A stretch of 64,000 nucleotides of DNA, taken from a virus. Taxonomy: Duplodnaviria; Caudoviricetes. The notes beneath the pieces were generated by a model that worked only from the letters and a program-made list of their open reading frames with translations, searched no databases and was not told where the DNA came from. This document shows positions 1-64,000 of the stretch, one piece after another (position 1 is the stretch's first letter; each line of letters begins with the position of its first letter). The position numbers were made by a program, and so were the translations under genes. The stretch covers positions 14,903-78,902 of the IMG/VR virus record IMGVR_UViG_3300006115_000009. One strand, given 5' to 3'.

Positions 1-703
1 GGAACATCCACTCGGAGTTCTCAACGGGCTCAGCGACGTTGGACTCAACCAAGTCGATAAGCATGTCAAGGCTGCCAAGCGCAAGTTGGCCACCGGCCAT
101 GTCAATGGCGTTCTGGTCAATTCCGTCAGTCCACGGGTTGAACGAGGGGTAACCCCAACCGGCTGACGTGTTGGCGCCACCGTAGTTGTCGATTGTACCG
201 CCACCGACACCCGTTGTAGGGCCACCAGTTGAAGCGTTCGAGAAGGATGAGCAGATAACGTCAAGACCGTCGAACTGCGGGTACGCGCCACCAGAGGTAG
301 GTGCCTCGGCACCCCACAGGATAGCGGTCTCCAAGTCCCAGTAAAGACCGCGGGCAGCACCCTCGATTTCACGGGCACGCAGGTCACCAATCAGGTCTGC
401 GGTAACAGCCTGTGAGTAACCGGTGACAGCACCGACGCTCTGGAGCAGACGAATCTGGAAGTTCTCCTGGGCGTAGTTAGAAGTTGAAACAGCGCGAGCA
501 CCACCGTCGGTTACGAAACCGCCCGAAGGAAGCGTTGTACGCTTGTTGAAGTAGTAAACAGTGGAGCCCCACTTGACCGTTGGCAGCGAGCGAACGAGCG
601 GCGCGTAGCGACGCTGGTACTCAAGCAAAACCGGGTCAATCTGCTTTTGTACGAGTGCAGCAGCACCCGCGGCAGTAAGGGCCTCTTCCAAGTCATTAGC
701 CAT
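1..703 (-). CDS. major capsid protein (3' end runs off window)
   Basis: Manual translation MANDLEEALTAAGAAALVQKQIDPVLLEYQRRYAPLVRSLPTVKWGSTVYYFNKRTT..., AAGGAG RBS, open to window start; directly downstream of protease/scaffold in head-gene order. Confidence 0.8.
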   Translation of the reverse strand, partial: MANDLEEALTAAGAAALVQKQIDPVLLEYQRRYAPLVRSLPTVKWGSTVYYFNKRTTLPSGGFVTDGGARAVSTSNYAQENFQIRLLQSVGAVTGYSQAVTADLIGDLRAREIEGAARGLYWDLETAILWGAEAPTSGGAYPQFDGLDVICSSFSNASTGGPTTGVGGGTIDNYGGANTSAGWGYPSFNPWTDGIDQNAIDMAGGQLALGSLDMLIDLVESNVAEPVENSEWMF

Positions 704-753
704 GATGGCGTTCTCCTTATTGGATTTGGTTAGTTGGTTGGTTGGTTAATTGC

Positions 754-3081
754 TTAGAAGCCGCGGTCGGCTTGAGCAAACTTGTTTTGAAAGAATGGAG
801 TTGAACCCCATGCTTCTACCTGGGCACGACGGAACGCAGCAGAGTTCATCTCGGCAAGCGCACGTGGGTCCAGTTCCTCCGACTCTGACAGGTCAGAGGC
901 GTCGTTTCCGGTTGAGCCACCGACAAGACCCTTGCGGAAAGTGGTTGTACCACTCCGGTAGGACTCAACGGCACTCTTTTGGGCGGCGGCAACGGCTTCG
1001 GTGGCGGCCTTAGCGGCGGCCTCCGCAATCATTGCGGCAACCTGGTCGGCTGTGAAAACATTTTCAGACACAATGGTCTCCTTTTGTTCGATTGATTCTT
1101 CGGCGGCAACCTCAGCGGCGGCTTCCTCTTCCTCAGCGGCGGGCTCTGCGGCCACTTCCACTTCGGTGGGAGTTTCAGCCTCGGCTTCAGCCTCGGGCTC
1201 GGATTCTGTGGCCTTTGATTGGGCGGCAAGAATAAAGCCGGCCAAAGCCTTCAAGTCTGCGTCACTCATGGTGCGGGTAGCAGTCGATTCCTCGGCAGCA
1301 ACCTCAACCGGAGCATCGGCAGTTGTGATTTCGTCAGACACTTCTGACTCCTTATCTTCAGTTGGGGCATTGTCTACTGACTCTGCCTGTGGTACGGGAT
1401 TGCCGCAAGTAGGGCAATACATGGCGTCTTGAGGAGCAGTCTCTCCGCAAGAAGCGCACTCTGGCGCGCTGCTGCTGGGCGTAGCGGAAACTACAGCACC
1501 GCAGTTGGAGCAGAACATTGCGTCCTCAGCGCATTCCATATTGCACTCGGGGCAACTAAGACCCGTAGTGTTCGAAATTGGAGAAAGTTTTGCGCCGCAA
1601 AGGTGGCAGAATTCGGAACTCTCTGAGCACTCGGCTCCGCAAGAAGCGCACTCCATGTTGTTGTCGTCTGGTTGCATTTCGTCGTCATCCTCTGGCCCCA
1701 TGCCGCTAGCATCGCCAGTAGCATCTACCTGTGACCAGTCAGGCTTAGAAAGGTAAATATCGCCGTCGTCGTCCGGGTCAATTGCGTGCATGGCAGCAAT
1801 TGCTCCAAAAGCGATGCGGTTTGCTACGACCTTGAGCAAGTGCGGGTCTTGTGTGTAGCCGGTGATGTTGATGCTGTCCATGTCATTGTTCAGAGCAATC
1901 GAAGCGTAAGCCTCGAGAACTGACTCAATGTCCATTGCGAGGGCTTCTTGCTCGCTCACAATGTTGATTCCGAACTTCTTGGCGGCAGACTTAATGCGCG
2001 ACTTAATGCGAGCAAGTTGGGCCGAGGTGTAAAGGTTGGCGTTGTCGCCTTGGTTGATGTATGACCAAGCGGCGCGAACGTGAGCAGCCGTGTTAATCGG
2101 GTAACGCTTCTTCTTGTCCTTCTGGTAACCAGGGTCAGCGTAAGCAACGTCGCCGTAAGGCTTCTTGGGTTCCTTGGCTTCAGCCAATTGCTCAAGAGCG
2201 GAGAAGGTCTCAACAACCTCTGCTTCGTCTACTGATTCGAAGACTGAGAGACGGCTGTTGGCAGATTCAGCAAGTTGTGCGTACTGTACTTCCGCACCTT
2301 CGACGCCGGGGCTGTTGGTGAAGTCAACGCCGTGAATGGCAAGGTCGTCAGCAGTCGTGGCCTCTTCGCCGTCCGAGTGCAGAGTTGTACGGGGCTCGCC
2401 CATCCACTCGCCGCGGATTGAAATGCCCTTAATAAACTTGCCGGCAGCGAGGTTGGCAATGTCACGGCCATACGTCGTATTGGCAATGTCAGCCTCAAAA
2501 GCGGCCGAGCCGTCAGGCATCAGGCTTACCTTAGTGATACGGCCTACTGTTGACGTAGCGTCATCCTTGAAGGCCGCTGCGTGGCTTGTAGCCATGTTCA
2601 GGGGCATTCCCTCGCCGCTTGCCAACTGCTGGCTCATGCGCTCAACAGCCTTAGCAATGTTGTTCTTTGTGTAAAGTCGACGGTTCTTAGAAACACCGGG
2701 CTTTAGGAAAATGCCGCGAATTGTTGCTGCCTTGGTTGAGGCCATTTCTTCAATCTCCCAGGATTCTTTGGCATTCAGTTGACGCATAATCCCGTTGACC
2801 CAAGAGCGGCCTGCATCTCCACCCCAACCGAGCCAAGCAATGTAGCCAGCGGAAGGATTGGATTGGTTTGCCCAGTCCTTACCCTTCTTGTCAACTTCGT
2901 GACGGGCAAAGTATGAGTGCATGCGCTTAATGGTGTCAGCGGAAATGTGCTTACCATTGGACAAGTCTCGAGCGCGCGCAACACCTACGGCGGTCATACC
3001 GCGACCGTGCTTCTTGCGAAGTTCCAGCGAGCGCGCAGCGTTCTTTCTAACTTGTTCGGGTGGTGAGAAACCGTCTGCCAT
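754..3081 (-). CDS. prohead protease/scaffold fusion with extra domains
   Basis: Protease-like region (PGVSKNRRLYT...SHAAAF...KGISIRG), KKRYPINTAAHVRAAWSYI domain, repeated CxxC zinc ribbons, acidic Ala/Glu tail; between portal and capsid. Confidence 0.7.
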   Translation of the reverse strand: MADGFSPPEQVRKNAARSLELRKKHGRGMTAVGVARARDLSNGKHISADTIKRMHSYFARHEVDKKGKDWANQSNPSAGYIAWLGWGGDAGRSWVNGIMRQLNAKESWEIEEMASTKAATIRGIFLKPGVSKNRRLYTKNNIAKAVERMSQQLASGEGMPLNMATSHAAAFKDDATSTVGRITKVSLMPDGSAAFEADIANTTYGRDIANLAAGKFIKGISIRGEWMGEPRTTLHSDGEEATTADDLAIHGVDFTNSPGVEGAEVQYAQLAESANSRLSVFESVDEAEVVETFSALEQLAEAKEPKKPYGDVAYADPGYQKDKKKRYPINTAAHVRAAWSYINQGDNANLYTSAQLARIKSRIKSAAKKFGINIVSEQEALAMDIESVLEAYASIALNNDMDSINITGYTQDPHLLKVVANRIAFGAIAAMHAIDPDDDGDIYLSKPDWSQVDATGDASGMGPEDDDEMQPDDNNMECASCGAECSESSEFCHLCGAKLSPISNTTGLSCPECNMECAEDAMFCSNCGAVVSATPSSSAPECASCGETAPQDAMYCPTCGNPVPQAESVDNAPTEDKESEVSDEITTADAPVEVAAEESTATRTMSDADLKALAGFILAAQSKATESEPEAEAEAETPTEVEVAAEPAAEEEEAAAEVAAEESIEQKETIVSENVFTADQVAAMIAEAAAKAATEAVAAAQKSAVESYRSGTTTFRKGLVGGSTGNDASDLSESEELDPRALAEMNSAAFRRAQVEAWGSTPFFQNKFAQADRGF

Positions 3082-3093
3082 AATTTTTATTTT

Positions 3094-3576
3094 CTATCTT
3101 GGTGTGTACCGCTTGCCGCGATACTTCCAGTGGCTCAACTGCTTCATGCGGTGCGAGCGTTTAAATAGTCGTTTTTTAAAGGAGCCTTTGCGCGGGGCTC
3201 CCCACGCAGTCCTTCCCATGTAGCGTCCAGGGGAAAGTTGCTTCTTAAATTTCTTCGGGATACCAGAAATGCGAAGTTTGCGCATTTTCGCCCTTTTTTC
3301 GTATCGCATAAAGCGAACACCAAGCGGGTGAGTGTGCTCAAAAGCAATTTCTGCGTATCCATAACTGCGACGAGAAGAGGATGATTCGCGACTCTTTGCA
3401 GTTGAGCGACGGTGACCGTGATACGGAACAGACTTGGTGTGACGCATCTGTCCGCGTGCAGCACGCGCTTTTTGTAAGTTAAGACGTTCTGCCGCTAACT
3501 GAGAGGCAGTTTGAGAACCGGCTGGGTACTTTTTGTGTACCTCGTAAGCACCGGCGCGACCTAAGTAGTTGCCCAT
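3094..3576 (-). CDS. highly basic Lys/Arg/His-rich hypothetical protein
   Basis: 160 aa ORF coupled to neighbours in the head operon. Confidence 0.6.
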   Translation of the reverse strand: MGNYLGRAGAYEVHKKYPAGSQTASQLAAERLNLQKARAARGQMRHTKSVPYHGHRRSTAKSRESSSSRRSYGYAEIAFEHTHPLGVRFMRYEKRAKMRKLRISGIPKKFKKQLSPGRYMGRTAWGAPRKGSFKKRLFKRSHRMKQLSHWKYRGKRYTPR

Positions 3577-3698
3577 TAGCCAACTTCTTTGCTAACGAGA
3601 GCAGCCGCCTTTTCAGCAGTCATTCCAGTAAAAGGAACTACGGGTTCGCCATCGCTGTAGAAAGGAACGCCGTTAATTTCAATCGGAGTTTGTGACAT
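3576..3698 (-). CDS. 40 aa hypothetical protein
   Basis: MSQTPIEINGVPFYSDGEPVVPFTGMTAEKAAALVSKEVG; TAATG overlaps at both ends. Confidence 0.55.
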   Translation of the reverse strand: MSQTPIEINGVPFYSDGEPVVPFTGMTAEKAAALVSKEVG

Positions 3699-5245
3699 TA
3701 TTCGGTTCCAGACGGTGGAGTTGGTGCCTTAAGGGGCGTTTCTGCCTGACTCGTCTTGCCACCGGACTTTTGCTTGTTAGCCTTGTCCTTGGCGGTTCGA
3801 GTTGTTGTCTTTGTAACGTTTGGCTGCGGATTTACCGTTGGCGCCACGGGGGCGTTCTTGGTAACAGCAGAACCTTCGCTGTCGGTTCCCATTCCCATTG
3901 CGGCGCCTTGGCTCTGAACAACGGCAAGGTTGGCCTTAGAAAGAGCACCCAAGTCAGCCCACAGAACCATGTTCTGACGGTCAATAAGAACAGCGTCGTC
4001 GCCACCCTCAACAGGGGGCTCACCAATGTCTGCGCGGGCCTTGTTAAGAGTCCACGAACCATTGCGGATTCGCTGGTCACGAATTGTTTCGATAACTTCG
4101 TCGTCACGCCAGTCGACAACACCAAACTTAAGAATCCAGTCGGTAATGCCGTATGCCTGGTACATCAAAGCAAACGAGAACTTCTCAAGAACGAGTTCTT
4201 GGATGGGACCAACGGTGTTAACGCGGAAGGTTTTGTCTTGCGACGTACCAGTTCCACCACCGATGTTACCTGACTCAACAACGCCCACCTTTGACGGAGG
4301 CACACCGTAGCCGGAAAGAATTTCGTCACGACGCTGCTGAAGAGTGTTCAACCAATTAGTAATTTGGTTGGTGCCCATTTCCTGGACCATTGCGCCACCC
4401 TTGGTCTCAAACAAGTTACCAATGTTGCGCGCACCCAGGTTGCGAATAGCGTATTGTTGCTGGAGACGCTTCATTTCCGATTCGGGAAGAGCGAGAGGCC
4501 AGTCAACGTGAGCGCGCATGGGGTCACCGCGCTTCATCGTTTCCTTAATCAAGGCAGCAGTAAAGAGCCAAGACGTAATAGGAAGAATGTTCTTTTGCGT
4601 AGGAGACACACCGTACAGAGTGTCACCAGGCGAGTCAAACTTAACGTGGATAACCTCGTTAGGCTTAAAGTGAGCAATGCGGTTAGTGGGCGTCTTTTGG
4701 ACGTACCCTTTAATAACACCGTGCTCGTCGGAAAGAACGGTCATCGTTGTGGGGTCAAGCGGGTAGAGCGCAACAGGCTCACCCATAACCCAAACAACTT
4801 CAGTGAAAGAGTCGCCGAAAATAAGAAGGTCGGTAATAACCGCACGCATCAATTGGCGAATGTCGTCGTGAGGATTCACGTACTTTAGAAGAGCCTGAAC
4901 CTTTTTAACAGCGTCGGGAGCCTCTGGAGTCTTCTTAGCGCCAGTAACACCGCCGTCGTAAATCACCTCGAGACCACCAGCAGTGGCGGTACGAGCGATT
5001 GTGTCAATTGAGGCAGAAGCCCACGTGCAAGCCAAGTAAGCCTGCAAGAGTTGCTGCATAAACGTTGGGCGGTCAAGAGTACCGGCCGTGACGTTTTGCC
5101 CCGGATTTACTTCAGTGGTTCCGCCGATGGGAACGCCAGTAGCGTAACCAGCACGCTTGGGGCTGCTCTTTGGACGTGCTTCGGCAATTGCCTCATACGC
5201 GGAGAACGTCTCTTCTATTCCCTTTTTAAAAGATGAAAAAGCCAT
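3698..5245 (-). CDS. portal protein
   Basis: 515 aa, HK97-like portal motifs (DLLIFGDSF, LYPLDP, YGVSP, YGVPPSKVG, TLNKARADIGEPP); follows TerL. Confidence 0.85.
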   Translation of the reverse strand: MAFSSFKKGIEETFSAYEAIAEARPKSSPKRAGYATGVPIGGTTEVNPGQNVTAGTLDRPTFMQQLLQAYLACTWASASIDTIARTATAGGLEVIYDGGVTGAKKTPEAPDAVKKVQALLKYVNPHDDIRQLMRAVITDLLIFGDSFTEVVWVMGEPVALYPLDPTTMTVLSDEHGVIKGYVQKTPTNRIAHFKPNEVIHVKFDSPGDTLYGVSPTQKNILPITSWLFTAALIKETMKRGDPMRAHVDWPLALPESEMKRLQQQYAIRNLGARNIGNLFETKGGAMVQEMGTNQITNWLNTLQQRRDEILSGYGVPPSKVGVVESGNIGGGTGTSQDKTFRVNTVGPIQELVLEKFSFALMYQAYGITDWILKFGVVDWRDDEVIETIRDQRIRNGSWTLNKARADIGEPPVEGGDDAVLIDRQNMVLWADLGALSKANLAVVQSQGAAMGMGTDSEGSAVTKNAPVAPTVNPQPNVTKTTTRTAKDKANKQKSGGKTSQAETPLKAPTPPSGTE

Positions 5246-5248
5246 CGG

Positions 5249-6781
5249 TTATCTTTCGTAAAAGGGACTCAGCCCAAGGTCTCCTACAAATTTACTGCCA
5301 AAATTGGGCATTGGCAAGGATTCGGCTACTTCCTCTCGCCCCATTACCATTGTGTCCGGAAGGCCAGTAGCAAAAACGGGAGACGATTCATAAATGACAG
5401 GTCGAGCGTAATTGCCGGCGTACATACAAACATAACGAAGGGCGTCTGCAAGGTGGTCATCCACGTTGCGCGTCTCAGCGTCGTCAGGTTTTGAGGCGCT
5501 TCGGGGCAAAGCCGGAATCTGCTCAATAAACTGCGGGCACTTCTCTTCAAAAACGTGAAGCATTGGGCATTTCTCAAGACCCATTTGCTTGTGATATTCA
5601 CAAGCGGGGCCGTCGTTGAGATACTGATGAACAATAGACCAGCCAATAATGCGGTCGTTGTCTGCCTTAATAATACCGCAACCATTCTGGCCATAAATGT
5701 CAGCGATGGAAAGCGGTGTACCGCGATTACCCCACATAGAGGGGTCTGCAACGCGAATTACATCTTTTTCGCCGTGTGAGCGTTCTGTCTCCACAATAAT
5801 CTTGGCTTGGTCGTCGTTTTGGACGCCAGACACACAGATTTCGCGGTAAACCCAAATACGCCCGTCGTTGTCGACGGCAATCCAAACAACAGCGTAAGGG
5901 TCCCGGTAGCCCCAGTCAATCCCCGCATATCGCTGCCATTCTGGCGGCAAATCGAAGGCGGGAACAACGTGCTTAGAGAACTGCCATTGTTCAAAGAATT
6001 GACCGACCATTGCATCCCAGTCACCGTCACGCATAGCAGCGCGGCGGCGGGGGTCTGGAATCGCATTAAGAACCGCTTCGTAATTTTCGTTAACGTGCGG
6101 GTTGTCGGTAACTTTAGCGGGAATGAACGCAACGGTTCGAGTCCACTTAGTGTCGTTAATCTGTTCGGTATAAAGTTGCTTGCCGCGCTTCGTCGGGTTG
6201 ATGAAGCGGTCCTTAAGGTACTTGTGGCCCACGCCACCAGGGTTGGTAGCAAGGCGCAAGCCGATTACAGGAACAAGTTTATTACCGGAACGAAGACGCT
6301 CTTCAATGTGCTGGATAACTGCCGGCAACATCTGTGAGGCTTCGTCAATGTAGAAAGCCTGGTACTCACCACCGAGGATTCGGGATGCGTCAACAAGGTT
6401 TTCTGCGTAGGTGAAGTTGATGATTGAGTTGTTAGCGAACTTCAAGACCTTGTTGGTCGAGTTCCACTTTGCGCCCAAATCACGGCCGTAATTCCACTTA
6501 GCCAACTGTGAAAGAAAGGATTCTTCCAACTCGGGGTAAGAACGACGGAAACAGCCAATTCGCATTCCCGGATAGTTAGCAGCGTTGTATAACGCGTCCA
6601 TCAAGAATGCAGCGGTTTTACCACCACCAGCAGCACCACCATACAAAATGGCGTCAATGCGCTCGGCAGAGGCTTCGTGAAATGCTACCTGCCTTGGAGT
6701 TGGTTCATAGCCAAGAATGCCAAAAACATCTACCTTCGGCGGTTGAACCGAATCGGATATGAACTTGCCAAAACTGGACAT
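5249..6781 (-). CDS. terL: terminase large subunit
   Basis: YGGAAGGGKT Walker A, FYIDEAS Walker B, LATNPGG, GIDWGYRDP nuclease motif, DDHLADALRY. Confidence 0.92.
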   Translation of the reverse strand: MSSFGKFISDSVQPPKVDVFGILGYEPTPRQVAFHEASAERIDAILYGGAAGGGKTAAFLMDALYNAANYPGMRIGCFRRSYPELEESFLSQLAKWNYGRDLGAKWNSTNKVLKFANNSIINFTYAENLVDASRILGGEYQAFYIDEASQMLPAVIQHIEERLRSGNKLVPVIGLRLATNPGGVGHKYLKDRFINPTKRGKQLYTEQINDTKWTRTVAFIPAKVTDNPHVNENYEAVLNAIPDPRRRAAMRDGDWDAMVGQFFEQWQFSKHVVPAFDLPPEWQRYAGIDWGYRDPYAVVWIAVDNDGRIWVYREICVSGVQNDDQAKIIVETERSHGEKDVIRVADPSMWGNRGTPLSIADIYGQNGCGIIKADNDRIIGWSIVHQYLNDGPACEYHKQMGLEKCPMLHVFEEKCPQFIEQIPALPRSASKPDDAETRNVDDHLADALRYVCMYAGNYARPVIYESSPVFATGLPDTMVMGREEVAESLPMPNFGSKFVGDLGLSPFYER

Positions 6782-7062
6782 TACTTAAACCAAAGTACAA
6801 AAGACCAAGCGACACCAAAAATAGTTGCTACGCCAACAGAAACCGCGCACATGCTACGGAGAAAGGCGTTTGATTCAATTGCGCGAATAATGGATGCTTC
6901 ACGCTGTAGGGCAAGTCGGCTTGCGGCGTCGTGAAGTGCCATTAACTTTTCGTAGCGTTCGTTTCCCAAGGCTTCTCGCGCCTCAATTTCTTCGGTACCA
7001 ACAATGTTGCTCAATCCAGCAACGAGTTGTTCAAAGTTGTCGTTTTCATTTTCGCTGGGCAT
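6781..7062 (-). CDS. hypothetical protein with C-terminal TM helix
   Basis: 93 aa, hydrophobic C-terminus, coupled to TerL. Confidence 0.55.
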   Translation of the reverse strand: MPSENENDNFEQLVAGLSNIVGTEEIEAREALGNERYEKLMALHDAASRLALQREASIIRAIESNAFLRSMCAVSVGVATIFGVAWSFVLWFK

Positions 7063-7071
7063 AAATGCTCC

Positions 7072-7272
7072 TTAAAAGAGGAAGTTATCAACGTCATCGT
7101 TAGACATGAGACGCCTTATAAACTCGTCGTGCGCTTCCCATTGTAAATCAACGGGTAGTTTCCTCATCAGCGAAATCTGCCATTTTTCAAAACCTAGAGT
7201 CGTTAACTCTTCGGTCGTTGGCATACAATTGCACACCTCTGGGGGTACACAATGATGGCGACTATTACTCAT
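7072..7272 (-). CDS. hypothetical protein
   Basis: 66 aa ORF in operon orientation. Confidence 0.5.
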   Translation of the reverse strand: MSNSRHHCVPPEVCNCMPTTEELTTLGFEKWQISLMRKLPVDLQWEAHDEFIRRLMSNDDVDNFLF

Positions 7273-7297
7273 AAGGATACGCGCACTTTCTATAAAG

Positions 7298-7888
7298 TCA
7301 AGTATTTGACCTCTGGTGGCGCGCTGGCGGCTGCTCGGTGACGAGCGGGATGCCTTCGGAAGAGACTAAAGCGCGCTTATAAGCCTTCCAGCGAAAGCGG
7401 TCTGGCGCTCCATTGTCAATCCAATCCTTGTAGCAATCGATGCACATCGCTGTTTTAACAGCAGGAAGAATTACGCAGATTTCGCAAGGTTCACTGTCCG
7501 TGATTTTCTTCTTGCGCTCAACCACCTCGTCCATCGCATTGATGATTTCGTGGATTTGGCGGAGGTTTTCTTCGGAGTCGATAATCTTGCGCTCAATGCG
7601 CTTTACTGATTCTCGAACAGGGTCGTAAAGAGTTCCGCCCTTTTGCTCCCTCGCGATAACGGCGCGCTCCACAGACGAGGAGTCTGCTCGGCTGCCGGAG
7701 CGGGAAACGGCAAAACTTGAACCACCCGAAATGTGGGTTATTTCAATTTGGTCTCGACGGACCAATTCTTCTAGGATTTCAGCGCGGAGTCGGTTAGCAA
7801 ATTTGTTTATGTTTTCTAAACTTTCCAGCATTCGCTTCAAACGTTGTTGCGAACGGCGGTTTAATTTGCTGGGCACCCAAGCCTCCAA
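7298..7888 (-). CDS. hypothetical protein with C-terminal CxxC-CxxC zinc motif
   Basis: CEICVILP...CIDC; start uncertain. Confidence 0.55.
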   Translation of the reverse strand: MEAWVPSKLNRRSQQRLKRMLESLENINKFANRLRAEILEELVRRDQIEITHISGGSSFAVSRSGSRADSSSVERAVIAREQKGGTLYDPVRESVKRIERKIIDSEENLRQIHEIINAMDEVVERKKKITDSEPCEICVILPAVKTAMCIDCYKDWIDNGAPDRFRWKAYKRALVSSEGIPLVTEQPPARHQRSNT

Positions 7889-7952
7889 AAATCAAAGGGG
7901 CGCCGACATGGCGCCCACCTTGAATCTAGATTTGCACAGGGCTAAGGTAAAG

Positions 7953-8276
7953 TCAAGGATTTGTTGACTTCAGCAACTTCACGAATGACTCGAGAGACAT
8001 GGTGACGTAAGCCTTGCTAACGTTTTTGCGAGCGCGCTTGTGTACAACTGCCCACAACTTTTTTGCCTTAGAGCCGGCGACTTCTGCTTGGTCGCACCAT
8101 TCGGAAAGCGCCATTGCCTTGTGATTCTTTGCTTCCAAGACAATTGGCAGGTTCTTAATATCGCCAAGGTCCATCTGCGCGCTTCCGTAACGCTCTGCGT
8201 CGGGAAAACCGTTGTCGTTAAGGTAGCGAACTACCTCGGTTTCGAAACTGGTTCCTTTTTGGCGGGCCTTGGACAC
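7953..8276 (-). CDS. Holliday junction resolvase-like PD-(D/E)xK nuclease
   Basis: KGTSFETEVVRYL...GDI...VLEAKN pattern typical of actinophage resolvases. Confidence 0.7.
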   Translation of the reverse strand: MSKARQKGTSFETEVVRYLNDNGFPDAERYGSAQMDLGDIKNLPIVLEAKNHKAMALSEWCDQAEVAGSKAKKLWAVVHKRARKNVSKAYVTMSLESFVKLLKSTNP

Positions 8277-8279
8277 TTG

Positions 8280-8531
8280 CTACTGCTTCAGTTCTTCAAT
8301 GAATTTGGCAACGCCGTGCCACAGAAGATTAAAAGGCCACGCGGCGGATGTAAGAAAAGCGCTTTGGAGATAGGAGCCCTGGTCGAAAGTAAGCGGCTCT
8401 TCGCCTTCTTCAAGCGCCTCGTTTAAACGCTCTGTCAAAATCTTTGCCCTGCGAATTAGTTGCGCGTAACGCAAAAATAAAGCAACACAACAAAATGCGT
8501 AAACGGCCAGCACGGCCAAGATGGTTGTCAT
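8280..8531 (-). CDS. membrane protein
   Basis: Hydrophobic N- and C-terminal segments. Confidence 0.5.
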   Translation of the reverse strand: MTTILAVLAVYAFCCVALFLRYAQLIRRAKILTERLNEALEEGEEPLTFDQGSYLQSAFLTSAAWPFNLLWHGVAKFIEELKQ

Positions 8532-8728
8532 TCTTTCACCTTTGATAACTCTTTTTTGTATGCTGCGGCAGTAGCCCAGGCAAGGTTGAGTCTAGCACAC
8601 AGCCACTCAACGTCGCAACTAATTTGGTCGAGCAGGTCGGTGATGATTGGATTGACGCCTTCCAACCCATAAATGATATGGGAGCGCTCGATGATGGCGA
8701 TTACTCGCTCTTCCTCAAGGTGCGTCAT
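8528..8728 (-). CDS. hypothetical protein
   Basis: 66 aa, ATGA overlap with downstream gene. Confidence 0.5.
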   Translation of the reverse strand: MTHLEEERVIAIIERSHIIYGLEGVNPIITDLLDQISCDVEWLCARLNLAWATAAAYKKELSKVKE

Positions 8729-8896
8729 GTGTCCACCCGTCGAATTCCAACGAGATTGGACGGTCGCAAATAATGCAGAAGTCGCTCAATTCGCCCGTGC
8801 GAAAAGTTGGCGCAGCCTCGTGCGGCTCACCGTTGACTTCTGTGAAGATACCCATAAAACAAGCGTACACCTGCCCCCGCCAAAATCAACGATTAC

Positions 8897-8925
8897 TTGA
8901 CACCGCGCAAAAAAATGTGTAGTCT
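8897..8925 (+). promoter_or_regulatory. sigma-A/70-type promoter
   Basis: TTGACA-17 bp-TAGTCT upstream of ORF 8962 and the tRNAs. Confidence 0.7.
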
Positions 8926-8961
8926 CTTGAGGCGGAAACTCCGCACCCTATAGGAGTAACA

Positions 8962-9213
8962 ATGACTAATACGTCAGCAATTTTGGCCATCGCTGCGTCT
9001 TGGCTGGGTACCGCCGGTGGCGGCGTCACCCTGTTTATCAAGACAGTGAAGAAGTACGAGGCAGAGGCAATTAAATACCTCAACGAGATTGACAACTTGG
9101 TTAACGAGGTTCAGGCTTTGACCGACCAAGTTACAAAGGCAATCCCCGCCCCTGCGCCCGCTCCCGCTAAGGCAGTGGCAAAGAAGGCTCCCGCTAAGCG
9201 CAACCTGCGCTAA
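8962..9213 (+). CDS. hypothetical protein (TM helix, coiled coil, PAPA/K-rich tail)
   Basis: 83 aa with AGGAG RBS. Confidence 0.6.
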   Translation: MTNTSAILAIAASWLGTAGGGVTLFIKTVKKYEAEAIKYLNEIDNLVNEVQALTDQVTKAIPAPAPAPAKAVAKKAPAKRNLR

Positions 9214-9243
9214 ATAGCGGTGCTGCCGTAAGTGGCAGCATGT

Positions 9244-9318
9244 TCCGGGGTAGTTCAGTGGCAGAACAACCGACTGTTAATCGGTATGTCGCAGGTTCGA
9301 CCCCTGCCCCCGGAGCCA
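9244..9318 (+). tRNA. trnN: tRNA-Asn(GTT)
   Basis: Cloverleaf TCCGGGG/CCCCGGA, anticodon loop CTGTTAA, GTTCGAC T-loop, encoded CCA. Confidence 0.92.
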
Positions 9319-9321
9319 CTG

Positions 9322-9396
9322 TGAGGGATGGTGTAATTGGCAACACAGGAGGTTTTGGTCCTCTCGTTCTGGGTTCGAGTCCTAGTCCCTCAGCCA
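9322..9396 (+). tRNA. trnQ: tRNA-Gln(TTG)
   Basis: TGAGGGA/TCCCTCA acceptor, loop TTTTGGT, GTTCGAG, encoded CCA. Confidence 0.9.
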
Positions 9397-9944
9397 TGGA
9401 AAACATTGTCATTGGAATAGCGGGTTTTGCGGGGGCCGGCAAGGACACCCTTGCCATCCAAATGGTAGAAAGGCTTGGCTTTAAGCGTCTAGCCTTTGCG
9501 GACCCAATGCGTGAGTCTCTTTACGCAACTAACCCCATCGTCCACGCCGACACCATGAATAAATTTTTTCGCCTTCAGCAAATTGTTGACGCTATCGGTT
9601 GGGACGCTGCTAAGCGCGAATACAAAGAGATTCGTCGTTTGCTGCAAACTTTTGGCACCGAAGGCGGCCGAAACGTGCTGGGCAAGAACATTTGGATTGA
9701 CACGCTTAGCAACAAGTACGAGGGCGGAAAATTAGTGGTGCCAGACGTTCGTTTTGTTGACGAAGCACAACGCATCAAAGACATGGGTGGTTTCGTTCTT
9801 CGCATTGTTCGCGATGGCTACGAACCAGTAAATTCTCACGTTTCCGAAACCGCCTACGAAGGCTACGACTACCTTTTGAGCAATAACGAAAGCCCTGAAA
9901 AACTTTTTGAAAGTTTTTGCGAAATCTACTTGACACTGACCTAG
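9396..9944 (+). CDS. deoxynucleoside monophosphate kinase
   Basis: IGIAGFAGAGKDT P-loop, AFADPMRE, RRLLQTFGTEGGR, PDVRFVDE, HVSE. Confidence 0.88.
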   Translation: MENIVIGIAGFAGAGKDTLAIQMVERLGFKRLAFADPMRESLYATNPIVHADTMNKFFRLQQIVDAIGWDAAKREYKEIRRLLQTFGTEGGRNVLGKNIWIDTLSNKYEGGKLVVPDVRFVDEAQRIKDMGGFVLRIVRDGYEPVNSHVSETAYEGYDYLLSNNESPEKLFESFCEIYLTLT

Positions 9945-9959
9945 CAACGAGGTTATCTT
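9930..9959 (+). promoter_or_regulatory. sigma-A/70-type promoter for WhiB operon
   Basis: TTGACA-18 bp-TATCTT just upstream of whiB ATG. Confidence 0.55.
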
Positions 9960-9966
9960 CTTCCGC

Positions 9967-10392
9967 ATGGATAAATTCAACTGGATGGAAGAAGCGACAT
10001 GCCGCGGTATGGACGTAAATATTTTTATGCCGGACGACGAGGGAAAGATTTCGTTGCCCAAGTTGCGTGCGGCGCAGAAAATATGCGCAGAGTGTCCAGT
10101 GAAGCAAGAGTGCCTACAATACGCAATCGACCTTGATATTACAGTTGGCATTTATGGCGGGATAAGTAACAAGGCTCGGCGTGAATACAAGAGCGGCAAG
10201 AAAAAAGCCACCTACAACAAGCCAGTCCGCAAGAAATCTTACGAAGAACTAAAGCATGGCACCATGAACGCTTACAGCCGTCACGGTTGCCGTTGTGAAC
10301 CCTGCAAGGAAGTTGCGCGTATTCACTGGCAGGAAATGGGAAAGAAAAACCGTCAAGCAGCACAGGCAAAAGCAAAGGAGTCAGCAGCATGA
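9967..10392 (+). CDS. whiB: WhiB-family transcription factor with C-terminal HGT..GCRCEPC domain
   Basis: WMEEATCRG...AQKICAECPVKQECLQYA...GIYGG four-Cys WhiB signature. Confidence 0.88.
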   Translation: MDKFNWMEEATCRGMDVNIFMPDDEGKISLPKLRAAQKICAECPVKQECLQYAIDLDITVGIYGGISNKARREYKSGKKKATYNKPVRKKSYEELKHGTMNAYSRHGCRCEPCKEVARIHWQEMGKKNRQAAQAKAKESAA

Positions 10393-10580
10393 TTGATTTT
10401 TGGGCGGCGGTTATGCGGGGTCACCAACTCCACATTGAATACGCCAAGAGACTTCCTCGCAAGAAAAAGAAGTTCATCAAGAGCATCTTTAAAATTGCGG
10501 GGGACCTAGCAGGAGACTTCGCAATAGTCTCCATGGAATTTGACCGACAAGTAAGTATCCAGACGAGGGGTGACCGATGA
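10389..10580 (+). CDS. hypothetical protein
   Basis: 63 aa, ATGA-coupled to whiB. Confidence 0.5.
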   Translation: MIDFWAAVMRGHQLHIEYAKRLPRKKKKFIKSIFKIAGDLAGDFAIVSMEFDRQVSIQTRGDR

Positions 10581-10752
10581 ATATCCAAGTAGCACACGTT
10601 TTGCTTGCTTTTGCTGCCGGCTATTGGTTGCGCGCATTTATTACTCGGGGTCACTAATGGAAGAAAAGTGCGACTGTCGCGAGGTTTTACGCGATTGGCC
10701 CGGTTGGGAATACAAGTACGACTACTGCCCTGAGTGCGGAGAGAAATTATGA
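10570..10752 (+). CDS. small zinc-ribbon protein (module B; start may be 10657)
   Basis: CDC...YDYCPECGEKL. Confidence 0.55.
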   Translation: MTDEYPSSTRFACFCCRLLVARIYYSGSLMEEKCDCREVLRDWPGWEYKYDYCPECGEKL

Positions 10753-11042
10753 GTCAATTTACATTTAATGAATTAGAAATGATTTCGGAGGCCCTTTATG
10801 CCAAGTGGGAACGGCTTAAGGAAACCGAACATCAAGTCTATTCCAACGCTATTCGTGGTCTAATGAATAGAATTACCAAAAAAAAGGATGCCCTTTGGGA
10901 TGCGGAGCCTTCAAAAATAGAGCCCTCAACCCCCCTGAACTGCGAACACTTGACCGAGGGCTACGTTTTTATAAACCCGTTCAAAGAGGTCTACGGAACT
11001 ATTGACTTCACCTACTGCCCGACCTGCGGAGAGAAACTATGA
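10749..11042 (+). CDS. protein ending in zinc-ribbon module B
   Basis: CEH...FTYCPTCGEKL; ATGA overlaps at both ends. Confidence 0.6.
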   Translation: MSQFTFNELEMISEALYAKWERLKETEHQVYSNAIRGLMNRITKKKDALWDAEPSKIEPSTPLNCEHLTEGYVFINPFKEVYGTIDFTYCPTCGEKL

Positions 11043-11176
11043 GCCCCGAAGAACTAAAGCCTAACGACCTCAAAGTTAAAGTTGAGTGCGACCACGCCAT
11101 TGCCATTGCCCTTCACGGAACCGACCCAGTTGGTATCAACTTCAACTACTGCCCCAAGTGCGGAGATAGCCTATGA
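11039..11176 (+). CDS. 45 aa stand-alone module B
   Basis: MSPEELKPNDLKVKVECDHAIAIALHGTDPVGINFNYCPKCGDSL; manual translation, ATGA-coupled. Confidence 0.6.
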   Translation: MSPEELKPNDLKVKVECDHAIAIALHGTDPVGINFNYCPKCGDSL

Positions 11177-11457
11177 CCCCCGACGAACGCCAAGCCCTAC
11201 GAGAGAAGCACGGCAGATTTAAGTTTCGCGATAACCGAACCTTTTGTGTTTTTTGCCTAGATGATTACGGATTGGACAAGCCCCACCCTTGCGACGTAAT
11301 CAAGGTACTGGACGCTACCGAAGAACTAAAGCCTAACGACCTAAAAACTAAAGTTGAGTGCGACCACGTTACCGGTTCGTGGATACCAACGGGTGCAGAG
11401 GACGATGAAATGTGGCTTGAGTTCACCTACTGCCCTAAGTGCGGAGAGAAACTATGA
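11173..11457 (+). CDS. module A + module B fusion
   Basis: ERQALREKH...CVFC...PCDVIKVLD fused to EELKPNDLKTKVECDH...FTYCPKCGEKL. Confidence 0.65.
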   Translation: MTPDERQALREKHGRFKFRDNRTFCVFCLDDYGLDKPHPCDVIKVLDATEELKPNDLKTKVECDHVTGSWIPTGAEDDEMWLEFTYCPKCGEKL

Positions 11458-11732
11458 GTGAACGTTCGGCCACAGAAAACGCTAGTGAACGTTTGGCCAC
11501 TTTGACCTCTTTCAAAAATTGCCAAAACAGTAACAAAGCCATTACGGAATTGACAACTTCTAAAGACTTTCTAGAGGGAATGCGTAAAAAGCATGTGCCC
11601 ATCTTTCAAAACCGAGGCAAAAAGGGCAACATCAACTACTGCGTAGGTTGCAAGGGCCCAAATGATACGTTAATTCAAAATTGGCCTTGCGATGTTGTGC
11701 GGGTGCTTATTTACTTGGAGAAACAGGAATGA
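11454..11732 (+). CDS. protein with diverged module A
   Basis: MRKKH...CVGC...WPCDVVRVL. Confidence 0.55.
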   Translation: MSERSATENASERLATLTSFKNCQNSNKAITELTTSKDFLEGMRKKHVPIFQNRGKKGNINYCVGCKGPNDTLIQNWPCDVVRVLIYLEKQE

Positions 11733-11998
11733 TTGAAAGAATGGCTATTGCGGCACAAAACCGCGCAGAGGAACTCCTGCTAGAACTCATCTCCGAACGA
11801 CTACTCAAGCACAAGCCACCATCAAAGGAAGAAGTCGAAGCCGACGACAAGCGCATGACTGCTCTTGGCTACCCACCCAGTGAAATCGAACTGGCGCACC
11901 GCAAAGGGTACGACATGGGATGGTGGGAATGCTACGAAGTGCTCAGCAACCTCATCACCGCACACAACGATGAGAACGACTACCGTAGGCAACGGTAA
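11729..11998 (+). CDS. hypothetical protein
   Basis: 89 aa from ATG at 11729, ATGA-coupled. Confidence 0.55.
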   Translation: MIERMAIAAQNRAEELLLELISERLLKHKPPSKEEVEADDKRMTALGYPPSEIELAHRKGYDMGWWECYEVLSNLITAHNDENDYRRQR

Positions 11999-12049
11999 AT
12001 AACGAACAAGCGTCTACAGATAACGCTATGTGTACACAGTTAGAAACAG

Positions 12050-12283
12050 GTGAAATGTAATGTTAGAACAAGGAAACTACTCATACCTCAACCCAGCCGA
12101 GGACTTTTCACTGAACTGTCAAGCCTGCGGATTTACCGAGGAAGAAGAACAAGCCATCGTCAAGTTCTTTGCGTACATACGCCAAGCCGAGGAACTGAAG
12201 CGAGCGAGCGAAAGGCTATTCAGCGAATGACCCTCGACACTCGTGACACATACATCACAACCAACAGAAAGGACGCATTGTGA
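12050..12283 (+). CDS. possible hypothetical protein
   Basis: 77 aa ORF filling the gap; weak RBS, reading frame uncertain. Confidence 0.3.
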   Translation: MKCNVRTRKLLIPQPSRGLFTELSSLRIYRGRRTSHRQVLCVHTPSRGTEASERKAIQRMTLDTRDTYITTNRKDAL

Positions 12284-12510
12284 CAAATCTGTCACCCGAA
12301 GAACGCCAAAAATTGCGAGAAAAGCACGCCAAATGCTCTTGTGGACATTGCACCTCTAACGAGTGCTCCGCCGGTTGTGTTGGCGATTACCCCTGCGACG
12401 CACTTCGCGTACTTGACGTACTTGAAAAAACAGAAAAGAAACTGACTCACTACAGGCGCCAAAGAACCCTGCTTAGAGATTTAGTGACCGAGATGCTGGA
12501 GAAGCAATGA
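12280..12510 (+). CDS. module A protein
   Basis: EERQKLREKH...CSCGHC...YPCDALRVLD. Confidence 0.6.
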   Translation: MTNLSPEERQKLREKHAKCSCGHCTSNECSAGCVGDYPCDALRVLDVLEKTEKKLTHYRRQRTLLRDLVTEMLEKQ

Positions 12511-12767
12511 ACTCTGCCGAACGCCAAGCCCTACGAGAGAAGCACCGTCAGTACGGCTCCTACTGCTTTACCTGCGGATACTGGAACGAAGAGGTGGGCG
12601 ATTACGACTCAGCCTCCTACCCCTGCGACGTAATCAAGGTACTGGACGTTTGGGAGGCAAATAGCAAGAAAGCCCTTGACGCTCTCGACCACATCAACAC
12701 AATGCGAGTAGATGAAGACGACTTCGAGTGGATAGAGACTGCTGAAAACATTCTAAACGGAGAGTAA
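12507..12767 (+). CDS. module A protein
   Basis: ERQALREKH...CFTC...YPCDVIKVLD. Confidence 0.6.
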   Translation: MNSAERQALREKHRQYGSYCFTCGYWNEEVGDYDSASYPCDVIKVLDVWEANSKKALDALDHINTMRVDEDDFEWIETAENILNGE

Positions 12768-12768
12768 G

Positions 12769-13182
12769 TTGAACGTTCACTTTTCATCCCAGCACGCAAA
12801 CTGGCGTACTCCCGAGGGAATCTACAACCAACTCAACGAAGAGTTTGGGTTCAACTTTGACCCCTGCCCTCTTTACGGGGAGTTCTACGCCGAACAAAAC
12901 GGGGCGGTAGACGGCCTGAAAGTTAATTGGGGGTACACCACCTTTTGTAACCCGCCTTATGGCAAAGAGATAAGTAAGTGGACTGCCAAAGCCCGGGAAG
13001 AAGCCGAGAAGAACAAGACCGTTGTTTTGCTTGTCCCCAGCCGCACCGATACCGCGTGGTGGCACGATGATATTATGAAGGCGGACGAAATCCGGTTCAT
13101 TCGTGGCCGGTTAAAATTTGGCGGGGCAACTAGCGACGCTCCGTTCCCTAGCGCAGTTGTTATTTGGAGGAAAGAGGACTAA
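12769..13182 (+). CDS. phage DNA N6-adenine methyltransferase (Dam-like phage family)
   Basis: WRTP, FNFDPC, FCNPPYG, LVPSRTDT.WWH, GRLKF, APFPSAVV. Confidence 0.85.
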   Translation: MNVHFSSQHANWRTPEGIYNQLNEEFGFNFDPCPLYGEFYAEQNGAVDGLKVNWGYTTFCNPPYGKEISKWTAKAREEAEKNKTVVLLVPSRTDTAWWHDDIMKADEIRFIRGRLKFGGATSDAPFPSAVVIWRKED

Positions 13183-13421
13183 TGGAGATTCAGACAAAAT
13201 TTAAGTTGGGGGACGTGGTTACCAACCACCTCGACGAAAAGGGACCCGTAACCATCATCGAAACAGTTACGCTGCGCACAGACCGCGGGGCGCAGGAAAC
13301 GTGGGTGACCTACACCTACAACGGGCTTAAAGGCAGCGGTACGGAGTTCTACGGCCAAGAAGAAGATTTAACACTTGTCGAAACGGCCCCCAGCGCCTAT
13401 ACTGACGTTGACCCGAAGTAG
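13182..13421 (+). CDS. hypothetical protein (SH3/KOW-like TKFKLGDVV start)
   Basis: 79 aa, TAATG overlap with the MTase. Confidence 0.55.
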   Translation: MEIQTKFKLGDVVTNHLDEKGPVTIIETVTLRTDRGAQETWVTYTYNGLKGSGTEFYGQEEDLTLVETAPSAYTDVDPK

Positions 13422-13433
13422 GAAGGAAGAGAA

Positions 13434-13583
13434 ATGACCGACGAAAACACCACCCGCATCAAGTTGGACTTCACCGCGGACGAACTCGAGCAGATTGTGG
13501 CCGGTATGCGAGCAAGCGGGCTCAAGTTTGACGAGTTCTTACAACTCGCGCACGACATGGTGAAACAACAAAATCAACAATAA
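13434..13583 (+). CDS. 49 aa hypothetical protein (possible ribbon-helix-helix-like)
   Basis: MTDENTTRIKLDFTADELEQIVAGMRASGLKFDEFLQLAHDMVKQQNQQ, GGAAGG RBS. Confidence 0.5.
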   Translation: MTDENTTRIKLDFTADELEQIVAGMRASGLKFDEFLQLAHDMVKQQNQQ

Positions 13584-13910
13584 TTATCGGCCGCTGTAAA
13601 CAATACAATTTGCTGTTCTACAGAAAAGCCTAATTAGCAAACAAAGGTCCAACGCTACTTACGGGGACCTTTAAAAAATTTTTCCCAGAAAAATCGTCAT
13701 TACGCCGCTTCGCGGGAATAATGCTGCACACAGCGAACATTAACCACGTTAACGTTCTATATATAGAGAATATAGTGCTGAAGAGTGGTTAGAAGGCTGG
13801 GTACCTCGAGACCATGCCACGGAAAGACGTGGCTGCCCCCGGATTAAAAATCTCGGCTAAACGAGGCCAGCACAATCCCCACGACAATTATTGCCATCAC
13901 TACAAACGCG

Positions 13911-14621
13911 TCAATCAAGCCCGCGCCACCGGTTCAAACCGTAGGGGTTCTTTGCAGCCTCTGACTTCCACACAACGATAGAACCGTCAGGCAACTTTAT
14001 AAACCTGTCTCCCAGGGTCGCGTACGCAGTGCCCCAGTAACTTTCTGACTCAATTCGTACGCCCTCTAGAACCCGCGAACCGTTCTTGTAGACCCAAGTT
14101 ACCTCAAAGGTGGCAGAGGGCGCGAGAAACGATTCTAGGGCCTTCTCATCGAAGTCTGTGTCAATAGGCAATACGTCTACCGTAATCTTGGTGTCGTCGG
14201 TGTCAAATGCGGGCTTGCACTTGGCACAGTTCCCCCCGCAATTTTTTTTGGCACTAGGGGTACTCTTCAAAAGTGAGTCCCCCCACCCCTTCAAACTTTT
14301 GTCTTCCTTCTTGTTGAAGTGGATGTTGTCGATGTTCTTGACGAAATACTTCTCAAAGCCAGAAAGGGACTGAACTGTAGGCACTTTGTCCGTGGCCACA
14401 ATATAGCCGTTCTTGTCGACAAACTCGGTCATGTAGAACTCGCCCTTCTTATAGATGCGTAGTTCCAAACGTTGACGCTGAGCGGTGTCAAGAGCAGTAA
14501 GGATGACGACGCTGTAGTCGGTCACCCCCGCGAAAATTTTTGAAACCTGCTCGATGTTATTGCCCTTCCATACCGCATACTGGAAGATTTCGCCGTCTGA
14601 GATTCGCTTGCACTGTGCCAT
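13911..14621 (-). CDS. hypothetical protein
   Basis: Long ORF; ATG at 14621 (MAQCKRISDG) preferred over 14660. Confidence 0.55.
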   Translation of the reverse strand: MAQCKRISDGEIFQYAVWKGNNIEQVSKIFAGVTDYSVVILTALDTAQRQRLELRIYKKGEFYMTEFVDKNGYIVATDKVPTVQSLSGFEKYFVKNIDNIHFNKKEDKSLKGWGDSLLKSTPSAKKNCGGNCAKCKPAFDTDDTKITVDVLPIDTDFDEKALESFLAPSATFEVTWVYKNGSRVLEGVRIESESYWGTAYATLGDRFIKLPDGSIVVWKSEAAKNPYGLNRWRGLD

Positions 14622-14765
14622 AGGTACATAGTGTACCAGAAGCCGCCGAAACCTGTCCACTCTTTGTGCTGAATTGAACAGATGTTCGGATATATGGCAA
14701 TGAATTATATGCGTGTTGGTACCGGGCCGATCTAGTCGTGTTACCGCTTCGCGTCGCTGGCGCGT

Positions 14766-14830
14766 TATGCTGGTCGCGTAGCGACAACCCCGCTACCGGC
14801 GCGACAAGCGCGCCGCACAGCACAGAAAGG
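14766..14830 (+). promoter_or_regulatory. -10 element, leader hairpin and RBS of first island gene
   Basis: TATGCT (14766), GGCGCG-ACAAG-CGCGCC hairpin (14798-14814), GAAAGG; same layout as downstream cassettes. Confidence 0.55.
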
Positions 14831-14838
14831 TGACACCT

Positions 14839-15636
14839 ATGTCACGTACTAACAACAACAACAGCACGCGCAAGGCGTGCGGAACTGTATTTACAGAACC
14901 GACAACGCTTAGCGCGTTTGTCTACAACAACGACGGCGCAACACCGGACGATGACACACAAGCGTTAGTGTCCGTGTCGGTGGAGACTGGCGCGCTATTG
15001 GCGAACGTCGCGGACGCGGTGTCGTTGTCCGTCGCGGACGCAACGTCCGCTATCGGTAACCGCACCGGCGCGGACGCACAGCGCGCCTATGTCGGCGCGC
15101 TGTTGTCTGGCGCGTGGTCTAGTGCCGTCGCGGACGAAGCGCGCCGACACAGCGGTAACGCGTGGAAGTTCACAACGGCCTGCGTCGTAGACAACGCGCT
15201 CGCGTCGCTTACCATTAACGCGGAAGTAGAAACCGGCGGACACGATGGCAATAACCGGACGTTGTACCTTGTCGCTACTGTGTCTACGTTCGACACCGGC
15301 GCGGAAGTTGTCCACCACGTTCACAGCGCGCGCAACGCTACGCGCATCACCGCGTCGTGCGGTTGCGTTAAGGCTTATCGCGGTGTTGTTGTCGGTGATG
15401 CGCTAACGCTAGGTGTTCACGATGTAGCGCGCGCTATCCGCGCGTTGCGTGTCGCGGTTGCCGGTAGCGGTACTGTGTCCGCTATCCTGAACGCGGTTAA
15501 GGCACAGGAACAGCACAGCGCGGAACAGTTGTCGAACGTGCCAAACATTTGGACTGGTGGCGTAATCCGTCGCGATAAGGCGCGCGTGTCCGGTGTCGCG
15601 TTGTCGGAAGTGGCGCGCGAGATAGCGACGCGCTAA
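14839..15636 (+). CDS. hypothetical protein, Ala/Val/Thr-rich, unusual CGCG-rich coding sequence
   Basis: 265 aa, GAAAGG RBS, followed by 14-bp inverted repeat. Confidence 0.65.
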   Translation: MSRTNNNNSTRKACGTVFTEPTTLSAFVYNNDGATPDDDTQALVSVSVETGALLANVADAVSLSVADATSAIGNRTGADAQRAYVGALLSGAWSSAVADEARRHSGNAWKFTTACVVDNALASLTINAEVETGGHDGNNRTLYLVATVSTFDTGAEVVHHVHSARNATRITASCGCVKAYRGVVVGDALTLGVHDVARAIRALRVAVAGSGTVSAILNAVKAQEQHSAEQLSNVPNIWTGGVIRRDKARVSGVALSEVAREIATR

Positions 15637-15643
15637 CCGGCGC

Positions 15644-15678
15644 GGATAACCGGCGCGGAAGTTGCGCGCCGGTTATCC
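15644..15678. terminator. perfect 14-bp inverted repeat after ORF 14839
   Basis: GGATAACCGGCGCG-7 nt-CGCGCCGGTTATCC. Confidence 0.5.
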
Positions 15679-15741
15679 GGTGGCGCGTGTCCGGCGCGCG
15701 TGTCCGTAATGGGCGCGCGCGCCGGTTGCGTGTCCGGCGCG

Positions 15742-15920
15742 ACGTGGGCGCGTGGGCGCGCGACGTGGGCGCGTGGGCGCGTGGGCGCGTGGGCGCGTGG
15801 GCGCGTGGGCGCGTGGGCGCGCGACGTGGGCGCGTGGGCGCGTGGGCGCGTGGGCGCGTGGGCGCGTGGGCGCGTGGGCGCGTGGGCGCGTGGGCGCGCG
15901 ACGTGGGCGCGTGGGCGCGT
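15742..15920. repeat. tandem 8-bp repeat (GGGCGCGT)n, 20 GGG tracts, three 13-bp variant units
   Basis: Directly visible in sequence. Confidence 0.95.
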
Positions 15921-15924
15921 GTCG

Positions 15925-15968
15925 TTGTCCACAACTTATCAACAAGTAATCCACAGGGCTGTGGATAA
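15925..15968. promoter_or_regulatory. cluster of four DnaA boxes
   Basis: TTGTCCACA (15925), TTATCAACA (15936), TAATCCACA (15947), inverted TGTGGATAA (15960). Confidence 0.7.
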
Positions 15969-16060
15969 CCCTCGATCGGCCCCTATCGCGCCCGTGTATG
16001 CGCGTGCGCCGAGAGCGTTTCAGGAAATTCCCCGTGTGCGCGATGTATTTCAGGGGTGGT

Positions 16061-16230
16061 CACGCGTGCGTAATCGCGCCCGTGTGCGCGTGCGCGCCCG
16101 TGTGCGCGTGCGCCTGCGCGCCCGTGTGCGTGCGTGCGTGTGCGCGCCATCGCGCGTATGCGTGCGCCTGCGTGTGCGCGTGTGCGCGCGTGCCATCGCG
16201 CGCGTGTGTGAGCGCGCGTGCGAGCGCGCG
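16061..16230. repeat. alternating purine-pyrimidine (CG/TG) tract
   Basis: Uninterrupted 25-nt alternations at 16123-16147 and 16169-16193. Confidence 0.85.
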
Positions 16231-16619
16231 ATAATTCTGTAAATACGCGCCACGCGTGAGAGAAATTTAGGGAATTGCCCGACGTGCGAATGTGTTCCTG
16301 GAAATCGCGCGCGTGTGTGAGGGAATTCCAGGAAATCCTCGCGTGTGTGCGTACACTACGCGCGGAGGCGCATCAGGAAATCGCGCAAGTGTGTGGGAAA
16401 TCCTTTTTTTCCCGCGCGCAAACCCTTTTTTTACGCGTGCGCGCAACTCCTTTTTTTTCGCGCGCGTATGCGGGCAGCATTTTTTTTCGCGCGCGATAAA
16501 TCGTGCTGACCAATCGCGCGACGGCGCACACCACCGTCACCAGGAAAATTCACGGAATTCTCTGTGGTGGAATTGTATAGTGGGGTGGTATCGCGCTCGA
16601 GGTGGCACTACCACCTCCC

Positions 16620-16769
16620 CTATTCGGGGAGGCGGCGTGCGCTTGGGTGACGGCGCTTGGCCTGTTCGACGGCCTCGGCCTCGGCCAACTGAAGGGCGGC
16701 CTCCTGCCAGTTCCAGACCAGAGCGACCACGCCGTTGCTGGCGTTCTTGCGGTGTTCGGACTTCTTCAT
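16620..16769 (-). CDS. 49 aa hypothetical protein driven by divergent dyad promoter
   Basis: MKKSEHRKNASNGVVALVWNWQEAALQLAEAEAVEQAKRRHPSARRLPE; GAAAGGA RBS, ACAAG leader hairpin, TGT-TAATCT 14 bp from dyad 16829. Confidence 0.65.
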   Translation of the reverse strand: MKKSEHRKNASNGVVALVWNWQEAALQLAEAEAVEQAKRRHPSARRLPE

Positions 16770-16913
16770 AGTGTTCCTTTCACTTAGCGGGCTTGTCCCG
16801 CTGAAACCAGATTAACACAACGGCTCGCATCGCGCACGCGCGATTCGATCGGCCAGTGATATGCTGGATTTCGTCAGGGGGCAAGCCCCTGCCAATACCC
16901 CAAGGGGATACTA

Positions 16914-17057
16914 ATGGCTTTCACTCAGCGACTTCAGGGCGACGTTTCAACCGGCAACGGAATGGGCGTAAACGCTTTCGGGCAAGAGGTGCGTATTGAG
17001 TTCTGCTGTCGGAACAACGCCGACGGCTACGACTGCGGTTGCGGAGAGGAGTGGTGA
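16914..17057 (+). CDS. 47 aa Cys-containing cassette peptide
   Basis: MAFTQRLQG...EFCCRNNADGYDCGCGEEW after dyad, TGA-TATGCT and GCAAG hairpin. Confidence 0.55.
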   Translation: MAFTQRLQGDVSTGNGMGVNAFGQEVRIEFCCRNNADGYDCGCGEEW

Positions 17058-17156
17058 GAGGGGCAATCGCGCGCATACGCAATCGCGCCCGCGCGATGGA
17101 ACCGGCTTAGTAATCTGTTGATGTAGTGATGTTGCTACCTTACGAAAGGATTTATT

Positions 17157-17255
17157 ATGTGCGAACACGGCGAGAAGTCATCAGAGCAGGTCTGCGGTAT
17201 CTGCTGGGGTGAGCCTACCCCCACCCTTGTCGCTCTCCTCGGTTGGGGGGAGTGA
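17157..17255 (+). CDS. 32 aa cassette peptide (C-x-H...C-x-x-C)
   Basis: MCEHGEKSSEQVCGICWGEPTPTLVALLGWGE after dyad 17082, TAATCT and GAAAGGA. Confidence 0.5.
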   Translation: MCEHGEKSSEQVCGICWGEPTPTLVALLGWGE

Positions 17256-17600
17256 TGGGGGTCATCGCGCACGTGTACGCGTATGGGCGCGATGGTCATC
17301 GTGTTTATGAAATCGTGCGCCCGCAAATGGTAAGTTCTCGGAAGCATTTCATAAAACGTTTGTGACGCAGATTTGTTTCATCGCGCTAAAAAAAATGCCT
17401 TATCGCTTTTCCACGCCCCGATTTGATTTTATCGCTATTTGGGGTAGGCGGACAGCAAGACTAAGGCATAACCCGAGGACGCAGTGCCGGTGGGCATACC
17501 AACAGTGTAGCACAGGGGGAAGCATCGCGCTCGCGCGATTAGAAGCGTTTCTGGTATTCTGGTGGTGTTCCGGCGAAAGGCGTCGGGCGGAAAGGTAGTT

Positions 17601-17822
17601 ATGTCGGTTCCACGTCACCACCGCAACGCGGTCTTGGCTCAGTTGTTTGAGTTCCTTACTCTCGTTGTGGGTGCTATTACCCTTGTTCTCACTGAGACTG
17701 TGTTGTTCTGGCAATACTCAGGCAACGAGTTCGGTGCGTTCCTGCTGTTCTTGCTGTTCTTCGTGGCCGGTGGGGTTCTCATCCCTATCATCGTAAAGCG
17801 GTTTAGGGCTCTGTTCCTGTAA
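17601..17822 (+). CDS. two-TM membrane protein (cassette)
   Basis: 73 aa, dyad 17524, TGG-TATTCT, GGAAAGGT; hairpin plus U-tract follows. Confidence 0.7.
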   Translation: MSVPRHHRNAVLAQLFEFLTLVVGAITLVLTETVLFWQYSGNEFGAFLLFLLFFVAGGVLIPIIVKRFRALFL

Positions 17823-17823
17823 G

Positions 17824-17869
17824 GGGTCGGTGGGGTGGGTGGTCTAGGCCACCTGCCCCGCCGATTTTT
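17824..17869 (+). terminator. intrinsic terminator
   Basis: GC hairpin followed by TTTTTTT. Confidence 0.6.
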
Positions 17870-18132
17870 TTGACCATTTGCCTATCGCGCCCGCTCGATT
17901 ATTGCGGGAATCGCGCGCCCTTACTTGGCAGCAACGCCAAAACATTTCATAAAAATCGCGCGTGAAGAAAGTATTTCGGAAAGCCGGCCACGTTTTCGCA
18001 AGACTTCCGCGTTCGTGACCGGCTTTCTATTTCCATTGTAGCAAAGTCGGCTCTAATCGCGCTCGCGCGATTTGGACCGCTTCTGGTATTCTGGGGGGGC
18101 AAGGGGAGATGCCCCGAGCGAAAGGCAAGGCT

Positions 18133-18258
18133 ATGAACGGATACGACGAGCAGACACAGCGCATTCTCTCCAACCTTGAGGGCGTGGACTTCACCACCTT
18201 GAGTTTGTGGGAGTTCGAGGACTTGTTCGAGGACCGAGACCCCTTCGAGTTCATTTAG
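18133..18258 (+). CDS. 41 aa acidic cassette peptide
   Basis: MNGYDEQTQRILSNLEGVDFTTLSLWEFEDLFEDRDPFEFI; dyad 18056, TGG-TATTCT, GAAAGG. Confidence 0.65.
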   Translation: MNGYDEQTQRILSNLEGVDFTTLSLWEFEDLFEDRDPFEFI

Positions 18259-18373
18259 GCGGTGAGGGGCGGGGGCGCAAGCCCTCGCCCTTTATCCCCG
18301 CAACTCGTATCGCGCACGCGCGATTAGAACCGGATTTGTTATGCTGGGGGGGTAGCCAAACGAAAGGGAGATT

Positions 18374-18565
18374 ATGGCATACAGCGAGACAATAGAGAGC
18401 CGTAGGGGCGAGGTTCTAAAGGGCGCACAGATTACAGAGGTGCTAAAGGCTCACGGCTTAGGCATACAGGGGTTTGCGTCGTTCCTAGATGACATTGGCG
18501 GCCTAGAGGAATACAACGAGGGCGGCATCCTTTGGGAAGAACTGATGGGGTGGTTGGGCTACTAG
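18374..18565 (+). CDS. 63 aa acidic cassette protein
   Basis: dyad 18309, TGT-TATGCT, GAAAGGGAG RBS. Confidence 0.7.
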   Translation: MAYSETIESRRGEVLKGAQITEVLKAHGLGIQGFASFLDDIGGLEEYNEGGILWEELMGWLGY

Positions 18566-18664
18566 CCCAATCACTTCACCCATCGCGCGTATACAGGTTC
18601 TTATCGCGCCCGCGCGATTTGGGGAGTTTTGTTATGCTGGAAACGTCAGAGAGAAAGGACACCA

Positions 18665-18868
18665 ATGAAACTGACACTGAGAGGCAAAAGGGTAGTTGTG
18701 TGGGGCGTTGCGCTGTTGGCGTATGCGCTGGCGTACTTCCACTTCGATAGCGAGATACCGCTAGACAACGTGGACGTTGTGCGTCAATGGGTGGCGGTCG
18801 GCCAGTCGCTACTAGTGGCGGTTCCGGTGCTGTTCGCCGGTGCTTACTTCGCAACACGGAAGGAGTAA
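18665..18868 (+). CDS. two-TM membrane protein (cassette)
   Basis: 67 aa, dyad 18603, TGT-TATGCT, GAAAGGA. Confidence 0.68.
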   Translation: MKLTLRGKRVVVWGVALLAYALAYFHFDSEIPLDNVDVVRQWVAVGQSLLVAVPVLFAGAYFATRKE

Positions 18869-18957
18869 GCAGTACCCTTATCGCGCACGCGCGATTAGGG
18901 GGTCGCTGTGTTATTCTGGATTTGTCGGGGAGACGCCCCGCGGGAAAGGCAACAACA

Positions 18958-19230
18958 ATGGCAACACACACGAGCAACCGAGAGGCGTGGCGTTTCATCG
19001 CCGAGCGCAAGCCGTTTCAGGGTAGCAACCTACGAGCGGAATACACGCTAGGGGACTACCTTATCTATTCCTACTCAACGCTAGTTGCATACATCGCTAA
19101 GACCGGCGAAACGTGGATTACGCCCGAGAAGTACAGCCAGACAACCGGACGGCACAAGTCGCACATTCGCCGAGGGTTCGAGGCGTACAAGGACAAGCAC
19201 GACACGCCCGAGAAGGTCGCAAGTCTGTAA
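18958..19230 (+). CDS. phage hypothetical protein (YSYST...KYSQTTGRH motif)
   Basis: 90 aa, dyad 18880, TGT-TATTCT, AGACG hairpin, GAAAGG. Confidence 0.72.
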   Translation: MATHTSNREAWRFIAERKPFQGSNLRAEYTLGDYLIYSYSTLVAYIAKTGETWITPEKYSQTTGRHKSHIRRGFEAYKDKHDTPEKVASL

Positions 19231-19389
19231 GTCTGCTAGGGGTCGGGGTGGGTTGCCCTGCCCCCTAGCAACACCCCCCATCGCGCGTTTTGATTTCTAT
19301 ACTCTTTCTTCCATCGCGCCCGCGCGATTTGAGCCGTCTGTGTTATTCTGGAAGCAACGGGGAAACGCCCCGAGGGAAAGGCAGGCATT

Positions 19390-19569
19390 ATGTCTGAAGC
19401 ACGCACGTCGGTATTCCTCACCGACGTAAAGCCCGAGACGGTTTACGTCTCAGTTAGCCTAGAGGACGATTTGGTCGTTCTCGACCTTGACGGCCTCACG
19501 GTTTATTCGCCGGTAGCGGTCATCAAGGAAGTTCTGGCTCAGGCTGCCGAGCGCAAGTTGGCCGAGTAG
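19390..19569 (+). CDS. 59 aa cassette protein
   Basis: MSEARTSVFLTDVKPETVYVSVSLEDDLVVLDLDG...; dyad 19313; not in the ORF track. Confidence 0.68.
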   Translation: MSEARTSVFLTDVKPETVYVSVSLEDDLVVLDLDGLTVYSPVAVIKEVLAQAAERKLAE

Positions 19570-19691
19570 TCCGAGGGTGGGTCGGGGGGAAACCCCCGAC
19601 CTAGCCCACCACTGCCATCGCGCCCGCGCGATAGAACCCGATTTGTTATGCTGGAAACGTAGGGGGCAAGCCTCTGCGGGAAAGGGTACAA

Positions 19692-19856
19692 ATGTACAGG
19701 TTAATTATTTGCAAGGACGGCTCTATTGAGTCGGAGGTCAAGTTCGACAACTATTCTTCGGCGGTGACGCTCTGTGAGCACCTTCGCCAGCAGGCTTGGA
19801 AGCACGAGGAAGTGGACTCGGAGTACTACGTCACTCGCACTGAAGTCGTGTATTAG
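19692..19856 (+). CDS. 54 aa cassette protein
   Basis: MYRLIICKDGSIESEVKFDNYSSAVTLCEHL...; dyad 19617, TGT-TATGCT, GAAAGGG. Confidence 0.65.
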   Translation: MYRLIICKDGSIESEVKFDNYSSAVTLCEHLRQQAWKHEEVDSEYYVTRTEVVY

Positions 19857-20012
19857 GAAAGGTCGGGGTGCAGTTTTGCCCCGCCCTTTTTTATCGCGCA
19901 CGACTTTTCCCCATAATAGTCCAGTAATTTCTATCGCGCCCGCGCGATTCGGCCCTTGTTGGGCTAATCTGGGTGTGTTGCCGGAGACGCCGGCGACGTG
20001 GAAGGGGTTCCT

Positions 20013-20396
20013 ATGCTTACAGCAACTAAAGTTGTGGAAGCGGTCAAGGCTAATGGCGGTGTATCGCTGAACATTGACGGCGCAGCGCCCACTAGCGGTT
20101 TTATGGTGTCGCTGGGTGCTAAGTGGTCTTACGTTGCCAGCGCGGACGTGTTGGACGACATTGCCAGCGCCGTGAACGTTGTGGGCGGTTTTCTCAACCG
20201 GCACAAAGTAGAGTTGTCCGCTAAGACTAACTATCTCGGTGCGTGGTTGTATGAAGGTCAGGTGTACCTAGACGTATCGGAATGCGTGAGCGACATTGAC
20301 GACGCGGTGAACGCCGGCATTGAACGTAATCAAATCGCAGTCTGGGACGTTGTCGCCGGTGCGGAAATCGCCACCGGCGGAAATGGGGAGGTGTGA
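20013..20396 (+). CDS. phage hypothetical protein (YLGAW...VYLDVS...QIAVWD)
   Basis: 127 aa, dyad 19933, TAATCT, AGACG hairpin. Confidence 0.72.
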   Translation: MLTATKVVEAVKANGGVSLNIDGAAPTSGFMVSLGAKWSYVASADVLDDIASAVNVVGGFLNRHKVELSAKTNYLGAWLYEGQVYLDVSECVSDIDDAVNAGIERNQIAVWDVVAGAEIATGGNGEV

Positions 20397-20736
20397 ATGC
20401 CCCAAATCCTAAATCGCGCACATATTAATCGCGCTCGCGCGATGGAGAAATCCAGCAAATCCCTAGTCGCGCGCGGCACGCCAGGAAAACTTTCATAAAA
20501 ACTCCGTGATGAAAGTGTGTTTCTATGAGCGTCTTAGTCGCTCGCTTCGGCGTTCCCTGTTCTCCGGTGTCTAAGAACCTTACCGGCAGTGTCCGTTCTC
20601 ACTGTTTGCTACATACCTTTCCTTCCCTCTGTTGCCAATAAGTATAAGCCAAATGTCCCATCGCGCTCGCGCGATTTAGGGATTTCTGGGCTATTCTGTT
20701 TGGGCAGGGGGAAACGCCCCCAGCGAAAGGAAAGAA

Positions 20737-21150
20737 ATGGCAACCATCAACCTAAAGGTGTCGAAGGCGAAACTCGTCTCGGCACTCGAAACCAAGTTAG
20801 AGCAAATCAAGACTAACAAGGCTAACGAAAAGAAGGCACTTCAGGTTCACGAGAAGGCTGTAGAGGCGTGGCGTAAGAAGGTCTTGGCGAGTATCCCCAA
20901 GACCCGAAAGCCGGACGAGTTCTCAGTCTGTACGCTCGGCTACGGCTCGTTCGCTGGCAAGACTAAGGTAGAAATCACCTACTACCTCGACAAAGCCCCC
21001 GAACGTCCTGAGAACGACGTGGAAGCGTTGCCGGACTACGCCTACCGCGAAACAGTGTCGGACATTGAGAGTGCGCTTCGTATCCTCGCCCTGAGCGACG
21101 AGGAGACAGTCAGCACTAGCACCTACAAGTCTGTGGCTAAGTACCTTTAG
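20737..21150 (+). CDS. hypothetical protein (cassette)
   Basis: 137 aa, dyad 20660, TATTCT, AAACG hairpin, GAAAGGAAAG. Confidence 0.75.
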   Translation: MATINLKVSKAKLVSALETKLEQIKTNKANEKKALQVHEKAVEAWRKKVLASIPKTRKPDEFSVCTLGYGSFAGKTKVEITYYLDKAPERPENDVEALPDYAYRETVSDIESALRILALSDEETVSTSTYKSVAKYL

Positions 21151-21160
21151 CCCAGCCAAA

Positions 21161-21193
21161 GGAGTGGGTCGGGGTTCTGCCCCGACCCACTCC
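21161..21193 (+). terminator. cassette terminator hairpin
   Basis: Perfect 14-bp stem GGAGTGGGTCGGGG/CCCCGACCCACTCC; related hairpins at about 19575 and 22085. Confidence 0.65.
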
Positions 21194-21285
21194 GCCTTTC
21201 CCCCTAGGGCATCGCGCACGCGCGATTGGGGGGATTTCTGCTAATCTGGAGTTGTCGGGGGCAAGCCTCGACGGAAAGGGAAACA

Positions 21286-21417
21286 ATGGAAACCATCTGG
21301 CAGTCAGTATTGACAAGCGAGTTCGTATCGGGTCTCGACCCTGACAACTTGCCTTACCTTATCCGCGACTTGGAAAAGTCTGTGGAAGCAGTCTGCCGTG
21401 AGTGGGGGTTGCTCTAA
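21286..21417 (+). CDS. 43 aa cassette protein
   Basis: METIWQSVLTSEF...; dyad 21211, TGC-TAATCT, GAAAGGG. Confidence 0.62.
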   Translation: METIWQSVLTSEFVSGLDPDNLPYLIRDLEKSVEAVCREWGLL

Positions 21418-21704
21418 TGGGTAGCCTTCACGCTCACGAGTTCGCAGAGTTGGCCGGCGAGGGGGTGATTAGCCTAGAGCAGTCTATCGCTGTTCATCTC
21501 ACCAGCAACCACTATCCGCCCGTGCCAACGTCAATGGTGCCGGCCTGTATTCAGGCCATCGAAGCCTGTAACGAGGACGAAGCCGACCGCCTTATCGACT
21601 TGCCCGACGGCGTGTTCTGGCGTCTGGGGGCAACGTCTGCGCCAGCGTGGGCAGTCGTTGAGGGGCATCACCTAGAGCCGTGGGTCTACTACGACGAGGA
21701 CTGA
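21417..21704 (+). CDS. acidic hypothetical protein (HLTSNHYPPVP motif)
   Basis: 95 aa, TAATG-coupled. Confidence 0.68.
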   Translation: MGSLHAHEFAELAGEGVISLEQSIAVHLTSNHYPPVPTSMVPACIQAIEACNEDEADRLIDLPDGVFWRLGATSAPAWAVVEGHHLEPWVYYDED

Positions 21705-21863
21705 GGGGTGGCGGGGCGAAAGCCCTGCCATTCCCCCCACCTAATCGCGCACGCGCGATAATCCAGTAATTGTGGGACAATAAACGTATCGCGCCCGCGC
21801 GATTTAGCAGTCTTTGGTGTATCATTGAGGTATCGGGGAAGCGCCCCGATAGGAAAGGAAGTT

Positions 21864-22079
21864 ATGGCAGAGCGTTCTGACGCACGAGTTAGCACCGATA
21901 TCCACTTGCGAGGTATCGAGACCGAAATTGAGGTCACCTACTACGACAACTTTGTCACTGTTGAGTTCGGCAACTGGCGCAACGGCACGACCAAGTTGTA
22001 TCTGACCAAGGAGCAAGCACAACTGCTCTCCAACAAGATTGCCCAAACCGCCCTTGCGGATATCTACGCTGTAGCGTAG
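21864..22079 (+). CDS. 71 aa cassette protein
   Basis: dyad 21788, TATCAT, AAGCG hairpin, GGAAAGGAA. Confidence 0.68.
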   Translation: MAERSDARVSTDIHLRGIETEIEVTYYDNFVTVEFGNWRNGTTKLYLTKEQAQLLSNKIAQTALADIYAVA

Positions 22080-22201
22080 TCGGTGGGTGGGTCGGGGGAA
22101 ACCCCGACCTACCTACTACCCCCCTATCGCGCCCGCGCGATTTAGGGTTCCCTGTGATACGCTGTTGGTGTTCCGGAGAAGCCGGAGCAGGAAAGGTAAG
22201 T

Positions 22202-22534
22202 ATGGAAGCAATTGAGATTACAGTTAAGACTTCTGTTAACGCACAGGAGTTCTGGGATGAAGTTACCGGCTGTGCTTGGGAAACGTGGGACTGGTGGACT
22301 GGCGTTCACTTTGACTCTCCCCTCGGTGCGGAAATTGGTGCAATTAGCATCGACTACATCGACCCCGAGACCGACGAGGAGTGCGAGGAAACTCGTGTCA
22401 TCACCATTCACGACTTGGTGTCGGCCTACGAGAAGGCGTCTGCGGCTCACTATATTGACTGGCAGAACCTCGACGCCTCGTCCGGTGACGTTATCTTCCA
22501 GTACGCCATCTTTGGCGAGGCCGTCTACGGCTAA
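22202..22534 (+). CDS. very acidic cassette protein (DASSGDVIFQYAIFGEAVYG end)
   Basis: 110 aa, dyad 22126, TGA-TACGCT, GAAAGGT. Confidence 0.72.
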   Translation: MEAIEITVKTSVNAQEFWDEVTGCAWETWDWWTGVHFDSPLGAEIGAISIDYIDPETDEECEETRVITIHDLVSAYEKASAAHYIDWQNLDASSGDVIFQYAIFGEAVYG

Positions 22535-22535
22535 T

Positions 22536-22551
22536 TGTTTCACGTGAAACA
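22536..22551. promoter_or_regulatory. parS: parS site (host ParB/Spo0J consensus)
   Basis: TGTTTCACGTGAAACA, perfect match to the 16-bp parS palindrome. Confidence 0.85.
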
Positions 22552-22786
22552 TCTCCCCGGGGCCGGTTGGGTTGGCTGGCCCCGGGGATATTACCCCCCC
22601 CCATCGCGCGAGCGCGATAGGAATAGTCCAGGGATTTCCCTACGCGCGGATGCGGCTGCGCGCCACAAACGTTTTGGGAAAGTTCTGTGATGCGAATGTG
22701 TTTTTAACGCATCGCGCGCGCGCGATTAGACCAGTGATTTGGTATGCTGGGTGTGTTCCGGAAACGCCGGCACAAGAAAGGTAGAA

Positions 22787-23200
22787 ATGGGTCTCGACCA
22801 ATACGCATACAAGGTGGATGCTAATCCACTAAACACCGACTTCTCGTTTGAGCGTGAGGATGACGAGGGTGTCACCATCTACAGCGAAATCGCCTACTGG
22901 CGTAAGCACCCCAACCTTCAGGGCTTTATGGAAGCCCTGTGGAACCACAAGCGCATCGAACAGCCCAACAACGGCGTGGATGAGGACGCTTGGTTTAACT
23001 GCCAGCCGGTTCGCCTCACCCTAGAGGACTTGGCCGACTTGGAGAAGTGCGTCAAGAACAAGTTGCTTCCCAGCACCACTGGCTTCTTCTTCGGTGATGA
23101 CGGAGACGATTATTACAAGAAGGATGACCTTAAGTTCATTAAACAGGCTCGTAGTGCCATCAAGGACGGCTACGAGGTCTATTATGATAGTTGGTGGTAA
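22787..23200 (+). CDS. conserved phage hypothetical protein (MGLDQY...YWRKH)
   Basis: 137 aa, fully palindromic dyad 22711, TGG-TATGCT. Confidence 0.75.
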   Translation: MGLDQYAYKVDANPLNTDFSFEREDDEGVTIYSEIAYWRKHPNLQGFMEALWNHKRIEQPNNGVDEDAWFNCQPVRLTLEDLADLEKCVKNKLLPSTTGFFFGDDGDDYYKKDDLKFIKQARSAIKDGYEVYYDSWW

Positions 23201-23356
23201 CCATACTGACGGCTAGTTTGCGGCCGTCACAGGGCGTTCTAGGGGTCTCTCAGAGGCTTCTAGAACGCCCACCTTTCCAACCATCGCGCACGCGCGATTG
23301 GGAAGGTTTCTGTTATTCTGGTTTCGGCGGGGAAAAGCCCCCCAAGAAAGGTAAGT

Positions 23357-23668
23357 ATGCCAACTTTACAGCAATACATTGAGGCGTGTGAGGAAACCGC
23401 ACCAGAGGGCGCCGTTGTCGCTTTCTACAACAACGACCCTTATTGGGCAACGTATGAGAAGGCCGACGTCGACGACTTTCGGCGCTCACTAGAGGACAGT
23501 TATCGGGGAGCGTATGACAGCGGTGAGGAATACGCTGAGGAGTTGACTAGTCAGTATTACATCATCCCCGATGGTTTGGAAGCGTACATTGACTACGAAA
23601 GTATGTGGACTGATATGCGTTATGGGGGCGCTTGGTTCGTTGACGGCTACGTCTTTGTTCCCTGCTGA
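23357..23668 (+). CDS. ArdA-like antirestriction protein (short form)
   Basis: Acidic; YRGAYDSGEEYAEEL...IPDGLEAYIDYESMWTDM resembles the ArdA C-terminal region; dyad 23283. Confidence 0.68.
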   Translation: MPTLQQYIEACEETAPEGAVVAFYNNDPYWATYEKADVDDFRRSLEDSYRGAYDSGEEYAEELTSQYYIIPDGLEAYIDYESMWTDMRYGGAWFVDGYVFVPC

Positions 23669-23783
23669 GCCGGCCGGTCTCGAAGTTTGAGGCCGGTGGC
23701 TTCTATCGCGCCCGCGCGATTGGGGAGACGTTTGGTAATCTGGGTTCGCAAGGGGAAACGCCCCGAGCAAGAAAGGAAACACA

Positions 23784-24050
23784 GTGGCAACGCAATACGC
23801 AGTGACCCTAGATTTGGGCAACCTAAAGGGCCCAGACGGAAACGCCTTGTCTATCGTGGCTAAGGCTAAGTCAGCACTAAGTCAGTTGGGCGAGTCTCGT
23901 CAAGAGATTGACAACTTTATCAGTGAGGCACTTAGCGGTGACTACGACCACGTTATCGAGACTGTGCGCAGTCGCTTCCACTACGTCACTTGGACTGGCT
24001 ACAGTCTGGGCGAGGACAGTGGGGATGAGTGGGATGATGACGATGAGTGA
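23784..24050 (+). CDS. conserved hypothetical protein (GPDGNALSI...ALSGDYDHVI)
   Basis: 88 aa, GTG start after GAAAGGA, dyad 23705. Confidence 0.7.
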   Translation: MATQYAVTLDLGNLKGPDGNALSIVAKAKSALSQLGESRQEIDNFISEALSGDYDHVIETVRSRFHYVTWTGYSLGEDSGDEWDDDDE

Positions 24051-24189
24051 GGGGCTGTCGGAATACGAACGCCTTTTGCTCATTGAGAACCTAAGAGACT
24101 TGCGTGGTCGTATCGGCAACGATGCCAACGAGCAACTGGCTACGGCTATCGGGTCGCTTATCTGGTCTATAGGTGGCGGAGATGAGTAA
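24043..24189 (+). CDS. 48 aa hypothetical protein
   Basis: MSEGLSEYERLLLIENL...; overlaps neighbours by 8 bp. Confidence 0.5.
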   Translation: MSEGLSEYERLLLIENLRDLRGRIGNDANEQLATAIGSLIWSIGGGDE

Positions 24190-24469
24190 GTACGTTTATC
24201 AGGCAAGGGTAGTGCTGGAGTTCTTTGTTGAGGCTACCAGCGCCGAGGAAGTCGAACCAGCGGTTCAGGTCTTTATGAACCACATAGCCGAGGCCGACCA
24301 GTTACTAGAAAGCCCCTATTCTTGGGAGTTTGCCGACTGGCAGATAACCGAGGTGGCCGATGAGGACGAACTTGGCGAGTGCGACACCTGTGGAAAGTCG
24401 TATGATTTGGCTAGTCGTGACGGCCGGTGCGGAGACTGTGGCAACTGCTCCGACCACTGTACCGATTAG
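24182..24469 (+). CDS. acidic protein with C-terminal CxxC-CxxCxxC zinc motif
   Basis: 95 aa; CDTCGK...CGDCGNCSDHC. Confidence 0.62.
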   Translation: MSKYVYQARVVLEFFVEATSAEEVEPAVQVFMNHIAEADQLLESPYSWEFADWQITEVADEDELGECDTCGKSYDLASRDGRCGDCGNCSDHCTD

Positions 24470-24580
24470 CCGGTGGCTACCCCGAAGTTTGGGGTAGTTG
24501 CCACCCATCGCGCCCGCGCGATTAGGGGATTTGTTGATACACTGTTGGCATACCGGAAACGCCGGTTAGGAAAGGAAACA

Positions 24581-24871
24581 ATGTCGGAACACGAACACAA
24601 CCACGAGGGCTTCATCATCAACGAGAAGGAGTTTGAGTTGCTGGGCGGTGCTGTCTTGCTGGCTACGGCAGGTGCTTACGTTGAGTGGCAGGCTGACGAG
24701 AACGACTTGGCACTTCAGTTTATTGCCAACGACTACCGCGACCTGCTCAACAAGTTGGCACCTTACTCAAATATCATCCAGTCAACTTTCACTAGCGACG
24801 AGTTCACTCGGAACATCAACAAGCAGATTGAGGAACGCAAGGCGCAGAAAGCGCAAGAAGCGCAGGGTTAG
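24581..24871 (+). CDS. 96 aa cassette protein
   Basis: dyad 24507, TGA-TACACT, AAACG hairpin, GGAAAGGA. Confidence 0.68.
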   Translation: MSEHEHNHEGFIINEKEFELLGGAVLLATAGAYVEWQADENDLALQFIANDYRDLLNKLAPYSNIIQSTFTSDEFTRNINKQIEERKAQKAQEAQG

Positions 24872-24995
24872 CCGGTGCGACAGGGTGGGGAAACCCACCC
24901 TGTCGTATCCCCCGAACATATCGCGCGCGCGCGATTTGGGGAACCAACTGATACGCTGTTTGTGTGCCGGAAACGCCGACACGGAAAGGGATGAA

Positions 24996-25883
24996 ATGAA
25001 CGCCTACGAAGTAGTGGCCCAGACGATTATTGACCAACTCGCAGAAGGTACCGCACCTTGGCGTAAGGAGTGGGTGGCGAGTGGATACGTGCCTAAGTCG
25101 CTGTCCTCACGCAAGCGGTACAACGGCATTAACCACTGGCTTCTGTCGTTCTCCGCATATGCCAAGGGCTACAACTCGCCTTGGTGGGGTACGTACAAGC
25201 AGATTACCGAACTTGGTGGCAACGTCATCAAGGGCGAGAAGGGTACGCCGGTAGTTCTGTGGCGTCAGTTGGAGACCGAGGACGCCGACGGCAAGCCCAA
25301 GAAGGCAGTGGTGATGCGTTACTTCACTGTCTTTAACGCCGAACAAGCGGAATGGGAGAAGGGAGCGCCCAAGTACGAAGCGCCGTTCTCTCGCCCAGAC
25401 TTCGAAATTATCGAAGGTGCTCAGCGAGTTGTAGGGGATTACTTCGGGCGAGAGGGTGCGCCTAAGTTGTCGTATGACGGAGATAGGGCTTTCTACTCGC
25501 CGTTGACCGATAGCATCACGTTGCCCGAGCGAACCAAGTTCACTACCGACCACGGCTTCTACGCCACTTCTTTCCACGAGATTGCCCACTCAACTGGTCA
25601 CAAGAACCGGCTCAACCGAGAGGGTGTCGTTGAGGGTCACGGCTTCGGTTCGGCACGCTACTCAGAGGAAGAGTTGGTGGCAGAGTTCACCGCTGCTTTC
25701 CTGTCCGCCGAGACTGGCATTCTGCCAGAAACGCTGGACAACTCAGCGTCCTACGTGGCGAGTTGGTACAAGGTGCTTAAGAACGACCCGAAGTTGTTGG
25801 TCAAGGCAGTGGCACGAGCACAGAAGTCGGCGGACTACGTGCTGAACCGCAAGGCAACCGAGACCGAGGGGGCGGTGGAGTAA
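24996..25883 (+). CDS. ardC: ArdC-family antirestriction/ssDNA-binding protein with zincin-like domain
   Basis: PWRKEW...YNGINHWLL...WGTYKQ...GGNVIKGEKGTPV; FHEIAHSTGH (HExxH); YSEEELVAE. Confidence 0.88.
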   Translation: MNAYEVVAQTIIDQLAEGTAPWRKEWVASGYVPKSLSSRKRYNGINHWLLSFSAYAKGYNSPWWGTYKQITELGGNVIKGEKGTPVVLWRQLETEDADGKPKKAVVMRYFTVFNAEQAEWEKGAPKYEAPFSRPDFEIIEGAQRVVGDYFGREGAPKLSYDGDRAFYSPLTDSITLPERTKFTTDHGFYATSFHEIAHSTGHKNRLNREGVVEGHGFGSARYSEEELVAEFTAAFLSAETGILPETLDNSASYVASWYKVLKNDPKLLVKAVARAQKSADYVLNRKATETEGAVE

Positions 25884-26088
25884 TCCACCGCTTTCCCCCA
25901 ATCGCGCACGCGCGATGGCGGCGTCAATAAATCCTAAAGAAACGCGCGGGCGGCACGACCTCGGAAAAGTTTCACAAAAACTTCGTGTCGAAAGAGTATT
26001 TCGCGTATCGCGCCCGCGCGATTTTCGGGGGTTATGTTATTCTTGTATTGGTTGGGAAAGCCCTGGCCAAATTTAGATAGGAGTAAAT

Positions 26089-26409
26089 ATGTGTGAAGAG
26101 ACAGAACCAAAGGAGTTCACTAGCAACGAGTTGGTGTATATCGCTAAAGATGGCGGTTATGGTGATGCTATCGGTATGTTGTTACTAGACCCCCGAACGA
26201 TTGGTGAGGGCGGACTGGAGCAACTTAACAATGCTGTTCGAAACGGAGAGAGTCTGTGGGAGTTTGTTCTGCGTCAACACGACGAGGGTAATGCTATCCA
26301 GGCAGGCGTGCACGTTATTTATGAGAACGGATACGTCTTTGGCGGGGACTTCTTTAAGCAGATACCGGCCGTCCTGAGCAAACTCAACCCCGAGTTGTTC
26401 CCTAGTTAA
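26089..26409 (+). CDS. hypothetical protein (cassette)
   Basis: 106 aa, dyad 26007, TGT-TATTCT, AGGAG RBS. Confidence 0.68.
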   Translation: MCEETEPKEFTSNELVYIAKDGGYGDAIGMLLLDPRTIGEGGLEQLNNAVRNGESLWEFVLRQHDEGNAIQAGVHVIYENGYVFGGDFFKQIPAVLSKLNPELFPS

Positions 26410-26530
26410 TAGGTATCCCCTGAGTAATTCAGGGGAGACCTATGGCATCGCGCGCGCGCGATTAGACCCCGAAATGCTACACTGGATTTGTCGAGGAGAT
26501 GCCTCGGCAGGTATGAAAGGAAACAAACCT

Positions 26531-26800
26531 ATGGGCAAGCCCCAAGCAGTACCGGAAGTAATCTGGCAGGAACCGCCAGTAGCAACTAAAAACTCACGCA
26601 AGGGAAACGGCAAGTACGCACTCATTGAGTTGTCGCTACGTGCCAACCCCGGCCAGTGGGCTTTGGTTCAGGAGAGCGAGAAGTCCGTTGGTGGACTGCC
26701 TCGCTTCGCAGGCCCCGACTTCGAGCGTGCGTACCGCACAGTTCGAGAGGGTATCCGAACCTTCAACCGCTACTACGTTCGCTTCGTCGGGCGTAAGTAG
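26531..26800 (+). CDS. hypothetical protein (WQEPP...LRANPGQWALV actinophage-like)
   Basis: 89 aa, dyad 26447, TGC-TACACT, GAAAGGA. Confidence 0.7.
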   Translation: MGKPQAVPEVIWQEPPVATKNSRKGNGKYALIELSLRANPGQWALVQESEKSVGGLPRFAGPDFERAYRTVREGIRTFNRYYVRFVGRK

Positions 26801-27075
26801 CGAAAGGTCAGGCTGTTAAAGGGTACCTTTCCCCGCCCACCGCAACTCTCTAGCAGGGTTGCGGTGGGTCAGCCGCTTCTCTATTTTTTTGTGGCCGATA
26901 CCATCGCGCTCGCGCGATAGTTCAGGCATTTGCTAATGTGGTGTATCGCGCTGGCGCGAGGCGAATTTCAGGAAATTTCTGATATGGTTTGGGTATCGCG
27001 CCCGCGCGATTAGGGGGTCTATCCCCTACACTGGATACGTCGAGGGAAACGCCCCCGACAACGAAAGGAAAGAAT

Positions 27076-27804
27076 ATGCCGTATAACAACAACACAGGTC
27101 TGCCACTCGCACAGTGCTGGCAGGACTTCCACGATGTATTGGACGCCGGTATTAACAAGGTCGTTCTCTACGGCCCCCCCGGTACTGGCAAGACCTACGC
27201 CGGTCTCACCTACGGACTGGGTGACCGACCAGCGTTCCGTCTCCCTTGTACTGAGGATATGACGGACAGCGAGGTTCGTGGTGCTTGGATGCCCAGCGAG
27301 ACTGGTGCGTTTGTCTGGCACAACGGACAGGGTACTAGGGCGTGGGCTACCGGCGGTCGCTTGGTCGTGGACGAGGTAGACCGAGCCAGCGGTGACGTTC
27401 TGTCGCTTCTGCTTGCCTACACCGACAGCGAGGCTTCGGCTTCGGTGGACTTGCCTACCGGCGAGACTATCCGACCCTATGACGGCTTCTCGGCTATCCT
27501 GACTTCCAATATCGAAAGTCCTGATGACTTGCCGACAGCGTTGCGTGACCGCTTTCCGGTTGCCCTGAACATTAACGTTCCGCACCCCGAAGCGTTGATG
27601 ACGTTGCCCGAACACTTGCGGACTGTCGCTACGGCGGTAGTGTCTGCCGAGCCTCACCGCCGAGCGTCGTTGCGAGCGTTCTACGCCTACGACACGCTTA
27701 TCAAGGGCGGTCTGTCGCAAGAGCGTTCGGCAGAACTCACGTTCGGCAAGGTACGTGCCGAGGCGATTATCGAAGCACTGCGCTTCGGTCGCTTGGGAGC
27801 GTAG
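27076..27804 (+). CDS. MoxR/CobS-like AAA+ ATPase
   Basis: LYGPPGTGKT, VVDEVDRA, LTSN, ALRDRF; dyad 26995. Confidence 0.85.
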   Translation: MPYNNNTGLPLAQCWQDFHDVLDAGINKVVLYGPPGTGKTYAGLTYGLGDRPAFRLPCTEDMTDSEVRGAWMPSETGAFVWHNGQGTRAWATGGRLVVDEVDRASGDVLSLLLAYTDSEASASVDLPTGETIRPYDGFSAILTSNIESPDDLPTALRDRFPVALNINVPHPEALMTLPEHLRTVATAVVSAEPHRRASLRAFYAYDTLIKGGLSQERSAELTFGKVRAEAIIEALRFGRLGA

Positions 27805-27805
27805 T

Positions 27806-27821
27806 TGTTTCACGTGAAACA
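27806..27821. promoter_or_regulatory. parS: parS site (host ParB/Spo0J consensus)
   Basis: TGTTTCACGTGAAACA. Confidence 0.85.
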
Positions 27822-27963
27822 ATGGTCGGTAGGGGCGGTGGTAACACACCGCCCCTGCCTACCAGCCACCCAGCCCTAATCGCGCCCGCGCGATTTGGGG
27901 GGTTCTGGGCTACAATGGATACGTACCGGAAACGCCGGTACATCAGTGAAAGGGAATATCACT

Positions 27964-29400
27964 ATGGCAACAAAGAAGCAAGAGATAACTAACGTTATCT
28001 ATCCAGAGTTGGTGGAAGCACTGCGCAAGGACACCGAGGGAGTACAGACGTGGAAAGTCCGAGCCGGTGGCTCAAGCCGAGGGGAAGCCTTTACCGACTT
28101 CGGTACTCACACTATCCAAGTGCCGTTCGGCAACGAGGACGCGGTGCGGTTGGTGCGAGCGCACGAACTCGCTCACACTCGCATTAGCCCTACCGACCAC
28201 GAGGCGTTAGCAGAGTGGGCGGAGTTTAACGGAATATCTGACCGAGTATTATCTTGCGCCGAGGAGTGGCGAGTTAATGCCGTTGTCGGCAAACTTGGCT
28301 ACGACCTCGACCTACTTGCGGACGGCACAGAGAGCGCACTAGGCAAGCGTATTGCCGAGACCAATACGCCCGAAGCCTTTAACGAGATGGTGGCTTTCGG
28401 TGCTGGCTTGGTCGGTACTAAGGCGTTTAACGCCTACAAGCGTGGGGTGAACTCCGTGAACAAGGAGTGGGCTACTGTTCTGGGCGAGTTGTCGAAGCAG
28501 GTTAAGAAAGTTGTTAACAAGTACGATACTGTTCGCAATATCGGAGACACCGAGTTAATCCACTTTAAGTCGGACAGTGACACTACCTTGCCACGTGGCT
28601 TTATCAACTACACCGGCAAGGTGGCGGAGATTATCGCTAGTTTCCAGCGTCCTATCTCTCAGGACGAGAGCAAGGGGTCTAGTGGCGTGAACTACGACAC
28701 CGGCTTTCAGGCAGGTCAGTTCGCACCGCTAAAGGTGGACACAGTTCACCGCCCAGACAAGCAGGTTAAGGGTCACTTGGCTAAGAAGCGTATCTACTCG
28801 ACGAGTGGCAAGGCGGTTCGCAACGCCTCTCGCCTACTTACCGACCCCCAGAAGCGTATCTTTTCACGGAAAGTTCGTGCCAACGGCGGTATTGTTGTAA
28901 TCGACTTGTCTGGCTCAATGGATTTGTCTAGCGACCAACTCGACCAACTGCTCGACGCAAGCCCCGGTGCGCTGGTCGTGGGCTACACTCACGGCAAGAA
29001 AGTGGCTCACAAGCCTAACTTCTGGGTGCTGGCGGAGAAGGGCAAGCGTATTAGCGACTTGTCTAAGGTTGGTGGCAATATCGGCAACGGCGTGGACGGC
29101 CCAGCGTTGGAGTGGGCTATCGCTCACCGCCGAGGTAGCGAGCCGATTATCTGGGTCTGCGACGGACAGGTGACGGACAGTCAGGACAAGGCTTTCACGC
29201 TGGGTGCGTATCTCTGCGCTCAAATGATGATTAAGCACCGCATTATCCAACAGCCGACTGTTGAGGGTGCTATCAAGGTCTTGTCTAATCCCAGCAGTGC
29301 TAAGTCCGAATACGCTGGTCGTGTGTCGTACTTTATCCCAGCAAGTCGGAACTACAACGCTACCTACGTCGCTAAATACAAGGACGGCTACGCCGAGTAG
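27964..29400 (+). CDS. CobT-like partner: HExxH metallopeptidase-like N-terminus plus vWA domain
   Basis: RAHELAH; VVIDLSGSM MIDAS motif; follows the AAA+ gene; dyad 27879. Confidence 0.72.
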   Translation: MATKKQEITNVIYPELVEALRKDTEGVQTWKVRAGGSSRGEAFTDFGTHTIQVPFGNEDAVRLVRAHELAHTRISPTDHEALAEWAEFNGISDRVLSCAEEWRVNAVVGKLGYDLDLLADGTESALGKRIAETNTPEAFNEMVAFGAGLVGTKAFNAYKRGVNSVNKEWATVLGELSKQVKKVVNKYDTVRNIGDTELIHFKSDSDTTLPRGFINYTGKVAEIIASFQRPISQDESKGSSGVNYDTGFQAGQFAPLKVDTVHRPDKQVKGHLAKKRIYSTSGKAVRNASRLLTDPQKRIFSRKVRANGGIVVIDLSGSMDLSSDQLDQLLDASPGALVVGYTHGKKVAHKPNFWVLAEKGKRISDLSKVGGNIGNGVDGPALEWAIAHRRGSEPIIWVCDGQVTDSQDKAFTLGAYLCAQMMIKHRIIQQPTVEGAIKVLSNPSSAKSEYAGRVSYFIPASRNYNATYVAKYKDGYAE

Positions 29401-29940
29401 CACAAGGTCAGGAGATTAAAGGGTTCACCCTTTCCCCCGCCCCACTCACCGGCTTCGGCTGGTGGGTGGGGTTCTCCGCTTCCCCCATATCGCGCGGGCG
29501 CGATGAGTAATTCTAGAACTACCTAGTAATCGCGCTGGCGCGATGGCCACATATCGCGCATAAAAAACGCCTGGGCGCAGTAGGTCGAGGAGAAAGTTTC
29601 ATAAAATCTCTGTGACAGAAATGTATTTTTGACGACGTGGCCGACGTCGATGCCATCGCGCGGGCGCCATCACAACGTATCGCGTTAAAGAAACGCCCGG
29701 ATGTGGCCGCGAAGGGCCAGACGTTTACTGAAAATGCCTGTGAAAAAAGTGTATTTTAAACCTTATTAACTACTCATTAATGACAATAAGGTACATTAAG
29801 GGTTAGTTACTGTAGGGTTTGTGGCCTTAAAAGTACACATACGCGCGTGAAATCGCATTTAGACAGGCGAAAACGGCATACTTTTCTCCCCAAACATCAA
29901 TAATTGCTTGGAAGATGTAGGGGAAAGGTACTTTCCGGTA

Positions 29941-30240
29941 CTACTCTGGACGCAAGACAGCCAGAATGCCGTCCCACGTTACCGTTACGTAGTCTTTACC
30001 CTCTAACTGTATTCCATAAGCCTTAGCGTGGTCGAAGACAATCTCATCTCCTACCTGTACCGGGCTGGTGAGTACGTTGCCCTTGTCGTCCTTAGTGTCT
30101 GCCCCCACCGAAATTACGGTGGCGGTCTTTGGCAATGGTTGAGTGTGCTTAGGTAGGACGAAGCCGGACTCTGTTACCTTGTCCTCGTGGACCAATTCAA
30201 TAATGACTCGGCCCGGGGTGCTTTTAAACGTGTCGCTCAT
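29941..30240 (-). CDS. groES: co-chaperonin GroES
   Basis: GRVIIE...KVTESGFVLP...VISVG...VQVGDEIVF...GILAVL. Confidence 0.85.
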   Translation of the reverse strand: MSDTFKSTPGRVIIELVHEDKVTESGFVLPKHTQPLPKTATVISVGADTKDDKGNVLTSPVQVGDEIVFDHAKAYGIQLEGKDYVTVTWDGILAVLRPE

Positions 30241-30683
30241 AGACGACCGTTCTTCTTAGGGTCTACTCCATCGGTGAGGTCGAGGATGTAGTCGATTGCA
30301 TCCTGTACTCCTGCGAAGTATTCTCCGCTGCCTTCGTGCCTGTCCTGTAGTGACTGGAGGAGTTCGACTGTGTTCTCTAGGTCCTCGATACTGAAACGTG
30401 GTTGACGCCGCGGGTCCAAGGCGGTTTCGTTCCCCCCCAAAAATTTTTTGAAGGGCTCGATATCGAAGGTGTCAACCTCTTTTTGAATCTTCTGAAGCGC
30501 ACCGAGTTGCTCGACAACGCTGCGAATGCTCTCAACCTCGTCGTTAAAGTGAGCGAAGTTCTTGTTAACGTCGTCAAAGTTGGCGTTTACACCATCAAAT
30601 GCGGTGTGCAGGCTCTCGATAATGTTGTGGCAGACCGTTTCTAACTCGAGAACCTTGGCCTCTAGGCGCTTATTCTTCCTCAT
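30237..30683 (-). CDS. coiled-coil hypothetical protein
   Basis: 148 aa, operon-coupled. Confidence 0.6.
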   Translation of the reverse strand: MRKNKRLEAKVLELETVCHNIIESLHTAFDGVNANFDDVNKNFAHFNDEVESIRSVVEQLGALQKIQKEVDTFDIEPFKKFLGGNETALDPRRQPRFSIEDLENTVELLQSLQDRHEGSGEYFAGVQDAIDYILDLTDGVDPKKNGRL

Positions 30684-30876
30684 TGCTAATTCCTTCGCTC
30701 TGGTTTAGGTACTGCTGGATGAATTCGTCGAAGGCGGCCACAACTTCAACGCGGTGCTCGTTGTTTTCCGCGATGTTTTGGGCGTCAAAGCCTTCGATAA
30801 CTGCCGCCAAAGCGCCCAGAATGATGGACGACTCCTGTTTGGTGATGTGATAGACGTACTTTTCGTCTTGACTCAT
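30670..30876 (-). CDS. hypothetical protein
   Basis: 68 aa, coupled. Confidence 0.55.
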   Translation of the reverse strand: MSQDEKYVYHITKQESSIILGALAAVIEGFDAQNIAENNEHRVEVVAAFDEFIQQYLNQSEGISNEEE

Positions 30877-31058
30877 TGGAATAGTCCTGTCTGCTTGCGG
30901 ATTAAATTGCTGGTTGTTTTGTTTACTTCAAAAAGGCTCTTGGTAACCGGGTCAATCTTGTACTCGTCCATCTGGTCAAGCATTGTGCCGGTGGTCTCCA
31001 AAGACCCTAGGACCATCATAACTTGCTCGTGGTCCAAAGTAATGGTGTATTGAGTCAT
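30873..31058 (-). CDS. hypothetical protein
   Basis: 61 aa, coupled. Confidence 0.55.
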   Translation of the reverse strand: MTQYTITLDHEQVMMVLGSLETTGTMLDQMDEYKIDPVTKSLFEVNKTTSNLIRKQTGLFQ

Positions 31059-31060
31059 CG

Positions 31061-31204
31061 CTACTTCTTCCGACGAAGAACGGTCGCGACAAACTTACCC
31101 TTTTGGAAGTAGCCCTGCTTGACTCCCTTGCGCCACATTCGAATGAAATTCAGTAGCAACGCAATTGCTAAGGCTGGGAATAAGAACACTAACACTGCAC
31201 TCAT
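31061..31204 (-). CDS. 47 aa membrane peptide
   Basis: MSAVLVFLFPALAIALLLNF...; AGAGG RBS. Confidence 0.5.
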   Translation of the reverse strand: MSAVLVFLFPALAIALLLNFIRMWRKGVKQGYFQKGKFVATVLRRKK

Positions 31205-31417
31205 TGTTTCCTCTTTTCCGGGGATTTCCCCCGCCAAAAATGTTACCACTAATACGCCGTAAAAGTCAACTATCATGCCGACTTTTTGAAAGTACCATGA
31301 CATGCGCCGGTACCCCATAGCCCAGAAGTTATATTCCCTGGTCACAAGGGGTGCGCAAAAGTACCCGAAAAGTACCCGCAGGGTATACTTTGACGTACCT
31401 GCTACAATATTTTTGTA

Positions 31418-31491
31418 GCCCTTGTAACTCAGTTGGCCAGAGTACCACCCTTGTAATGTGGGAGTCGGCGGTTCGAATCCGTCCGGGGGCA
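31418..31491 (+). tRNA. trnT: tRNA-Thr(TGT)
   Basis: GCCCTTG/CGGGGGC acceptor, loop CTTGTAA, GTTCGAA; CCA not encoded. Confidence 0.85.
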
Positions 31492-31543
31492 CGTTTTAAG
31501 TTCTGGTAGTCAATGCCGGAGAGATGTGCGCACAACATTGACG

Positions 31544-31631
31544 GGAAGCGTGGCAGAGCGGCCGATTGCGTCAGTCTTGAAAACTGAAGGGTGTCATAGC
31601 CCCGTGAGTTCAAATCTCACCGCTTCCTCCA
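31544..31631 (+). tRNA. trnS: tRNA-Ser(TGA)
   Basis: GGAAGCG/CGCTTCC, TCAGT-CTTGAAA-ACTGA, long variable arm, CCA. Confidence 0.9.
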
Positions 31632-31632
31632 T

Positions 31633-31717
31633 GGAGTTGTGGCTGAGAGGCTAAAGGCACCGGTTTGCTAAACCGGCAGCGGTCCGCCGCTCGTAGGTTC
31701 GAATCCTACCAACTCCG
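31633..31717 (+). tRNA. trnS: tRNA-Ser(GCT)
   Basis: GGAGTTG/CAACTCC, CCGGT-TTGCTAA-ACCGG, long variable arm. Confidence 0.9.
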
Positions 31718-31735
31718 CCCAAATCTGTTAGGGAA

Positions 31736-31766
31736 ATACAAAACCCCCGGGCATGACTCCGGGGGT
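31736..31766. terminator. terminator between tRNA operon and convergent genes
   Basis: ACCCCCGG/CCGGGGGT stem with A-tract on the left (U-tract on minus strand). Confidence 0.6.
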
Positions 31767-31828
31767 CCTGTGGCGGGTTAGCCTCGAGGGTGCAACCTTG
31801 TACTCAACCTGTTGACGCAGAGGGCTCT

Positions 31829-31957
31829 CTAGTCTTTTGCACCGTCTAGAGGATTAATGCCAGTCGTTGTCAAGCCGCTGTAAATTATCTTAGCACATCC
31901 ATCGCGGTCGTGCCAAGTTCCCTCGGGAACCCACTCGCCGCAACTGGGGCACATCAT
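31829..31957 (-). CDS. 42 aa CxxC peptide
   Basis: MMCPSCGEWVPEGTWHDRDGCAK...; TAATG-coupled. Confidence 0.45.
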   Translation of the reverse strand: MMCPSCGEWVPEGTWHDRDGCAKIIYSGLTTTGINPLDGAKD

Positions 31958-32115
31958 TACTTGACGGCCTCAATCATAAACTTCATATCTTGAAGCGCCA
32001 TGGCGTAGCCACGCTCGTATGAATCCTTTGCGTGATTCTGCGAGCCCAACCGGCTCATTGACTCGCGCAGTGCGACTTCAATCCGTGACTCAACTAAGTT
32101 CAGTTTCCTGCCCAT
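31957..32115 (-). CDS. 52 aa hypothetical protein
   Basis: MGRKLNLVESRIEVALRESMSRLG...; AAAGGAG RBS. Confidence 0.55.
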   Translation of the reverse strand: MGRKLNLVESRIEVALRESMSRLGSQNHAKDSYERGYAMALQDMKFMIEAVK

Positions 32116-32693
32116 TTAACTATCTCCTTTATCGGTGTAATGCGATTTGCTGGCACTGCCATCCTACGCCTGTCGTTGTTGTACGGCGTGCCTAGGTGCC
32201 ACAGTTCGGCTGCGTTTCCCCCGCCCAAAATTCTGACAGTGGTGTGTTGGTGGCGCTTTGTCGGCGCACAATAGTTACACTCGCAACCATACGGCTCGCC
32301 AAGTTTACTCTCAACCCATAGAACAAGTCGGCCAGCCTCGGCGTCTTTTAGGTCAACCGGCATGTTCTTACCAGAACGTCGCCATTTAATCTCTAGTTCT
32401 CGTGAACTCCACAGGCCATCCGGCAGTTCGCTGTAAAGTGAGTGGTCCTCAGCGGGCCATACTCCGGAGTAACAATAAGCGCCTAATACCTTGCATGCCC
32501 CGATTTCGGCCGCTGCGGCGTGGATGTTGGCCAATCCGTTATCGGCCATAAGTTTGCTGGCATCATAAGAAACACGGTCAGACTTGCCTTCGTTCTGCTC
32601 CGTTCGACCGATGCCTACGCGCTTGGCAAGGTCGTCTTCCCAGGGAAGCAAGAACGTCCATAGCGATTCGTTTTGCAGGGCCTCTATATCCAC
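32100..32693 (-). CDS. hypothetical protein (possible nuclease-like fold)
   Basis: GTG start at 32693 preferred; LEIKWRR motif; upstream extension crosses a hairpin. Confidence 0.55.
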   Translation of the reverse strand: MDIEALQNESLWTFLLPWEDDLAKRVGIGRTEQNEGKSDRVSYDASKLMADNGLANIHAAAAEIGACKVLGAYCYSGVWPAEDHSLYSELPDGLWSSRELEIKWRRSGKNMPVDLKDAEAGRLVLWVESKLGEPYGCECNYCAPTKRHQHTTVRILGGGNAAELWHLGTPYNNDRRRMAVPANRITPIKEIVKWAGN

Positions 32694-32875
32694 GTTAATT
32701 ATCGTAACACAAACAGAAGACCCCCGCCACATTTCTGCGACGGGGGCTCTTCTGCGAAAGGAGGGCAATGCAAGATGAAGAACAGGTTGGTGGGCTCTTC
32801 GTTAAATAGTATAGCAACTGGAGTTGCGCCAATTCAACTATTTGCGCTAATATTTTTGAAGGAAAGGGGAAACAC

Positions 32876-33214
32876 GTGTTTCTTGTGAAGAAGATGGTTA
32901 AAGAGATGGACACGCTCGAGTTTGAGTTGTTGTTCCCGGACAAGATTGAAATGCTTTCGGGATACTATTTCGAGATGAACGAGGTCTTTAAGAACGGGAA
33001 TTGGGAGGGCGTCATCGTCATGCCCGACGGCAGAGAGATTGAGATGATTTACTTTGCCGACTCCGGGAAGACTAAGTACGAAAAGAACGATGCCTACTAC
33101 GACTTTGTTGAAGAGGCCAAGAAGATTTATCCGCTTGACAGTTGCGCCATTGACACCATGTCTGCGCTGCTGGTAATGATTTACTCCAACATTTGGGAAG
33201 AAGTTGAAGACTAA
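32876..33214 (+). CDS. acidic hypothetical protein
   Basis: 112 aa. Confidence 0.6.
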   Translation: MFLVKKMVKEMDTLEFELLFPDKIEMLSGYYFEMNEVFKNGNWEGVIVMPDGREIEMIYFADSGKTKYEKNDAYYDFVEEAKKIYPLDSCAIDTMSALLVMIYSNIWEEVED

Positions 33215-33693
33215 TGCACTTTTTCGAAACTGAGGGTAAATGGACTATTGCCCTTTACGAAAAAAGGTTTCGGGTCTATAACGAAATAGGCGTTTTCTTT
33301 GAGGAAAATAACGTTTTGCCGGAAGAGGCTTTTGAAGCCTTTAGCGAAATTGTTTCCGCGTCCCCGCCTTTTCAAGCAGTGGAATACTTGGCCGATTCGT
33401 TGCCGCTGGAAGAAGGCGAACGCACCCCAGAGTACGAGTTGCGTTTGATTGACCCTAACAGCAGGGTTGTGGCCACTGTTTTGTGGGACCACTCGGTTGT
33501 TAAGGAATGCCTGGACCATTACCTTGCCCTTGAAACAAAGCAGTACGACGTTAGGGCCAAGATAAGTTTGACGCTTGAGGAAGCAGAAATAGACCCAGAA
33601 TTGTGGGATTGGGAAACACTTGTTTTATCAGGTCGGGTTAAAGTATGCTTTGTAGAGGCGGAACTCGTACCGAAAGAAGAGGCCAGTGAATAG
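33214..33693 (+). CDS. acidic hypothetical protein
   Basis: 159 aa, TAATG-coupled. Confidence 0.6.
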   Translation: MHFFETEGKWTIALYEKRFRVYNEIGVFFEENNVLPEEAFEAFSEIVSASPPFQAVEYLADSLPLEEGERTPEYELRLIDPNSRVVATVLWDHSVVKECLDHYLALETKQYDVRAKISLTLEEAEIDPELWDWETLVLSGRVKVCFVEAELVPKEEASE

Positions 33694-33841
33694 ATTCATC
33701 TGCCCTAAGTGCAAACTTGTAGTAGATGCTATTGCAAGTTCCGCCGCTCACAAATGCCCATCCAACAAAAGTTTGATGACGGCGTTTGAATTGGCTGGCC
33801 CTGCACCATCAAAAAGAAAAAAAGAAGTAGACTAGATTCAG

Positions 33842-33875
33842 AGCGGGGTAGGCCCAGGAACGAACCTACCCCGCT
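33842..33875. terminator. terminator between convergent operons
   Basis: AGCGGGGTAGG/CCTACCCCGCT stem. Confidence 0.6.
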
Positions 33876-33878
33876 TTG

Positions 33879-34583
33879 TTAATCTACAACGTCGGCGTCA
33901 ATAACGCCAAGAGCCCAAGACGGCTCCATTGCTCCGCCTAGTTCGGACATTCGCTCAGCGAACATCCGTCGGGCTTGACTAATCTGACCTTCGGACAACT
34001 TAAGGTCCTTGCTAAGAATGATGGCCATAAACGCAGCGCCAACAAGATTGGCCTGATGTTCTTCAAGTTCAATCACTCGCTTGCGCAAGTCGTACTTCAG
34101 CATGAATTCGAGTGCGCCTTGATAACGCTCCCACGCACGCTCAACAATTTCAATCAGCGCGCGCACGTGTTCTACGCCGGCTTTGTCGGTCACCTCAAGA
34201 ATACCGTTGAGTTCGCCCAACTTTTGCTCAAGCGCAACAGACCACGCTTTCATCTTTGACGCAAGTTGAAGCGCCTCGATTTCTGGCGGCCCCAAAGGTT
34301 CCGGCTCACCAAGTTGCTCAGCAATGGTGGCCAGTTCTTTTTTCATAACTTTTTGGACAGCACCCTTGACGTGATTGGGCGCATTGCCAAAGTGCCACTT
34401 ACACGTACCCTCACCAAAGTGATTGGTGCCCATGCCGGCGGTCTTCACGCAATAGCGGTCAATGCCAAGTTCCTTGAGTTCCTTGTTGCGGAGTTTTGCT
34501 CCGCACTTGCCTTCTTGGGGTGATTCACTACCGGGGATTTTTGTTTCCGGATAGTGCTCAGCCCAAAGTTCTTCGTGAGTCAT
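33879..34583 (-). CDS. probable terminase small subunit
   Basis: KCGAK...YCVKTAG...GEGTCKWHFG (HGGxSTG-like zinc region) followed by helical region, as in actinophage TerS. Confidence 0.55.
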   Translation of the reverse strand: MTHEELWAEHYPETKIPGSESPQEGKCGAKLRNKELKELGIDRYCVKTAGMGTNHFGEGTCKWHFGNAPNHVKGAVQKVMKKELATIAEQLGEPEPLGPPEIEALQLASKMKAWSVALEQKLGELNGILEVTDKAGVEHVRALIEIVERAWERYQGALEFMLKYDLRKRVIELEEHQANLVGAAFMAIILSKDLKLSEGQISQARRMFAERMSELGGAMEPSWALGVIDADVVD

Positions 34584-34696
34584 TAGTCCCTCGGATTCAA
34601 ACGGAACTCAACAACCTTGCCGGTTCGGTCAATCTTGTCTTTTGAGTACTCCCAAATTTTGGGGGCCACAATTTCTTTGAAAAAAGATTTCTTCAT
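34583..34696 (-). CDS. 37 aa hypothetical protein
   Basis: MKKSFFKEIVAPKIWEYSKDK...; coupled. Confidence 0.4.
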   Translation of the reverse strand: MKKSFFKEIVAPKIWEYSKDKIDRTGKVVEFRLNPRD

Positions 34697-34697
34697 T

Positions 34698-35066
34698 TCA
34701 TACTTTCTGTTTTGCTCGACGACTCTGCAAGCATTCTTTGCAGGCCGCTTGACCGCGTTTGCGGTGCATGTGATAACCACGCGTCGTTCCGTGAGGAATG
34801 TCGGGGTCTTGAATTGGCTTGAAGTATGCGTTCATCAAACGCTCGGGCGTAGGCTTGGGGAAGCCTGCTTTTTTGCGCAATACTTGTCGCTCGTCTGGCG
34901 TGGTGCCCGCCCAAATGTCGTATTCCTCATGCTCGATAGCGTGCTTCAAGCATTCTTCCCGCACCGGGCAGGCACCACACAGACTTGCTATTTCGGGGGT
35001 AACTTCCTTAACCAGAAAGTTAACGCCAGAATCACGACAAATGGCTTTCTTGGCCCAACCCCACAT
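34698..35066 (-). CDS. whiB: WhiB-family protein with HGT..AACKEC tail
   Basis: WAKKAICRD...CGACPVREECLKHA...IWAGTTPDER. Confidence 0.8.
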   Translation of the reverse strand: MWGWAKKAICRDSGVNFLVKEVTPEIASLCGACPVREECLKHAIEHEEYDIWAGTTPDERQVLRKKAGFPKPTPERLMNAYFKPIQDPDIPHGTTRGYHMHRKRGQAACKECLQSRRAKQKV

Positions 35067-35284
35067 TATTCAACATCCTCATTGAACCACCAACCGGGCA
35101 ATTCCCAGTCAGATGGAGTGCCCAAACGGACAACAACTTGGCAAGGGTCACCACCCTCTTCCCAAGCCCGCTCCTCCGTTTCGTGCATTGGCATTCCATC
35201 GTGGACGCAACACACCGGGGCGGAGCAAAAGCCGTTTTCGACTCCAAACTGCAACCACTCTTCGTAATTCATCTTTTCCCTCAT
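35066..35284 (-). CDS. conserved actinophage hypothetical protein
   Basis: GFCSAPVCCVHDGMP...GGDPCQVVVRL. Confidence 0.6.
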   Translation of the reverse strand: MREKMNYEEWLQFGVENGFCSAPVCCVHDGMPMHETEERAWEEGGDPCQVVVRLGTPSDWELPGWWFNEDVE

Positions 35285-35287
35285 TTC

Positions 35288-35695
35288 TTAGCAGTCACCC
35301 CTCCACTCGGGGTTAAAGCCATTGTTCCTATCATAGTAGTAAGCGGCTACTTTAAACTGCTCGCTCACCGTTGCTTGTTGCGCGTACATTGTACGTATGT
35401 GCAACTGACCTGCGGCGTACTGCCAGATGTACGGGACAAACTGGAATATGCCACCTGCGCCACTTGACGGATTGTAATCCGTCGTGTTCAACTTGGTCGG
35501 GGTTGAACGTGACTCCACCCACATTATGCACGTAAATCCCTGGCGACTTGTTGCTGGAAGCATTGTCATTGGGCTTACGTGGTGAACGCGGGGTACTGCT
35601 TTTGTTGTGTTGATAATGTGATGCTTTTCTACGCCGGTGGCGCTTGGAGCAAAAACTAACGAACTTACAACAGCCAAAGTGGTTAAGAACTTCAT
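35288..35695 (-). CDS. secreted transglycosylase-like (Rpf/lysozyme-fold) protein
   Basis: Signal peptide; CIMWVES, SGAGGIFQF, EQ..A, W..C pattern. Confidence 0.72.
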   Translation of the reverse strand: MKFLTTLAVVSSLVFAPSATGVEKHHIINTTKAVPRVHHVSPMTMLPATSRQGFTCIMWVESRSTPTKLNTTDYNPSSGAGGIFQFVPYIWQYAAGQLHIRTMYAQQATVSEQFKVAAYYYDRNNGFNPEWRGDC

Positions 35696-35705
35696 CAGTT
35701 CCCTT

Positions 35706-36206
35706 CTACTTAGCGACGCAATGAATACTTTTCACTGGTCCCATTACAGACGGAACATACTTGGCTGCAATTTCCACAGCCTTCGTAAGTTCTGCCTCGC
35801 CAATACGTCGACACGACTCGAGATACCCGAGCGCGTACGGCGCACCTGAACCAATGGCCATAAATGGCCGGTCGTACTCAATGATGGCGAAATCACTGTG
35901 CACTATGGTTATCGGTCTGTTCGGCCACACAAGCAGGACTTCACTGCTCTTAACGGCTTCTTCTTCGCCCTTCATGTTGCGAAGTGCTTCTACGACCATT
36001 TTACCACCGCAACGTCGCTTTTGCAAGGAGTTAAGGACATTAATTACGCGCCACGAACCGGCGGTGCCAATTGCTCCATTACCCGCGTGTTTAACGGCTT
36101 TTGGCGTAGATGACACCATAATCGACGAACCGTCTTCCGTCATTGCGGCGGAATCTGATACCATCCACGACTCTCGGCTGTTTGTGTAAGCGATAACTAC
36201 GGTCAT
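35706..36206 (-). CDS. HslV/proteasome-beta-like Ntn hydrolase
   Basis: Starts MTVVIA (N-terminal Thr), SDS, AIGSGAPYALGYL. Confidence 0.75.
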   Translation of the reverse strand: MTVVIAYTNSRESWMVSDSAAMTEDGSSIMVSSTPKAVKHAGNGAIGTAGSWRVINVLNSLQKRRCGGKMVVEALRNMKGEEEAVKSSEVLLVWPNRPITIVHSDFAIIEYDRPFMAIGSGAPYALGYLESCRRIGEAELTKAVEIAAKYVPSVMGPVKSIHCVAK

Positions 36207-37429
36207 TAGAGACCCCCATCCCATACTCCTTCAACGAGCCAAGTCTTGTCTCGCATGATACGGTCAGGCCACGAAACGCCCTGAAGTCGGTCGCCACGGT
36301 AACGGCGAACGTGCATCGTGGTTGGGTCACGGCCATCCTTGTACAACGAAATGCCTACTTCGGGCCACGCCATCCAACGCTGAGAGCCCATCGGAGACAA
36401 CTCGCGTCGCTCGCCGGCCTTACCCTTGGCCGCGTGGTGCTCCATAATCAAAGCAAAACCATACTTGGTGCGCAGTTCGTCAAGAACGGCCATCGCTTCG
36501 TCGGCCGAGTCTTCGTACGATTCGTTTGCTCCACGGCGGTACATCTTGTAGATAGGTCCGATACAGACCAACTGTGGCCGATGGAAAGCAATCTCACGCT
36601 GAATCTCACTACGAGCCGCAAGCGTACGAATGTCGATACCGGCGGGTCGTCGGAAGAACCGCAGTCGCTCAGGGTCAAAGTCGTGCGTGCCAAATGCCTC
36701 ACTGCGAGAGCGGAGCATGTCCATATACGGAACGGCGGTCTGCGTAATTGCCTGCGTAGGGTTCTCGAGGTCGATAACCAAAGCGCGCACCGGCTCAATA
36801 CGCTGGTGACTGAATGGGTGGTAGCCCTGCGACGCGGCCATTGCGATGGTACGCAAGAGCAACGACTTACCGCTACCTTCTTCGGCCACCACAATTGTGC
36901 GGTAATCCGTGTTCATCATGCCGGGGATAACCACCGGTGCAATGGCGTCGGCGTTCGCTTCCAGTTCGTACAGAGTCATTGACTCCGGACCGCCAGCGTT
37001 TATGTTGCCGATGCTGTTAATGAACTTCTCTACCGAGTTTGCCCTATCGAATGGGTCGCCACCGGAACGAATGTCATCGACGGCGCTCTCCAGTTCCTTG
37101 CTCATCGAACGAGCAACGCTGTGCTTGTAGACAATCTCCGCGTAGTTCACAACCGAGTTGGAGTTGGGAACGTCCATACTGGCGCTGATTAGATAACTAA
37201 CGTCATCCGAGTTGCCGGTAATGTCGGCGATGGTAATGGGGTCAACGACCTTGCCCTCGCCGGCCAACTTGACCATTGCGCGGAAGATTGATGCGTTGCG
37301 GGGGCTGTAGAAGTCAGTCTCTACAATCACCCCGCCCGCTTCGTACACGTTGTCCTTGTTCATAATGATTGAACCAAGCACACTTCTCTCGGCAACCAAA
37401 TCGTGCGGAATCTTTAACTCGCCCACCAA
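36206..37429 (-). CDS. DnaB-like N-terminal domain plus AAA_25/RecA-type helicase
   Basis: PHDLVAERSVLGSII...DFYSPRNASIF; AEEGSGKS; IDLEN; EHH. Confidence 0.8.
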   Translation of the reverse strand: MVGELKIPHDLVAERSVLGSIIMNKDNVYEAGGVIVETDFYSPRNASIFRAMVKLAGEGKVVDPITIADITGNSDDVSYLISASMDVPNSNSVVNYAEIVYKHSVARSMSKELESAVDDIRSGGDPFDRANSVEKFINSIGNINAGGPESMTLYELEANADAIAPVVIPGMMNTDYRTIVVAEEGSGKSLLLRTIAMAASQGYHPFSHQRIEPVRALVIDLENPTQAITQTAVPYMDMLRSRSEAFGTHDFDPERLRFFRRPAGIDIRTLAARSEIQREIAFHRPQLVCIGPIYKMYRRGANESYEDSADEAMAVLDELRTKYGFALIMEHHAAKGKAGERRELSPMGSQRWMAWPEVGISLYKDGRDPTTMHVRRYRGDRLQGVSWPDRIMRDKTWLVEGVWDGGL

Positions 37430-37439
37430 CTTTTCCTTT

Positions 37440-38333
37440 CTATTCGCTTACGTACTTGCGCTTACCGCTAGCCGTATCCAACTCGTATGGGGCCCCATTC
37501 GCATCTACCAACTGCCCCATTGAGTTGACAGGACGATTGTAGCCATGCTTGGCGGGGTTGTCAATAAGAACTTTTCCATTCTTGTCGGCCCACTTGCCGG
37601 AGCGGTCGTAATCGTCGTAAATATTCGCTGATACGCGGTCTTCGATGCTCATCTTTTCGACCACCGGCAGGTAATCACGCCAGCGTTCGTCTGGGCCAAA
37701 AAAGGTAGCGCCGTGAAGAGTAAACGCTTCTTCCTTGCCCTCACGTTGCTTGGCGTACTCGGCCACTGCGTTAATCAAATCGCAGACAGACACGCCACGC
37801 TTCACTGTTGCGCAGTACGCCTTGTAGGCACCGCCCTTGTTGATGCGACGCGGGTATACCTTCCACACCTCGTCGAAGTCTGCCGTGTAATCAACCTTCT
37901 TGTTTTTGCGCTTCGTCGCAGAAACTTCAGAGTTAGTTGTGGTTCCTTCTTTTGTGGTTCCTTCATGTGTCCGCACCGGTGCGGCTAGGGTGGCCGCAAC
38001 CATGCGGCTAGGTGGGGGCACCTGTGCGGCTACCTGGAGGCCAAGGTGCGGCCACACGTAGTAAAGCGAACTGCTGTACGAACCGTCTTCCCGCTGTCGA
38101 CGTTCAATGTTGATGGCACCAATGTCAACTAGTTCCTTAAGTGCTCGGTCAAGGCTGTCAACTGAGCAGTTAATCCGCCCAGCCATAGTCGTACGTGATG
38201 GCCACGCTGAATCGTTGGCACCCACATAGCGAGACAGGATGCTAAAAACACGCACAGCCCGGTCGCTAATCTCGGCGTCCAAAACCCACTCGGGGACAAC
38301 GGCGTACCGATACCCAATTACTTCGTCGTTCAT
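37440..38333 (-). CDS. phage replication initiator (N-terminal HTH)
   Basis: ISDRAVRVFSILS...WPSRTTMA...LDRALKEL; FDEVWKVYPRR; HGATFFGPDERWRDY. Confidence 0.7.
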   Translation of the reverse strand: MNDEVIGYRYAVVPEWVLDAEISDRAVRVFSILSRYVGANDSAWPSRTTMAGRINCSVDSLDRALKELVDIGAINIERRQREDGSYSSSLYYVWPHLGLQVAAQVPPPSRMVAATLAAPVRTHEGTTKEGTTTNSEVSATKRKNKKVDYTADFDEVWKVYPRRINKGGAYKAYCATVKRGVSVCDLINAVAEYAKQREGKEEAFTLHGATFFGPDERWRDYLPVVEKMSIEDRVSANIYDDYDRSGKWADKNGKVLIDNPAKHGYNRPVNSMGQLVDANGAPYELDTASGKRKYVSE

Positions 38334-40375
38334 TTCCTACCTCGTTCCGTTAGTTCCCTAACTAATCCATCCATAACACTGCCACCCTCTACTTCTTTGC
38401 CGTCAGTAACGGCGTCAACAACAACCTTCTTCTTTTCTAACAGGTCGTACATGGTCTCGTCAATAGTTCCTGAAACGAGTAGATACCATGCGGTTGCGCC
38501 GTGCATGTCGTTGGCTCGGGCGTAGCACCGGCTAACACACTGTTCGTGAAGAGCAGGTGTCCATCCTAGTTCACAAAATATTACATCGCTCGCGGCGGTC
38601 AATGTCAAGCCTTCGCTGGCCGAGGTCATGTTGGCTATGAATAAGCGCACGCTGGGGTCGTTCTGGAAACTTTCAACCGCCTTCTGCCGGTCATCCACCG
38701 ACACCCCGCCACGAATTTTTACGGCGATTTTCTTGTAACGGTCGTACAGTCGCTCGACAAAATCGATGTGCTCGGCAAAGATGATTACCTTTTCGCCGTC
38801 GCCGGCCTCCAAGAAGTTGTCAATCCACTCAATAGCGGCGTCGTACTTAATCTTGGATACCACGTCACGCAAACCGGTGATTTTCACAAGACTCTGCGCC
38901 GCCTCAAGACGAATACGCTTCTGCCAATACGCGTCGGTTCCGTCACTGCCTTCTTCTTCCGCCAACGCTTGTGCTCGCTGGGCAAAGTACTCAACAACGT
39001 CGACCTCAACACGTTGGTATTCCTTCATGTTGGTTTTGCTGACCTCAAGGTACTGAACGGCGTTGCGCAGTTCCGGCAGTTCGTCGAAAACGTCTTCTTT
39101 GCGCCGGCGCACAAAGCACAACTCGCGGAGTTTCAAGTTTAGTTCGGTGGTGTTACGAGCAATGTTGCGCTTCGGGGCGTAGCGGTTCTTGAATCGCCAC
39201 GGGCCACCAAACGCGTCAAGTCGGCCGACCGCTTCTAACTGCGGAATCAACTCGTCGGGGCGATTGGTAATCGGCGTACCGGTCAACAACAGCACAAAAT
39301 TTTCCGGGGGCAGAGCCTTCGCCAACTGCATCACCGCCGCAGTCCGTCGAACAGTCCAAATCTCTAGCGGACGTTCACACGCAGTATTGCACGCATAACA
39401 CATCTTGGAATTCGCACGCAACGACGCACCGCACGATGGACAACCATGTTTCTTCTGCCCATTCTTGATGGCGTGAGACTCGTCAACAACGAGCGAACGA
39501 TACCCGTGCTCAAAAATGTCAGTGTTTCGTTCCAAGCAAATGTCGTAATTTACAATGATTACGTCGGAAGGCTCGATTTTTTGAGATGTTTTGCCCGAAA
39601 GGACGGAGACCGTTAATTTTGGGAAAAATTTTTTAATCTCGCGCTGCCAATTTAATTTCAATGTATTTGGACATACAACAACCATAGGGAACTGGCCTTC
39701 TGAGGCGACTGTCGCAATAGCCTGTGCTGTTTTACCAAGACCGGGCTGGTCTCCGATAATGCCACGCCGCACGCGTTTCATGTAGGAAACCCCCGCCCGC
39801 TGATACGGCAACAGGGGGATGGCAATGCCTGGGATTTCCACGTCCGCGTCAATTGCTTGAGAGGCGTTGAGTAGTGCGATGGACTGTTCCATTACCTCTG
39901 AGGCACGGTCAACAAGTTCCTCGCTCATGCGCAGCCTGTTTTCCACCGCAAATTTCAAGGCGTCGGGGGAGTTTTTAATTGGACAGCGCCACACCTTGTT
40001 CTTACCATCCCAGCGGACTGACGGGATAAACATCCGCACCGCTTCAATCATGCTGGGGTTGTAGTCAAAACGGATGACAATTTCGTCTCCCTCAAGGGTT
40101 ACGTTGTAACGCTCCCCCGAATCGGAGAAATGCTTGCCGTCGTCTACCTTGTTTAACTCGGCCGGCAGGGATATGTTGTACTTAGATGCCAAAGCCTTAA
40201 CCATTGGCGTTGAAGATAACGGGAAGGCGTTTACTTTTTTGTCCGCAATCCAGCGCCGGCCTTCAATTGCACGGCAATCCTGCAAAAACGCTTGGCTGAA
40301 ACGAGCGTCAACGTAAATCTCCTCCCCGACAATCCAGGCGGTATTGCGTTTTGCGTAAAAGAATTTTGGGTTCAT
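38330..40375 (-). CDS. SNF2/SMARCAL1-like helicase
   Basis: LLPYQRAG, GDQPGLGKT, VVDESH, LLTGTP, SEGLTLTAA. Confidence 0.88.
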   Translation of the reverse strand: MNPKFFYAKRNTAWIVGEEIYVDARFSQAFLQDCRAIEGRRWIADKKVNAFPLSSTPMVKALASKYNISLPAELNKVDDGKHFSDSGERYNVTLEGDEIVIRFDYNPSMIEAVRMFIPSVRWDGKNKVWRCPIKNSPDALKFAVENRLRMSEELVDRASEVMEQSIALLNASQAIDADVEIPGIAIPLLPYQRAGVSYMKRVRRGIIGDQPGLGKTAQAIATVASEGQFPMVVVCPNTLKLNWQREIKKFFPKLTVSVLSGKTSQKIEPSDVIIVNYDICLERNTDIFEHGYRSLVVDESHAIKNGQKKHGCPSCGASLRANSKMCYACNTACERPLEIWTVRRTAAVMQLAKALPPENFVLLLTGTPITNRPDELIPQLEAVGRLDAFGGPWRFKNRYAPKRNIARNTTELNLKLRELCFVRRRKEDVFDELPELRNAVQYLEVSKTNMKEYQRVEVDVVEYFAQRAQALAEEEGSDGTDAYWQKRIRLEAAQSLVKITGLRDVVSKIKYDAAIEWIDNFLEAGDGEKVIIFAEHIDFVERLYDRYKKIAVKIRGGVSVDDRQKAVESFQNDPSVRLFIANMTSASEGLTLTAASDVIFCELGWTPALHEQCVSRCYARANDMHGATAWYLLVSGTIDETMYDLLEKKKVVVDAVTDGKEVEGGSVMDGLVRELTERGRK

Positions 40376-40464
40376 GGCGATAGCCTAATTATTTTTTTTA
40401 ACGGCGTCCACTTGCGCGTTGTACATTTGTTCTGCTATGCTGGCTAAACAAACAAAGGAGATGT

Positions 40465-41496
40465 ATGGCTCGAAAATCAACAGCGTCAACCAGTGGTTCG
40501 CTGGAGTCTGTATTGCAAGACATTAATAAGCAGTTTGGTGCTGGCTCAATTATGCGCCTGACCGGGGAAGACATTAAGCCCGTCGAAACAATTCCTACCG
40601 GCATTTTGCCACTGGACTTGGCGCTGGGCGTAGGTGGTTTGCCCAAGGGTCGCATTGTTGAGATGTACGGTCCGCCGTCGTCTGGCAAGTCCACGCTGTC
40701 GCTTCACTGTATTGCTGAGGCGCAAAAGGAAGGTTTGGTCTGTGCTTACATTGACGTAGAGCACGCTTTTGACCCCAACTACGCAACCGCCATTGGCGTT
40801 GACGTAACTTCGCTTATCTTCTCTCAGCCGGGGAATGCTGAGCAGGCGTTGGAGTTTGCCATTCGCTTGATTGAGAGCGGAGAAATTGGCGTTGTTGTTA
40901 TCGACTCCGTGGCCGCTTTGGTTCCGCGCGCTGAACTGGAAGGCGAAGTCGGCGATGCTTTCGTCGGTCTCCAGCCACGCATTATCGGTCAAGCGATGCG
41001 CAAGATTACTGGCGCGGCGTCCAAGACCAACACGCTTGTAATCTTCATCAACCAGTTGCGTGAGTCAATTGGCAAGATTTACGGCCCTTCGGAATACACC
41101 CCTGGCGGCAAGTCGCTCGGCTATGCGGCTTCTGTGCGTCTTGACATTCGACGCATTAAGACAATTAAACAGGGCGAGGAAGCAACCGCTAACCGCACTC
41201 GTGTCAAGGTTGTCAAGAACAAGGTTGCTCCGCCTTACCGTGAGGCAGAGTTCGACCTCGAGTACGGCGTAGGCGTGCCAAAGTCAAACGTTCTGCTTGA
41301 TTGCGCCATCGAACTTGGCGTTTTGCGTCAGTCGGGTGCTTGGATTTACTATGAAGGTGAGCAGTTTGCCAACGGTCGCAATAAGGCGAAGTTGAAGATT
41401 GAGTCCAGCGAAGAGTTGTACGAAGAGTTGTACGTTCGCGTGAAGGCTTTGTCCGGCAACCTGACGATGGAAGTGGTGGAAGATGACGAGCGCTAA
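40465..41496 (+). CDS. recA: recombinase RecA
   Basis: GGLPKGRIVEMYGPPSSGKST, VIDSVAAL, IFINQLRE, KVVKNKVAPP. Confidence 0.97.
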   Translation: MARKSTASTSGSLESVLQDINKQFGAGSIMRLTGEDIKPVETIPTGILPLDLALGVGGLPKGRIVEMYGPPSSGKSTLSLHCIAEAQKEGLVCAYIDVEHAFDPNYATAIGVDVTSLIFSQPGNAEQALEFAIRLIESGEIGVVVIDSVAALVPRAELEGEVGDAFVGLQPRIIGQAMRKITGAASKTNTLVIFINQLRESIGKIYGPSEYTPGGKSLGYAASVRLDIRRIKTIKQGEEATANRTRVKVVKNKVAPPYREAEFDLEYGVGVPKSNVLLDCAIELGVLRQSGAWIYYEGEQFANGRNKAKLKIESSEELYEELYVRVKALSGNLTMEVVEDDER

Positions 41497-41725
41497 AGAA
41501 AAACTCAACCGTCAAAAAGTTAATCGAAAGGCACTTGCGGACGCCGTTCGTGAGTGGTATCGTGGTCACAACTACGGACCGAGTTACCGTGATTTGTCGG
41601 TTGCGACTGGCATGTCACTAGGCACGGTTTATAGTGTGTGTCAGGAACTTCGTGAACTAGGCGTTCTCGACTTCCAAGACAATGTTGCAAGAACAATCAA
41701 ACTAAGAAAGAAGGAAAGCAAGTGA
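41483..41725 (+). CDS. LexA-type winged-helix DNA-binding domain only
   Basis: GHNYGPSYRDLSVATGMSLGTVYSVCQELRELGVL...NVARTI; no peptidase domain. Confidence 0.7.
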   Translation: MTSAKEKLNRQKVNRKALADAVREWYRGHNYGPSYRDLSVATGMSLGTVYSVCQELRELGVLDFQDNVARTIKLRKKESK

Positions 41726-42744
41726 ACAAGGTATCAGTAATCCCCGTTTGGGGTAAGACCATGAAGGAATGGGAAGAGATTCGCAGTGGCCTTCGTGGAC
41801 TTGGTGGGTCTGACGCAGGCACCGTTTGTGGTGTCAACAAGTACAAGTCACCATACGCTCTGTGGGGCGAGAAGACTGGCATTATTCCCAGCGACTTTGA
41901 GGGCAACGAGGCAACTAAGTGGGGTCACCGCTTGGAGCGCACCATTGCCGAAGCGTACGCTGAGGACTACAACGCGGCTGTTGTCGCTTGGCCGGTTATC
42001 CTCGTGTCCGAGGAAAACCCGTTTATGTTTGCCAACCTCGACTTTGTAATTGTCGAGCCCAGCGAGAACTTCCCCGCCGGTGTTGTTACCGACTGGGAAA
42101 GCGTTATCGAGCCTAACGGCGTACACGGCATTCTCGAAGTTAAGACCGCCGGCATCGCAAGCCCCGGAAACCCCGGCGCTTGGGCAAACAACGCAATTCC
42201 GCTCAGTTACATGCTCCAGGGATACCACTACGGCATCACTACCGGTTGGAAGAACATTACTTTTGCCGCATTGGTCGGCGGTTCTGGGCTTCAGGTTCGC
42301 CACATGGATTGGGATGAAGAAGTCGCCGAAAACCTTGTTGTAAACGAGTCGCAGTTCTGGGACCTTGTAGAGATGCAGATTGCCCCAGACACCGATGGTA
42401 GCGAGGCAACCGAAAGTGCGCTTTCTGCACGTTACCCACGCCACGAAGCAGGTGTTGGCGTTGAAGGTGGAACCGAGTTGGCCGAGTTGTGGCGTGAGTT
42501 CAACGAAGCCAAGGAGCAGGCCGACGAAGCCGACACCAAGCGCAAGGCTTTGCGCGCCAAGATTCTTGAGATTGTCGGTAGCGCCGAGTACGCCACTGTT
42601 GACGGAAAGCCAATTCTGTCGTACAAGGCAAACAGCGACAGCGAAGTCTTGGACGCCAAGGCTTTGAAGGAAGCCATGCCAGAGGTTTACTCGCAATTTG
42701 CCAAGACCCGTGCGGGCGCACGAGTATTGCGAGCAATCAAGTAA
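41722..42744 (+). CDS. YqaJ/lambda-exonuclease-like recombination nuclease
   Basis: GLGGSDAG, WGHRLE, FANLD, LEVKT, YMLQGYHY. Confidence 0.88.
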   Translation: MNKVSVIPVWGKTMKEWEEIRSGLRGLGGSDAGTVCGVNKYKSPYALWGEKTGIIPSDFEGNEATKWGHRLERTIAEAYAEDYNAAVVAWPVILVSEENPFMFANLDFVIVEPSENFPAGVVTDWESVIEPNGVHGILEVKTAGIASPGNPGAWANNAIPLSYMLQGYHYGITTGWKNITFAALVGGSGLQVRHMDWDEEVAENLVVNESQFWDLVEMQIAPDTDGSEATESALSARYPRHEAGVGVEGGTELAELWREFNEAKEQADEADTKRKALRAKILEIVGSAEYATVDGKPILSYKANSDSEVLDAKALKEAMPEVYSQFAKTRAGARVLRAIK

Positions 42745-44312
42745 TGGCTCCGCACGTCGTGTGGCATGTCCTCGTCAGAAATGGCGAGGACATGCTACCG
42801 CTGTACCTTCAGTGCCTACAGGAACAGGATTACCCAAAGGAAGACATAACCCTTTACGTCCGCACCAACGACAACACTGATGCCACGGAAAGCATTATTG
42901 AAAGTTGGCTTAGGTGGCATGGCGGTGAATATCGCGACGTTATTTACGACAACAGCCCTTCGCTGTTTCGCCCCGAGTTTTACGGCAACCACAATTGGGA
43001 CGGGGGCCGAGTAGACCTTATGCGTCACTTGCGAGACAAAGGTTTGATGACGGCTCGAGACTTAAACGCCGACTTCTTCTTTACTTGCGACGTTGACAAC
43101 TTTATTCTGCCGGAAACACTTTCGTCTTTAGTCGAATTAAATCTTCCAGTTGTGGCACCATTGTTGCGCTACGCAGTCAACCCATTGGAGTGCGCGGAAA
43201 TCCCGCCGTATCTTCTAAAGGGAACAGACTACACAAGCGCCAATTTTACTAACGTTGTCACTCACTACGGAGATACGCAAAACCTTCTTGAAGGCGGCGA
43301 AGAGCGATTCCCCGAAGGCTATATGGATTTGCTGTATAGGCGCAACCCCGGAGTTCACCCAGTCGACCTTGTGCATTGTTGCTATTTGGTTCATCGAGAT
43401 GTGTTTGGTCGCATCTCGTACCAGAACGGCGTAATGGGCGGATACGAGTACATCACGTTTGGCTTTAATCTGCGCTACAACGGAATCCAGCAGTACCTAG
43501 ACAATCGTAAGAATTATGGGTGCCTTACAATGGCGTCCACGGCTCGAACGGCGTCGCTGTTCATGTTCGAACTTGGCGATGGGACTCTTCCTATTGAGTG
43601 GAAACCTCGCACTCCCGATATGTCAAAGACACCGCTAGGTTGGCCTGACGTTAATTTTCATCGCTTTGTCAACTTAGTAAAAGAATTGCTTGGCGAGGAA
43701 AAAGTTGAGCGCGTCTTGGACATTGGTGCCTGTAATGGTAACGAAAGTTACTTTATGCGGGACGCCTTCCCCAACGCTGAGATTATTGCGTTTGAGCCCA
43801 ACCCTTACCAAAACGCCGTTTGTCGAGAAACGTTGGAGCAGTTAAGTAACGTCAAGGTGGAGCAACTCGCTTTGACCGATGCCAACGGCGAGATGAAGTT
43901 TTTTGCTTCAACAAATTTGGCGGGGTGTAGTTCGCTTTTAAAGCCGATGGACGACTTTGACGTGTTTCCCATCAACTACGTTGAGACAACTGTTGAGGCT
44001 AAGCGTTACGACGATTATAAATCCGACAACGGTTTGTTCAGCAAAAAAACTGTCATTTGGATGGACGTGCAGGGCAATGAGTTAAACACGCTCAAGGGTT
44101 TTGGCGACGCCATCGATGACGTAGAAATCATCTACACCGAGGTTGGGCTTAAGCCGTATTACGAAGGCCACACCCTTGCCCAAGACATTCAGAATTACCT
44201 CGAGACCAGGGGTTTTGTTTTGCACACGGCTATCGGTTATTGGGAGTATGAAGCCAACGCAATTTTTGTCAAAAAGTATTTGACACCGCCTAGCGACGAT
44301 GCTAGTATTTAA
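42744..44312 (+). CDS. glycosyltransferase (GT-A) fused to FkbM-family methyltransferase
   Basis: DVDNFIL DxD, VAPLL, VHCCYL; DIGACNG, FEPNP, WMDVQGNE, IYTEV. Confidence 0.8.
   Translation: MAPHVVWHVLVRNGEDMLPLYLQCLQEQDYPKEDITLYVRTNDNTDATESIIESWLRWHGGEYRDVIYDNSPSLFRPEFYGNHNWDGGRVDLMRHLRDKGLMTARDLNADFFFTCDVDNFILPETLSSLVELNLPVVAPLLRYAVNPLECAEIPPYLLKGTDYTSANFTNVVTHYGDTQNLLEGGEERFPEGYMDLLYRRNPGVHPVDLVHCCYLVHRDVFGRISYQNGVMGGYEYITFGFNLRYNGIQQYLDNRKNYGCLTMASTARTASLFMFELGDGTLPIEWKPRTPDMSKTPLGWPDVNFHRFVNLVKELLGEEKVERVLDIGACNGNESYFMRDAFPNAEIIAFEPNPYQNAVCRETLEQLSNVKVEQLALTDANGEMKFFASTNLAGCSSLLKPMDDFDVFPINYVETTVEAKRYDDYKSDNGLFSKKTVIWMDVQGNELNTLKGFGDAIDDVEIIYTEVGLKPYYEGHTLAQDIQNYLETRGFVLHTAIGYWEYEANAIFVKKYLTPPSDDASI
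44280..44308 (+). promoter_or_regulatory. sigma-A/70-type promoter for erf-ssb
   Basis: TTGACA-17 bp-TAGTAT. Confidence 0.65.
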
Positions 44313-44346
44313 TAGTCGTAAAGAAGCGACACGAAAGAAGGAATAT

Positions 44347-45015
44347 ATGCAAAGCGATTCAATCAAGGAATTGGTGACCGCACTCGTTTCCGCACAGGGC
44401 GAGTTCTCGGCTATCCCCAAGACTTCTGACAACCCATTCTTCAAGTCAAAGTACGCGGCTCTGCCAGACGTTGTTCTTCAGGCCACGCCCATTTTGACCA
44501 AGAACGGTTTGTCGGTTATGCAGTTTGTTGGTTACGACGACGCCAACAACGACACTCTTACCACGTACCTTGCTCACACCTCCGGCGAGTACATCGTTCA
44601 CACGATGAAGTTGCACCTGCCGAAGAATGACCCTCAGGGTCAGGGCTCGGCTATTACGTATGCGCGTCGTTACGCCTACATGTCGGCACTTGGCCTTGTT
44701 GCGGACAACGACGATGACGGCAACTACGCAAGTCTCCCCAAGAGCGCACCACAGCAGTCGTCCGCTGTGGCACCTAAGTCAGCAAACAACAGCCTTAGTG
44801 GCAAGGTTGCTTCTGCTACCGGTGGCAAGATGGCAACTGACGGAATGACCAAGATGATTTGGGCCATTACGCACAAGAGCCTGAACTGGGACGACGCAAC
44901 GATGTACGACACCATAGACACGCTTGTTGGCCGTAAGGTCGACAAGTTGACTGACCTGACCTTTGACGAGGCCAAGTTGGTCATTGACCACCTGAAGTCG
45001 CTTCAGGAACAATAG
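44347..45015 (+). CDS. erf: ERF-family ssDNA annealing protein
   Basis: NPFFKSKYAALPDV, HTSGEY, PQGQGSAITYARRY, DDDG. Confidence 0.88.
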   Translation: MQSDSIKELVTALVSAQGEFSAIPKTSDNPFFKSKYAALPDVVLQATPILTKNGLSVMQFVGYDDANNDTLTTYLAHTSGEYIVHTMKLHLPKNDPQGQGSAITYARRYAYMSALGLVADNDDDGNYASLPKSAPQQSSAVAPKSANNSLSGKVASATGGKMATDGMTKMIWAITHKSLNWDDATMYDTIDTLVGRKVDKLTDLTFDEAKLVIDHLKSLQEQ

Positions 45016-45027
45016 AAAGGAATCCAC

Positions 45028-45426
45028 ATGGGTTCATCAATCACAATTACCGGCAACCTTACTCGCGACCCTGAGTTGAAGTTCACCGACAGCGGTATGG
45101 CTCGAGTTCGTTTTGGCGTTGCCGAGACTCGCAAGGTAAAGGACAAGGAAACCACCTCGTTCTACGACGTTGTGGCCTTCGGTAAGACTGCCGAAAACAT
45201 CAGCGCATCTCTCGCTAAGGGCAGTGGCATTATTGTCACCGGCCGTCTTGAGGTTCGTCAGTACGACAAGAACGACGGCACCAAGGGTACCGCTGTTGAA
45301 ATCGTCGCCGACGACGCGGGTGCACTGTTGCGTTTTGCAACGGCAAGCATCTCAAAGAACGAGAAATCTGGTGGCGCTCCATCACAGTCTCGCTCATCGT
45401 ACGAATACGACGAAGAGCAGTTTTAA
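45028..45426 (+). CDS. ssb: single-stranded DNA-binding protein
   Basis: ITGNLTRDPELKFT...GRLEVRQY...EIVAD; acidic tail. Confidence 0.92.
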   Translation: MGSSITITGNLTRDPELKFTDSGMARVRFGVAETRKVKDKETTSFYDVVAFGKTAENISASLAKGSGIIVTGRLEVRQYDKNDGTKGTAVEIVADDAGALLRFATASISKNEKSGGAPSQSRSSYEYDEEQF

Positions 45427-45429
45427 CCA

Positions 45430-45801
45430 ATGACCGACGGCCCCGACTACTCGGCTCCGCTTAGTTATTCGCACATTGAAAACGCTATGCGTCATGCCAT
45501 CGACCAAATGGAAACGCTCACGAAGGATTTTGCGGTAACGGCAGACGAGTTCGGGGCCGCCGAGTCTTTGTATAAGGTTGCTTTTGCTAAGAGTCGGCTC
45601 ATTGCTCGCACTTCTGGCGAAGGCAAAAAAGTCACTGCCGACGCCGCAGAAGACATTGCCACTGTAGAAACGGAAACGGAAAAGTTTGCGATGGAAGCAG
45701 CAAAAGCAAAGCACGACGCAACTAGACAGGCTTTAATGTCGGTGCGTAGTAAACTTGAAGCGTTGCGCAGTCTTATGGCTTCATACCGAGAGGTGAGTTA
45801 A
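45430..45801 (+). CDS. coiled-coil hypothetical protein
   Basis: 123 aa helical. Confidence 0.62.
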   Translation: MTDGPDYSAPLSYSHIENAMRHAIDQMETLTKDFAVTADEFGAAESLYKVAFAKSRLIARTSGEGKKVTADAAEDIATVETETEKFAMEAAKAKHDATRQALMSVRSKLEALRSLMASYREVS

Positions 45802-45802
45802 A

Positions 45803-45955
45803 TTGTCATACGAAAGAGAAATAGAGCAATACATTACTGCTATTGAAACAGAAAATGCTGAACTCTCCAAAGAGGTAACGAATTTGCGACTTGAGTTGCG
45901 TCGTTACCGCCGGCTTGTTTCAATACTTGATTCGCAGCAGCAGCACACTGATTAG
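45803..45955 (+). CDS. 50 aa coiled-coil peptide
   Basis: TTG start, GAGGTG RBS; (M)SYEREIEQYITAIETENAELSKEV... Confidence 0.45.
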   Translation: MSYEREIEQYITAIETENAELSKEVTNLRLELRRYRRLVSILDSQQQHTD

Positions 45956-45957
45956 TA

Positions 45958-46350
45958 GTGGAACGACGCAAGCCCTTAAAAGCAAACAGCGAACTTAAGA
46001 AAACAGCATTAAAAGCAACGTCATCTTTAAAAGCAAAAAAGGGGCTATCAGCAACTAAGTCACTGAAGCCCCGCTCCAAAAAGATGAAAGATATATATAA
46101 GCAACGCTCCGTCTTCGTGGCGGAGTTTTTGTCTAAGCACCCCCAATGTCAGGCGTACTGGGACGACAATTGCTTTGGTCGTTCCGTTGACGTGCACGAA
46201 ATACTTCCGCGTAGTGCTGGTGGTAAAATCGTGAGCGACGACCTGTCGAACTTTATGGCAGTATGTCGTTACTGCCACACACAAATTACAGTCAACCCCG
46301 AAGAGGCTCACCGCCGAGGATTTAGGAAATGGTCATGGGAAAACCCGTAG
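45958..46350 (+). CDS. HNH endonuclease
   Basis: CQA...C...DVHEILPRSAGG...NFMAVCRYCH. Confidence 0.78.
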   Translation: MERRKPLKANSELKKTALKATSSLKAKKGLSATKSLKPRSKKMKDIYKQRSVFVAEFLSKHPQCQAYWDDNCFGRSVDVHEILPRSAGGKIVSDDLSNFMAVCRYCHTQITVNPEEAHRRGFRKWSWENP

Positions 46351-46505
46351 AAACACACAGCGTAGAGATTGGCCCTGTCAAAAACGAATACTCCATTAAA
46401 TGTTCTTGCGGAAGAAGCGCAAATGTTGCGACTCGCAACGAAGCCTATGTCCGCGGTCATCAACACATTGTAAATGTTGGTATTGGTAACCCAAGTGTCA
46501 TTTAA
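46335..46505 (+). CDS. small CSCG-motif protein
   Basis: MGKPVETH...IKCSCGR...GHQH; manual translation. Confidence 0.45.
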   Translation: MGKPVETHSVEIGPVKNEYSIKCSCGRSANVATRNEAYVRGHQHIVNVGIGNPSVI

Positions 46506-46521
46506 TTTTACCGAGTTTGAA

Positions 46522-46812
46522 ATGGCTGAGTTTTTGTCTCAGTTCATAACAAGACCTAAATTTTACAAACGCGCTGCGTGCAAGGGTATGGGGTTTAACG
46601 ACTTTTTTCCGGGGCGGGGTCAGTCTGGATTAGTACAGAAATCCATCAAAGTTTGCGAAAACTGTCCTGTGCGTTTTGACTGCTTTGACTATTCGCTTAC
46701 CGAAAAGATTGAGTATGGCGTATGGGGTGGAACGACGCCAGAACAACGCCTTGAAGTTACATCACTTGGACTAGACACGGAGTCTGCGTGGCAGCACCTA
46801 AATCTAGAATAA
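46522..46812 (+). CDS. whiB: WhiB-family transcription factor
   Basis: AACKG..FFP...VCENCPVRFDCFDY...GVWGGTTPEQR. Confidence 0.88.
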   Translation: MAEFLSQFITRPKFYKRAACKGMGFNDFFPGRGQSGLVQKSIKVCENCPVRFDCFDYSLTEKIEYGVWGGTTPEQRLEVTSLGLDTESAWQHLNLE

Positions 46813-47097
46813 AGAGATTTTCGCTTCTTCTGCTCTTTGTTTTTTTAATTCTTTGACGCGGGCCGGGTAGGTTTCGTCCAACGTGCAAGTCATGTGCACA
46901 CTGTCGTAACGACAGTAGGGCTCACGGTCTTTTGATTGCGGGCAAAGGTCTCCGCAAACAATACAGGGCACCCAGGTAATCCCCTTGTATTGCTCTTTGT
47001 ACTTGCGCACCATTTTTTTAACGTGCGCTACGTTCTGTGGCTCTTTGTTCTTCTTCACTAAAGAATTTGCAGGTCGCTCCAACCGAGGACACCGCAC
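46804..47097 (-). CDS. hypothetical protein with CxxC
   Basis: CIVCGDLC...CRYDSVHMTC; start uncertain. Confidence 0.5.
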   Translation of the reverse strand: MRCPRLERPANSLVKKNKEPQNVAHVKKMVRKYKEQYKGITWVPCIVCGDLCPQSKDREPYCRYDSVHMTCTLDETYPARVKELKKQRAEEAKISLF

Positions 47098-48053
47098 CCC
47101 TTTCCGACGAGTAATGTTAGCATACCCGGCGGATAGTTATTTCCAGTAACGCTGGTGTACCAAGTGCTACCGCCATCAGACGCCGGCGACATAAATACGT
47201 GACGCCCCGTTGCTCCTGACGCTACAAAGTGATGCAGGTGGCCGCAGAACAAAAGGTCGGCCTGAGCAATTGGCTGGCGACCCATTGCTTGGCCAAGCCA
47301 CCACGATTCAATCTTGCCAATAGTTCCATTGGTCTTTACCCAGTTCTTGTTGCTTCCATTGCGGAACATGTGGCCATGAGCAAATCCACAGTTGATGCCA
47401 GCAATATTCAACGTAAGCGTTAAGTCATCTGCAATAGCGCCAAGTGGAACTTCTACGTTCTTGTAGCGCGCCTTGTTGTGAGATATTACCTCATTAACGC
47501 CGTCAAAAATGGCAAGGTCGTCATTGTCGGTCCACGTTGTGTATGCGCGTCCGTAGGCATTGCGGTTCTCACCGTGGTTACCGGGCACAGCGCCCAATAC
47601 AACGCGATATCCAGAGTCCACAAGAAGGTCAACAAAACGCAAAACCATGCGACGAGCCAAACGCATTTGTTCTCGGCGGTCTAAATCCGTCATGGCGGTC
47701 TGCATGTCGTAGTGTCCCGAGCATTGCTCGATAAGGTCACCCAGACCTACAAGGTACACGGTGGTAATTGCCTTGCCAATTTTTCTTAAATCAGCCAAGC
47801 GCATAAGCGTACGGTCTTGAAAGGTACAAATGCGGTCAGCAATTGCTTCGCTGCCGCCTCCTTCTTTTTTTCCCATTTGCCAGTCACTTAAGAGGCAAAG
47901 CATTGCCATGTCGCCCTCGGGGCCACTAACCGCCTTGGCTGGCTTACGCTTCATAACCGCTTCGCACAAAGCGTCAATGTCGGTGTTGTCAATCTCCACC
48001 GGACGCAAACGTGTGCGATAAAATTCGGTTAGGTCAATTTTTTTGGACGCCAT
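47058..48053 (-). CDS. calcineurin-like metallophosphoesterase
   Basis: SDWQMGK, GDLIE, GNHGE, HGH, GHLHH. Confidence 0.8.
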   Translation of the reverse strand: MASKKIDLTEFYRTRLRPVEIDNTDIDALCEAVMKRKPAKAVSGPEGDMAMLCLLSDWQMGKKEGGGSEAIADRICTFQDRTLMRLADLRKIGKAITTVYLVGLGDLIEQCSGHYDMQTAMTDLDRREQMRLARRMVLRFVDLLVDSGYRVVLGAVPGNHGENRNAYGRAYTTWTDNDDLAIFDGVNEVISHNKARYKNVEVPLGAIADDLTLTLNIAGINCGFAHGHMFRNGSNKNWVKTNGTIGKIESWWLGQAMGRQPIAQADLLFCGHLHHFVASGATGRHVFMSPASDGGSTWYTSVTGNNYPPGMLTLLVGKGCGVLGWSDLQIL

Positions 48054-48276
48054 AACAGATACATTCCTTTTTGCGGTGACGAAGTAGTGCCGGATGCTTG
48101 GCGTCAATGCCACGTTTGTTTATAAAGCGCACAATGGAGGCAGCGTCAATAGACGACTCTTCTAGTGCGGCGACAACTTTCTCCTTGTCTTCAGGAGTAA
48201 GTTTTTCAATCAATTGGTCGGCGATGCACCGACGTTTTGGTTTCTCAAAAAACTCGGACAAATCGGGCTTAGCCAT
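48034..48276 (-). CDS. small HTH-like hypothetical protein
   Basis: 80 aa, AGGAG RBS, ends RHRKKECIC. Confidence 0.62.
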   Translation of the reverse strand: MAKPDLSEFFEKPKRRCIADQLIEKLTPEDKEKVVAALEESSIDAASIVRFINKRGIDAKHPALLRHRKKECICYGVQKN

Positions 48277-48307
48277 TAACGACTCCTATAGTCTGCAAAC
48301 CACACAG

Positions 48308-48336
48308 ATTATACACCGATATCCACAGGTTTTCAA
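48308..48336 (-). promoter_or_regulatory. near-consensus sigma-A/70 promoter overlapped by DnaA-box-like 9-mers
   Basis: Minus strand TTGAAA-17 bp-TATAAT; plus strand ATATCCACA, TTTTCAACA, TTATCCCAT. Confidence 0.65.
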
Positions 48337-48339
48337 CAG

Positions 48340-48720
48340 TTATCCCATTGAGAAAGATGCTGGGGTTACAATCACTTGATTTTCAACACGCACCTTTGTT
48401 TTGGTAGCGTCGTGATTAACGGTTGATTTTGGCTCGCAAGCAATGCTGTAGACCCAAACGCCGGTTGGATAACTGCTTGTGTCAATTACTGCTTGGTAAG
48501 TTCCAAGACCGAGGCGAACAATTGTCCCCGTGGGGTCGCCCGTTCCGTACGTGTAGGTAAACGTGTAGGTTTGCGAGGTGATACCATCGACCTGAAAACC
48601 AAAAAGAACTAGGTCTGGGTCTACTACTGTGACCCCATCCGTTGCGGTAAATGGCTCGCTGGTGGCAAATGTGATTGCCGTACCTTGTACGTACGAATTA
48701 GTAACGAGTGTTTGTGTCAT
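48340..48720 (-). CDS. putative virion protein (Ig-like/BppU-like)
   Basis: Thr-rich beta protein at the end of the tail operon. Confidence 0.55.
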   Translation of the reverse strand: MTQTLVTNSYVQGTAITFATSEPFTATDGVTVVDPDLVLFGFQVDGITSQTYTFTYTYGTGDPTGTIVRLGLGTYQAVIDTSSYPTGVWVYSIACEPKSTVNHDATKTKVRVENQVIVTPASFSMG

Positions 48721-48925
48721 AAGAATCCTCGGGGATTGAGTCAACAGTGTTTAGAACTGCCGAAAAATCAATTGCTTGCAATTTTGCACCAAAATTGGAT
48801 TGCGATACTGTTGCTGAAATGTCTTTAATTACGACCGTCCCCGGTTGCGGGACAAGACTAACGGTGTTTGAGCCTTGAAAAAATCCCGGGTTTGCGTTTG
48901 AGTAGGAATTAGTAAAAAACTTCAT
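48698..48925 (-). CDS. hypothetical protein
   Basis: 75 aa, coupled. Confidence 0.5.
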   Translation of the reverse strand: MKFFTNSYSNANPGFFQGSNTVSLVPQPGTVVIKDISATVSQSNFGAKLQAIDFSAVLNTVDSIPEDSYDTNTRY

Positions 48926-49305
48926 TATTTAATCTCGCTGGCAGCAATTACCTGCAATGCAATAAGAGCATCTGCTAAGCCTTGTGCAAGGGTCACTACT
49001 CCTTGCACCGTACGGGCAAGGATAGGAGCAAGTGCGTCCGTCGAGGCGTTGAGGGCAGCGAGGTCAGTTTGTGCTTGAGCGAGTGATGGGGCCATCTGTG
49101 AGACAAGGGCCTGAAGGTTGGCGTTAGCGGCGATAATGCCTTGCTGGTTAGCCAGCGTCACGGGGTCGGGGGTGAAAGTGGCAAACTCGCTTCCGTTTGA
49201 CAACACGACTTCTTCGACCGTTGAGCCGTCAGGGTTCTCGATGTAGTTGATGGACACAACCGTGCATCCGCCGAGGTCTTGTTCAACTGTGTATTGAGCA
49301 GGCAT
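48925..49305 (-). CDS. putative tail fibre assembly/chaperone
   Basis: 126 aa following the fibre gene; helical C-terminus. Confidence 0.45.
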   Translation of the reverse strand: MPAQYTVEQDLGGCTVVSINYIENPDGSTVEEVVLSNGSEFATFTPDPVTLANQQGIIAANANLQALVSQMAPSLAQAQTDLAALNASTDALAPILARTVQGVVTLAQGLADALIALQVIAASEIK

Positions 49306-49314
49306 ACAGATTCC

Positions 49315-51036
49315 TTACTGGAGACTTGCGTAAAACATAAGGCCAGCATTAGATGCTGGAGTAAACGTGGTGGTTCCAACCGTAGGAACGGGAGTCGCAG
49401 AACCGCTAGTGTAATTCAAGATGGGTGCGGTGCCGGTCAAATTAACCTGTTCGCCAGTAGCGTATCCGGAAATTGTTGGGTACACGGGCGACGTTGTTCC
49501 GTAGATGCCAAGACCAACGTAATAAAGACCAGACGAGGGAACGGTGTAGGCGCTCGATAGGTTCCATGTGAACGTAGTGTTTGCTGCCAATGAGGTCAGG
49601 GATTGAGAACTAATTGCCAAGCAAAGACCGGCAGAACTAAAAATGCCTATCCACTCACTTGTAAGCGATGAGCCTGCCGTGCCTGAAGTAGAAAACTTAA
49701 TACTGTTGATTACTTGTCCAGCCACAAGATAAACGGCGGTAAAGCGGGGGACTGTATAAGGCTGTACGGAAGTTGACAACCAGCGAGGAATTGTCTCGGC
49801 AACATTGTTAGTGCCACCTAAAGCAAGCGTTTGCTGGTTAGTCGTGACACCAATGGTTGTACCCGTGCCGCCGTTGACAATAGGAATCGTGGACTTGGCA
49901 GTAAAAATTTGATAAACGGGAATACTGCTTGAACCAAAAGTTGCTGTTGATGGCGAAGTAACCTGCCAAGAAGTACCGCCATATGTTGTTCCGGCATTGA
50001 CTTGAACAATAGAAGCGGCAATTTTTGCGGGGGTGTCGGCATCATTGTCGCGACAAAAAACTGCTGAAACGCCAGTGGTACCTTGGGTTGTGCAAAGCCA
50101 AATACCGTTTTGTGTTTGAGTTGTTTGGCCAGCCAGCAAAATGCGGTCATTCAATTGAACCGTGTATCCGTCAACAACAAAAGAACCCGTTGCTGTAACC
50201 GTAAAAGTGTCAGCGTTGATGGGGTAGTCGTTGGTTGTATTGCCACCAACTGTGTAGGTACCAGCAACATTGGTTGTTGAAACAACCTGAACGGATTGGT
50301 GAACCTGAAATTGAACCCATTCCGGTCCGCCGTTGGCAATATTGCCATAAGACATAAGCAACGAACCAGCGGCCCCAGTTGCACCGCCACCATTTGAAGA
50401 CGTGTCTGTGTACGTGTTTGCAGTTGCACCACCAAATACCACAGCGCCCGGAGTCGGAACATAGGAACCCATGCCACCGTTTGGAACGCTAAGGGGCAAA
50501 GAAATTATCGTTCCCTGATAACCCTGTGCGCCCTGAACGCCCCGATAGCCTTGAACGCCTTGAACGCCTTGAATTGTTTGCGCGTACGAAAGCGCTTGGT
50601 TTGACGTGTTGACCGCGTAAATAACACCTTGGTTGAATTGAAGGCTCTCAACTGCGGTGGCCACGTGAAAAATGTCGTTTGTTTTGGTTTGCGTTGTTTG
50701 GTGCGTATGCGTTTGAATAATGGTGCCGTCATAACCACGACCATTGTTTGTGCCGTCTGTCCAAACAACAATGATTGAATTAGCAATGTTTACCGATGAG
50801 CAAAGGATTTTTTCTTCGTTTGCTTGCCCTAGATTGACAGAAACAACAAAAGGCCCAGACGTTCCAAGCGGATTTGTGGTCGCTTGGCCCGTTGGGCTTA
50901 CTTCATACCATCCCGCCGCAGACGAAATTGTTATCGCCTGGTTTGGTGCGTAGTAGTTGGGGATGCTTGTTGTGATGTAGGCAGCGGGTACCGAACCACC
51001 GTACGAACGTTGCGTCAAATCTGTGGGGTAAGACAT
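49315..51036 (-). CDS. tail fibre/minor tail protein
   Basis: G-x-Q collagen-like repeats; DRILLAGQTTQTQNGIW motif of phage tail fibres; Thr/Ser/Gly-rich. Confidence 0.75.
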   Translation of the reverse strand: MSYPTDLTQRSYGGSVPAAYITTSIPNYYAPNQAITISSAAGWYEVSPTGQATTNPLGTSGPFVVSVNLGQANEEKILCSSVNIANSIIVVWTDGTNNGRGYDGTIIQTHTHQTTQTKTNDIFHVATAVESLQFNQGVIYAVNTSNQALSYAQTIQGVQGVQGYRGVQGAQGYQGTIISLPLSVPNGGMGSYVPTPGAVVFGGATANTYTDTSSNGGGATGAAGSLLMSYGNIANGGPEWVQFQVHQSVQVVSTTNVAGTYTVGGNTTNDYPINADTFTVTATGSFVVDGYTVQLNDRILLAGQTTQTQNGIWLCTTQGTTGVSAVFCRDNDADTPAKIAASIVQVNAGTTYGGTSWQVTSPSTATFGSSSIPVYQIFTAKSTIPIVNGGTGTTIGVTTNQQTLALGGTNNVAETIPRWLSTSVQPYTVPRFTAVYLVAGQVINSIKFSTSGTAGSSLTSEWIGIFSSAGLCLAISSQSLTSLAANTTFTWNLSSAYTVPSSGLYYVGLGIYGTTSPVYPTISGYATGEQVNLTGTAPILNYTSGSATPVPTVGTTTFTPASNAGLMFYASLQ

Positions 51037-51038
51037 TG

Positions 51039-51479
51039 TTAGTCCTCAATCAATGGGCCAATAAGGCCGCGAACGTATTTTTCTGCTTCAAAATCTGAAG
51101 CGGCGGCGACGTGAATTCCGCCGGGTCCGCGGTGGTGGGCTTGACAAAGCCACAAAAGGTTTTCTGCTGATTCAACCCAGGCGCCAATTATGTCTGGGTC
51201 GCTTACTCCGGGGTAATCCACCTCAAGCCATTTAAGTTCTACACCATTTTGCAAAGAAAATTCAATGTGAGCGTGGTGCAACTCGAGCGGCTTGTCTAGC
51301 GAGCATTCGCCAAAATCCCCTCGGTGCGCACCAATGGCACACTGCGCCGTGGCCTTGGTGCGACGCCGAAACGCTTCAAAGTCCCTGTAGTGAGGGTCAG
51401 ATTCACGTGGTTCGTGTTCGGGGTAATGGACTACGTACCGGTGCGTAATTTTTTGGTCGTGCGCCGGCGTTTCTGCCAT
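51039..51479 (-). CDS. HNH-like protein
   Basis: C..C...LELHH...NLLWLCQAHH. Confidence 0.5.
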   Translation of the reverse strand: MAETPAHDQKITHRYVVHYPEHEPRESDPHYRDFEAFRRRTKATAQCAIGAHRGDFGECSLDKPLELHHAHIEFSLQNGVELKWLEVDYPGVSDPDIIGAWVESAENLLWLCQAHHRGPGGIHVAAASDFEAEKYVRGLIGPLIED

Positions 51480-51480
51480 A

Positions 51481-51906
51481 CTAGAAAGAACCCTCGGTAA
51501 GAACGTTCACCGAAGAAATAATGGCGCTGTTAGTTGTCGTAACCTTTATGTACCACATTGAAGGCACGCGAACGGTAATGGCGTGATTGTTTGCAGCATT
51601 GCTTGCGGACGAGGGAATAACAACGTTGACGCAGGCGCTTGTAGGACCAAAAGCAACCTGAACAGTACCGCTTGCGGCGCCACCAATAAAGATGTAGTAA
51701 GTGGCAAAGCAGGCGGCCGTGTTCTGAACCGCAGTTCCCGATGTGAAAGGAACGTTGCTTGTGAACGTAGGGGCAAAGCCACCAATCTGCGTGCTTGTTG
51801 AGTTGCTGAAGTGTTGAATAGAACCACTGCCAGTGTCAACCATAATAGGGTGAACGCCGACAGGGACATAAGTTGTGTTGTTTGAAAGTGTGCTGGTGAT
51901 AGTCAT
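51481..51906 (-). CDS. putative minor virion protein
   Basis: Thr/Ser-rich beta protein. Confidence 0.5.
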   Translation of the reverse strand: MTITSTLSNNTTYVPVGVHPIMVDTGSGSIQHFSNSTSTQIGGFAPTFTSNVPFTSGTAVQNTAACFATYYIFIGGAASGTVQVAFGPTSACVNVVIPSSASNAANNHAITVRVPSMWYIKVTTTNSAIISSVNVLTEGSF

Positions 51907-51919
51907 TATGACTCCTTAG

Positions 51920-52438
51920 TTAGTAAATTTGTACGCCACCGCCGCCAAGAATTCCATCGAATTCAGCAGGGGTAACGTCAAAAGGGTCTACGGGGCAATC
52001 CCAGGAGCCGTGCTCCCAAGACCGTGCTACTAGTGCTGAACAGATAAGGGTGTCTGCTCGGCGAATGTCAAAGCGAAAAAAATCTGGCAACATAATGTTG
52101 ATAGCGATGCTCACAATTGTAAGTACGCCATATTTTGTGCCAAGTTGACGGTTTGCGTACGCAACCGCTTCGGCACGGTTTACGTCGTTGGGGCAAGGAA
52201 TAATCTTGACGTGGCCACCAGGGGCAACATCTTGAATCTTTACTCGCTCGCAACGACGAGCCATTTGGATGCACCAAATAGTTCCGTCTTCGTCAACGGA
52301 GTCAACGATAGCCATGTGATTCCAGGAACGGTATGACCACCAGCGAAATGCCTGAGCAAAGCGAATCATCGCACCGTATTTATTGTGTGTGTGCGCAAAT
52401 ACTGCGTCACCGGTTTGTGGTGTGTAATTAGCGGTCAA
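51920..52438 (-). CDS. permuted papain-like (YiiX/YebB, NlpC/P60 superfamily) enzyme
   Basis: GDAVF...WNHMAI before ICSALVA. Confidence 0.72.
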   Translation of the reverse strand: MTANYTPQTGDAVFAHTHNKYGAMIRFAQAFRWWSYRSWNHMAIVDSVDEDGTIWCIQMARRCERVKIQDVAPGGHVKIIPCPNDVNRAEAVAYANRQLGTKYGVLTIVSIAINIMLPDFFRFDIRRADTLICSALVARSWEHGSWDCPVDPFDVTPAEFDGILGGGGVQIY

Positions 52439-53162
52439 GATTTTTTAGGTCTTCCTGAAGTGAGAGAATGTTAATGTTCCAAATGGGGCCGTGGTCAAGT
52501 TCAACAAATGCTTCGGGGATGACAACCCAGGCTTCTGAGCCGTATGTTTCCCACCACTGCCAAGTCATCGATTCCGTGGCGCCCCAAGTAATAATGTCAA
52601 CGCCGAATCGGTTGCACCCTGTAGCCACGACACAGTGACCGCCAGAGGGCTCTTCCGGGTACATGGGAACATGCCAGGGTTGGTGAGACTCAAATTGCGT
52701 TTCGGCGTCAGGCGGCATTTCAACTCCCAGGTAAACAGACCCAAAAAGATAGATGGCAGCAGCCATTTCATCACGATTTTTAATATTGACTGGTGCATAA
52801 GCAGAGATTTTCGTTCCAAATAATCCGTCGGTCATCCAAGTTTTCAGAACGTCGTGCTCGACAAGACCGGTATCGGCACCGCCTGTTAATTTGAAGTACT
52901 CCTGCTTCACTGCATCGTCGCCGGGGTATTCAAAAACTTCGCCAATCTCGGCGTACGCAAGTTGAAGCATGTGCACAACACCAGCGATAGTGCAGTCGCC
53001 GTATGTGTCGTTAAGCGCCATTGGGTAGTCTTTGACGCGATTGGAATAGTCAAAAGAACGCGGGGTTTTAAACACCGGGCTAGTCATATAACTAGACAAA
53101 GTGCTCATTGCTGGAACCTCGGCGGCATTTTTACCGCGTTGACCGGCGTACCTGTTAGCCAT
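52428..53162 (-). CDS. papain-like cysteine peptidase
   Basis: NDTYGDCTIAG (Cys), GGHCVVATG (His), ITWG. Confidence 0.68.
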   Translation of the reverse strand: MANRYAGQRGKNAAEVPAMSTLSSYMTSPVFKTPRSFDYSNRVKDYPMALNDTYGDCTIAGVVHMLQLAYAEIGEVFEYPGDDAVKQEYFKLTGGADTGLVEHDVLKTWMTDGLFGTKISAYAPVNIKNRDEMAAAIYLFGSVYLGVEMPPDAETQFESHQPWHVPMYPEEPSGGHCVVATGCNRFGVDIITWGATESMTWQWWETYGSEAWVVIPEAFVELDHGPIWNINILSLQEDLKNLDR

Positions 53163-53461
53163 TATTTCTCCTCTACAACGTTTTTGTGCGACCATTTTGT
53201 TGCGTGCTCGGTGGTGTATTTGCCGATAATGCCAATGGGCAGAATGCCCAACCAGCCGCGCCAGCCGAGGTGAATCAATTGAACACCGGAAAAGGAGGCG
53301 AGGACAATGTTTACAATGTCGCTTAGTCCGTCCATATTTCCAGCAAGTTTGGCATGACCCTCGGCGATTGCCTTGGTCAGTACCGTGTTAAGAACATCTC
53401 GAGCAACCATGCAAACACAGCCAATGCCCGAATAAAAAGCGACTGCCAACCAAATGTGCAT
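53162..53461 (-). CDS. membrane protein (holin candidate)
   Basis: Multiple hydrophobic segments. Confidence 0.45.
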   Translation of the reverse strand: MHIWLAVAFYSGIGCVCMVARDVLNTVLTKAIAEGHAKLAGNMDGLSDIVNIVLASFSGVQLIHLGWRGWLGILPIGIIGKYTTEHATKWSHKNVVEEK

Positions 53462-53835
53462 TATTCAGTAATCTCCGAAGAAGGAACACCGGCGATGATT
53501 TGCTTAATATCGCTAAGCATTTTTGCGTGTTCCAAAGTAGTTTTAAGGTGAAACTCTTGCAATTCAGCGGAAATTTTGTCGCTACGCTTAGCCGCAATAA
53601 GAAGTACAGAACCTTGCAAACCTGCCAACATTGACAGTGCTAGGTTTAAACGAAAATAAGGGGCGGGGTCAGAACCAAAACCGCCGGTTGAAATCCAAAA
53701 CGTCATCAAAATTAGGAAGGTCCCTAGGAACGTCCATGTTCCCATTCCAAGGCGCATCCTGTCGGCGGCCCTTTCCCCAATTGTTCGGTCCTTGCCCGTT
53801 CGTACGCTTGGGTGAAATTCCCAATGCTTTGCCAC
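53461..53835 (-). CDS. DUF1003-like membrane protein
   Basis: ERAAD...GTWTF...DPAPYFRLNLALS...Q..LLIAAKR. Confidence 0.7.
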   Translation of the reverse strand: MAKHWEFHPSVRTGKDRTIGERAADRMRLGMGTWTFLGTFLILMTFWISTGGFGSDPAPYFRLNLALSMLAGLQGSVLLIAAKRSDKISAELQEFHLKTTLEHAKMLSDIKQIIAGVPSSEITE

Positions 53836-54215
53836 TACTCATCTCCTAAGCCTTCGTGATATCCAAAGTGCCGCTCCAACGCTTTGTCAAGTTTTACAAT
53901 GTAACGTCGCAGGTCTTCCTGCTGTTCCTCGATTTTTTTAAATCCCGCTTCCGTGTTTTGTTCTAAACGACGGACTGCATCTTTCATACTGCTCCCACCA
54001 TTGTGAGTCGTTTCCCGATAGATGTGCTCTACCTCTTTGTAAATTTTTTGCGTAAGGTCATTTTCAACTTCTTTACCTACAAGGTTTGACACTTGGCGGA
54101 TAAAGCGGCGGTGGACAAACGCCACCACCGCCCAAACCGTGCCCGCGGCAAACCCTATGCCAGCGATGTAGTTAAACCAGAAGTTTGATGTATCAATAAG
54201 GCTTGCTGACAACAT
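53835..54215 (-). CDS. single-TM protein (holin-like, HNGGSSMKDAV)
   Basis: N-terminal TM; NGGSSMKD motif common in actinophage lysis cassettes. Confidence 0.55.
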   Translation of the reverse strand: MLSASLIDTSNFWFNYIAGIGFAAGTVWAVVAFVHRRFIRQVSNLVGKEVENDLTQKIYKEVEHIYRETTHNGGSSMKDAVRRLEQNTEAGFKKIEEQQEDLRRYIVKLDKALERHFGYHEGLGDE

Positions 54216-54221
54216 ACGGCA

Positions 54222-54764
54222 CTATTTTGGGGGAAGCCGTACTGGCATGTTGTTGTCAGTAATGTTGCGAAGGAAAGTTTGTGGTTGGCGACCATCAAAC
54301 GGAAAGCCGCGGAAAGGAACCGTCTTGGGCGCATTTACCCAGCAGTAACCAGGACCACCCTGTTGTCCGTGCGATACGGTAAGAATGTCTTCGCCGTGAA
54401 TTTCCACGATAATTGCTACATGTTCGCCGGTTCCGGGCCCATAAACAACGTAGTCACCAATCTCAATGTTGTCGGTCGTAACACCCTTCAGCGTCTTAAC
54501 CAGCAAAGCAATGTGCTCCTCGTGGGTCAAGAACGTGCCGGTGTATCCTTCGTGGTCGAAACCCAGCCCGTTAGGGTCGTTGCCGTTCGCCCACCAAGCG
54601 TACAGTGTGCACGAACCCGAGCAGTCGGTGTTGACGGGGAACTTGATGGGCCACACGCCAATAGCGGCCATGCGGTCTGAACCCTCTGAATAGTTAAAGT
54701 GTGCGTGATTCGCAACGGCCCAGTGAGCCCATGCGACCTCAGCGGTGCGGTGGTCAACAGTCAT
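54222..54764 (-). CDS. NlpC/P60-like cell-wall endopeptidase (endolysin candidate)
   Basis: TDCSGS, GDYVVY, GEHVAI, SHG. Confidence 0.72.
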   Translation of the reverse strand: MTVDHRTAEVAWAHWAVANHAHFNYSEGSDRMAAIGVWPIKFPVNTDCSGSCTLYAWWANGNDPNGLGFDHEGYTGTFLTHEEHIALLVKTLKGVTTDNIEIGDYVVYGPGTGEHVAIIVEIHGEDILTVSHGQQGGPGYCWVNAPKTVPFRGFPFDGRQPQTFLRNITDNNMPVRLPPK

Positions 54765-54774
54765 GCGTTTTCCT

Positions 54775-56340
54775 TTATTGTCCGATTAATGCGACTGATA
54801 GGTAGTTGTAACGAGGTGCGGCAGGGGTTGCGGTAGAAGCAGAACCGCTGTTTTGGTATGCCACAAGCCAAACAGCGTTTGTTGTTGTTGTGTCCAGATA
54901 AACAATGTCCGAAACGGGGAGTGCCGTGCCGGTTGTGAGGAATCCGTTGCGAGAAGTTCCGTACTGAACCGCGTTAGAGGTGGAACCGCCTGAATAAAAG
55001 CCAGTCCAAATCTGAATCTCAACAAGGCCAGCAGTTGTGGCTACTTCAAAGTTGCCATTTACTTGGTAGTAACCAGGGGTTGTAACAACGATGTACGTTG
55101 GCGATGAGCCGTGGCCACCACCAGAGTTGTAAGCCAAAGGACCGCCGGTAGCAAAAACAACGGTGTCGAATGCAATAACATTGCCACCAATTGCAAGCGT
55201 AGAAGGAGCGTTAGTCATTTCAATTTTGCAGACAGCATTGTTCTTGAGTCGGTTTGTAGCGTTTGTAAGGTCAATTGCTGAAGGCGTTCCAAGGTTTGAC
55301 GGAAGGTCAGACGTTGTAATTGTCGTTCCGGAAGTCACGCGACCCTTGGAGTCTGTGGTCACCTTGGTGTATGTTCCCGCGGTGCCTACGGCTGCAAGAG
55401 AAGGATTGGGGTAGTTTCCTGAAAGGTCGCCGCCGGCAGTTCCGGTTGATGGACCGGTCTGACCCTGGAATCCTTGGTAGCCCTGGTAGCCCTGATACCC
55501 CTGCGGTCCAGTGGCCCCCGTTGAGCCAGTTGCGCCGGTAATGGCTTGACCTTGGAATCCTTGCGGTCCTTGCGGAACGGTAAAGTTAAACGTCGCGTTG
55601 GTCGAGTTGCCGGAGTTGGAAACAGATGCGGCTGTTCCGTAGCCCACGGTAGTTGTAGTGCCTACGGCAATAGTGGCGGCGGTTCCGTTAGAACCCGTAG
55701 CACCAATAATTCCCTGATAACCCTGATAGCCTTGCGGTCCCTGGGCTCCAGTAGAACCAGTTGAACCAGTTACCCCTTGGTAACCTTGATAGCCTTGCGG
55801 ACCGCTGTTTGCGGCAACCCAAGTAGGAGTACCGCTTGAGTTGCCAAGAACATAACCGCTTTGAACTCCAGAGGTTGACGGAACGTAACTAGGAGTTACC
55901 CACGTTTTTCCGGTAGAACTAGAAGTAAGAACCTGTCCGTTTGTTGTCGTAGACGGAATCATGGCTACCCATGCGGTACCGTTCCAATACTTTAAAGCAC
56001 CATTTGCGGTAGATGTGTCATACCAAATAAGACCGGTAAATGTTGGAGTGGGCGCAGTGCTGCCAACCATAAACATTTGCTCGGTTACATTGTTCCAGTT
56101 TGTTCCGTCGTAGTAATTAAGACCGTAGTAACTTACGCCGCCGTAAAGAGTTGTGTTTGTGCACCACCAAAACTCACCTTGAATTGGAGAAGACGGCGGG
56201 ACGTTGCTAGTCGTCTGCGTCCAAAGGGGAATGTTGTTGTCAATAAAAGTAGCAACCGACTGAATGTCTGTTGAGATTACGGCACTGTCGGTGCTTAATG
56301 GGTATGGGACTTTTGCCCGTGGCGTTAAACCGCTAGACAT
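54775..56340 (-). CDS. collagen-like tail fibre
   Basis: GPQGYQGYQG repeats, GGDLSGNYPNP, VTTDSKGRVTSG, C1q-like C-terminus. Confidence 0.78.
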   Translation of the reverse strand: MSSGLTPRAKVPYPLSTDSAVISTDIQSVATFIDNNIPLWTQTTSNVPPSSPIQGEFWWCTNTTLYGGVSYYGLNYYDGTNWNNVTEQMFMVGSTAPTPTFTGLIWYDTSTANGALKYWNGTAWVAMIPSTTTNGQVLTSSSTGKTWVTPSYVPSTSGVQSGYVLGNSSGTPTWVAANSGPQGYQGYQGVTGSTGSTGAQGPQGYQGYQGIIGATGSNGTAATIAVGTTTTVGYGTAASVSNSGNSTNATFNFTVPQGPQGFQGQAITGATGSTGATGPQGYQGYQGYQGFQGQTGPSTGTAGGDLSGNYPNPSLAAVGTAGTYTKVTTDSKGRVTSGTTITTSDLPSNLGTPSAIDLTNATNRLKNNAVCKIEMTNAPSTLAIGGNVIAFDTVVFATGGPLAYNSGGGHGSSPTYIVVTTPGYYQVNGNFEVATTAGLVEIQIWTGFYSGGSTSNAVQYGTSRNGFLTTGTALPVSDIVYLDTTTTNAVWLVAYQNSGSASTATPAAPRYNYLSVALIGQ

Positions 56341-57380
56341 TAGTAACCTCCTACAAAGATTTGGATACCGGCGGGGCGGTAGCGATAAACAAAATTAACG
56401 TAAGGCGACGAACTGCTTGGTGTTGTACTTCCGGACAAACTAAAATAAAGACCGCCGATTGTACCGATGTAACTTTGAACCGCGGAGTAATTGGGATTTG
56501 TTCCTGAAGCGGCTTCCAAAGATACATAGGTGTAGTTTGAAAAAAATTGCGACGGGACCAGCAGGGTAATTGCCGTAGAACTGAACAAATAAGTGTTTCC
56601 GCTTGGAACGGTGTTTTCCATTACGATTACTTGATTCGCAGCAAGCGGTGTTTGGTTTGACGCAAGTTGTTCGTTTGTAACATTAACCAACTCGGCAACA
56701 ATTGCTGGAGCAGTCGCACGCTGAAAACCCGAAAGTTGGTTAATCTTCTGTACCATTTGTTGGCGGTTAAGCCCAGAATTGGGATTTATCTGCGCGCCTA
56801 CAAATTGAGCAAGCCAAGGAAGTGCATAGTTAGGGCAACGAGTAATGTCAATTGCTTGCGACCAACCCGGAGCGCCGCCGTAGTCTTCAAAGTAAAGACT
56901 GCCATCTGCCCCGACTGAGGCAGCGTGCGCTGTGGCATTTGAGCCGCGGGTAACGCCTGTCAGGTTGACAAATGGCGCCGTAAAGTTGTACCCGTTTGCT
57001 GGCACGGGAACGGTAACGACTTCAGCAATGTTTTGTGCAGTGTCTACAATTTGAATTTTGAAAGACGACAGGGCGTTAAAAACATTCCAACTTGAGTCTG
57101 TGCCAAAAACAGTCAGGTTTGTTTGCGTACTGTTAATGCCATAAGCAAGGTAAGCGTCTGTAATTGACTGGCCGGTGTAAGAGCCAAAGTCAACTTCAAT
57201 GTGCACGCCATTGCCAACATTGTCGCGAGTTAAGACGTTTAGGTCGTCAACAAGCGAAGCAATGCCGTAAATGTAATACCAAAGTTGGTAGCCATTCGCC
57301 GCGTCTTGGTCCTGAATAAATTGTGGCACCGCATTGTAAATCTGCTGCGTGCTGTAACTAGTTACTGTGGATGTAGGCAT
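56340..57380 (-). CDS. baseplate/tail protein (P2 gpI-like)
   Basis: LPWLAQFVG motif; follows baseplate J. Confidence 0.68.
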   Translation of the reverse strand: MPTSTVTSYSTQQIYNAVPQFIQDQDAANGYQLWYYIYGIASLVDDLNVLTRDNVGNGVHIEVDFGSYTGQSITDAYLAYGINSTQTNLTVFGTDSSWNVFNALSSFKIQIVDTAQNIAEVVTVPVPANGYNFTAPFVNLTGVTRGSNATAHAASVGADGSLYFEDYGGAPGWSQAIDITRCPNYALPWLAQFVGAQINPNSGLNRQQMVQKINQLSGFQRATAPAIVAELVNVTNEQLASNQTPLAANQVIVMENTVPSGNTYLFSSTAITLLVPSQFFSNYTYVSLEAASGTNPNYSAVQSYIGTIGGLYFSLSGSTTPSSSSPYVNFVYRYRPAGIQIFVGGY

Positions 57381-60028
57381 TATCCAAGTCCGCTGTAGGC
57401 GTTAAGTGCGTTGGCGTAAATAGTTCCTGTAATTGTGTTAGCAATCGGAAGCGGGGCAACTCCGGGCAAGGTAATGTCGGTCGCTGCGTACGTTCCGTTG
57501 AGCGGGTAAGAAAGGCGAGTCGTGACGCTGGAAACGCTGTTAACGCCGGACACACCAGCAATAACGCCAGCAATGTCCATAATGCGAACGACGTTTGCCG
57601 AACCATCCCAGTAAGGCGGGCTGTTTGTTCCGCCCGCCCAAGAAGCGGGGCTAAGGAAGTTGCGAATCGCTGCGTTCACTGCTGCCTGAACAGATGAGGC
57701 CGTGTAGCCAACCTGAACATAGCCACTCCACTGCACGTCAATTGGGACGTAATTGGGAATCATTGTGTTGACAACAAAGTTGACTTCTCGGCGAGCCAAA
57801 AGGTAGTCGTGCAATGTGTCCATAATTGTCTGCGACAATTCCATGCCGTTTACGTCAACCGGCGCAACATTTACCGTGCGAGCGTAGTTAAAAGTGTTGG
57901 GCTGGTAAAGACCACCGGTCGTCCAGAAGTATCCGTTTTGCTCGTATTCCGGCAAGGTTTGAACAGTGTAGGTTCCAGAGTAAAGCCCAATATTAGACAC
58001 AATTACGCTAGAGCCAGTTGGAACGTTTAATCCAGTGCCAAAAACAACTTGAACCTGAACATCTTGCGGTGTACTAAGCGAGAATGTTCCAACGTAGGTT
58101 GAGATAGACGCTGAAGAAGCGGTAAGCGTTGCCAGCGTTGTTGGAGATGCGCCAACCGTAACGACCTTTACCGAAACATCCGCATACGTTGACGTGGCGT
58201 AAGTCGTGTTGATGTTTGCCGTAATTGTGTACGTACGCGCGGTTGCGGAAAGGTTGTCCGATTCTTTGTGCGAAAGGTTGAAAATCTGCGACGTAGCAGT
58301 AAGCGCCGAGCCCAATGCCGAGCCGGTGCCGACAAACTGCAATCCTTGGTTAGTCAACCCGTTTACGCCAGAAGGCACCGTCCAAGAAGAGGCAGAACCA
58401 TTGGAAAGCCCATAAGCACTCAGAGTAGCGTCGGGAATAAAGTTGTAAGAACTTGTTGTTACGTAGGGGCTGTCGGCACCAGCAATGTCAAGGACAACTT
58501 GGTTTACAGAGTTGTACGTAACCTTGTTTGTCTTTGAAACCTCTGTGGTTGCGATGCCAATGTAAGCCTGAATTGAAGAAACGTAGGGCTTAATTGTGTC
58601 GTAAATTGCCGTCACGTTTGCGTCATAGGCAAGCGACGTTGGCGAGTTTGCGTTGGTTGACGCAACGTTAGCCACAAGCGTCTTAGGTCCAGTAGTGTAC
58701 GTGTACAGAGAATCGTCAAACTGCGGCAAGGAACTGAATACGCGTGTCGTGCCGTCAATGTATGTAGCGACGGCGAACACGTAAGCGCGCTCATTGCTTG
58801 CGGTGCCAGACTGGATAATTGAAGCGACTTGGTACCAGTCCGCATTTGCGTTAAGGCTAGTTACGGCCGGCATTGATGCGCCCTGAAGCAGCGTTACCGT
58901 GGCCGATGTGCCGTGAGCGTACTGAAGGCCAGGAGAGGCAATGGTAAGAGTCTGGTTGCCACCGGACGCTGCCGTTGCAGCGGTAACCATAGCAATTTCG
59001 TTGCCGTTTGTAGAGTCGTAAATTGCGATAAACGCAGGGTTGACCGAACTAATTGTAGAGTTGCTAAAACCGGCTGTGGTGACGATAAGGCTTGTTGCGT
59101 TAACGGCTGTTGCGGTTTGAACGGCGGCGGCATTTACAGGTGAGGCGGCGGCTCCCGTAATTTGCAAGTAGTTTGTGCCAGCAGTTCCGGGCGTCGAAAG
59201 AGTCGGTACGTTAGCGGTGCCGTTTCCAAACACACCCCAGCCCGAAGGCGCAGAAGCCGAGTTGGCCGCGGTAGTGAAGTTAGCGTCCGCAGCGCCAAGT
59301 CGATTTGTAAATGGGTTGAATCCGTCAAAGGCAAGTGCACGGTAAACGCCGGTTACGTTCTGCGAGAACAGGGCATAGTCGCTAGGCGTAATTGGACGCG
59401 GCGCAAGAAGTTGCAGTTCTGCGGCAAGGCGGTTCAAGTAAGCGGTTGTGCTTTCTGGGTCAACACCGGCCAAAAGCGTTGTTGGCGAGTTGGCGTACGT
59501 TGCCGTAATAAGAATAGAAGCAATTGACGACGTTTGAGAAAGCAACTGAAGGTACGTCGTTGTTGGATTTACGCCGGTCAGGTTGTAAATGTTGTAGAAC
59601 GAACCCGGCTGAATAGCCTGCATCGTAATCGACGCCGTTGTCAAGCCAGAACTGATTGTGGTGTCGTTTATAGTTTGAAACTGGTAGGTGGCTCCGCCAA
59701 AGAAAAAACCAGCAACGGTTCCGGCGGGGATTGTGTATCCACCGCTAGGGGCGGCCGAGGTCAACGTCCATGTTGTTTGGATTGTGGCCGAAACGCCCTC
59801 ATTCTGAGTAACGCCAACCAGCGAACCAAAGTATTGAAAAATTGTGTCGGGGACGTTCGAGGCAACGTTAGCGGCCTCCGCCACCATGTTGGCAAACTCT
59901 TCAAGAAGCAAGACTTCAAGGTTGCCCTCTCGAGGCACCCAACCCGGAATTGCCGTGGCGATGTTAGTAAGCGCCTGCTGAAGCAGAACGTCGCTGTCTG
60001 TTACTATAGGAATGTTAATGTAAGACAT
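57380..60028 (-). CDS. baseplate J-like protein with large insertion
   Basis: WVPREGNLEVLLLE...GVDPEST..YLNR...PRPITPSDY; C-terminal J-like domain. Confidence 0.8.
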   Translation of the reverse strand: MSYINIPIVTDSDVLLQQALTNIATAIPGWVPREGNLEVLLLEEFANMVAEAANVASNVPDTIFQYFGSLVGVTQNEGVSATIQTTWTLTSAAPSGGYTIPAGTVAGFFFGGATYQFQTINDTTISSGLTTASITMQAIQPGSFYNIYNLTGVNPTTTYLQLLSQTSSIASILITATYANSPTTLLAGVDPESTTAYLNRLAAELQLLAPRPITPSDYALFSQNVTGVYRALAFDGFNPFTNRLGAADANFTTAANSASAPSGWGVFGNGTANVPTLSTPGTAGTNYLQITGAAASPVNAAAVQTATAVNATSLIVTTAGFSNSTISSVNPAFIAIYDSTNGNEIAMVTAATAASGGNQTLTIASPGLQYAHGTSATVTLLQGASMPAVTSLNANADWYQVASIIQSGTASNERAYVFAVATYIDGTTRVFSSLPQFDDSLYTYTTGPKTLVANVASTNANSPTSLAYDANVTAIYDTIKPYVSSIQAYIGIATTEVSKTNKVTYNSVNQVVLDIAGADSPYVTTSSYNFIPDATLSAYGLSNGSASSWTVPSGVNGLTNQGLQFVGTGSALGSALTATSQIFNLSHKESDNLSATARTYTITANINTTYATSTYADVSVKVVTVGASPTTLATLTASSASISTYVGTFSLSTPQDVQVQVVFGTGLNVPTGSSVIVSNIGLYSGTYTVQTLPEYEQNGYFWTTGGLYQPNTFNYARTVNVAPVDVNGMELSQTIMDTLHDYLLARREVNFVVNTMIPNYVPIDVQWSGYVQVGYTASSVQAAVNAAIRNFLSPASWAGGTNSPPYWDGSANVVRIMDIAGVIAGVSGVNSVSSVTTRLSYPLNGTYAATDITLPGVAPLPIANTITGTIYANALNAYSGLG

Positions 60029-60762
60029 TAGTTACTCGCATCTATCTGAAGATTTACTTGCACTTGTTCGTTGTTCTTGCTGTCGTAAGAAACCGTAACT
60101 TGCGCAATTGCTCGTGGTTCCCACGTGGAAATAGCGTTTTGAATGACGATGGGGTCCGTGTTGTTGAATGGGAAGTCGGGCACGCCGTAAGAGGGTACGG
60201 CAGAGCGTTGCGTGAGTTGAGTTCCCAGCAGCATGGAAACGCTTGATGAAATCTCATCGTACGAGTCTTGTCCATTTACCGTAAATTGACGCATTTGGTC
60301 GATGCCAATTGAGTTGGTAAGGTGCGGTGGAGAAAACTGTGGCCGAATAGAAGGCTCAAAGGCGGATACGTTTACCGCTGTGCTTTCTACGCCGTTTTCG
60401 TCAATGTGGATAATGCTAAAAGCAATTGACATAATGTGAGCAGAACCCGGCATTGGGTAGCCTTGACCGGTCGGGTCGTATGTTGTTGCTACGCTGCCGA
60501 CAAGAGCCTGCATTGCCGTCCATGGGTAAAGATAAGAAGTTACCGGCGGAACAAGGGTATATCCAGAGGTGTTCTGGTTCTTAGTAATGTTCCTGGAAAG
60601 CGATGTAACAAGATTCCAGGTTGGAACCTGACTGTTTGTTGAGGTCAAAACGTAAACCTCGTATTGAGAATAAACAGTCGCATCTGAAGCGGCTGACCAA
60701 TTAAGTTGTATGCCAACCGTGTCTGTCCACGTGGACGTTAAGTTCGAAATTGGTTCAGCCAT
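60028..60762 (-). CDS. baseplate wedge protein (C-terminal gp25/GPW-like)
   Basis: LLGTQLTQRSAVPSYGVPD...ISTWEPRA. Confidence 0.7.
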   Translation of the reverse strand: MAEPISNLTSTWTDTVGIQLNWSAASDATVYSQYEVYVLTSTNSQVPTWNLVTSLSRNITKNQNTSGYTLVPPVTSYLYPWTAMQALVGSVATTYDPTGQGYPMPGSAHIMSIAFSIIHIDENGVESTAVNVSAFEPSIRPQFSPPHLTNSIGIDQMRQFTVNGQDSYDEISSSVSMLLGTQLTQRSAVPSYGVPDFPFNNTDPIVIQNAISTWEPRAIAQVTVSYDSKNNEQVQVNLQIDASN

Positions 60763-60764
60763 CT

Positions 60765-62003
60765 TTAAATACCCTGTCGCCCTCCTTGGCGCGGCCCATC
60801 CTTAATCGCAATAAGGTTGGCGCAGACGTAGGAGATGTTGTGTTGTTGGTGCCATTCAGTTGGGAAGTGAGTAAACAACTGACTGACTTGAAAGTTTGTC
60901 TTGATTTCAGGCACGTATTTGCGGTAGTTTTCGTCTACCCAGTACCAAAAACTGTTTTCGTTATAGAAAGCAACATGCGTGGGGTCTTGGTAAGCACCCC
61001 GCCCGTCTGTGCTTGGCGTAAGGCTAAGCATCATTCCACCGTGAGCAAGAACGCGGTAGAACTCGTTCCACAAACGAATTTTGTCGACAATGTGCTCGCA
61101 GAAGTCAACGGCACGAATAACCCCTACTGAATTGTCGGCAAGTTTTCCAAGCACGTCAAAAACGTCGCCAACCAAATCGGCAGGTTTGTATTGGTCTACC
61201 GACAAGTAACCCGGCGCGGGGTTGTGAGCAGCGCCCATGTCAAGTGCAAGCAAGCCATTGTCTTTTGACCATTTAAGAAGAAGCGGCTGAATTGTTTGTG
61301 CGTTGATTCGAACGGTTTCTTCTTGAATAAATCGGTTCGTATCTGGGTCAACCTGCGTGTTGTTTGAGTGAACTCGTTGGTAATACAAGCACTCTTTAAT
61401 GTGATGGAATTCACCTTGCAGGTAAAGACGCGCCATAAGGTCTTGGTCGTCAAGCACTGTTCGCCTAGCGTCATAGCCACCTGCGGCTTCGTATGCGCTT
61501 TTACGGAACGAACGGATGTGATTTGGCGCGTACCAAATGTAAGAAACGTTGTGAGGGGTTGGCTCCGGAGAAGAGCAGACAAGGTAATCGCCCTCTGGGT
61601 AGTATTCCCAGCCAAAGGCGGGGTCAAAGCACTGATAGTTTGGGCTTTTGTCCTCGTTTATCTGCGCAAAATCCGAGTAAACAAAAACAACATCTGGGTT
61701 TTTGCTGAACTCTTCGTTGACGCGCTCAAGTGCATTAGGAGCCAGAATGTCATCGTGGTCAAGTTCTACTAAGATATTGCCGTCACAGTATTCAACCGCT
61801 TGACGCTTTAACGCCCCTACGCCTTTTACGTTAGGATTGGCGTAAATAATGCGAACGCGGTCATCGTATCCGGGCCGATTCCATTTGGCTTCACCGTTAA
61901 GAAGCACAACCCATTCCCAGTTTTCGTACGTTTGCGCCTTAAGCGAAGCGTAACAGTCGTCCAAGAATTTGGAGTCGTGACTGGGTGTAAACACTGAAAT
62001 CAT
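60765..62003 (-). CDS. GT2 glycosyltransferase fused to SAM methyltransferase-like domain
   Basis: SVFTPSH, ELDHDD, DQDL; LDMGAAHN...FYRVLAHGG...AYQDPTH. Confidence 0.82.
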   Translation of the reverse strand: MISVFTPSHDSKFLDDCYASLKAQTYENWEWVVLLNGEAKWNRPGYDDRVRIIYANPNVKGVGALKRQAVEYCDGNILVELDHDDILAPNALERVNEEFSKNPDVVFVYSDFAQINEDKSPNYQCFDPAFGWEYYPEGDYLVCSSPEPTPHNVSYIWYAPNHIRSFRKSAYEAAGGYDARRTVLDDQDLMARLYLQGEFHHIKECLYYQRVHSNNTQVDPDTNRFIQEETVRINAQTIQPLLLKWSKDNGLLALDMGAAHNPAPGYLSVDQYKPADLVGDVFDVLGKLADNSVGVIRAVDFCEHIVDKIRLWNEFYRVLAHGGMMLSLTPSTDGRGAYQDPTHVAFYNENSFWYWVDENYRKYVPEIKTNFQVSQLFTHFPTEWHQQHNISYVCANLIAIKDGPRQGGRQGI

Positions 62004-62077
62004 GCCGTTCCTTACATGTTTCTACGGGCACAAAACTGCCCATCATAGAGACATGATACACCCAAGCCCTTAAAAAA

Positions 62078-63037
62078 TCAAGGATTTAACTGGTTTGCGT
62101 AGTAACGCTGGTCTCGAGGTCTGCCATCAAACGACGGCTTCATACCGACGCAAGCCTGAAAAAACACGTTGGCTTTCTCTTCCTCGCCAATTTCCTTGAA
62201 CAAAAAGCCCAAATCAAACCAAGCATCGGGTTCTTTGGGGTCGTAGCCGATTGCGTTAAGCCAAGCGCCCGCAGCGGCAATTTTGTTGCCAAGGTTGTAG
62301 TAACCACGGCCAAGATAAAGGAAAGCGTTGTAACGCTCCCAAGTCATAGTGTTTGTTTCTATGAAGTCGGCCCAGGCATCAATAGCCTTCTGGTCTTCCC
62401 CCAAAGCGTAAAACTCTTGACCCAAATAGTATTTGGTGCGTGAGTTTGTATCGCCTTCGTCAATTAGCCTTTGCAGAATTCGCAAATTTCTCTCGGCTCC
62501 GCCAATCACGTCACTGAACGGGTCGTCAATTTCGCCCCAGTCAAACACAGCACTGCGCGGCATTTCTGGCTTACGCGTTGTTATGGACTCGTGAATGGGG
62601 CGCTCCCAGATGGGGTCGGCACTCATACGCGCAATGCGAGGAACAACCATTGTCAATAATGGTCGGCCCTCCTCGTCAAGTTTGCGATTTAGCGGCACCC
62701 AAATCAAGTCAATTTGATTTGAGTTGTAAAGGTCGGTTGTCTTCAGTTTTTTAAACTGCTCCAAAGATTCGGGCTTTATAACGTCGCCGGTGTCAAGCCA
62801 CATAGCCCAGTCGCAAGTTACTTGACAAAGAGCAAAATTGCGTGCTGCGCTAAAATCGTCAATCCACTCAAACTCATAAACTTCGGCGCCGTAAGACTTG
62901 GCGACTTCAATAGTCCGGTCTTCTGAACCGGTGTCGACAACGATGATTTGCTCAAACAAATCCTCAACAGAATCAAGAGTGCGCTTTAGTGATTCTTCGG
63001 AATTCCTCGCAATGATGTGAAGCGCTAATGTTTTCAC
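62078..63037 (-). CDS. GT2 glycosyltransferase with TPR repeats
   Basis: IARNSEE, VDTGSEDRT, WIDDFSAARN, WLDTGD, PIHE; C-terminal TPRs. Confidence 0.85.
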   Translation of the reverse strand: MKTLALHIIARNSEESLKRTLDSVEDLFEQIIVVDTGSEDRTIEVAKSYGAEVYEFEWIDDFSAARNFALCQVTCDWAMWLDTGDVIKPESLEQFKKLKTTDLYNSNQIDLIWVPLNRKLDEEGRPLLTMVVPRIARMSADPIWERPIHESITTRKPEMPRSAVFDWGEIDDPFSDVIGGAERNLRILQRLIDEGDTNSRTKYYLGQEFYALGEDQKAIDAWADFIETNTMTWERYNAFLYLGRGYYNLGNKIAAAGAWLNAIGYDPKEPDAWFDLGFLFKEIGEEEKANVFFQACVGMKPSFDGRPRDQRYYANQLNP

Positions 63038-64000
63038 TTAATCTTCCTGTCCAACTTTGCCAACGTTTTTTGAATCTGCGCGGAAACCGACCATGGCGCA
63101 ACATCCATAGCCTTGTTGTAAAAGTAAACGGCAGCGCTCAAGTCGTTAAGTTTTTCGTAGCATTGACCAAGTTTTTCAAGGGGTTCGTAAGTATGGTACG
63201 GAATCGTCTTTACCCACGTCTTAACCTGACCGGGCTCTCGCAAAGCCGCTCGGTAATAAGGGATTGCTCGTTCCCACTGCTTGTTTGAAAACTCAATGTC
63301 GCCAAGCATTACAAACGCGTCAGGCAATTGTGGCATACAAAAAACGGCGCCAAGAAGCATTTCGCGTTCTTTTTCTTTGTTGCCCAGTTTGTTAAACGAA
63401 CGTGCAGTAAAGAGGTACAAGTCGTAAAGCGAACCATTGTCAAGCGGAAACCTGTGGATTAATTTGTGGTTTTCCACAGCCTGTTGATAACGTCCCAGGT
63501 AATACAATTCCCTAACCCGCAAATAATGATTGCGTGCAGGGTCATCGCCCCTTTTGATAAGGTCCTCAATTATATCGAGGTTTCTTTTACTGGCCGGTTT
63601 TAATTGGCCCTCGGGGTCATCAACAACCAGAAGTTCATCTACTTCCGAGATGGGGTTATCAACTACAAACGCTTCGTGGATAGGCATTACCCAGTGAGGG
63701 TCTGCTGACTTCTTTGCTAAGCGCGGCGTAGCATGGACAACGTACGGATTGCCATTTTCGTCGTATTCGCGGTTAAGAAAACCAACGATGTAATTTACAT
63801 CGCAATTTGGGTCGTCAAAAACAGGGTTGTTTTTAAAGAACTCAAACCGCTCAATGGCGTCGGGGTAGATAACATCTCCCGCGTCAAGCCACATAACCCA
63901 GTCGCCTGTTGTTTTGCTAAGAGCAAAATTACGAGCGGCAGAAAAGTCGTCAATCCATTTAAAATCGTAGACTTCAGCCCCAAGACTTTTTGCTAACTCT
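63034..64000 (-). CDS. GT2 glycosyltransferase with TPR repeats (5' end outside window)
   Basis: WIDDFSAARNFALS...WLDAGD, PIHE, TPRs; open reading to window end. Confidence 0.85.
   Translation of the reverse strand, partial: ELAKSLGAEVYDFKWIDDFSAARNFALSKTTGDWVMWLDAGDVIYPDAIERFEFFKNNPVFDDPNCDVNYIVGFLNREYDENGNPYVVHATPRLAKKSADPHWVMPIHEAFVVDNPISEVDELLVVDDPEGQLKPASKRNLDIIEDLIKRGDDPARNHYLRVRELYYLGRYQQAVENHKLIHRFPLDNGSLYDLYLFTARSFNKLGNKEKEREMLLGAVFCMPQLPDAFVMLGDIEFSNKQWERAIPYYRAALREPGQVKTWVKTIPYHTYEPLEKLGQCYEKLNDLSAAVYFYNKAMDVAPWSVSAQIQKTLAKLDRKIK

Follow-up and report, generated by a model that had tools for sequence, protein, structure and literature searches.

A dyad-headed cassette array and its surroundings

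The locus studied lies within a 64,000-nucleotide stretch (hereafter, the window) of a 78,902-bp circular phage genome and consists of a 13-kb array of short gene cassettes built around a 16-bp palindrome, ATCGCGC-NN-GCGCGAT (hereafter, the dyad). The parts of the array are listed in Table 1. The cassette products are mostly small and acidic, with ArdA- and ArdC-like anti-restriction proteins among them. The c24 family of cassette 4 is also present in the genomes G001, G002, G003, and G007, the c31 family of cassette 20 occurs in all six dyad-bearing genomes, and the 478-aa product of cassette 23 partners the AAA_5 ATPase in all relatives. Past the array end (29757), convergent minus-strand genes begin. 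Three WhiB-like genes in the phage genome point to an actinobacterial host. Two of them encode an added Cys/His-rich tail, and phage "HTH DNA binding" families match the tail of the protein encoded at 9967-10392; some dyad genomes have no WhiB protein of this tailed kind.

Table 1. Components of the cassette array and its upstream flank (window coordinates). The B element is an AT-rich 33-nt repeat with the approximate consensus TTTCAtAAAAnnTnnGTGAnnGAAAnTGTnTTT.
Feature	Position	Strand	Description
Non-coding repeat block	15640-16600		directly upstream of array; ~25 tandem 8-bp CGTGGGCG units; DnaA-box-like words (15925-15968); CGTGTGCGCG repeats, 8 ATCGCGC half-sites, four phased T7-8 tracts
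Divergent gene	16620-16769	-	49 aa; mirror side of first dyad; TGtTAATCT, leader hairpin, GAAAGG RBS
Cassette 1	16829-17057	+	dyad 16829-16844, 15 bp, TGaTATGCT, hairpin, ORF 16914-17057 (47 aa)
Extra half-site			16 bp upstream of cassette 2 dyad
Cassette 2	17082-17255	+	dyad, 13 bp, TAATCT, ORF 17157-17255 (32 aa)
B element copy 1	17347-17379	+
Cassette 3	17524-17822	+	dyad, 15 bp, TGgTATTCT, hairpin, ORF 17601-17822 (73 aa, hydrophobic)
One-mismatch dyad	17884-17899		no −10; followed by B element copy 2 (17945-17977)
Cassette 4	18056-18258	+	ORF 18133-18258 (41 aa), c24
Cassette 5	18309-18565	+	ORF 18374-18565 (63 aa)
Cassette 6	18603-18868	+	ORF 18665-18868 (67 aa, hydrophobic)
Cassette 7	18880-19230	+	ORF 18958-19230 (90 aa, basic), c25
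Cassette 8	19313-19569	+	ORF 19390-19569 (59 aa)
Cassette 9	19617-19856	+	ORF 19692-19856 (54 aa)
Cassette 10	19933-20396	+	ORF 20013-20396 (127 aa), c26
Auxiliary dyad and B element	20428-20523	+	dyad without −10 (20428-20443); B element copy 3 (20491-20523)
Cassette 11	20660-21150	+	ORF 20737-21150 (137 aa), c27
Cassette 12	21211-21704	+	ORFs 21286-21417 (43 aa), 21402-21704 (100 aa)
Cassette 13	21744-22079	+	tandem dyads 44 bp apart: 21744 (no −10), 21788 (16 bp, TATCAT); ORF 21864-22079 (71 aa)
Cassette 14	22126-22534	+	ORF 22202-22534 (110 aa), c28
parS word, perfect	22536-22551		adjoins cassette 14 ORF end
Composite unit with cassette 15	22603-23200	+	dyad without −10 (22603), B element copy 4 (22672-22704), dyad promoter (22711); dyads 108 bp apart; ORF 22787-23200 (137 aa), c29
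Cassette 16	23283-23668	+	ORF 23357-23668 (103 aa), ArdA-like anti-restriction protein (PF07275, E=2e-10)
Cassette 17	23705-24469	+	ORFs 23784-24050 (88 aa), 24173-24469 (98 aa)
Cassette 18	24507-24871	+	ORF 24581-24871 (96 aa)
Cassette 19	24920-25883	+	ORF 24996-25883 (295 aa), ArdC N-domain and zincin peptidase
Composite unit with cassette 20	25901-26409	+	dyad without −10 (25901), B element copy 5 (25970-26002), dyad promoter (26007); dyads 106 bp apart; ORF 26089-26409 (106 aa, acidic), c31
Cassette 21	26447-26800	+	ORF 26531-26800 (89 aa, basic), c32
Cassette 22	26903-27804	+	dyads 26903, 26945 (one mismatch), 26995, 42 and 50 bp apart; ORF 27076-27804, AAA_5 ATPase
parS word	27806-27821		adjoins cassette 22 ORF end
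Cassette 23	27879-29400	+	ORF 27964-29400 (478 aa)
Array end	29489-29757	+	dyads 29489 and 29529, both without −10; B element copy 6 (29597-29629); one-mismatch dyad 29655; B element copy 7 (29725-29757)

Copy number, promoter linkage, and structure of the dyad

A scan of the window returned 30 exact matches to the dyad, all at 16829-29544, and the exact 16-bp palindrome was not matched in any of 100 dinucleotide-preserving shuffles. Three further copies carry one mismatch (17884, 26945, and 29655) and none carries two; all copies, perfect and one-mismatch, fall within 16829-29670, and scanning the other 14.9 kb of the genome revealed none. The scans and shuffles bear out the first-pass annotation, which had counted 30 perfect-arm copies at 16.8-29.6 kb only.

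On the plus strand, a TAnnnT hexamer lies 13-16 bp 3' of the dyad at 24 of the 30 copies (an estimated ~1.6 would be expected by chance); the earlier count was 23, with the same pattern and hexamers. The TGn extension is present in 18 of these −10 boxes. None of the 24 promoters has a −35 box, including the six without TGn, and the dyad spans about −43 to −28, at the −35 position as had been proposed. Canonical TTGACA-17-TAnnnT promoters, previously assigned to the core operons, were found at 8897 and 44280, and none within the array. The first dyad works for both strands, with the minus-side TGtTAATCT 14 bp away, as expected for a symmetric binder. An ORF lies downstream in 23 of the 24 units; 20 of the 23 leaders contain a 5' hairpin, with compensatory changes at 6 of its 7 pairs, and a GAAAGG-type RBS precedes most starts, both as previously described. 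The terminator-like hairpins of the same annotation were recovered in part: a strong GC hairpin without a U tail lies upstream of ~16 of the 30 dyads, and the mean MFE is −21.1 kcal/mol in pre-dyad windows but −14.9 kcal/mol in windows drawn at random from the array (Mann-Whitney p=0.001); a strict scan for hairpin-plus-T-run terminators gave no excess (15 vs. 15.3 expected). These data support the view that selection strongly maintains the dyad as a DNA word tied to promoters, at the head of about 24 transcription units.

The invariant part of the dyad is its 14 arm bases, and the flanks vary. Among ~100 perfect copies the arms show no compensatory variants, whereas the leader hairpin does compensate, which indicates sequence-specific selection on the dyad. 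It is highly improbable that the dyad acts by nucleic-acid structure alone, either as the supercoil sensor suggested earlier (Z-DNA or cruciform) or through an RNA hairpin ending read-through transcripts. The CG-rich core would suit such a role, and 12 bases alternate between pyrimidine and purine when the centre is AC, GT, GC, or AT, as in the majority of dyads in G001, G002, and G004. However, CC or TC centres break the alternation in 17 of the 30 copies in this genome, 7-bp arms around a 2-nt centre are short for cruciform extrusion, a scan found no T-run after the dyad, and a stem would allow the compensatory changes that the arms lack.

Dyad-bearing relatives, cassette order, and known systems

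The same dyad was found in five other IMG/VR phage species (20, 19, 6, 7, and 15 copies), clustered in arrays of like kind, with core proteins 40-80% identical; counting one-mismatch copies, the totals for G001-G003 are about 27, 25, and 19. The 14 arm bases are identical in all six species at a G+C content from 43 to 53%. One-mismatch variants affect mainly the promoter-proximal arm (about 24 vs. 4). Within any one genome the spacer between dyad and −10 is constant (in G001, 19 of the 20 sites have 12 bp), and it differs from genome to genome (11, 12, 14, 15-16, or 24-27 bp), which rotates the site against the −10 by over half a helical turn; the centre of an identical dyad moves from about −31 to −36 and about −47. 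The sister phages G006 and G007 lack the dyad and have TTGACA in its place at homologous array promoters.

Among 2.9 million viral contigs, the dyad-plus-extended −10 pattern was confined to these phages, and in 185,579 prokaryote species genomes only chance-level scattered matches were obtained. Within the phylum to which an Acidimicrobiales MAG belongs (presumably Actinomycetota), 401 sampled genomes had at most two dyads each and showed no host-like regulon; one of them, G093, is unpublished and has a single match, and no result rests on it. These searches, together with the complete absence of the dyad from the closest sister phages, make it unlikely that a conserved host protein binds the dyad and is exploited by the phage with either sign of regulation, although 14 identical bases despite the divergence in G+C and proteins would be unusual for a co-evolving phage regulator-operator pair, and no phage binder was found. 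Moreover, we know of no actinobacterial operator that matches the dyad.

Cassette order, which the first-pass annotation had proposed to compare, is permuted between genomes with orientation kept. The swaps include c24-c25 vs. c25-c24, c31-c32 vs. c32-c31, and ArdC-c29 vs. c29-ArdC, and the ATPase block lies at the array start or end, depending on the genome. Since the order is not invariant, shuffling of promoter-headed modules is plausible, and the repeated promoter modules, 40-75 bp long, probably offer the homology through which recombination reshuffles the cassettes. The proposed likeness to an integron was not supported, as each cassette has its own promoter and neither an integrase nor an attC-like 3' site was found. 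A primarily recombinational role of the dyad itself, as a PeSL-like or integron-like point of cassette gain, loss, and reshuffling with regulation secondary, is very unlikely. The permuted order agrees with it, as do the documented Cluster O indels that an analogous dyad flanks (PMC4351075) and the exchange of this kind mediated by PeSLs (PMC4122927). On the other hand, invariance of the arms alone points to recognition rather than recombination homogenisation, no integrase or recombinase was found adjoining the array, and no breakpoint at a dyad was mappable, all sufficiently close contigs being 99-100% identical without indels. Such a role would also leave the constant dyad-to-−10 distance unexplained.

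The array resembles the repeated palindromes of cultured actinophages and PeSLs, and its earlier designation as a candidate new system overstated the novelty: multi-copy actinophage dyads with perfect 7-8-bp arms (PMC4351075, PMC7302621) and promoter/stem-loop shuffling modules of T4-like phages (PMC2839356, PMC4122927) have already been described. Cluster O mycobacteriophages carry the 17-bp dyad TGTTCGG-NNN-CCGAACA, with 34 invariant and 3 one-mismatch copies in Corndog; these dyads are clade-specific, absent from host genomes, and proposed to be dimeric-protein sites (PMC4351075). They share with the present phage the perfect 7-bp arms, clade specificity, and an actinophage genome, but differ in sequence, in the 3-nt centre, and in a genome-wide scatter in which many copies are intragenic, most lie away from promoters, and a transcriptional role was judged unlikely (PMC4351075). 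In contrast, the present dyads form one array with 24 of 30 at a fixed −10 distance. Microbacterium Cluster EG phages have 8-10 copies of the 18-bp inverted repeats GATCAACC-NN-GGTTGATC in the non-structural arm, where they occupy short gaps between genes, 14-22 bp before the start codon, and are kept between genomes otherwise divergent in that region (PMC7302621). These actinophages likewise have NN between the arms, whereas the present dyad differs in sequence, has three times the copies, and lies 75-85 bp before the start codon, ahead of a −10. PeSLs are short modules that combine a terminator with an ordinary sigma-70 early promoter and have no palindromic operator; they lie beside individual small ORFs in plastic regions, where they act as points of exchange (PMC2839356, PMC4122927). 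The array shares with them the short composite modules and has a permuted cassette order, but it has a palindrome and a different host and phage lineage, and recombination at its modules would be a plausible counterpart.

A predicted regulator of −35-less promoters

A shared trans-acting regulator would best explain the dyad, because the arms are invariant without compensatory variants, with the same 14 bases in six species, and because auxiliary dyads without a −10 and extra half-sites exist. The earlier suggestion of a master operator co-regulating ~25 accessory genes is thus partly supported, as to a probable shared regulator over about 24 units. In the proposed mechanism, each unit opens with the palindrome, which a spacer of 13-16 bp separates from an extended −10 (TGnTAnnCT); the transcript carries a hairpin at its 5' end and a GAAAGG RBS, after which come one or two small ORFs and, in many units, a closing GC hairpin. 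The −10 would be read by host primary-sigma RNA polymerase, and the palindrome would be bound by one sequence-specific, probably dimeric, and most likely phage-encoded protein. We infer this binding, its phage encoding, and the sign of regulation from the sequence patterns. Since the bound dimer (about −43 to −28) would sit in place of sigma region 4, the dyad may be read as an operator switching ~24 promoters together. Auxiliary dyads 40-50 bp or about 101-108 bp away, together with half-sites, may permit cooperative or looped binding.

We assign a probability of roughly 0.42 to the reading in which the dyad is the site of a sequence-specific dimeric regulator of a phage-specific, −35-less promoter class and acts as an operator leaning towards repression, that is, a common shut-off or roadblock of promoters firing unaided from the extended −10. 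We lean slightly to repression over activation. Occlusion is favoured by the between-genome spacers that rotate the dyad relative to the −10, by auxiliary −10-less dyads in phase with promoter dyads, by the three promoterless dyads at the convergent end of the array, and by the expectation that ArdA and ArdC should be expressible ahead of any phage protein. It is also favoured because −10-only and extended −10 promoters suffice in Actinobacteria.

A somewhat less likely alternative is that the dyad is an activator site standing in for the −35, at which a phage-made dimer, possibly with a phage WhiB-like protein, would recruit or remodel host RNA polymerase at −10-only promoters. The WhiB-like family binds sigma-A region 4, and this phage has three such genes, two of them tailed, including the one with the HTH-like tail match. 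Activation is consistent with the lack of a −35 in 24 of 24 array promoters, six of them also without TGn, while TTGACA occurs elsewhere in the genome and at the homologous promoters of G006 and G007. It also agrees with the tight spacing within each genome, the mismatches tolerated chiefly in the promoter-proximal arm, and the dyad abutting a −35-like hexamer in G002, a classical activator position. The T4 MotA box, used with AsiA, is an asymmetric, phage-specific box 11-13 bp upstream of the −10, near the 11-16-bp spacer here, and the Mu Mor/C dyad overlaps the −35 region; both systems resemble this array in pairing a phage-specific box with a good −10, which is often extended, and in having no −35. 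However, no MotA, AsiA, Mor, or C homologues were found among roughly 85 ORFs scanned, and the box position varies between dyad phages, a centre shift (−31/−36/−47) that is hard to square with one stereospecific polymerase contact. The uniform spacing within genomes could reflect copying of whole promoter modules, tailed WhiB proteins are missing from some dyad genomes, and activation would delay the anti-restriction genes. If the dyad were an activator site, the array would belong to a delayed-early or middle class and operate in the manner of sigma appropriation by T4 MotA/AsiA, or of Mu Mor/C.

Operator-based control has precedents in multi-operator repressor systems, such as Cluster A mycobacteriophage stoperators, P1 C1 operators, and RK2 KorB operators, where one regulator acts at 12-36 dispersed near-identical sites on many transcription units. 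In the actinophage phiC31, the early region is cut into many promoter-headed units, and the repressor has conserved inverted repeats beside many similar early promoters. The array is like these systems in its many near-identical sites and one proposed regulator. Their binders are known, the stoperators and C1 sites are asymmetric, and most of the elements are temperate or plasmids, whereas this apparently lytic phage yielded neither a repressor homologue nor an integrase or partition genes. Evidence speaks against three candidate binders: a LexA-N-domain-like wHTH protein (41483-41725) is conserved, but its recognition helix varies between dyad phages; a sister phage that lacks the dyad encodes a 71% identical counterpart of the Zn-ribbon/coiled-coil protein (33879-34583); and the c31 product, the sole family tracking dyad presence, is acidic (pI 4.4). 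The array itself is best explained as an early or accessory gene region of an uncultured phage of Actinobacteria.

Promoter anatomy and gene content of the array

All 30 perfect copies of the 16-bp dyad ATCGCGC-NN-GCGCGAT reported in the first-pass annotation were recovered between 16829 and 29544, with none in shuffled sequences; three further copies carry one mismatch and none carries two. A genome-wide scan found no dyad in the rest of the genome, in agreement with its reported confinement to the array. The proposed -10 element is also present: on the plus strand, 24 of the 30 copies are followed 13-16 bp downstream by a TAnnnT hexamer (18 with the TGn extension), compared to ~1.6 such combinations expected by chance according to our own estimate. 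These hexamers are mostly TAnnCT, followed by GG. The dyad spans about -43 to -28, in the place of the -35 element as annotated, and fitting of a -35-like hexamer found none. The TTGG/TTAG directly 3' of the dyad was rejected as a -35, the -10 being only 9 bp away, and an alternative-sigma promoter was rejected because the TGnTAnnnT -10 belongs to the primary-sigma class. Consensus TTGACA-17-TAnnnT promoters occur only outside the array, where a minus-strand one adds to the two already annotated, and are absent inside it.

The distance from dyad to start codon is 75-85 bp. A short leader hairpin, as previously described, was found in 20 of 23 leaders, starting a few bases from the predicted +1, with compensatory changes in six of its seven pairs and a conserved G-rich pentaloop, and is followed by the expected GAAAGG-type ribosome-binding site and one or two ORFs. 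The annotated terminators stood in part: a strong GC hairpin lacking a T-run lies upstream of ~16 of the 30 dyads, but a strict scan for intrinsic terminators showed no excess. No Rfam family matched within the array. The first dyad (16829) is bidirectional, its divergent gene having a mirror TGtTAATCT box, a hairpin, and GAAAGG; mirror -10 boxes at two further dyads face non-coding DNA.

Cassette products are mostly acidic proteins (pI 4-5) of 32-137 aa, two of them hydrophobic, and together with the anti-restriction and ATPase genes (see table) the content of the array is typical of an early region devoted to host takeover and anti-defence. Neither an integrase nor a recombinase domain was found in ~85 scanned ORFs, including all cassette ORFs of at least 54 aa and the flanks. 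The suggestion of an integron-like array is not supported, as no tyrosine integrase (IntI) was found among these ORFs and every cassette is headed by a 5' promoter module of its own, whereas integrons combine an attI-adjacent IntI with promoterless cassettes that carry a 3' attC and share one common promoter. The region from 14000 to 30000, comprising the array and its upstream block, has a G+C content of 0.54-0.60 compared to 0.47-0.53 in the remaining genome.

Seven dyads have no ORF, and in six of the seven a -10 is missing as well (the exception, 26903, has TAATGT 15 bp downstream). ORF-less dyads are placed ahead of a promoter dyad by 40-50 bp, at the array end, or ~50-70 bp upstream of the B element, an AT-rich 33-nt repeat whose seven copies are all on the plus strand and inside the array; a B-like copy also precedes a canonical promoter. 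The B element twice adjoins the promoter dyad that follows, which places two dyads 106-108 bp apart; the corresponding distance is 101 bp in G005 and 111 bp in G002, two other dyad-bearing phages. The dyad-less sister phage G006 has eight copies homologous to the B element, 5 nt upstream of TTGACA. The element might be a UP-element-like or bending site; a sigma-54 site was rejected given the wrong GG/GC spacing and the lack of sigma-54 in Actinobacteria. Eight of the 25 extra ATCGCGC half-sites fall in the non-coding repeat block upstream of the array. This block contains ~25 tandem CGTGGGCG units, CGTGTGCGCG repeats, clustered DnaA-box-like words, among them a perfect inverted TGTGGATAA, and four phased T7-8 tracts 21-29 bp apart, and could be an origin or the leading end of the genome on entry into the cell. 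Two parS words of the chromosomal type, both perfect (TGTTTCACGTGAAACA), are each located at a cassette 3' end shortly before a dyad, and the G002 array (locus L122) has two parS-like words at 10368 and 11242; no parA or parB was found among the ORFs scanned.

Positions of features in the window
Feature	Position	Strand	Remark
Consensus promoters	8897; 44280		TTGACA-17-TAnnnT
Consensus promoter	37564	-	TTGACA-17-TAnnnT
tRNA genes Asn, Gln	9244-9396		one side of array region
tRNA genes Thr, Ser, Ser	31418-31721		other side of array region
WhiB-family genes	9967-10392; 34698-35066; 46474-46812
Non-coding repeat block	15640-16600		~1 kb, directly upstream of array
Divergent gene of first dyad	16769-16620		49 aa
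Mirror -10 boxes	17524; 18056
B element copies	17347-17379; 17945-17977; 20491-20523; 22672-22704; 25970-26002; 29597-29629; 29725-29757	+	33 nt
B-like copy	before promoter at 44264-44285		ahead of canonical promoter
ORF-less dyads	21744; 26903; 26945		upstream of promoter dyad
ORF-less dyads	29489; 29529; 29655		array end
parS words	22536-22551; 27806-27821
ArdA-like protein	23357-23668		anti-restriction
ArdC-type protein	24996-25883		anti-restriction
AAA_5 ATPase and 478-aa partner			in array
Family c31	26089-26409		106 aa
RecA and LexA-like winged helix	40465-41725		adjacent pair

The dyad in related phages and in host genomes

The phage genome is a 78,902-bp contig with overlapping ends, i.e., circularly assembled, with 51.8% G+C; the window covers its bases 14903-78902. 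It encodes terminase, portal, protease/capsid, and tail proteins, DnaB-like and SNF2-type helicases, RecA, YqaJ/ERF recombinases, SSB, and a dNMP kinase, and five tRNA genes form two clusters on either side of the array region. Proteins of the WhiB family are known only from Actinobacteria and from phages infecting them, and the three WhiB-family genes therefore identify the host as an actinobacterium. A nucleotide search against 50,697 phage records gave no match to a cultured relative, the best TerL match being 34% identical.

Five other phage species, identified by a pattern scan of IMG/VR, likewise have arrays with this dyad, with 20 perfect copies in G001 (95.9 kb, complete), 19 in G002 (78.4 kb, complete), and 6, 7, and 15 in the fragments G003, G004, and G005, respectively. 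The six dyad genomes together hold 97 perfect copies, and the reversed dyad word, used as a control, is absent from G001-G005. Including one-mismatch copies, the sites number ~27 in G001, ~25 in G002, and ~19 in G003. In their core proteins these relatives share 40-80% identity with the present phage, and G+C content ranges from 43 to 53%. Since the arms are invariant, compensatory variants are absent, and the word is common to diverged genomes, the DNA word itself appears to be what is recognized; a purely structural role of the dyad is highly improbable.

The sister phages G006 and G007, whose structural proteins reach 80% identity with those encoded here, have no dyads and almost no half-sites; their homologous arrays use TTGACA-17/18-TAnnnT promoters with B-like AT-rich elements upstream. 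A search with the array ATPase (alignment A1) retrieved 72 loci, of which only the closest have the dyad. In the equivalent region, other ATPase-sharing lineages (L153, L187, L195, L198, L146, and L173) have highly repeated words of their own: GAGTAGATAAG (~50 copies over 20 kb), the palindrome CTAAT-N-ATTAG (12-19 copies, often abutting the ribosome-binding site), the canonical promoter CGATTTGACA-17-TAGGTT (15 copies, with the same leader hairpin), and CAGATTTACAA (12 copies). Elsewhere among 2.9 million viral contigs the dyad with extended -10 does not occur, and 185,579 prokaryote species genomes gave 29 scattered single matches (~35 expected by chance in our estimate). In a sample of 401 genomes from the phylum to which an Acidimicrobiales MAG belongs (presumably Actinomycetota), dyads never exceeded two per genome; this sample includes one unpublished genome, G093 (one match), on which no result depends. 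Neither scan showed a regulon or a dyad-bearing prophage, and on these samples the idea of a host site was set aside; binding of the dyad by a host protein is unlikely.

Cassette order, whose comparison across genomes the first-pass annotation had proposed, is permuted between genomes at the protein level, with orientation kept. In breakpoint mapping, contigs sharing nucleotide identity proved to be the same phages, 99-100% identical and without indels. The repeated promoter modules may very plausibly serve as recombination substrates, a role documented for Cluster O dyads (PMC4351075) and for the PeSL modules of T4-like phages (PMC4122927). That the role of the dyad is primarily recombinational we consider quite improbable.

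Proposed role of the dyad and search for a binding protein

The fixed link to the -10 and the position over the -35 region make the dyad a promoter-control site, and its symmetry points to a binder that would be a dimer. The spacer to the -10 is tight within each genome and different between genomes: 10-12 bp in G004, 12 bp in G001 (19 of 20 sites), 12-13 bp in G003, 13-15 bp in G005, 13-16 bp here, and 24-27 bp in G002, where a -35-like hexamer follows 2 nt after the dyad. In G002 (L111, L122), most dyads have a third half-site 13 bp upstream in the distal-arm orientation, ATCGCGC-N13-ATCGCGC-NN-GCGCGAT, an arrangement suggesting that binding there may involve more than a simple dimer.

We tentatively favor, with a probability of roughly 0.4, the dyad as an operator for common shut-off of the array promoters. 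Repression or occlusion is consistent with the varying position of the dyad between genomes, with auxiliary dyads in phase and dyads lacking a promoter at the convergent end of the array, and with the immediate need for anti-restriction genes; moreover, extended -10 promoters suffice in Actinobacteria. A possible, somewhat less probable alternative is that an activator binds the dyad, which would then stand in for the -35. Activation is supported by the evolutionary replacement of TTGACA by the dyad, the exact spacing within genomes, the absence of TGn from six promoters, and the bias of mismatches, as changes in one-mismatch dyads fall mostly in the promoter-proximal arm.

Scans of ~85 ORFs with Pfam, PHROG, and NCBIfam gave no credible candidate for a dyad-binding protein, nor did phylogenetic profiling against the dyad-less G006 and G007 and the more distant G008 and G010. 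A full-length RecA and an 80-aa protein resembling the LexA N-terminal winged helix (TIGR00498 residues 9-72, E=6e-4; cleavage domain absent) form a pair conserved in all relatives; the latter is universal, but is not a credible binder given that its recognition helix differs among dyad phages. A Zn-ribbon/coiled-coil protein was rejected because the alignment shows it little changed in dyad-less G006. The only family found in all six dyad genomes and in none of four dyad-less relatives is c31 (alignment A2), whose genes always lie in the array or on its border. Its product is acidic, and a PDB profile search, a homologue search, and an ESM Atlas look-up matched it to no known fold or family.

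Two of the three WhiB-like proteins have an extra C-terminal HGT..Y..H.CRC..C tail, which in the protein encoded at 9967-10392 matches PHROG families annotated as 'HTH DNA binding' and 'integrase'; these tailed proteins are not universal. Cellular Wbl proteins dock on sigma-A region 4. A doubtful further reading is that the dyad promoters form a phage-specific temporal class, in which a phage WhiB-like protein on sigma-A region 4, with a dyad-binding partner or through its own Cys/His-rich tail, would direct recognition of ATCGCGC half-sites instead of a -35, a sigma-appropriation-like mechanism unique to actinophages. If this is true, the whiB genes that actinophages so often contain would gain a biochemical function, and a switch of the MotA/AsiA type would be known for the first time from phages that are not T4-like.

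Comparison with known systems and significance

In logic, the array is closest to multi-operator regulons (phiC31, P1 C1, stoperators, KorB) or to -35-replacing boxes (T4 MotA, Mu Mor/C). The phiC31-type regulon combines a repressor bound to the inverted repeats with a temperate life style; on the latter point, no integrase was found among the ORFs scanned here, and no dyad-bearing prophage in the 185,579 species genomes. As with T4 MotA/AsiA, where a box replaces the -35 ~12 bp before a good -10, the spacer is 11-16 bp in five of the six dyad genomes, a likeness of architecture alone; no MotA or AsiA match from Pfam or PHROG was found among the scanned ORFs, and the WhiB-like proteins would at best be analogous in function.

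As descriptive precedents, the dyads of Cluster O mycobacteriophages (17 bp, 34 invariant and 3 variant copies, no assigned function; PMC4351075) and those described in Microbacterium Cluster EG phages (18 bp, NN-centered; PMC7302621) come closest, and the closest architecture is the T4-like PeSL module (PMC2839356, PMC4122927). Like the Cluster O and EG repeats, the present dyads have tens of copies, perfect short arms (7-8-bp type) that are invariant around a variable center (2-3-nt type), an actinobacterial host, restriction to one phage clade, and no enrichment in host genomes. The sequence differs, however, and EG repeats lie 14-22 bp before the start codon rather than 75-85 bp. PeSLs are likewise composite stem-loop and promoter modules flanking single ORFs in a plastic region, but they contain ordinary sigma-70 -35/-10 early promoters, whereas this array has no -35. 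What is distinct here is a palindrome that is coupled to every promoter of a 13-kb array and replaces the -35, and the existence of natural spacing variants and -35-bearing sisters.

Perfect palindromes repeated in several actinophage clusters have been catalogued without an assigned function; in this clade, a -10 box is tied to copy after copy. One word at five spacings in related genomes and an ordinary -35 at the same place in the sisters are natural controls, and therefore the function of an actinophage dyad is directly testable with a handful of constructs. If the binder is found, it would provide a compact orthogonal regulator/operator pair with ~100 natural promoter variants for Actinobacteria, and an initial view of how phages infecting uncultured, probably freshwater, Actinobacteria control gene expression.
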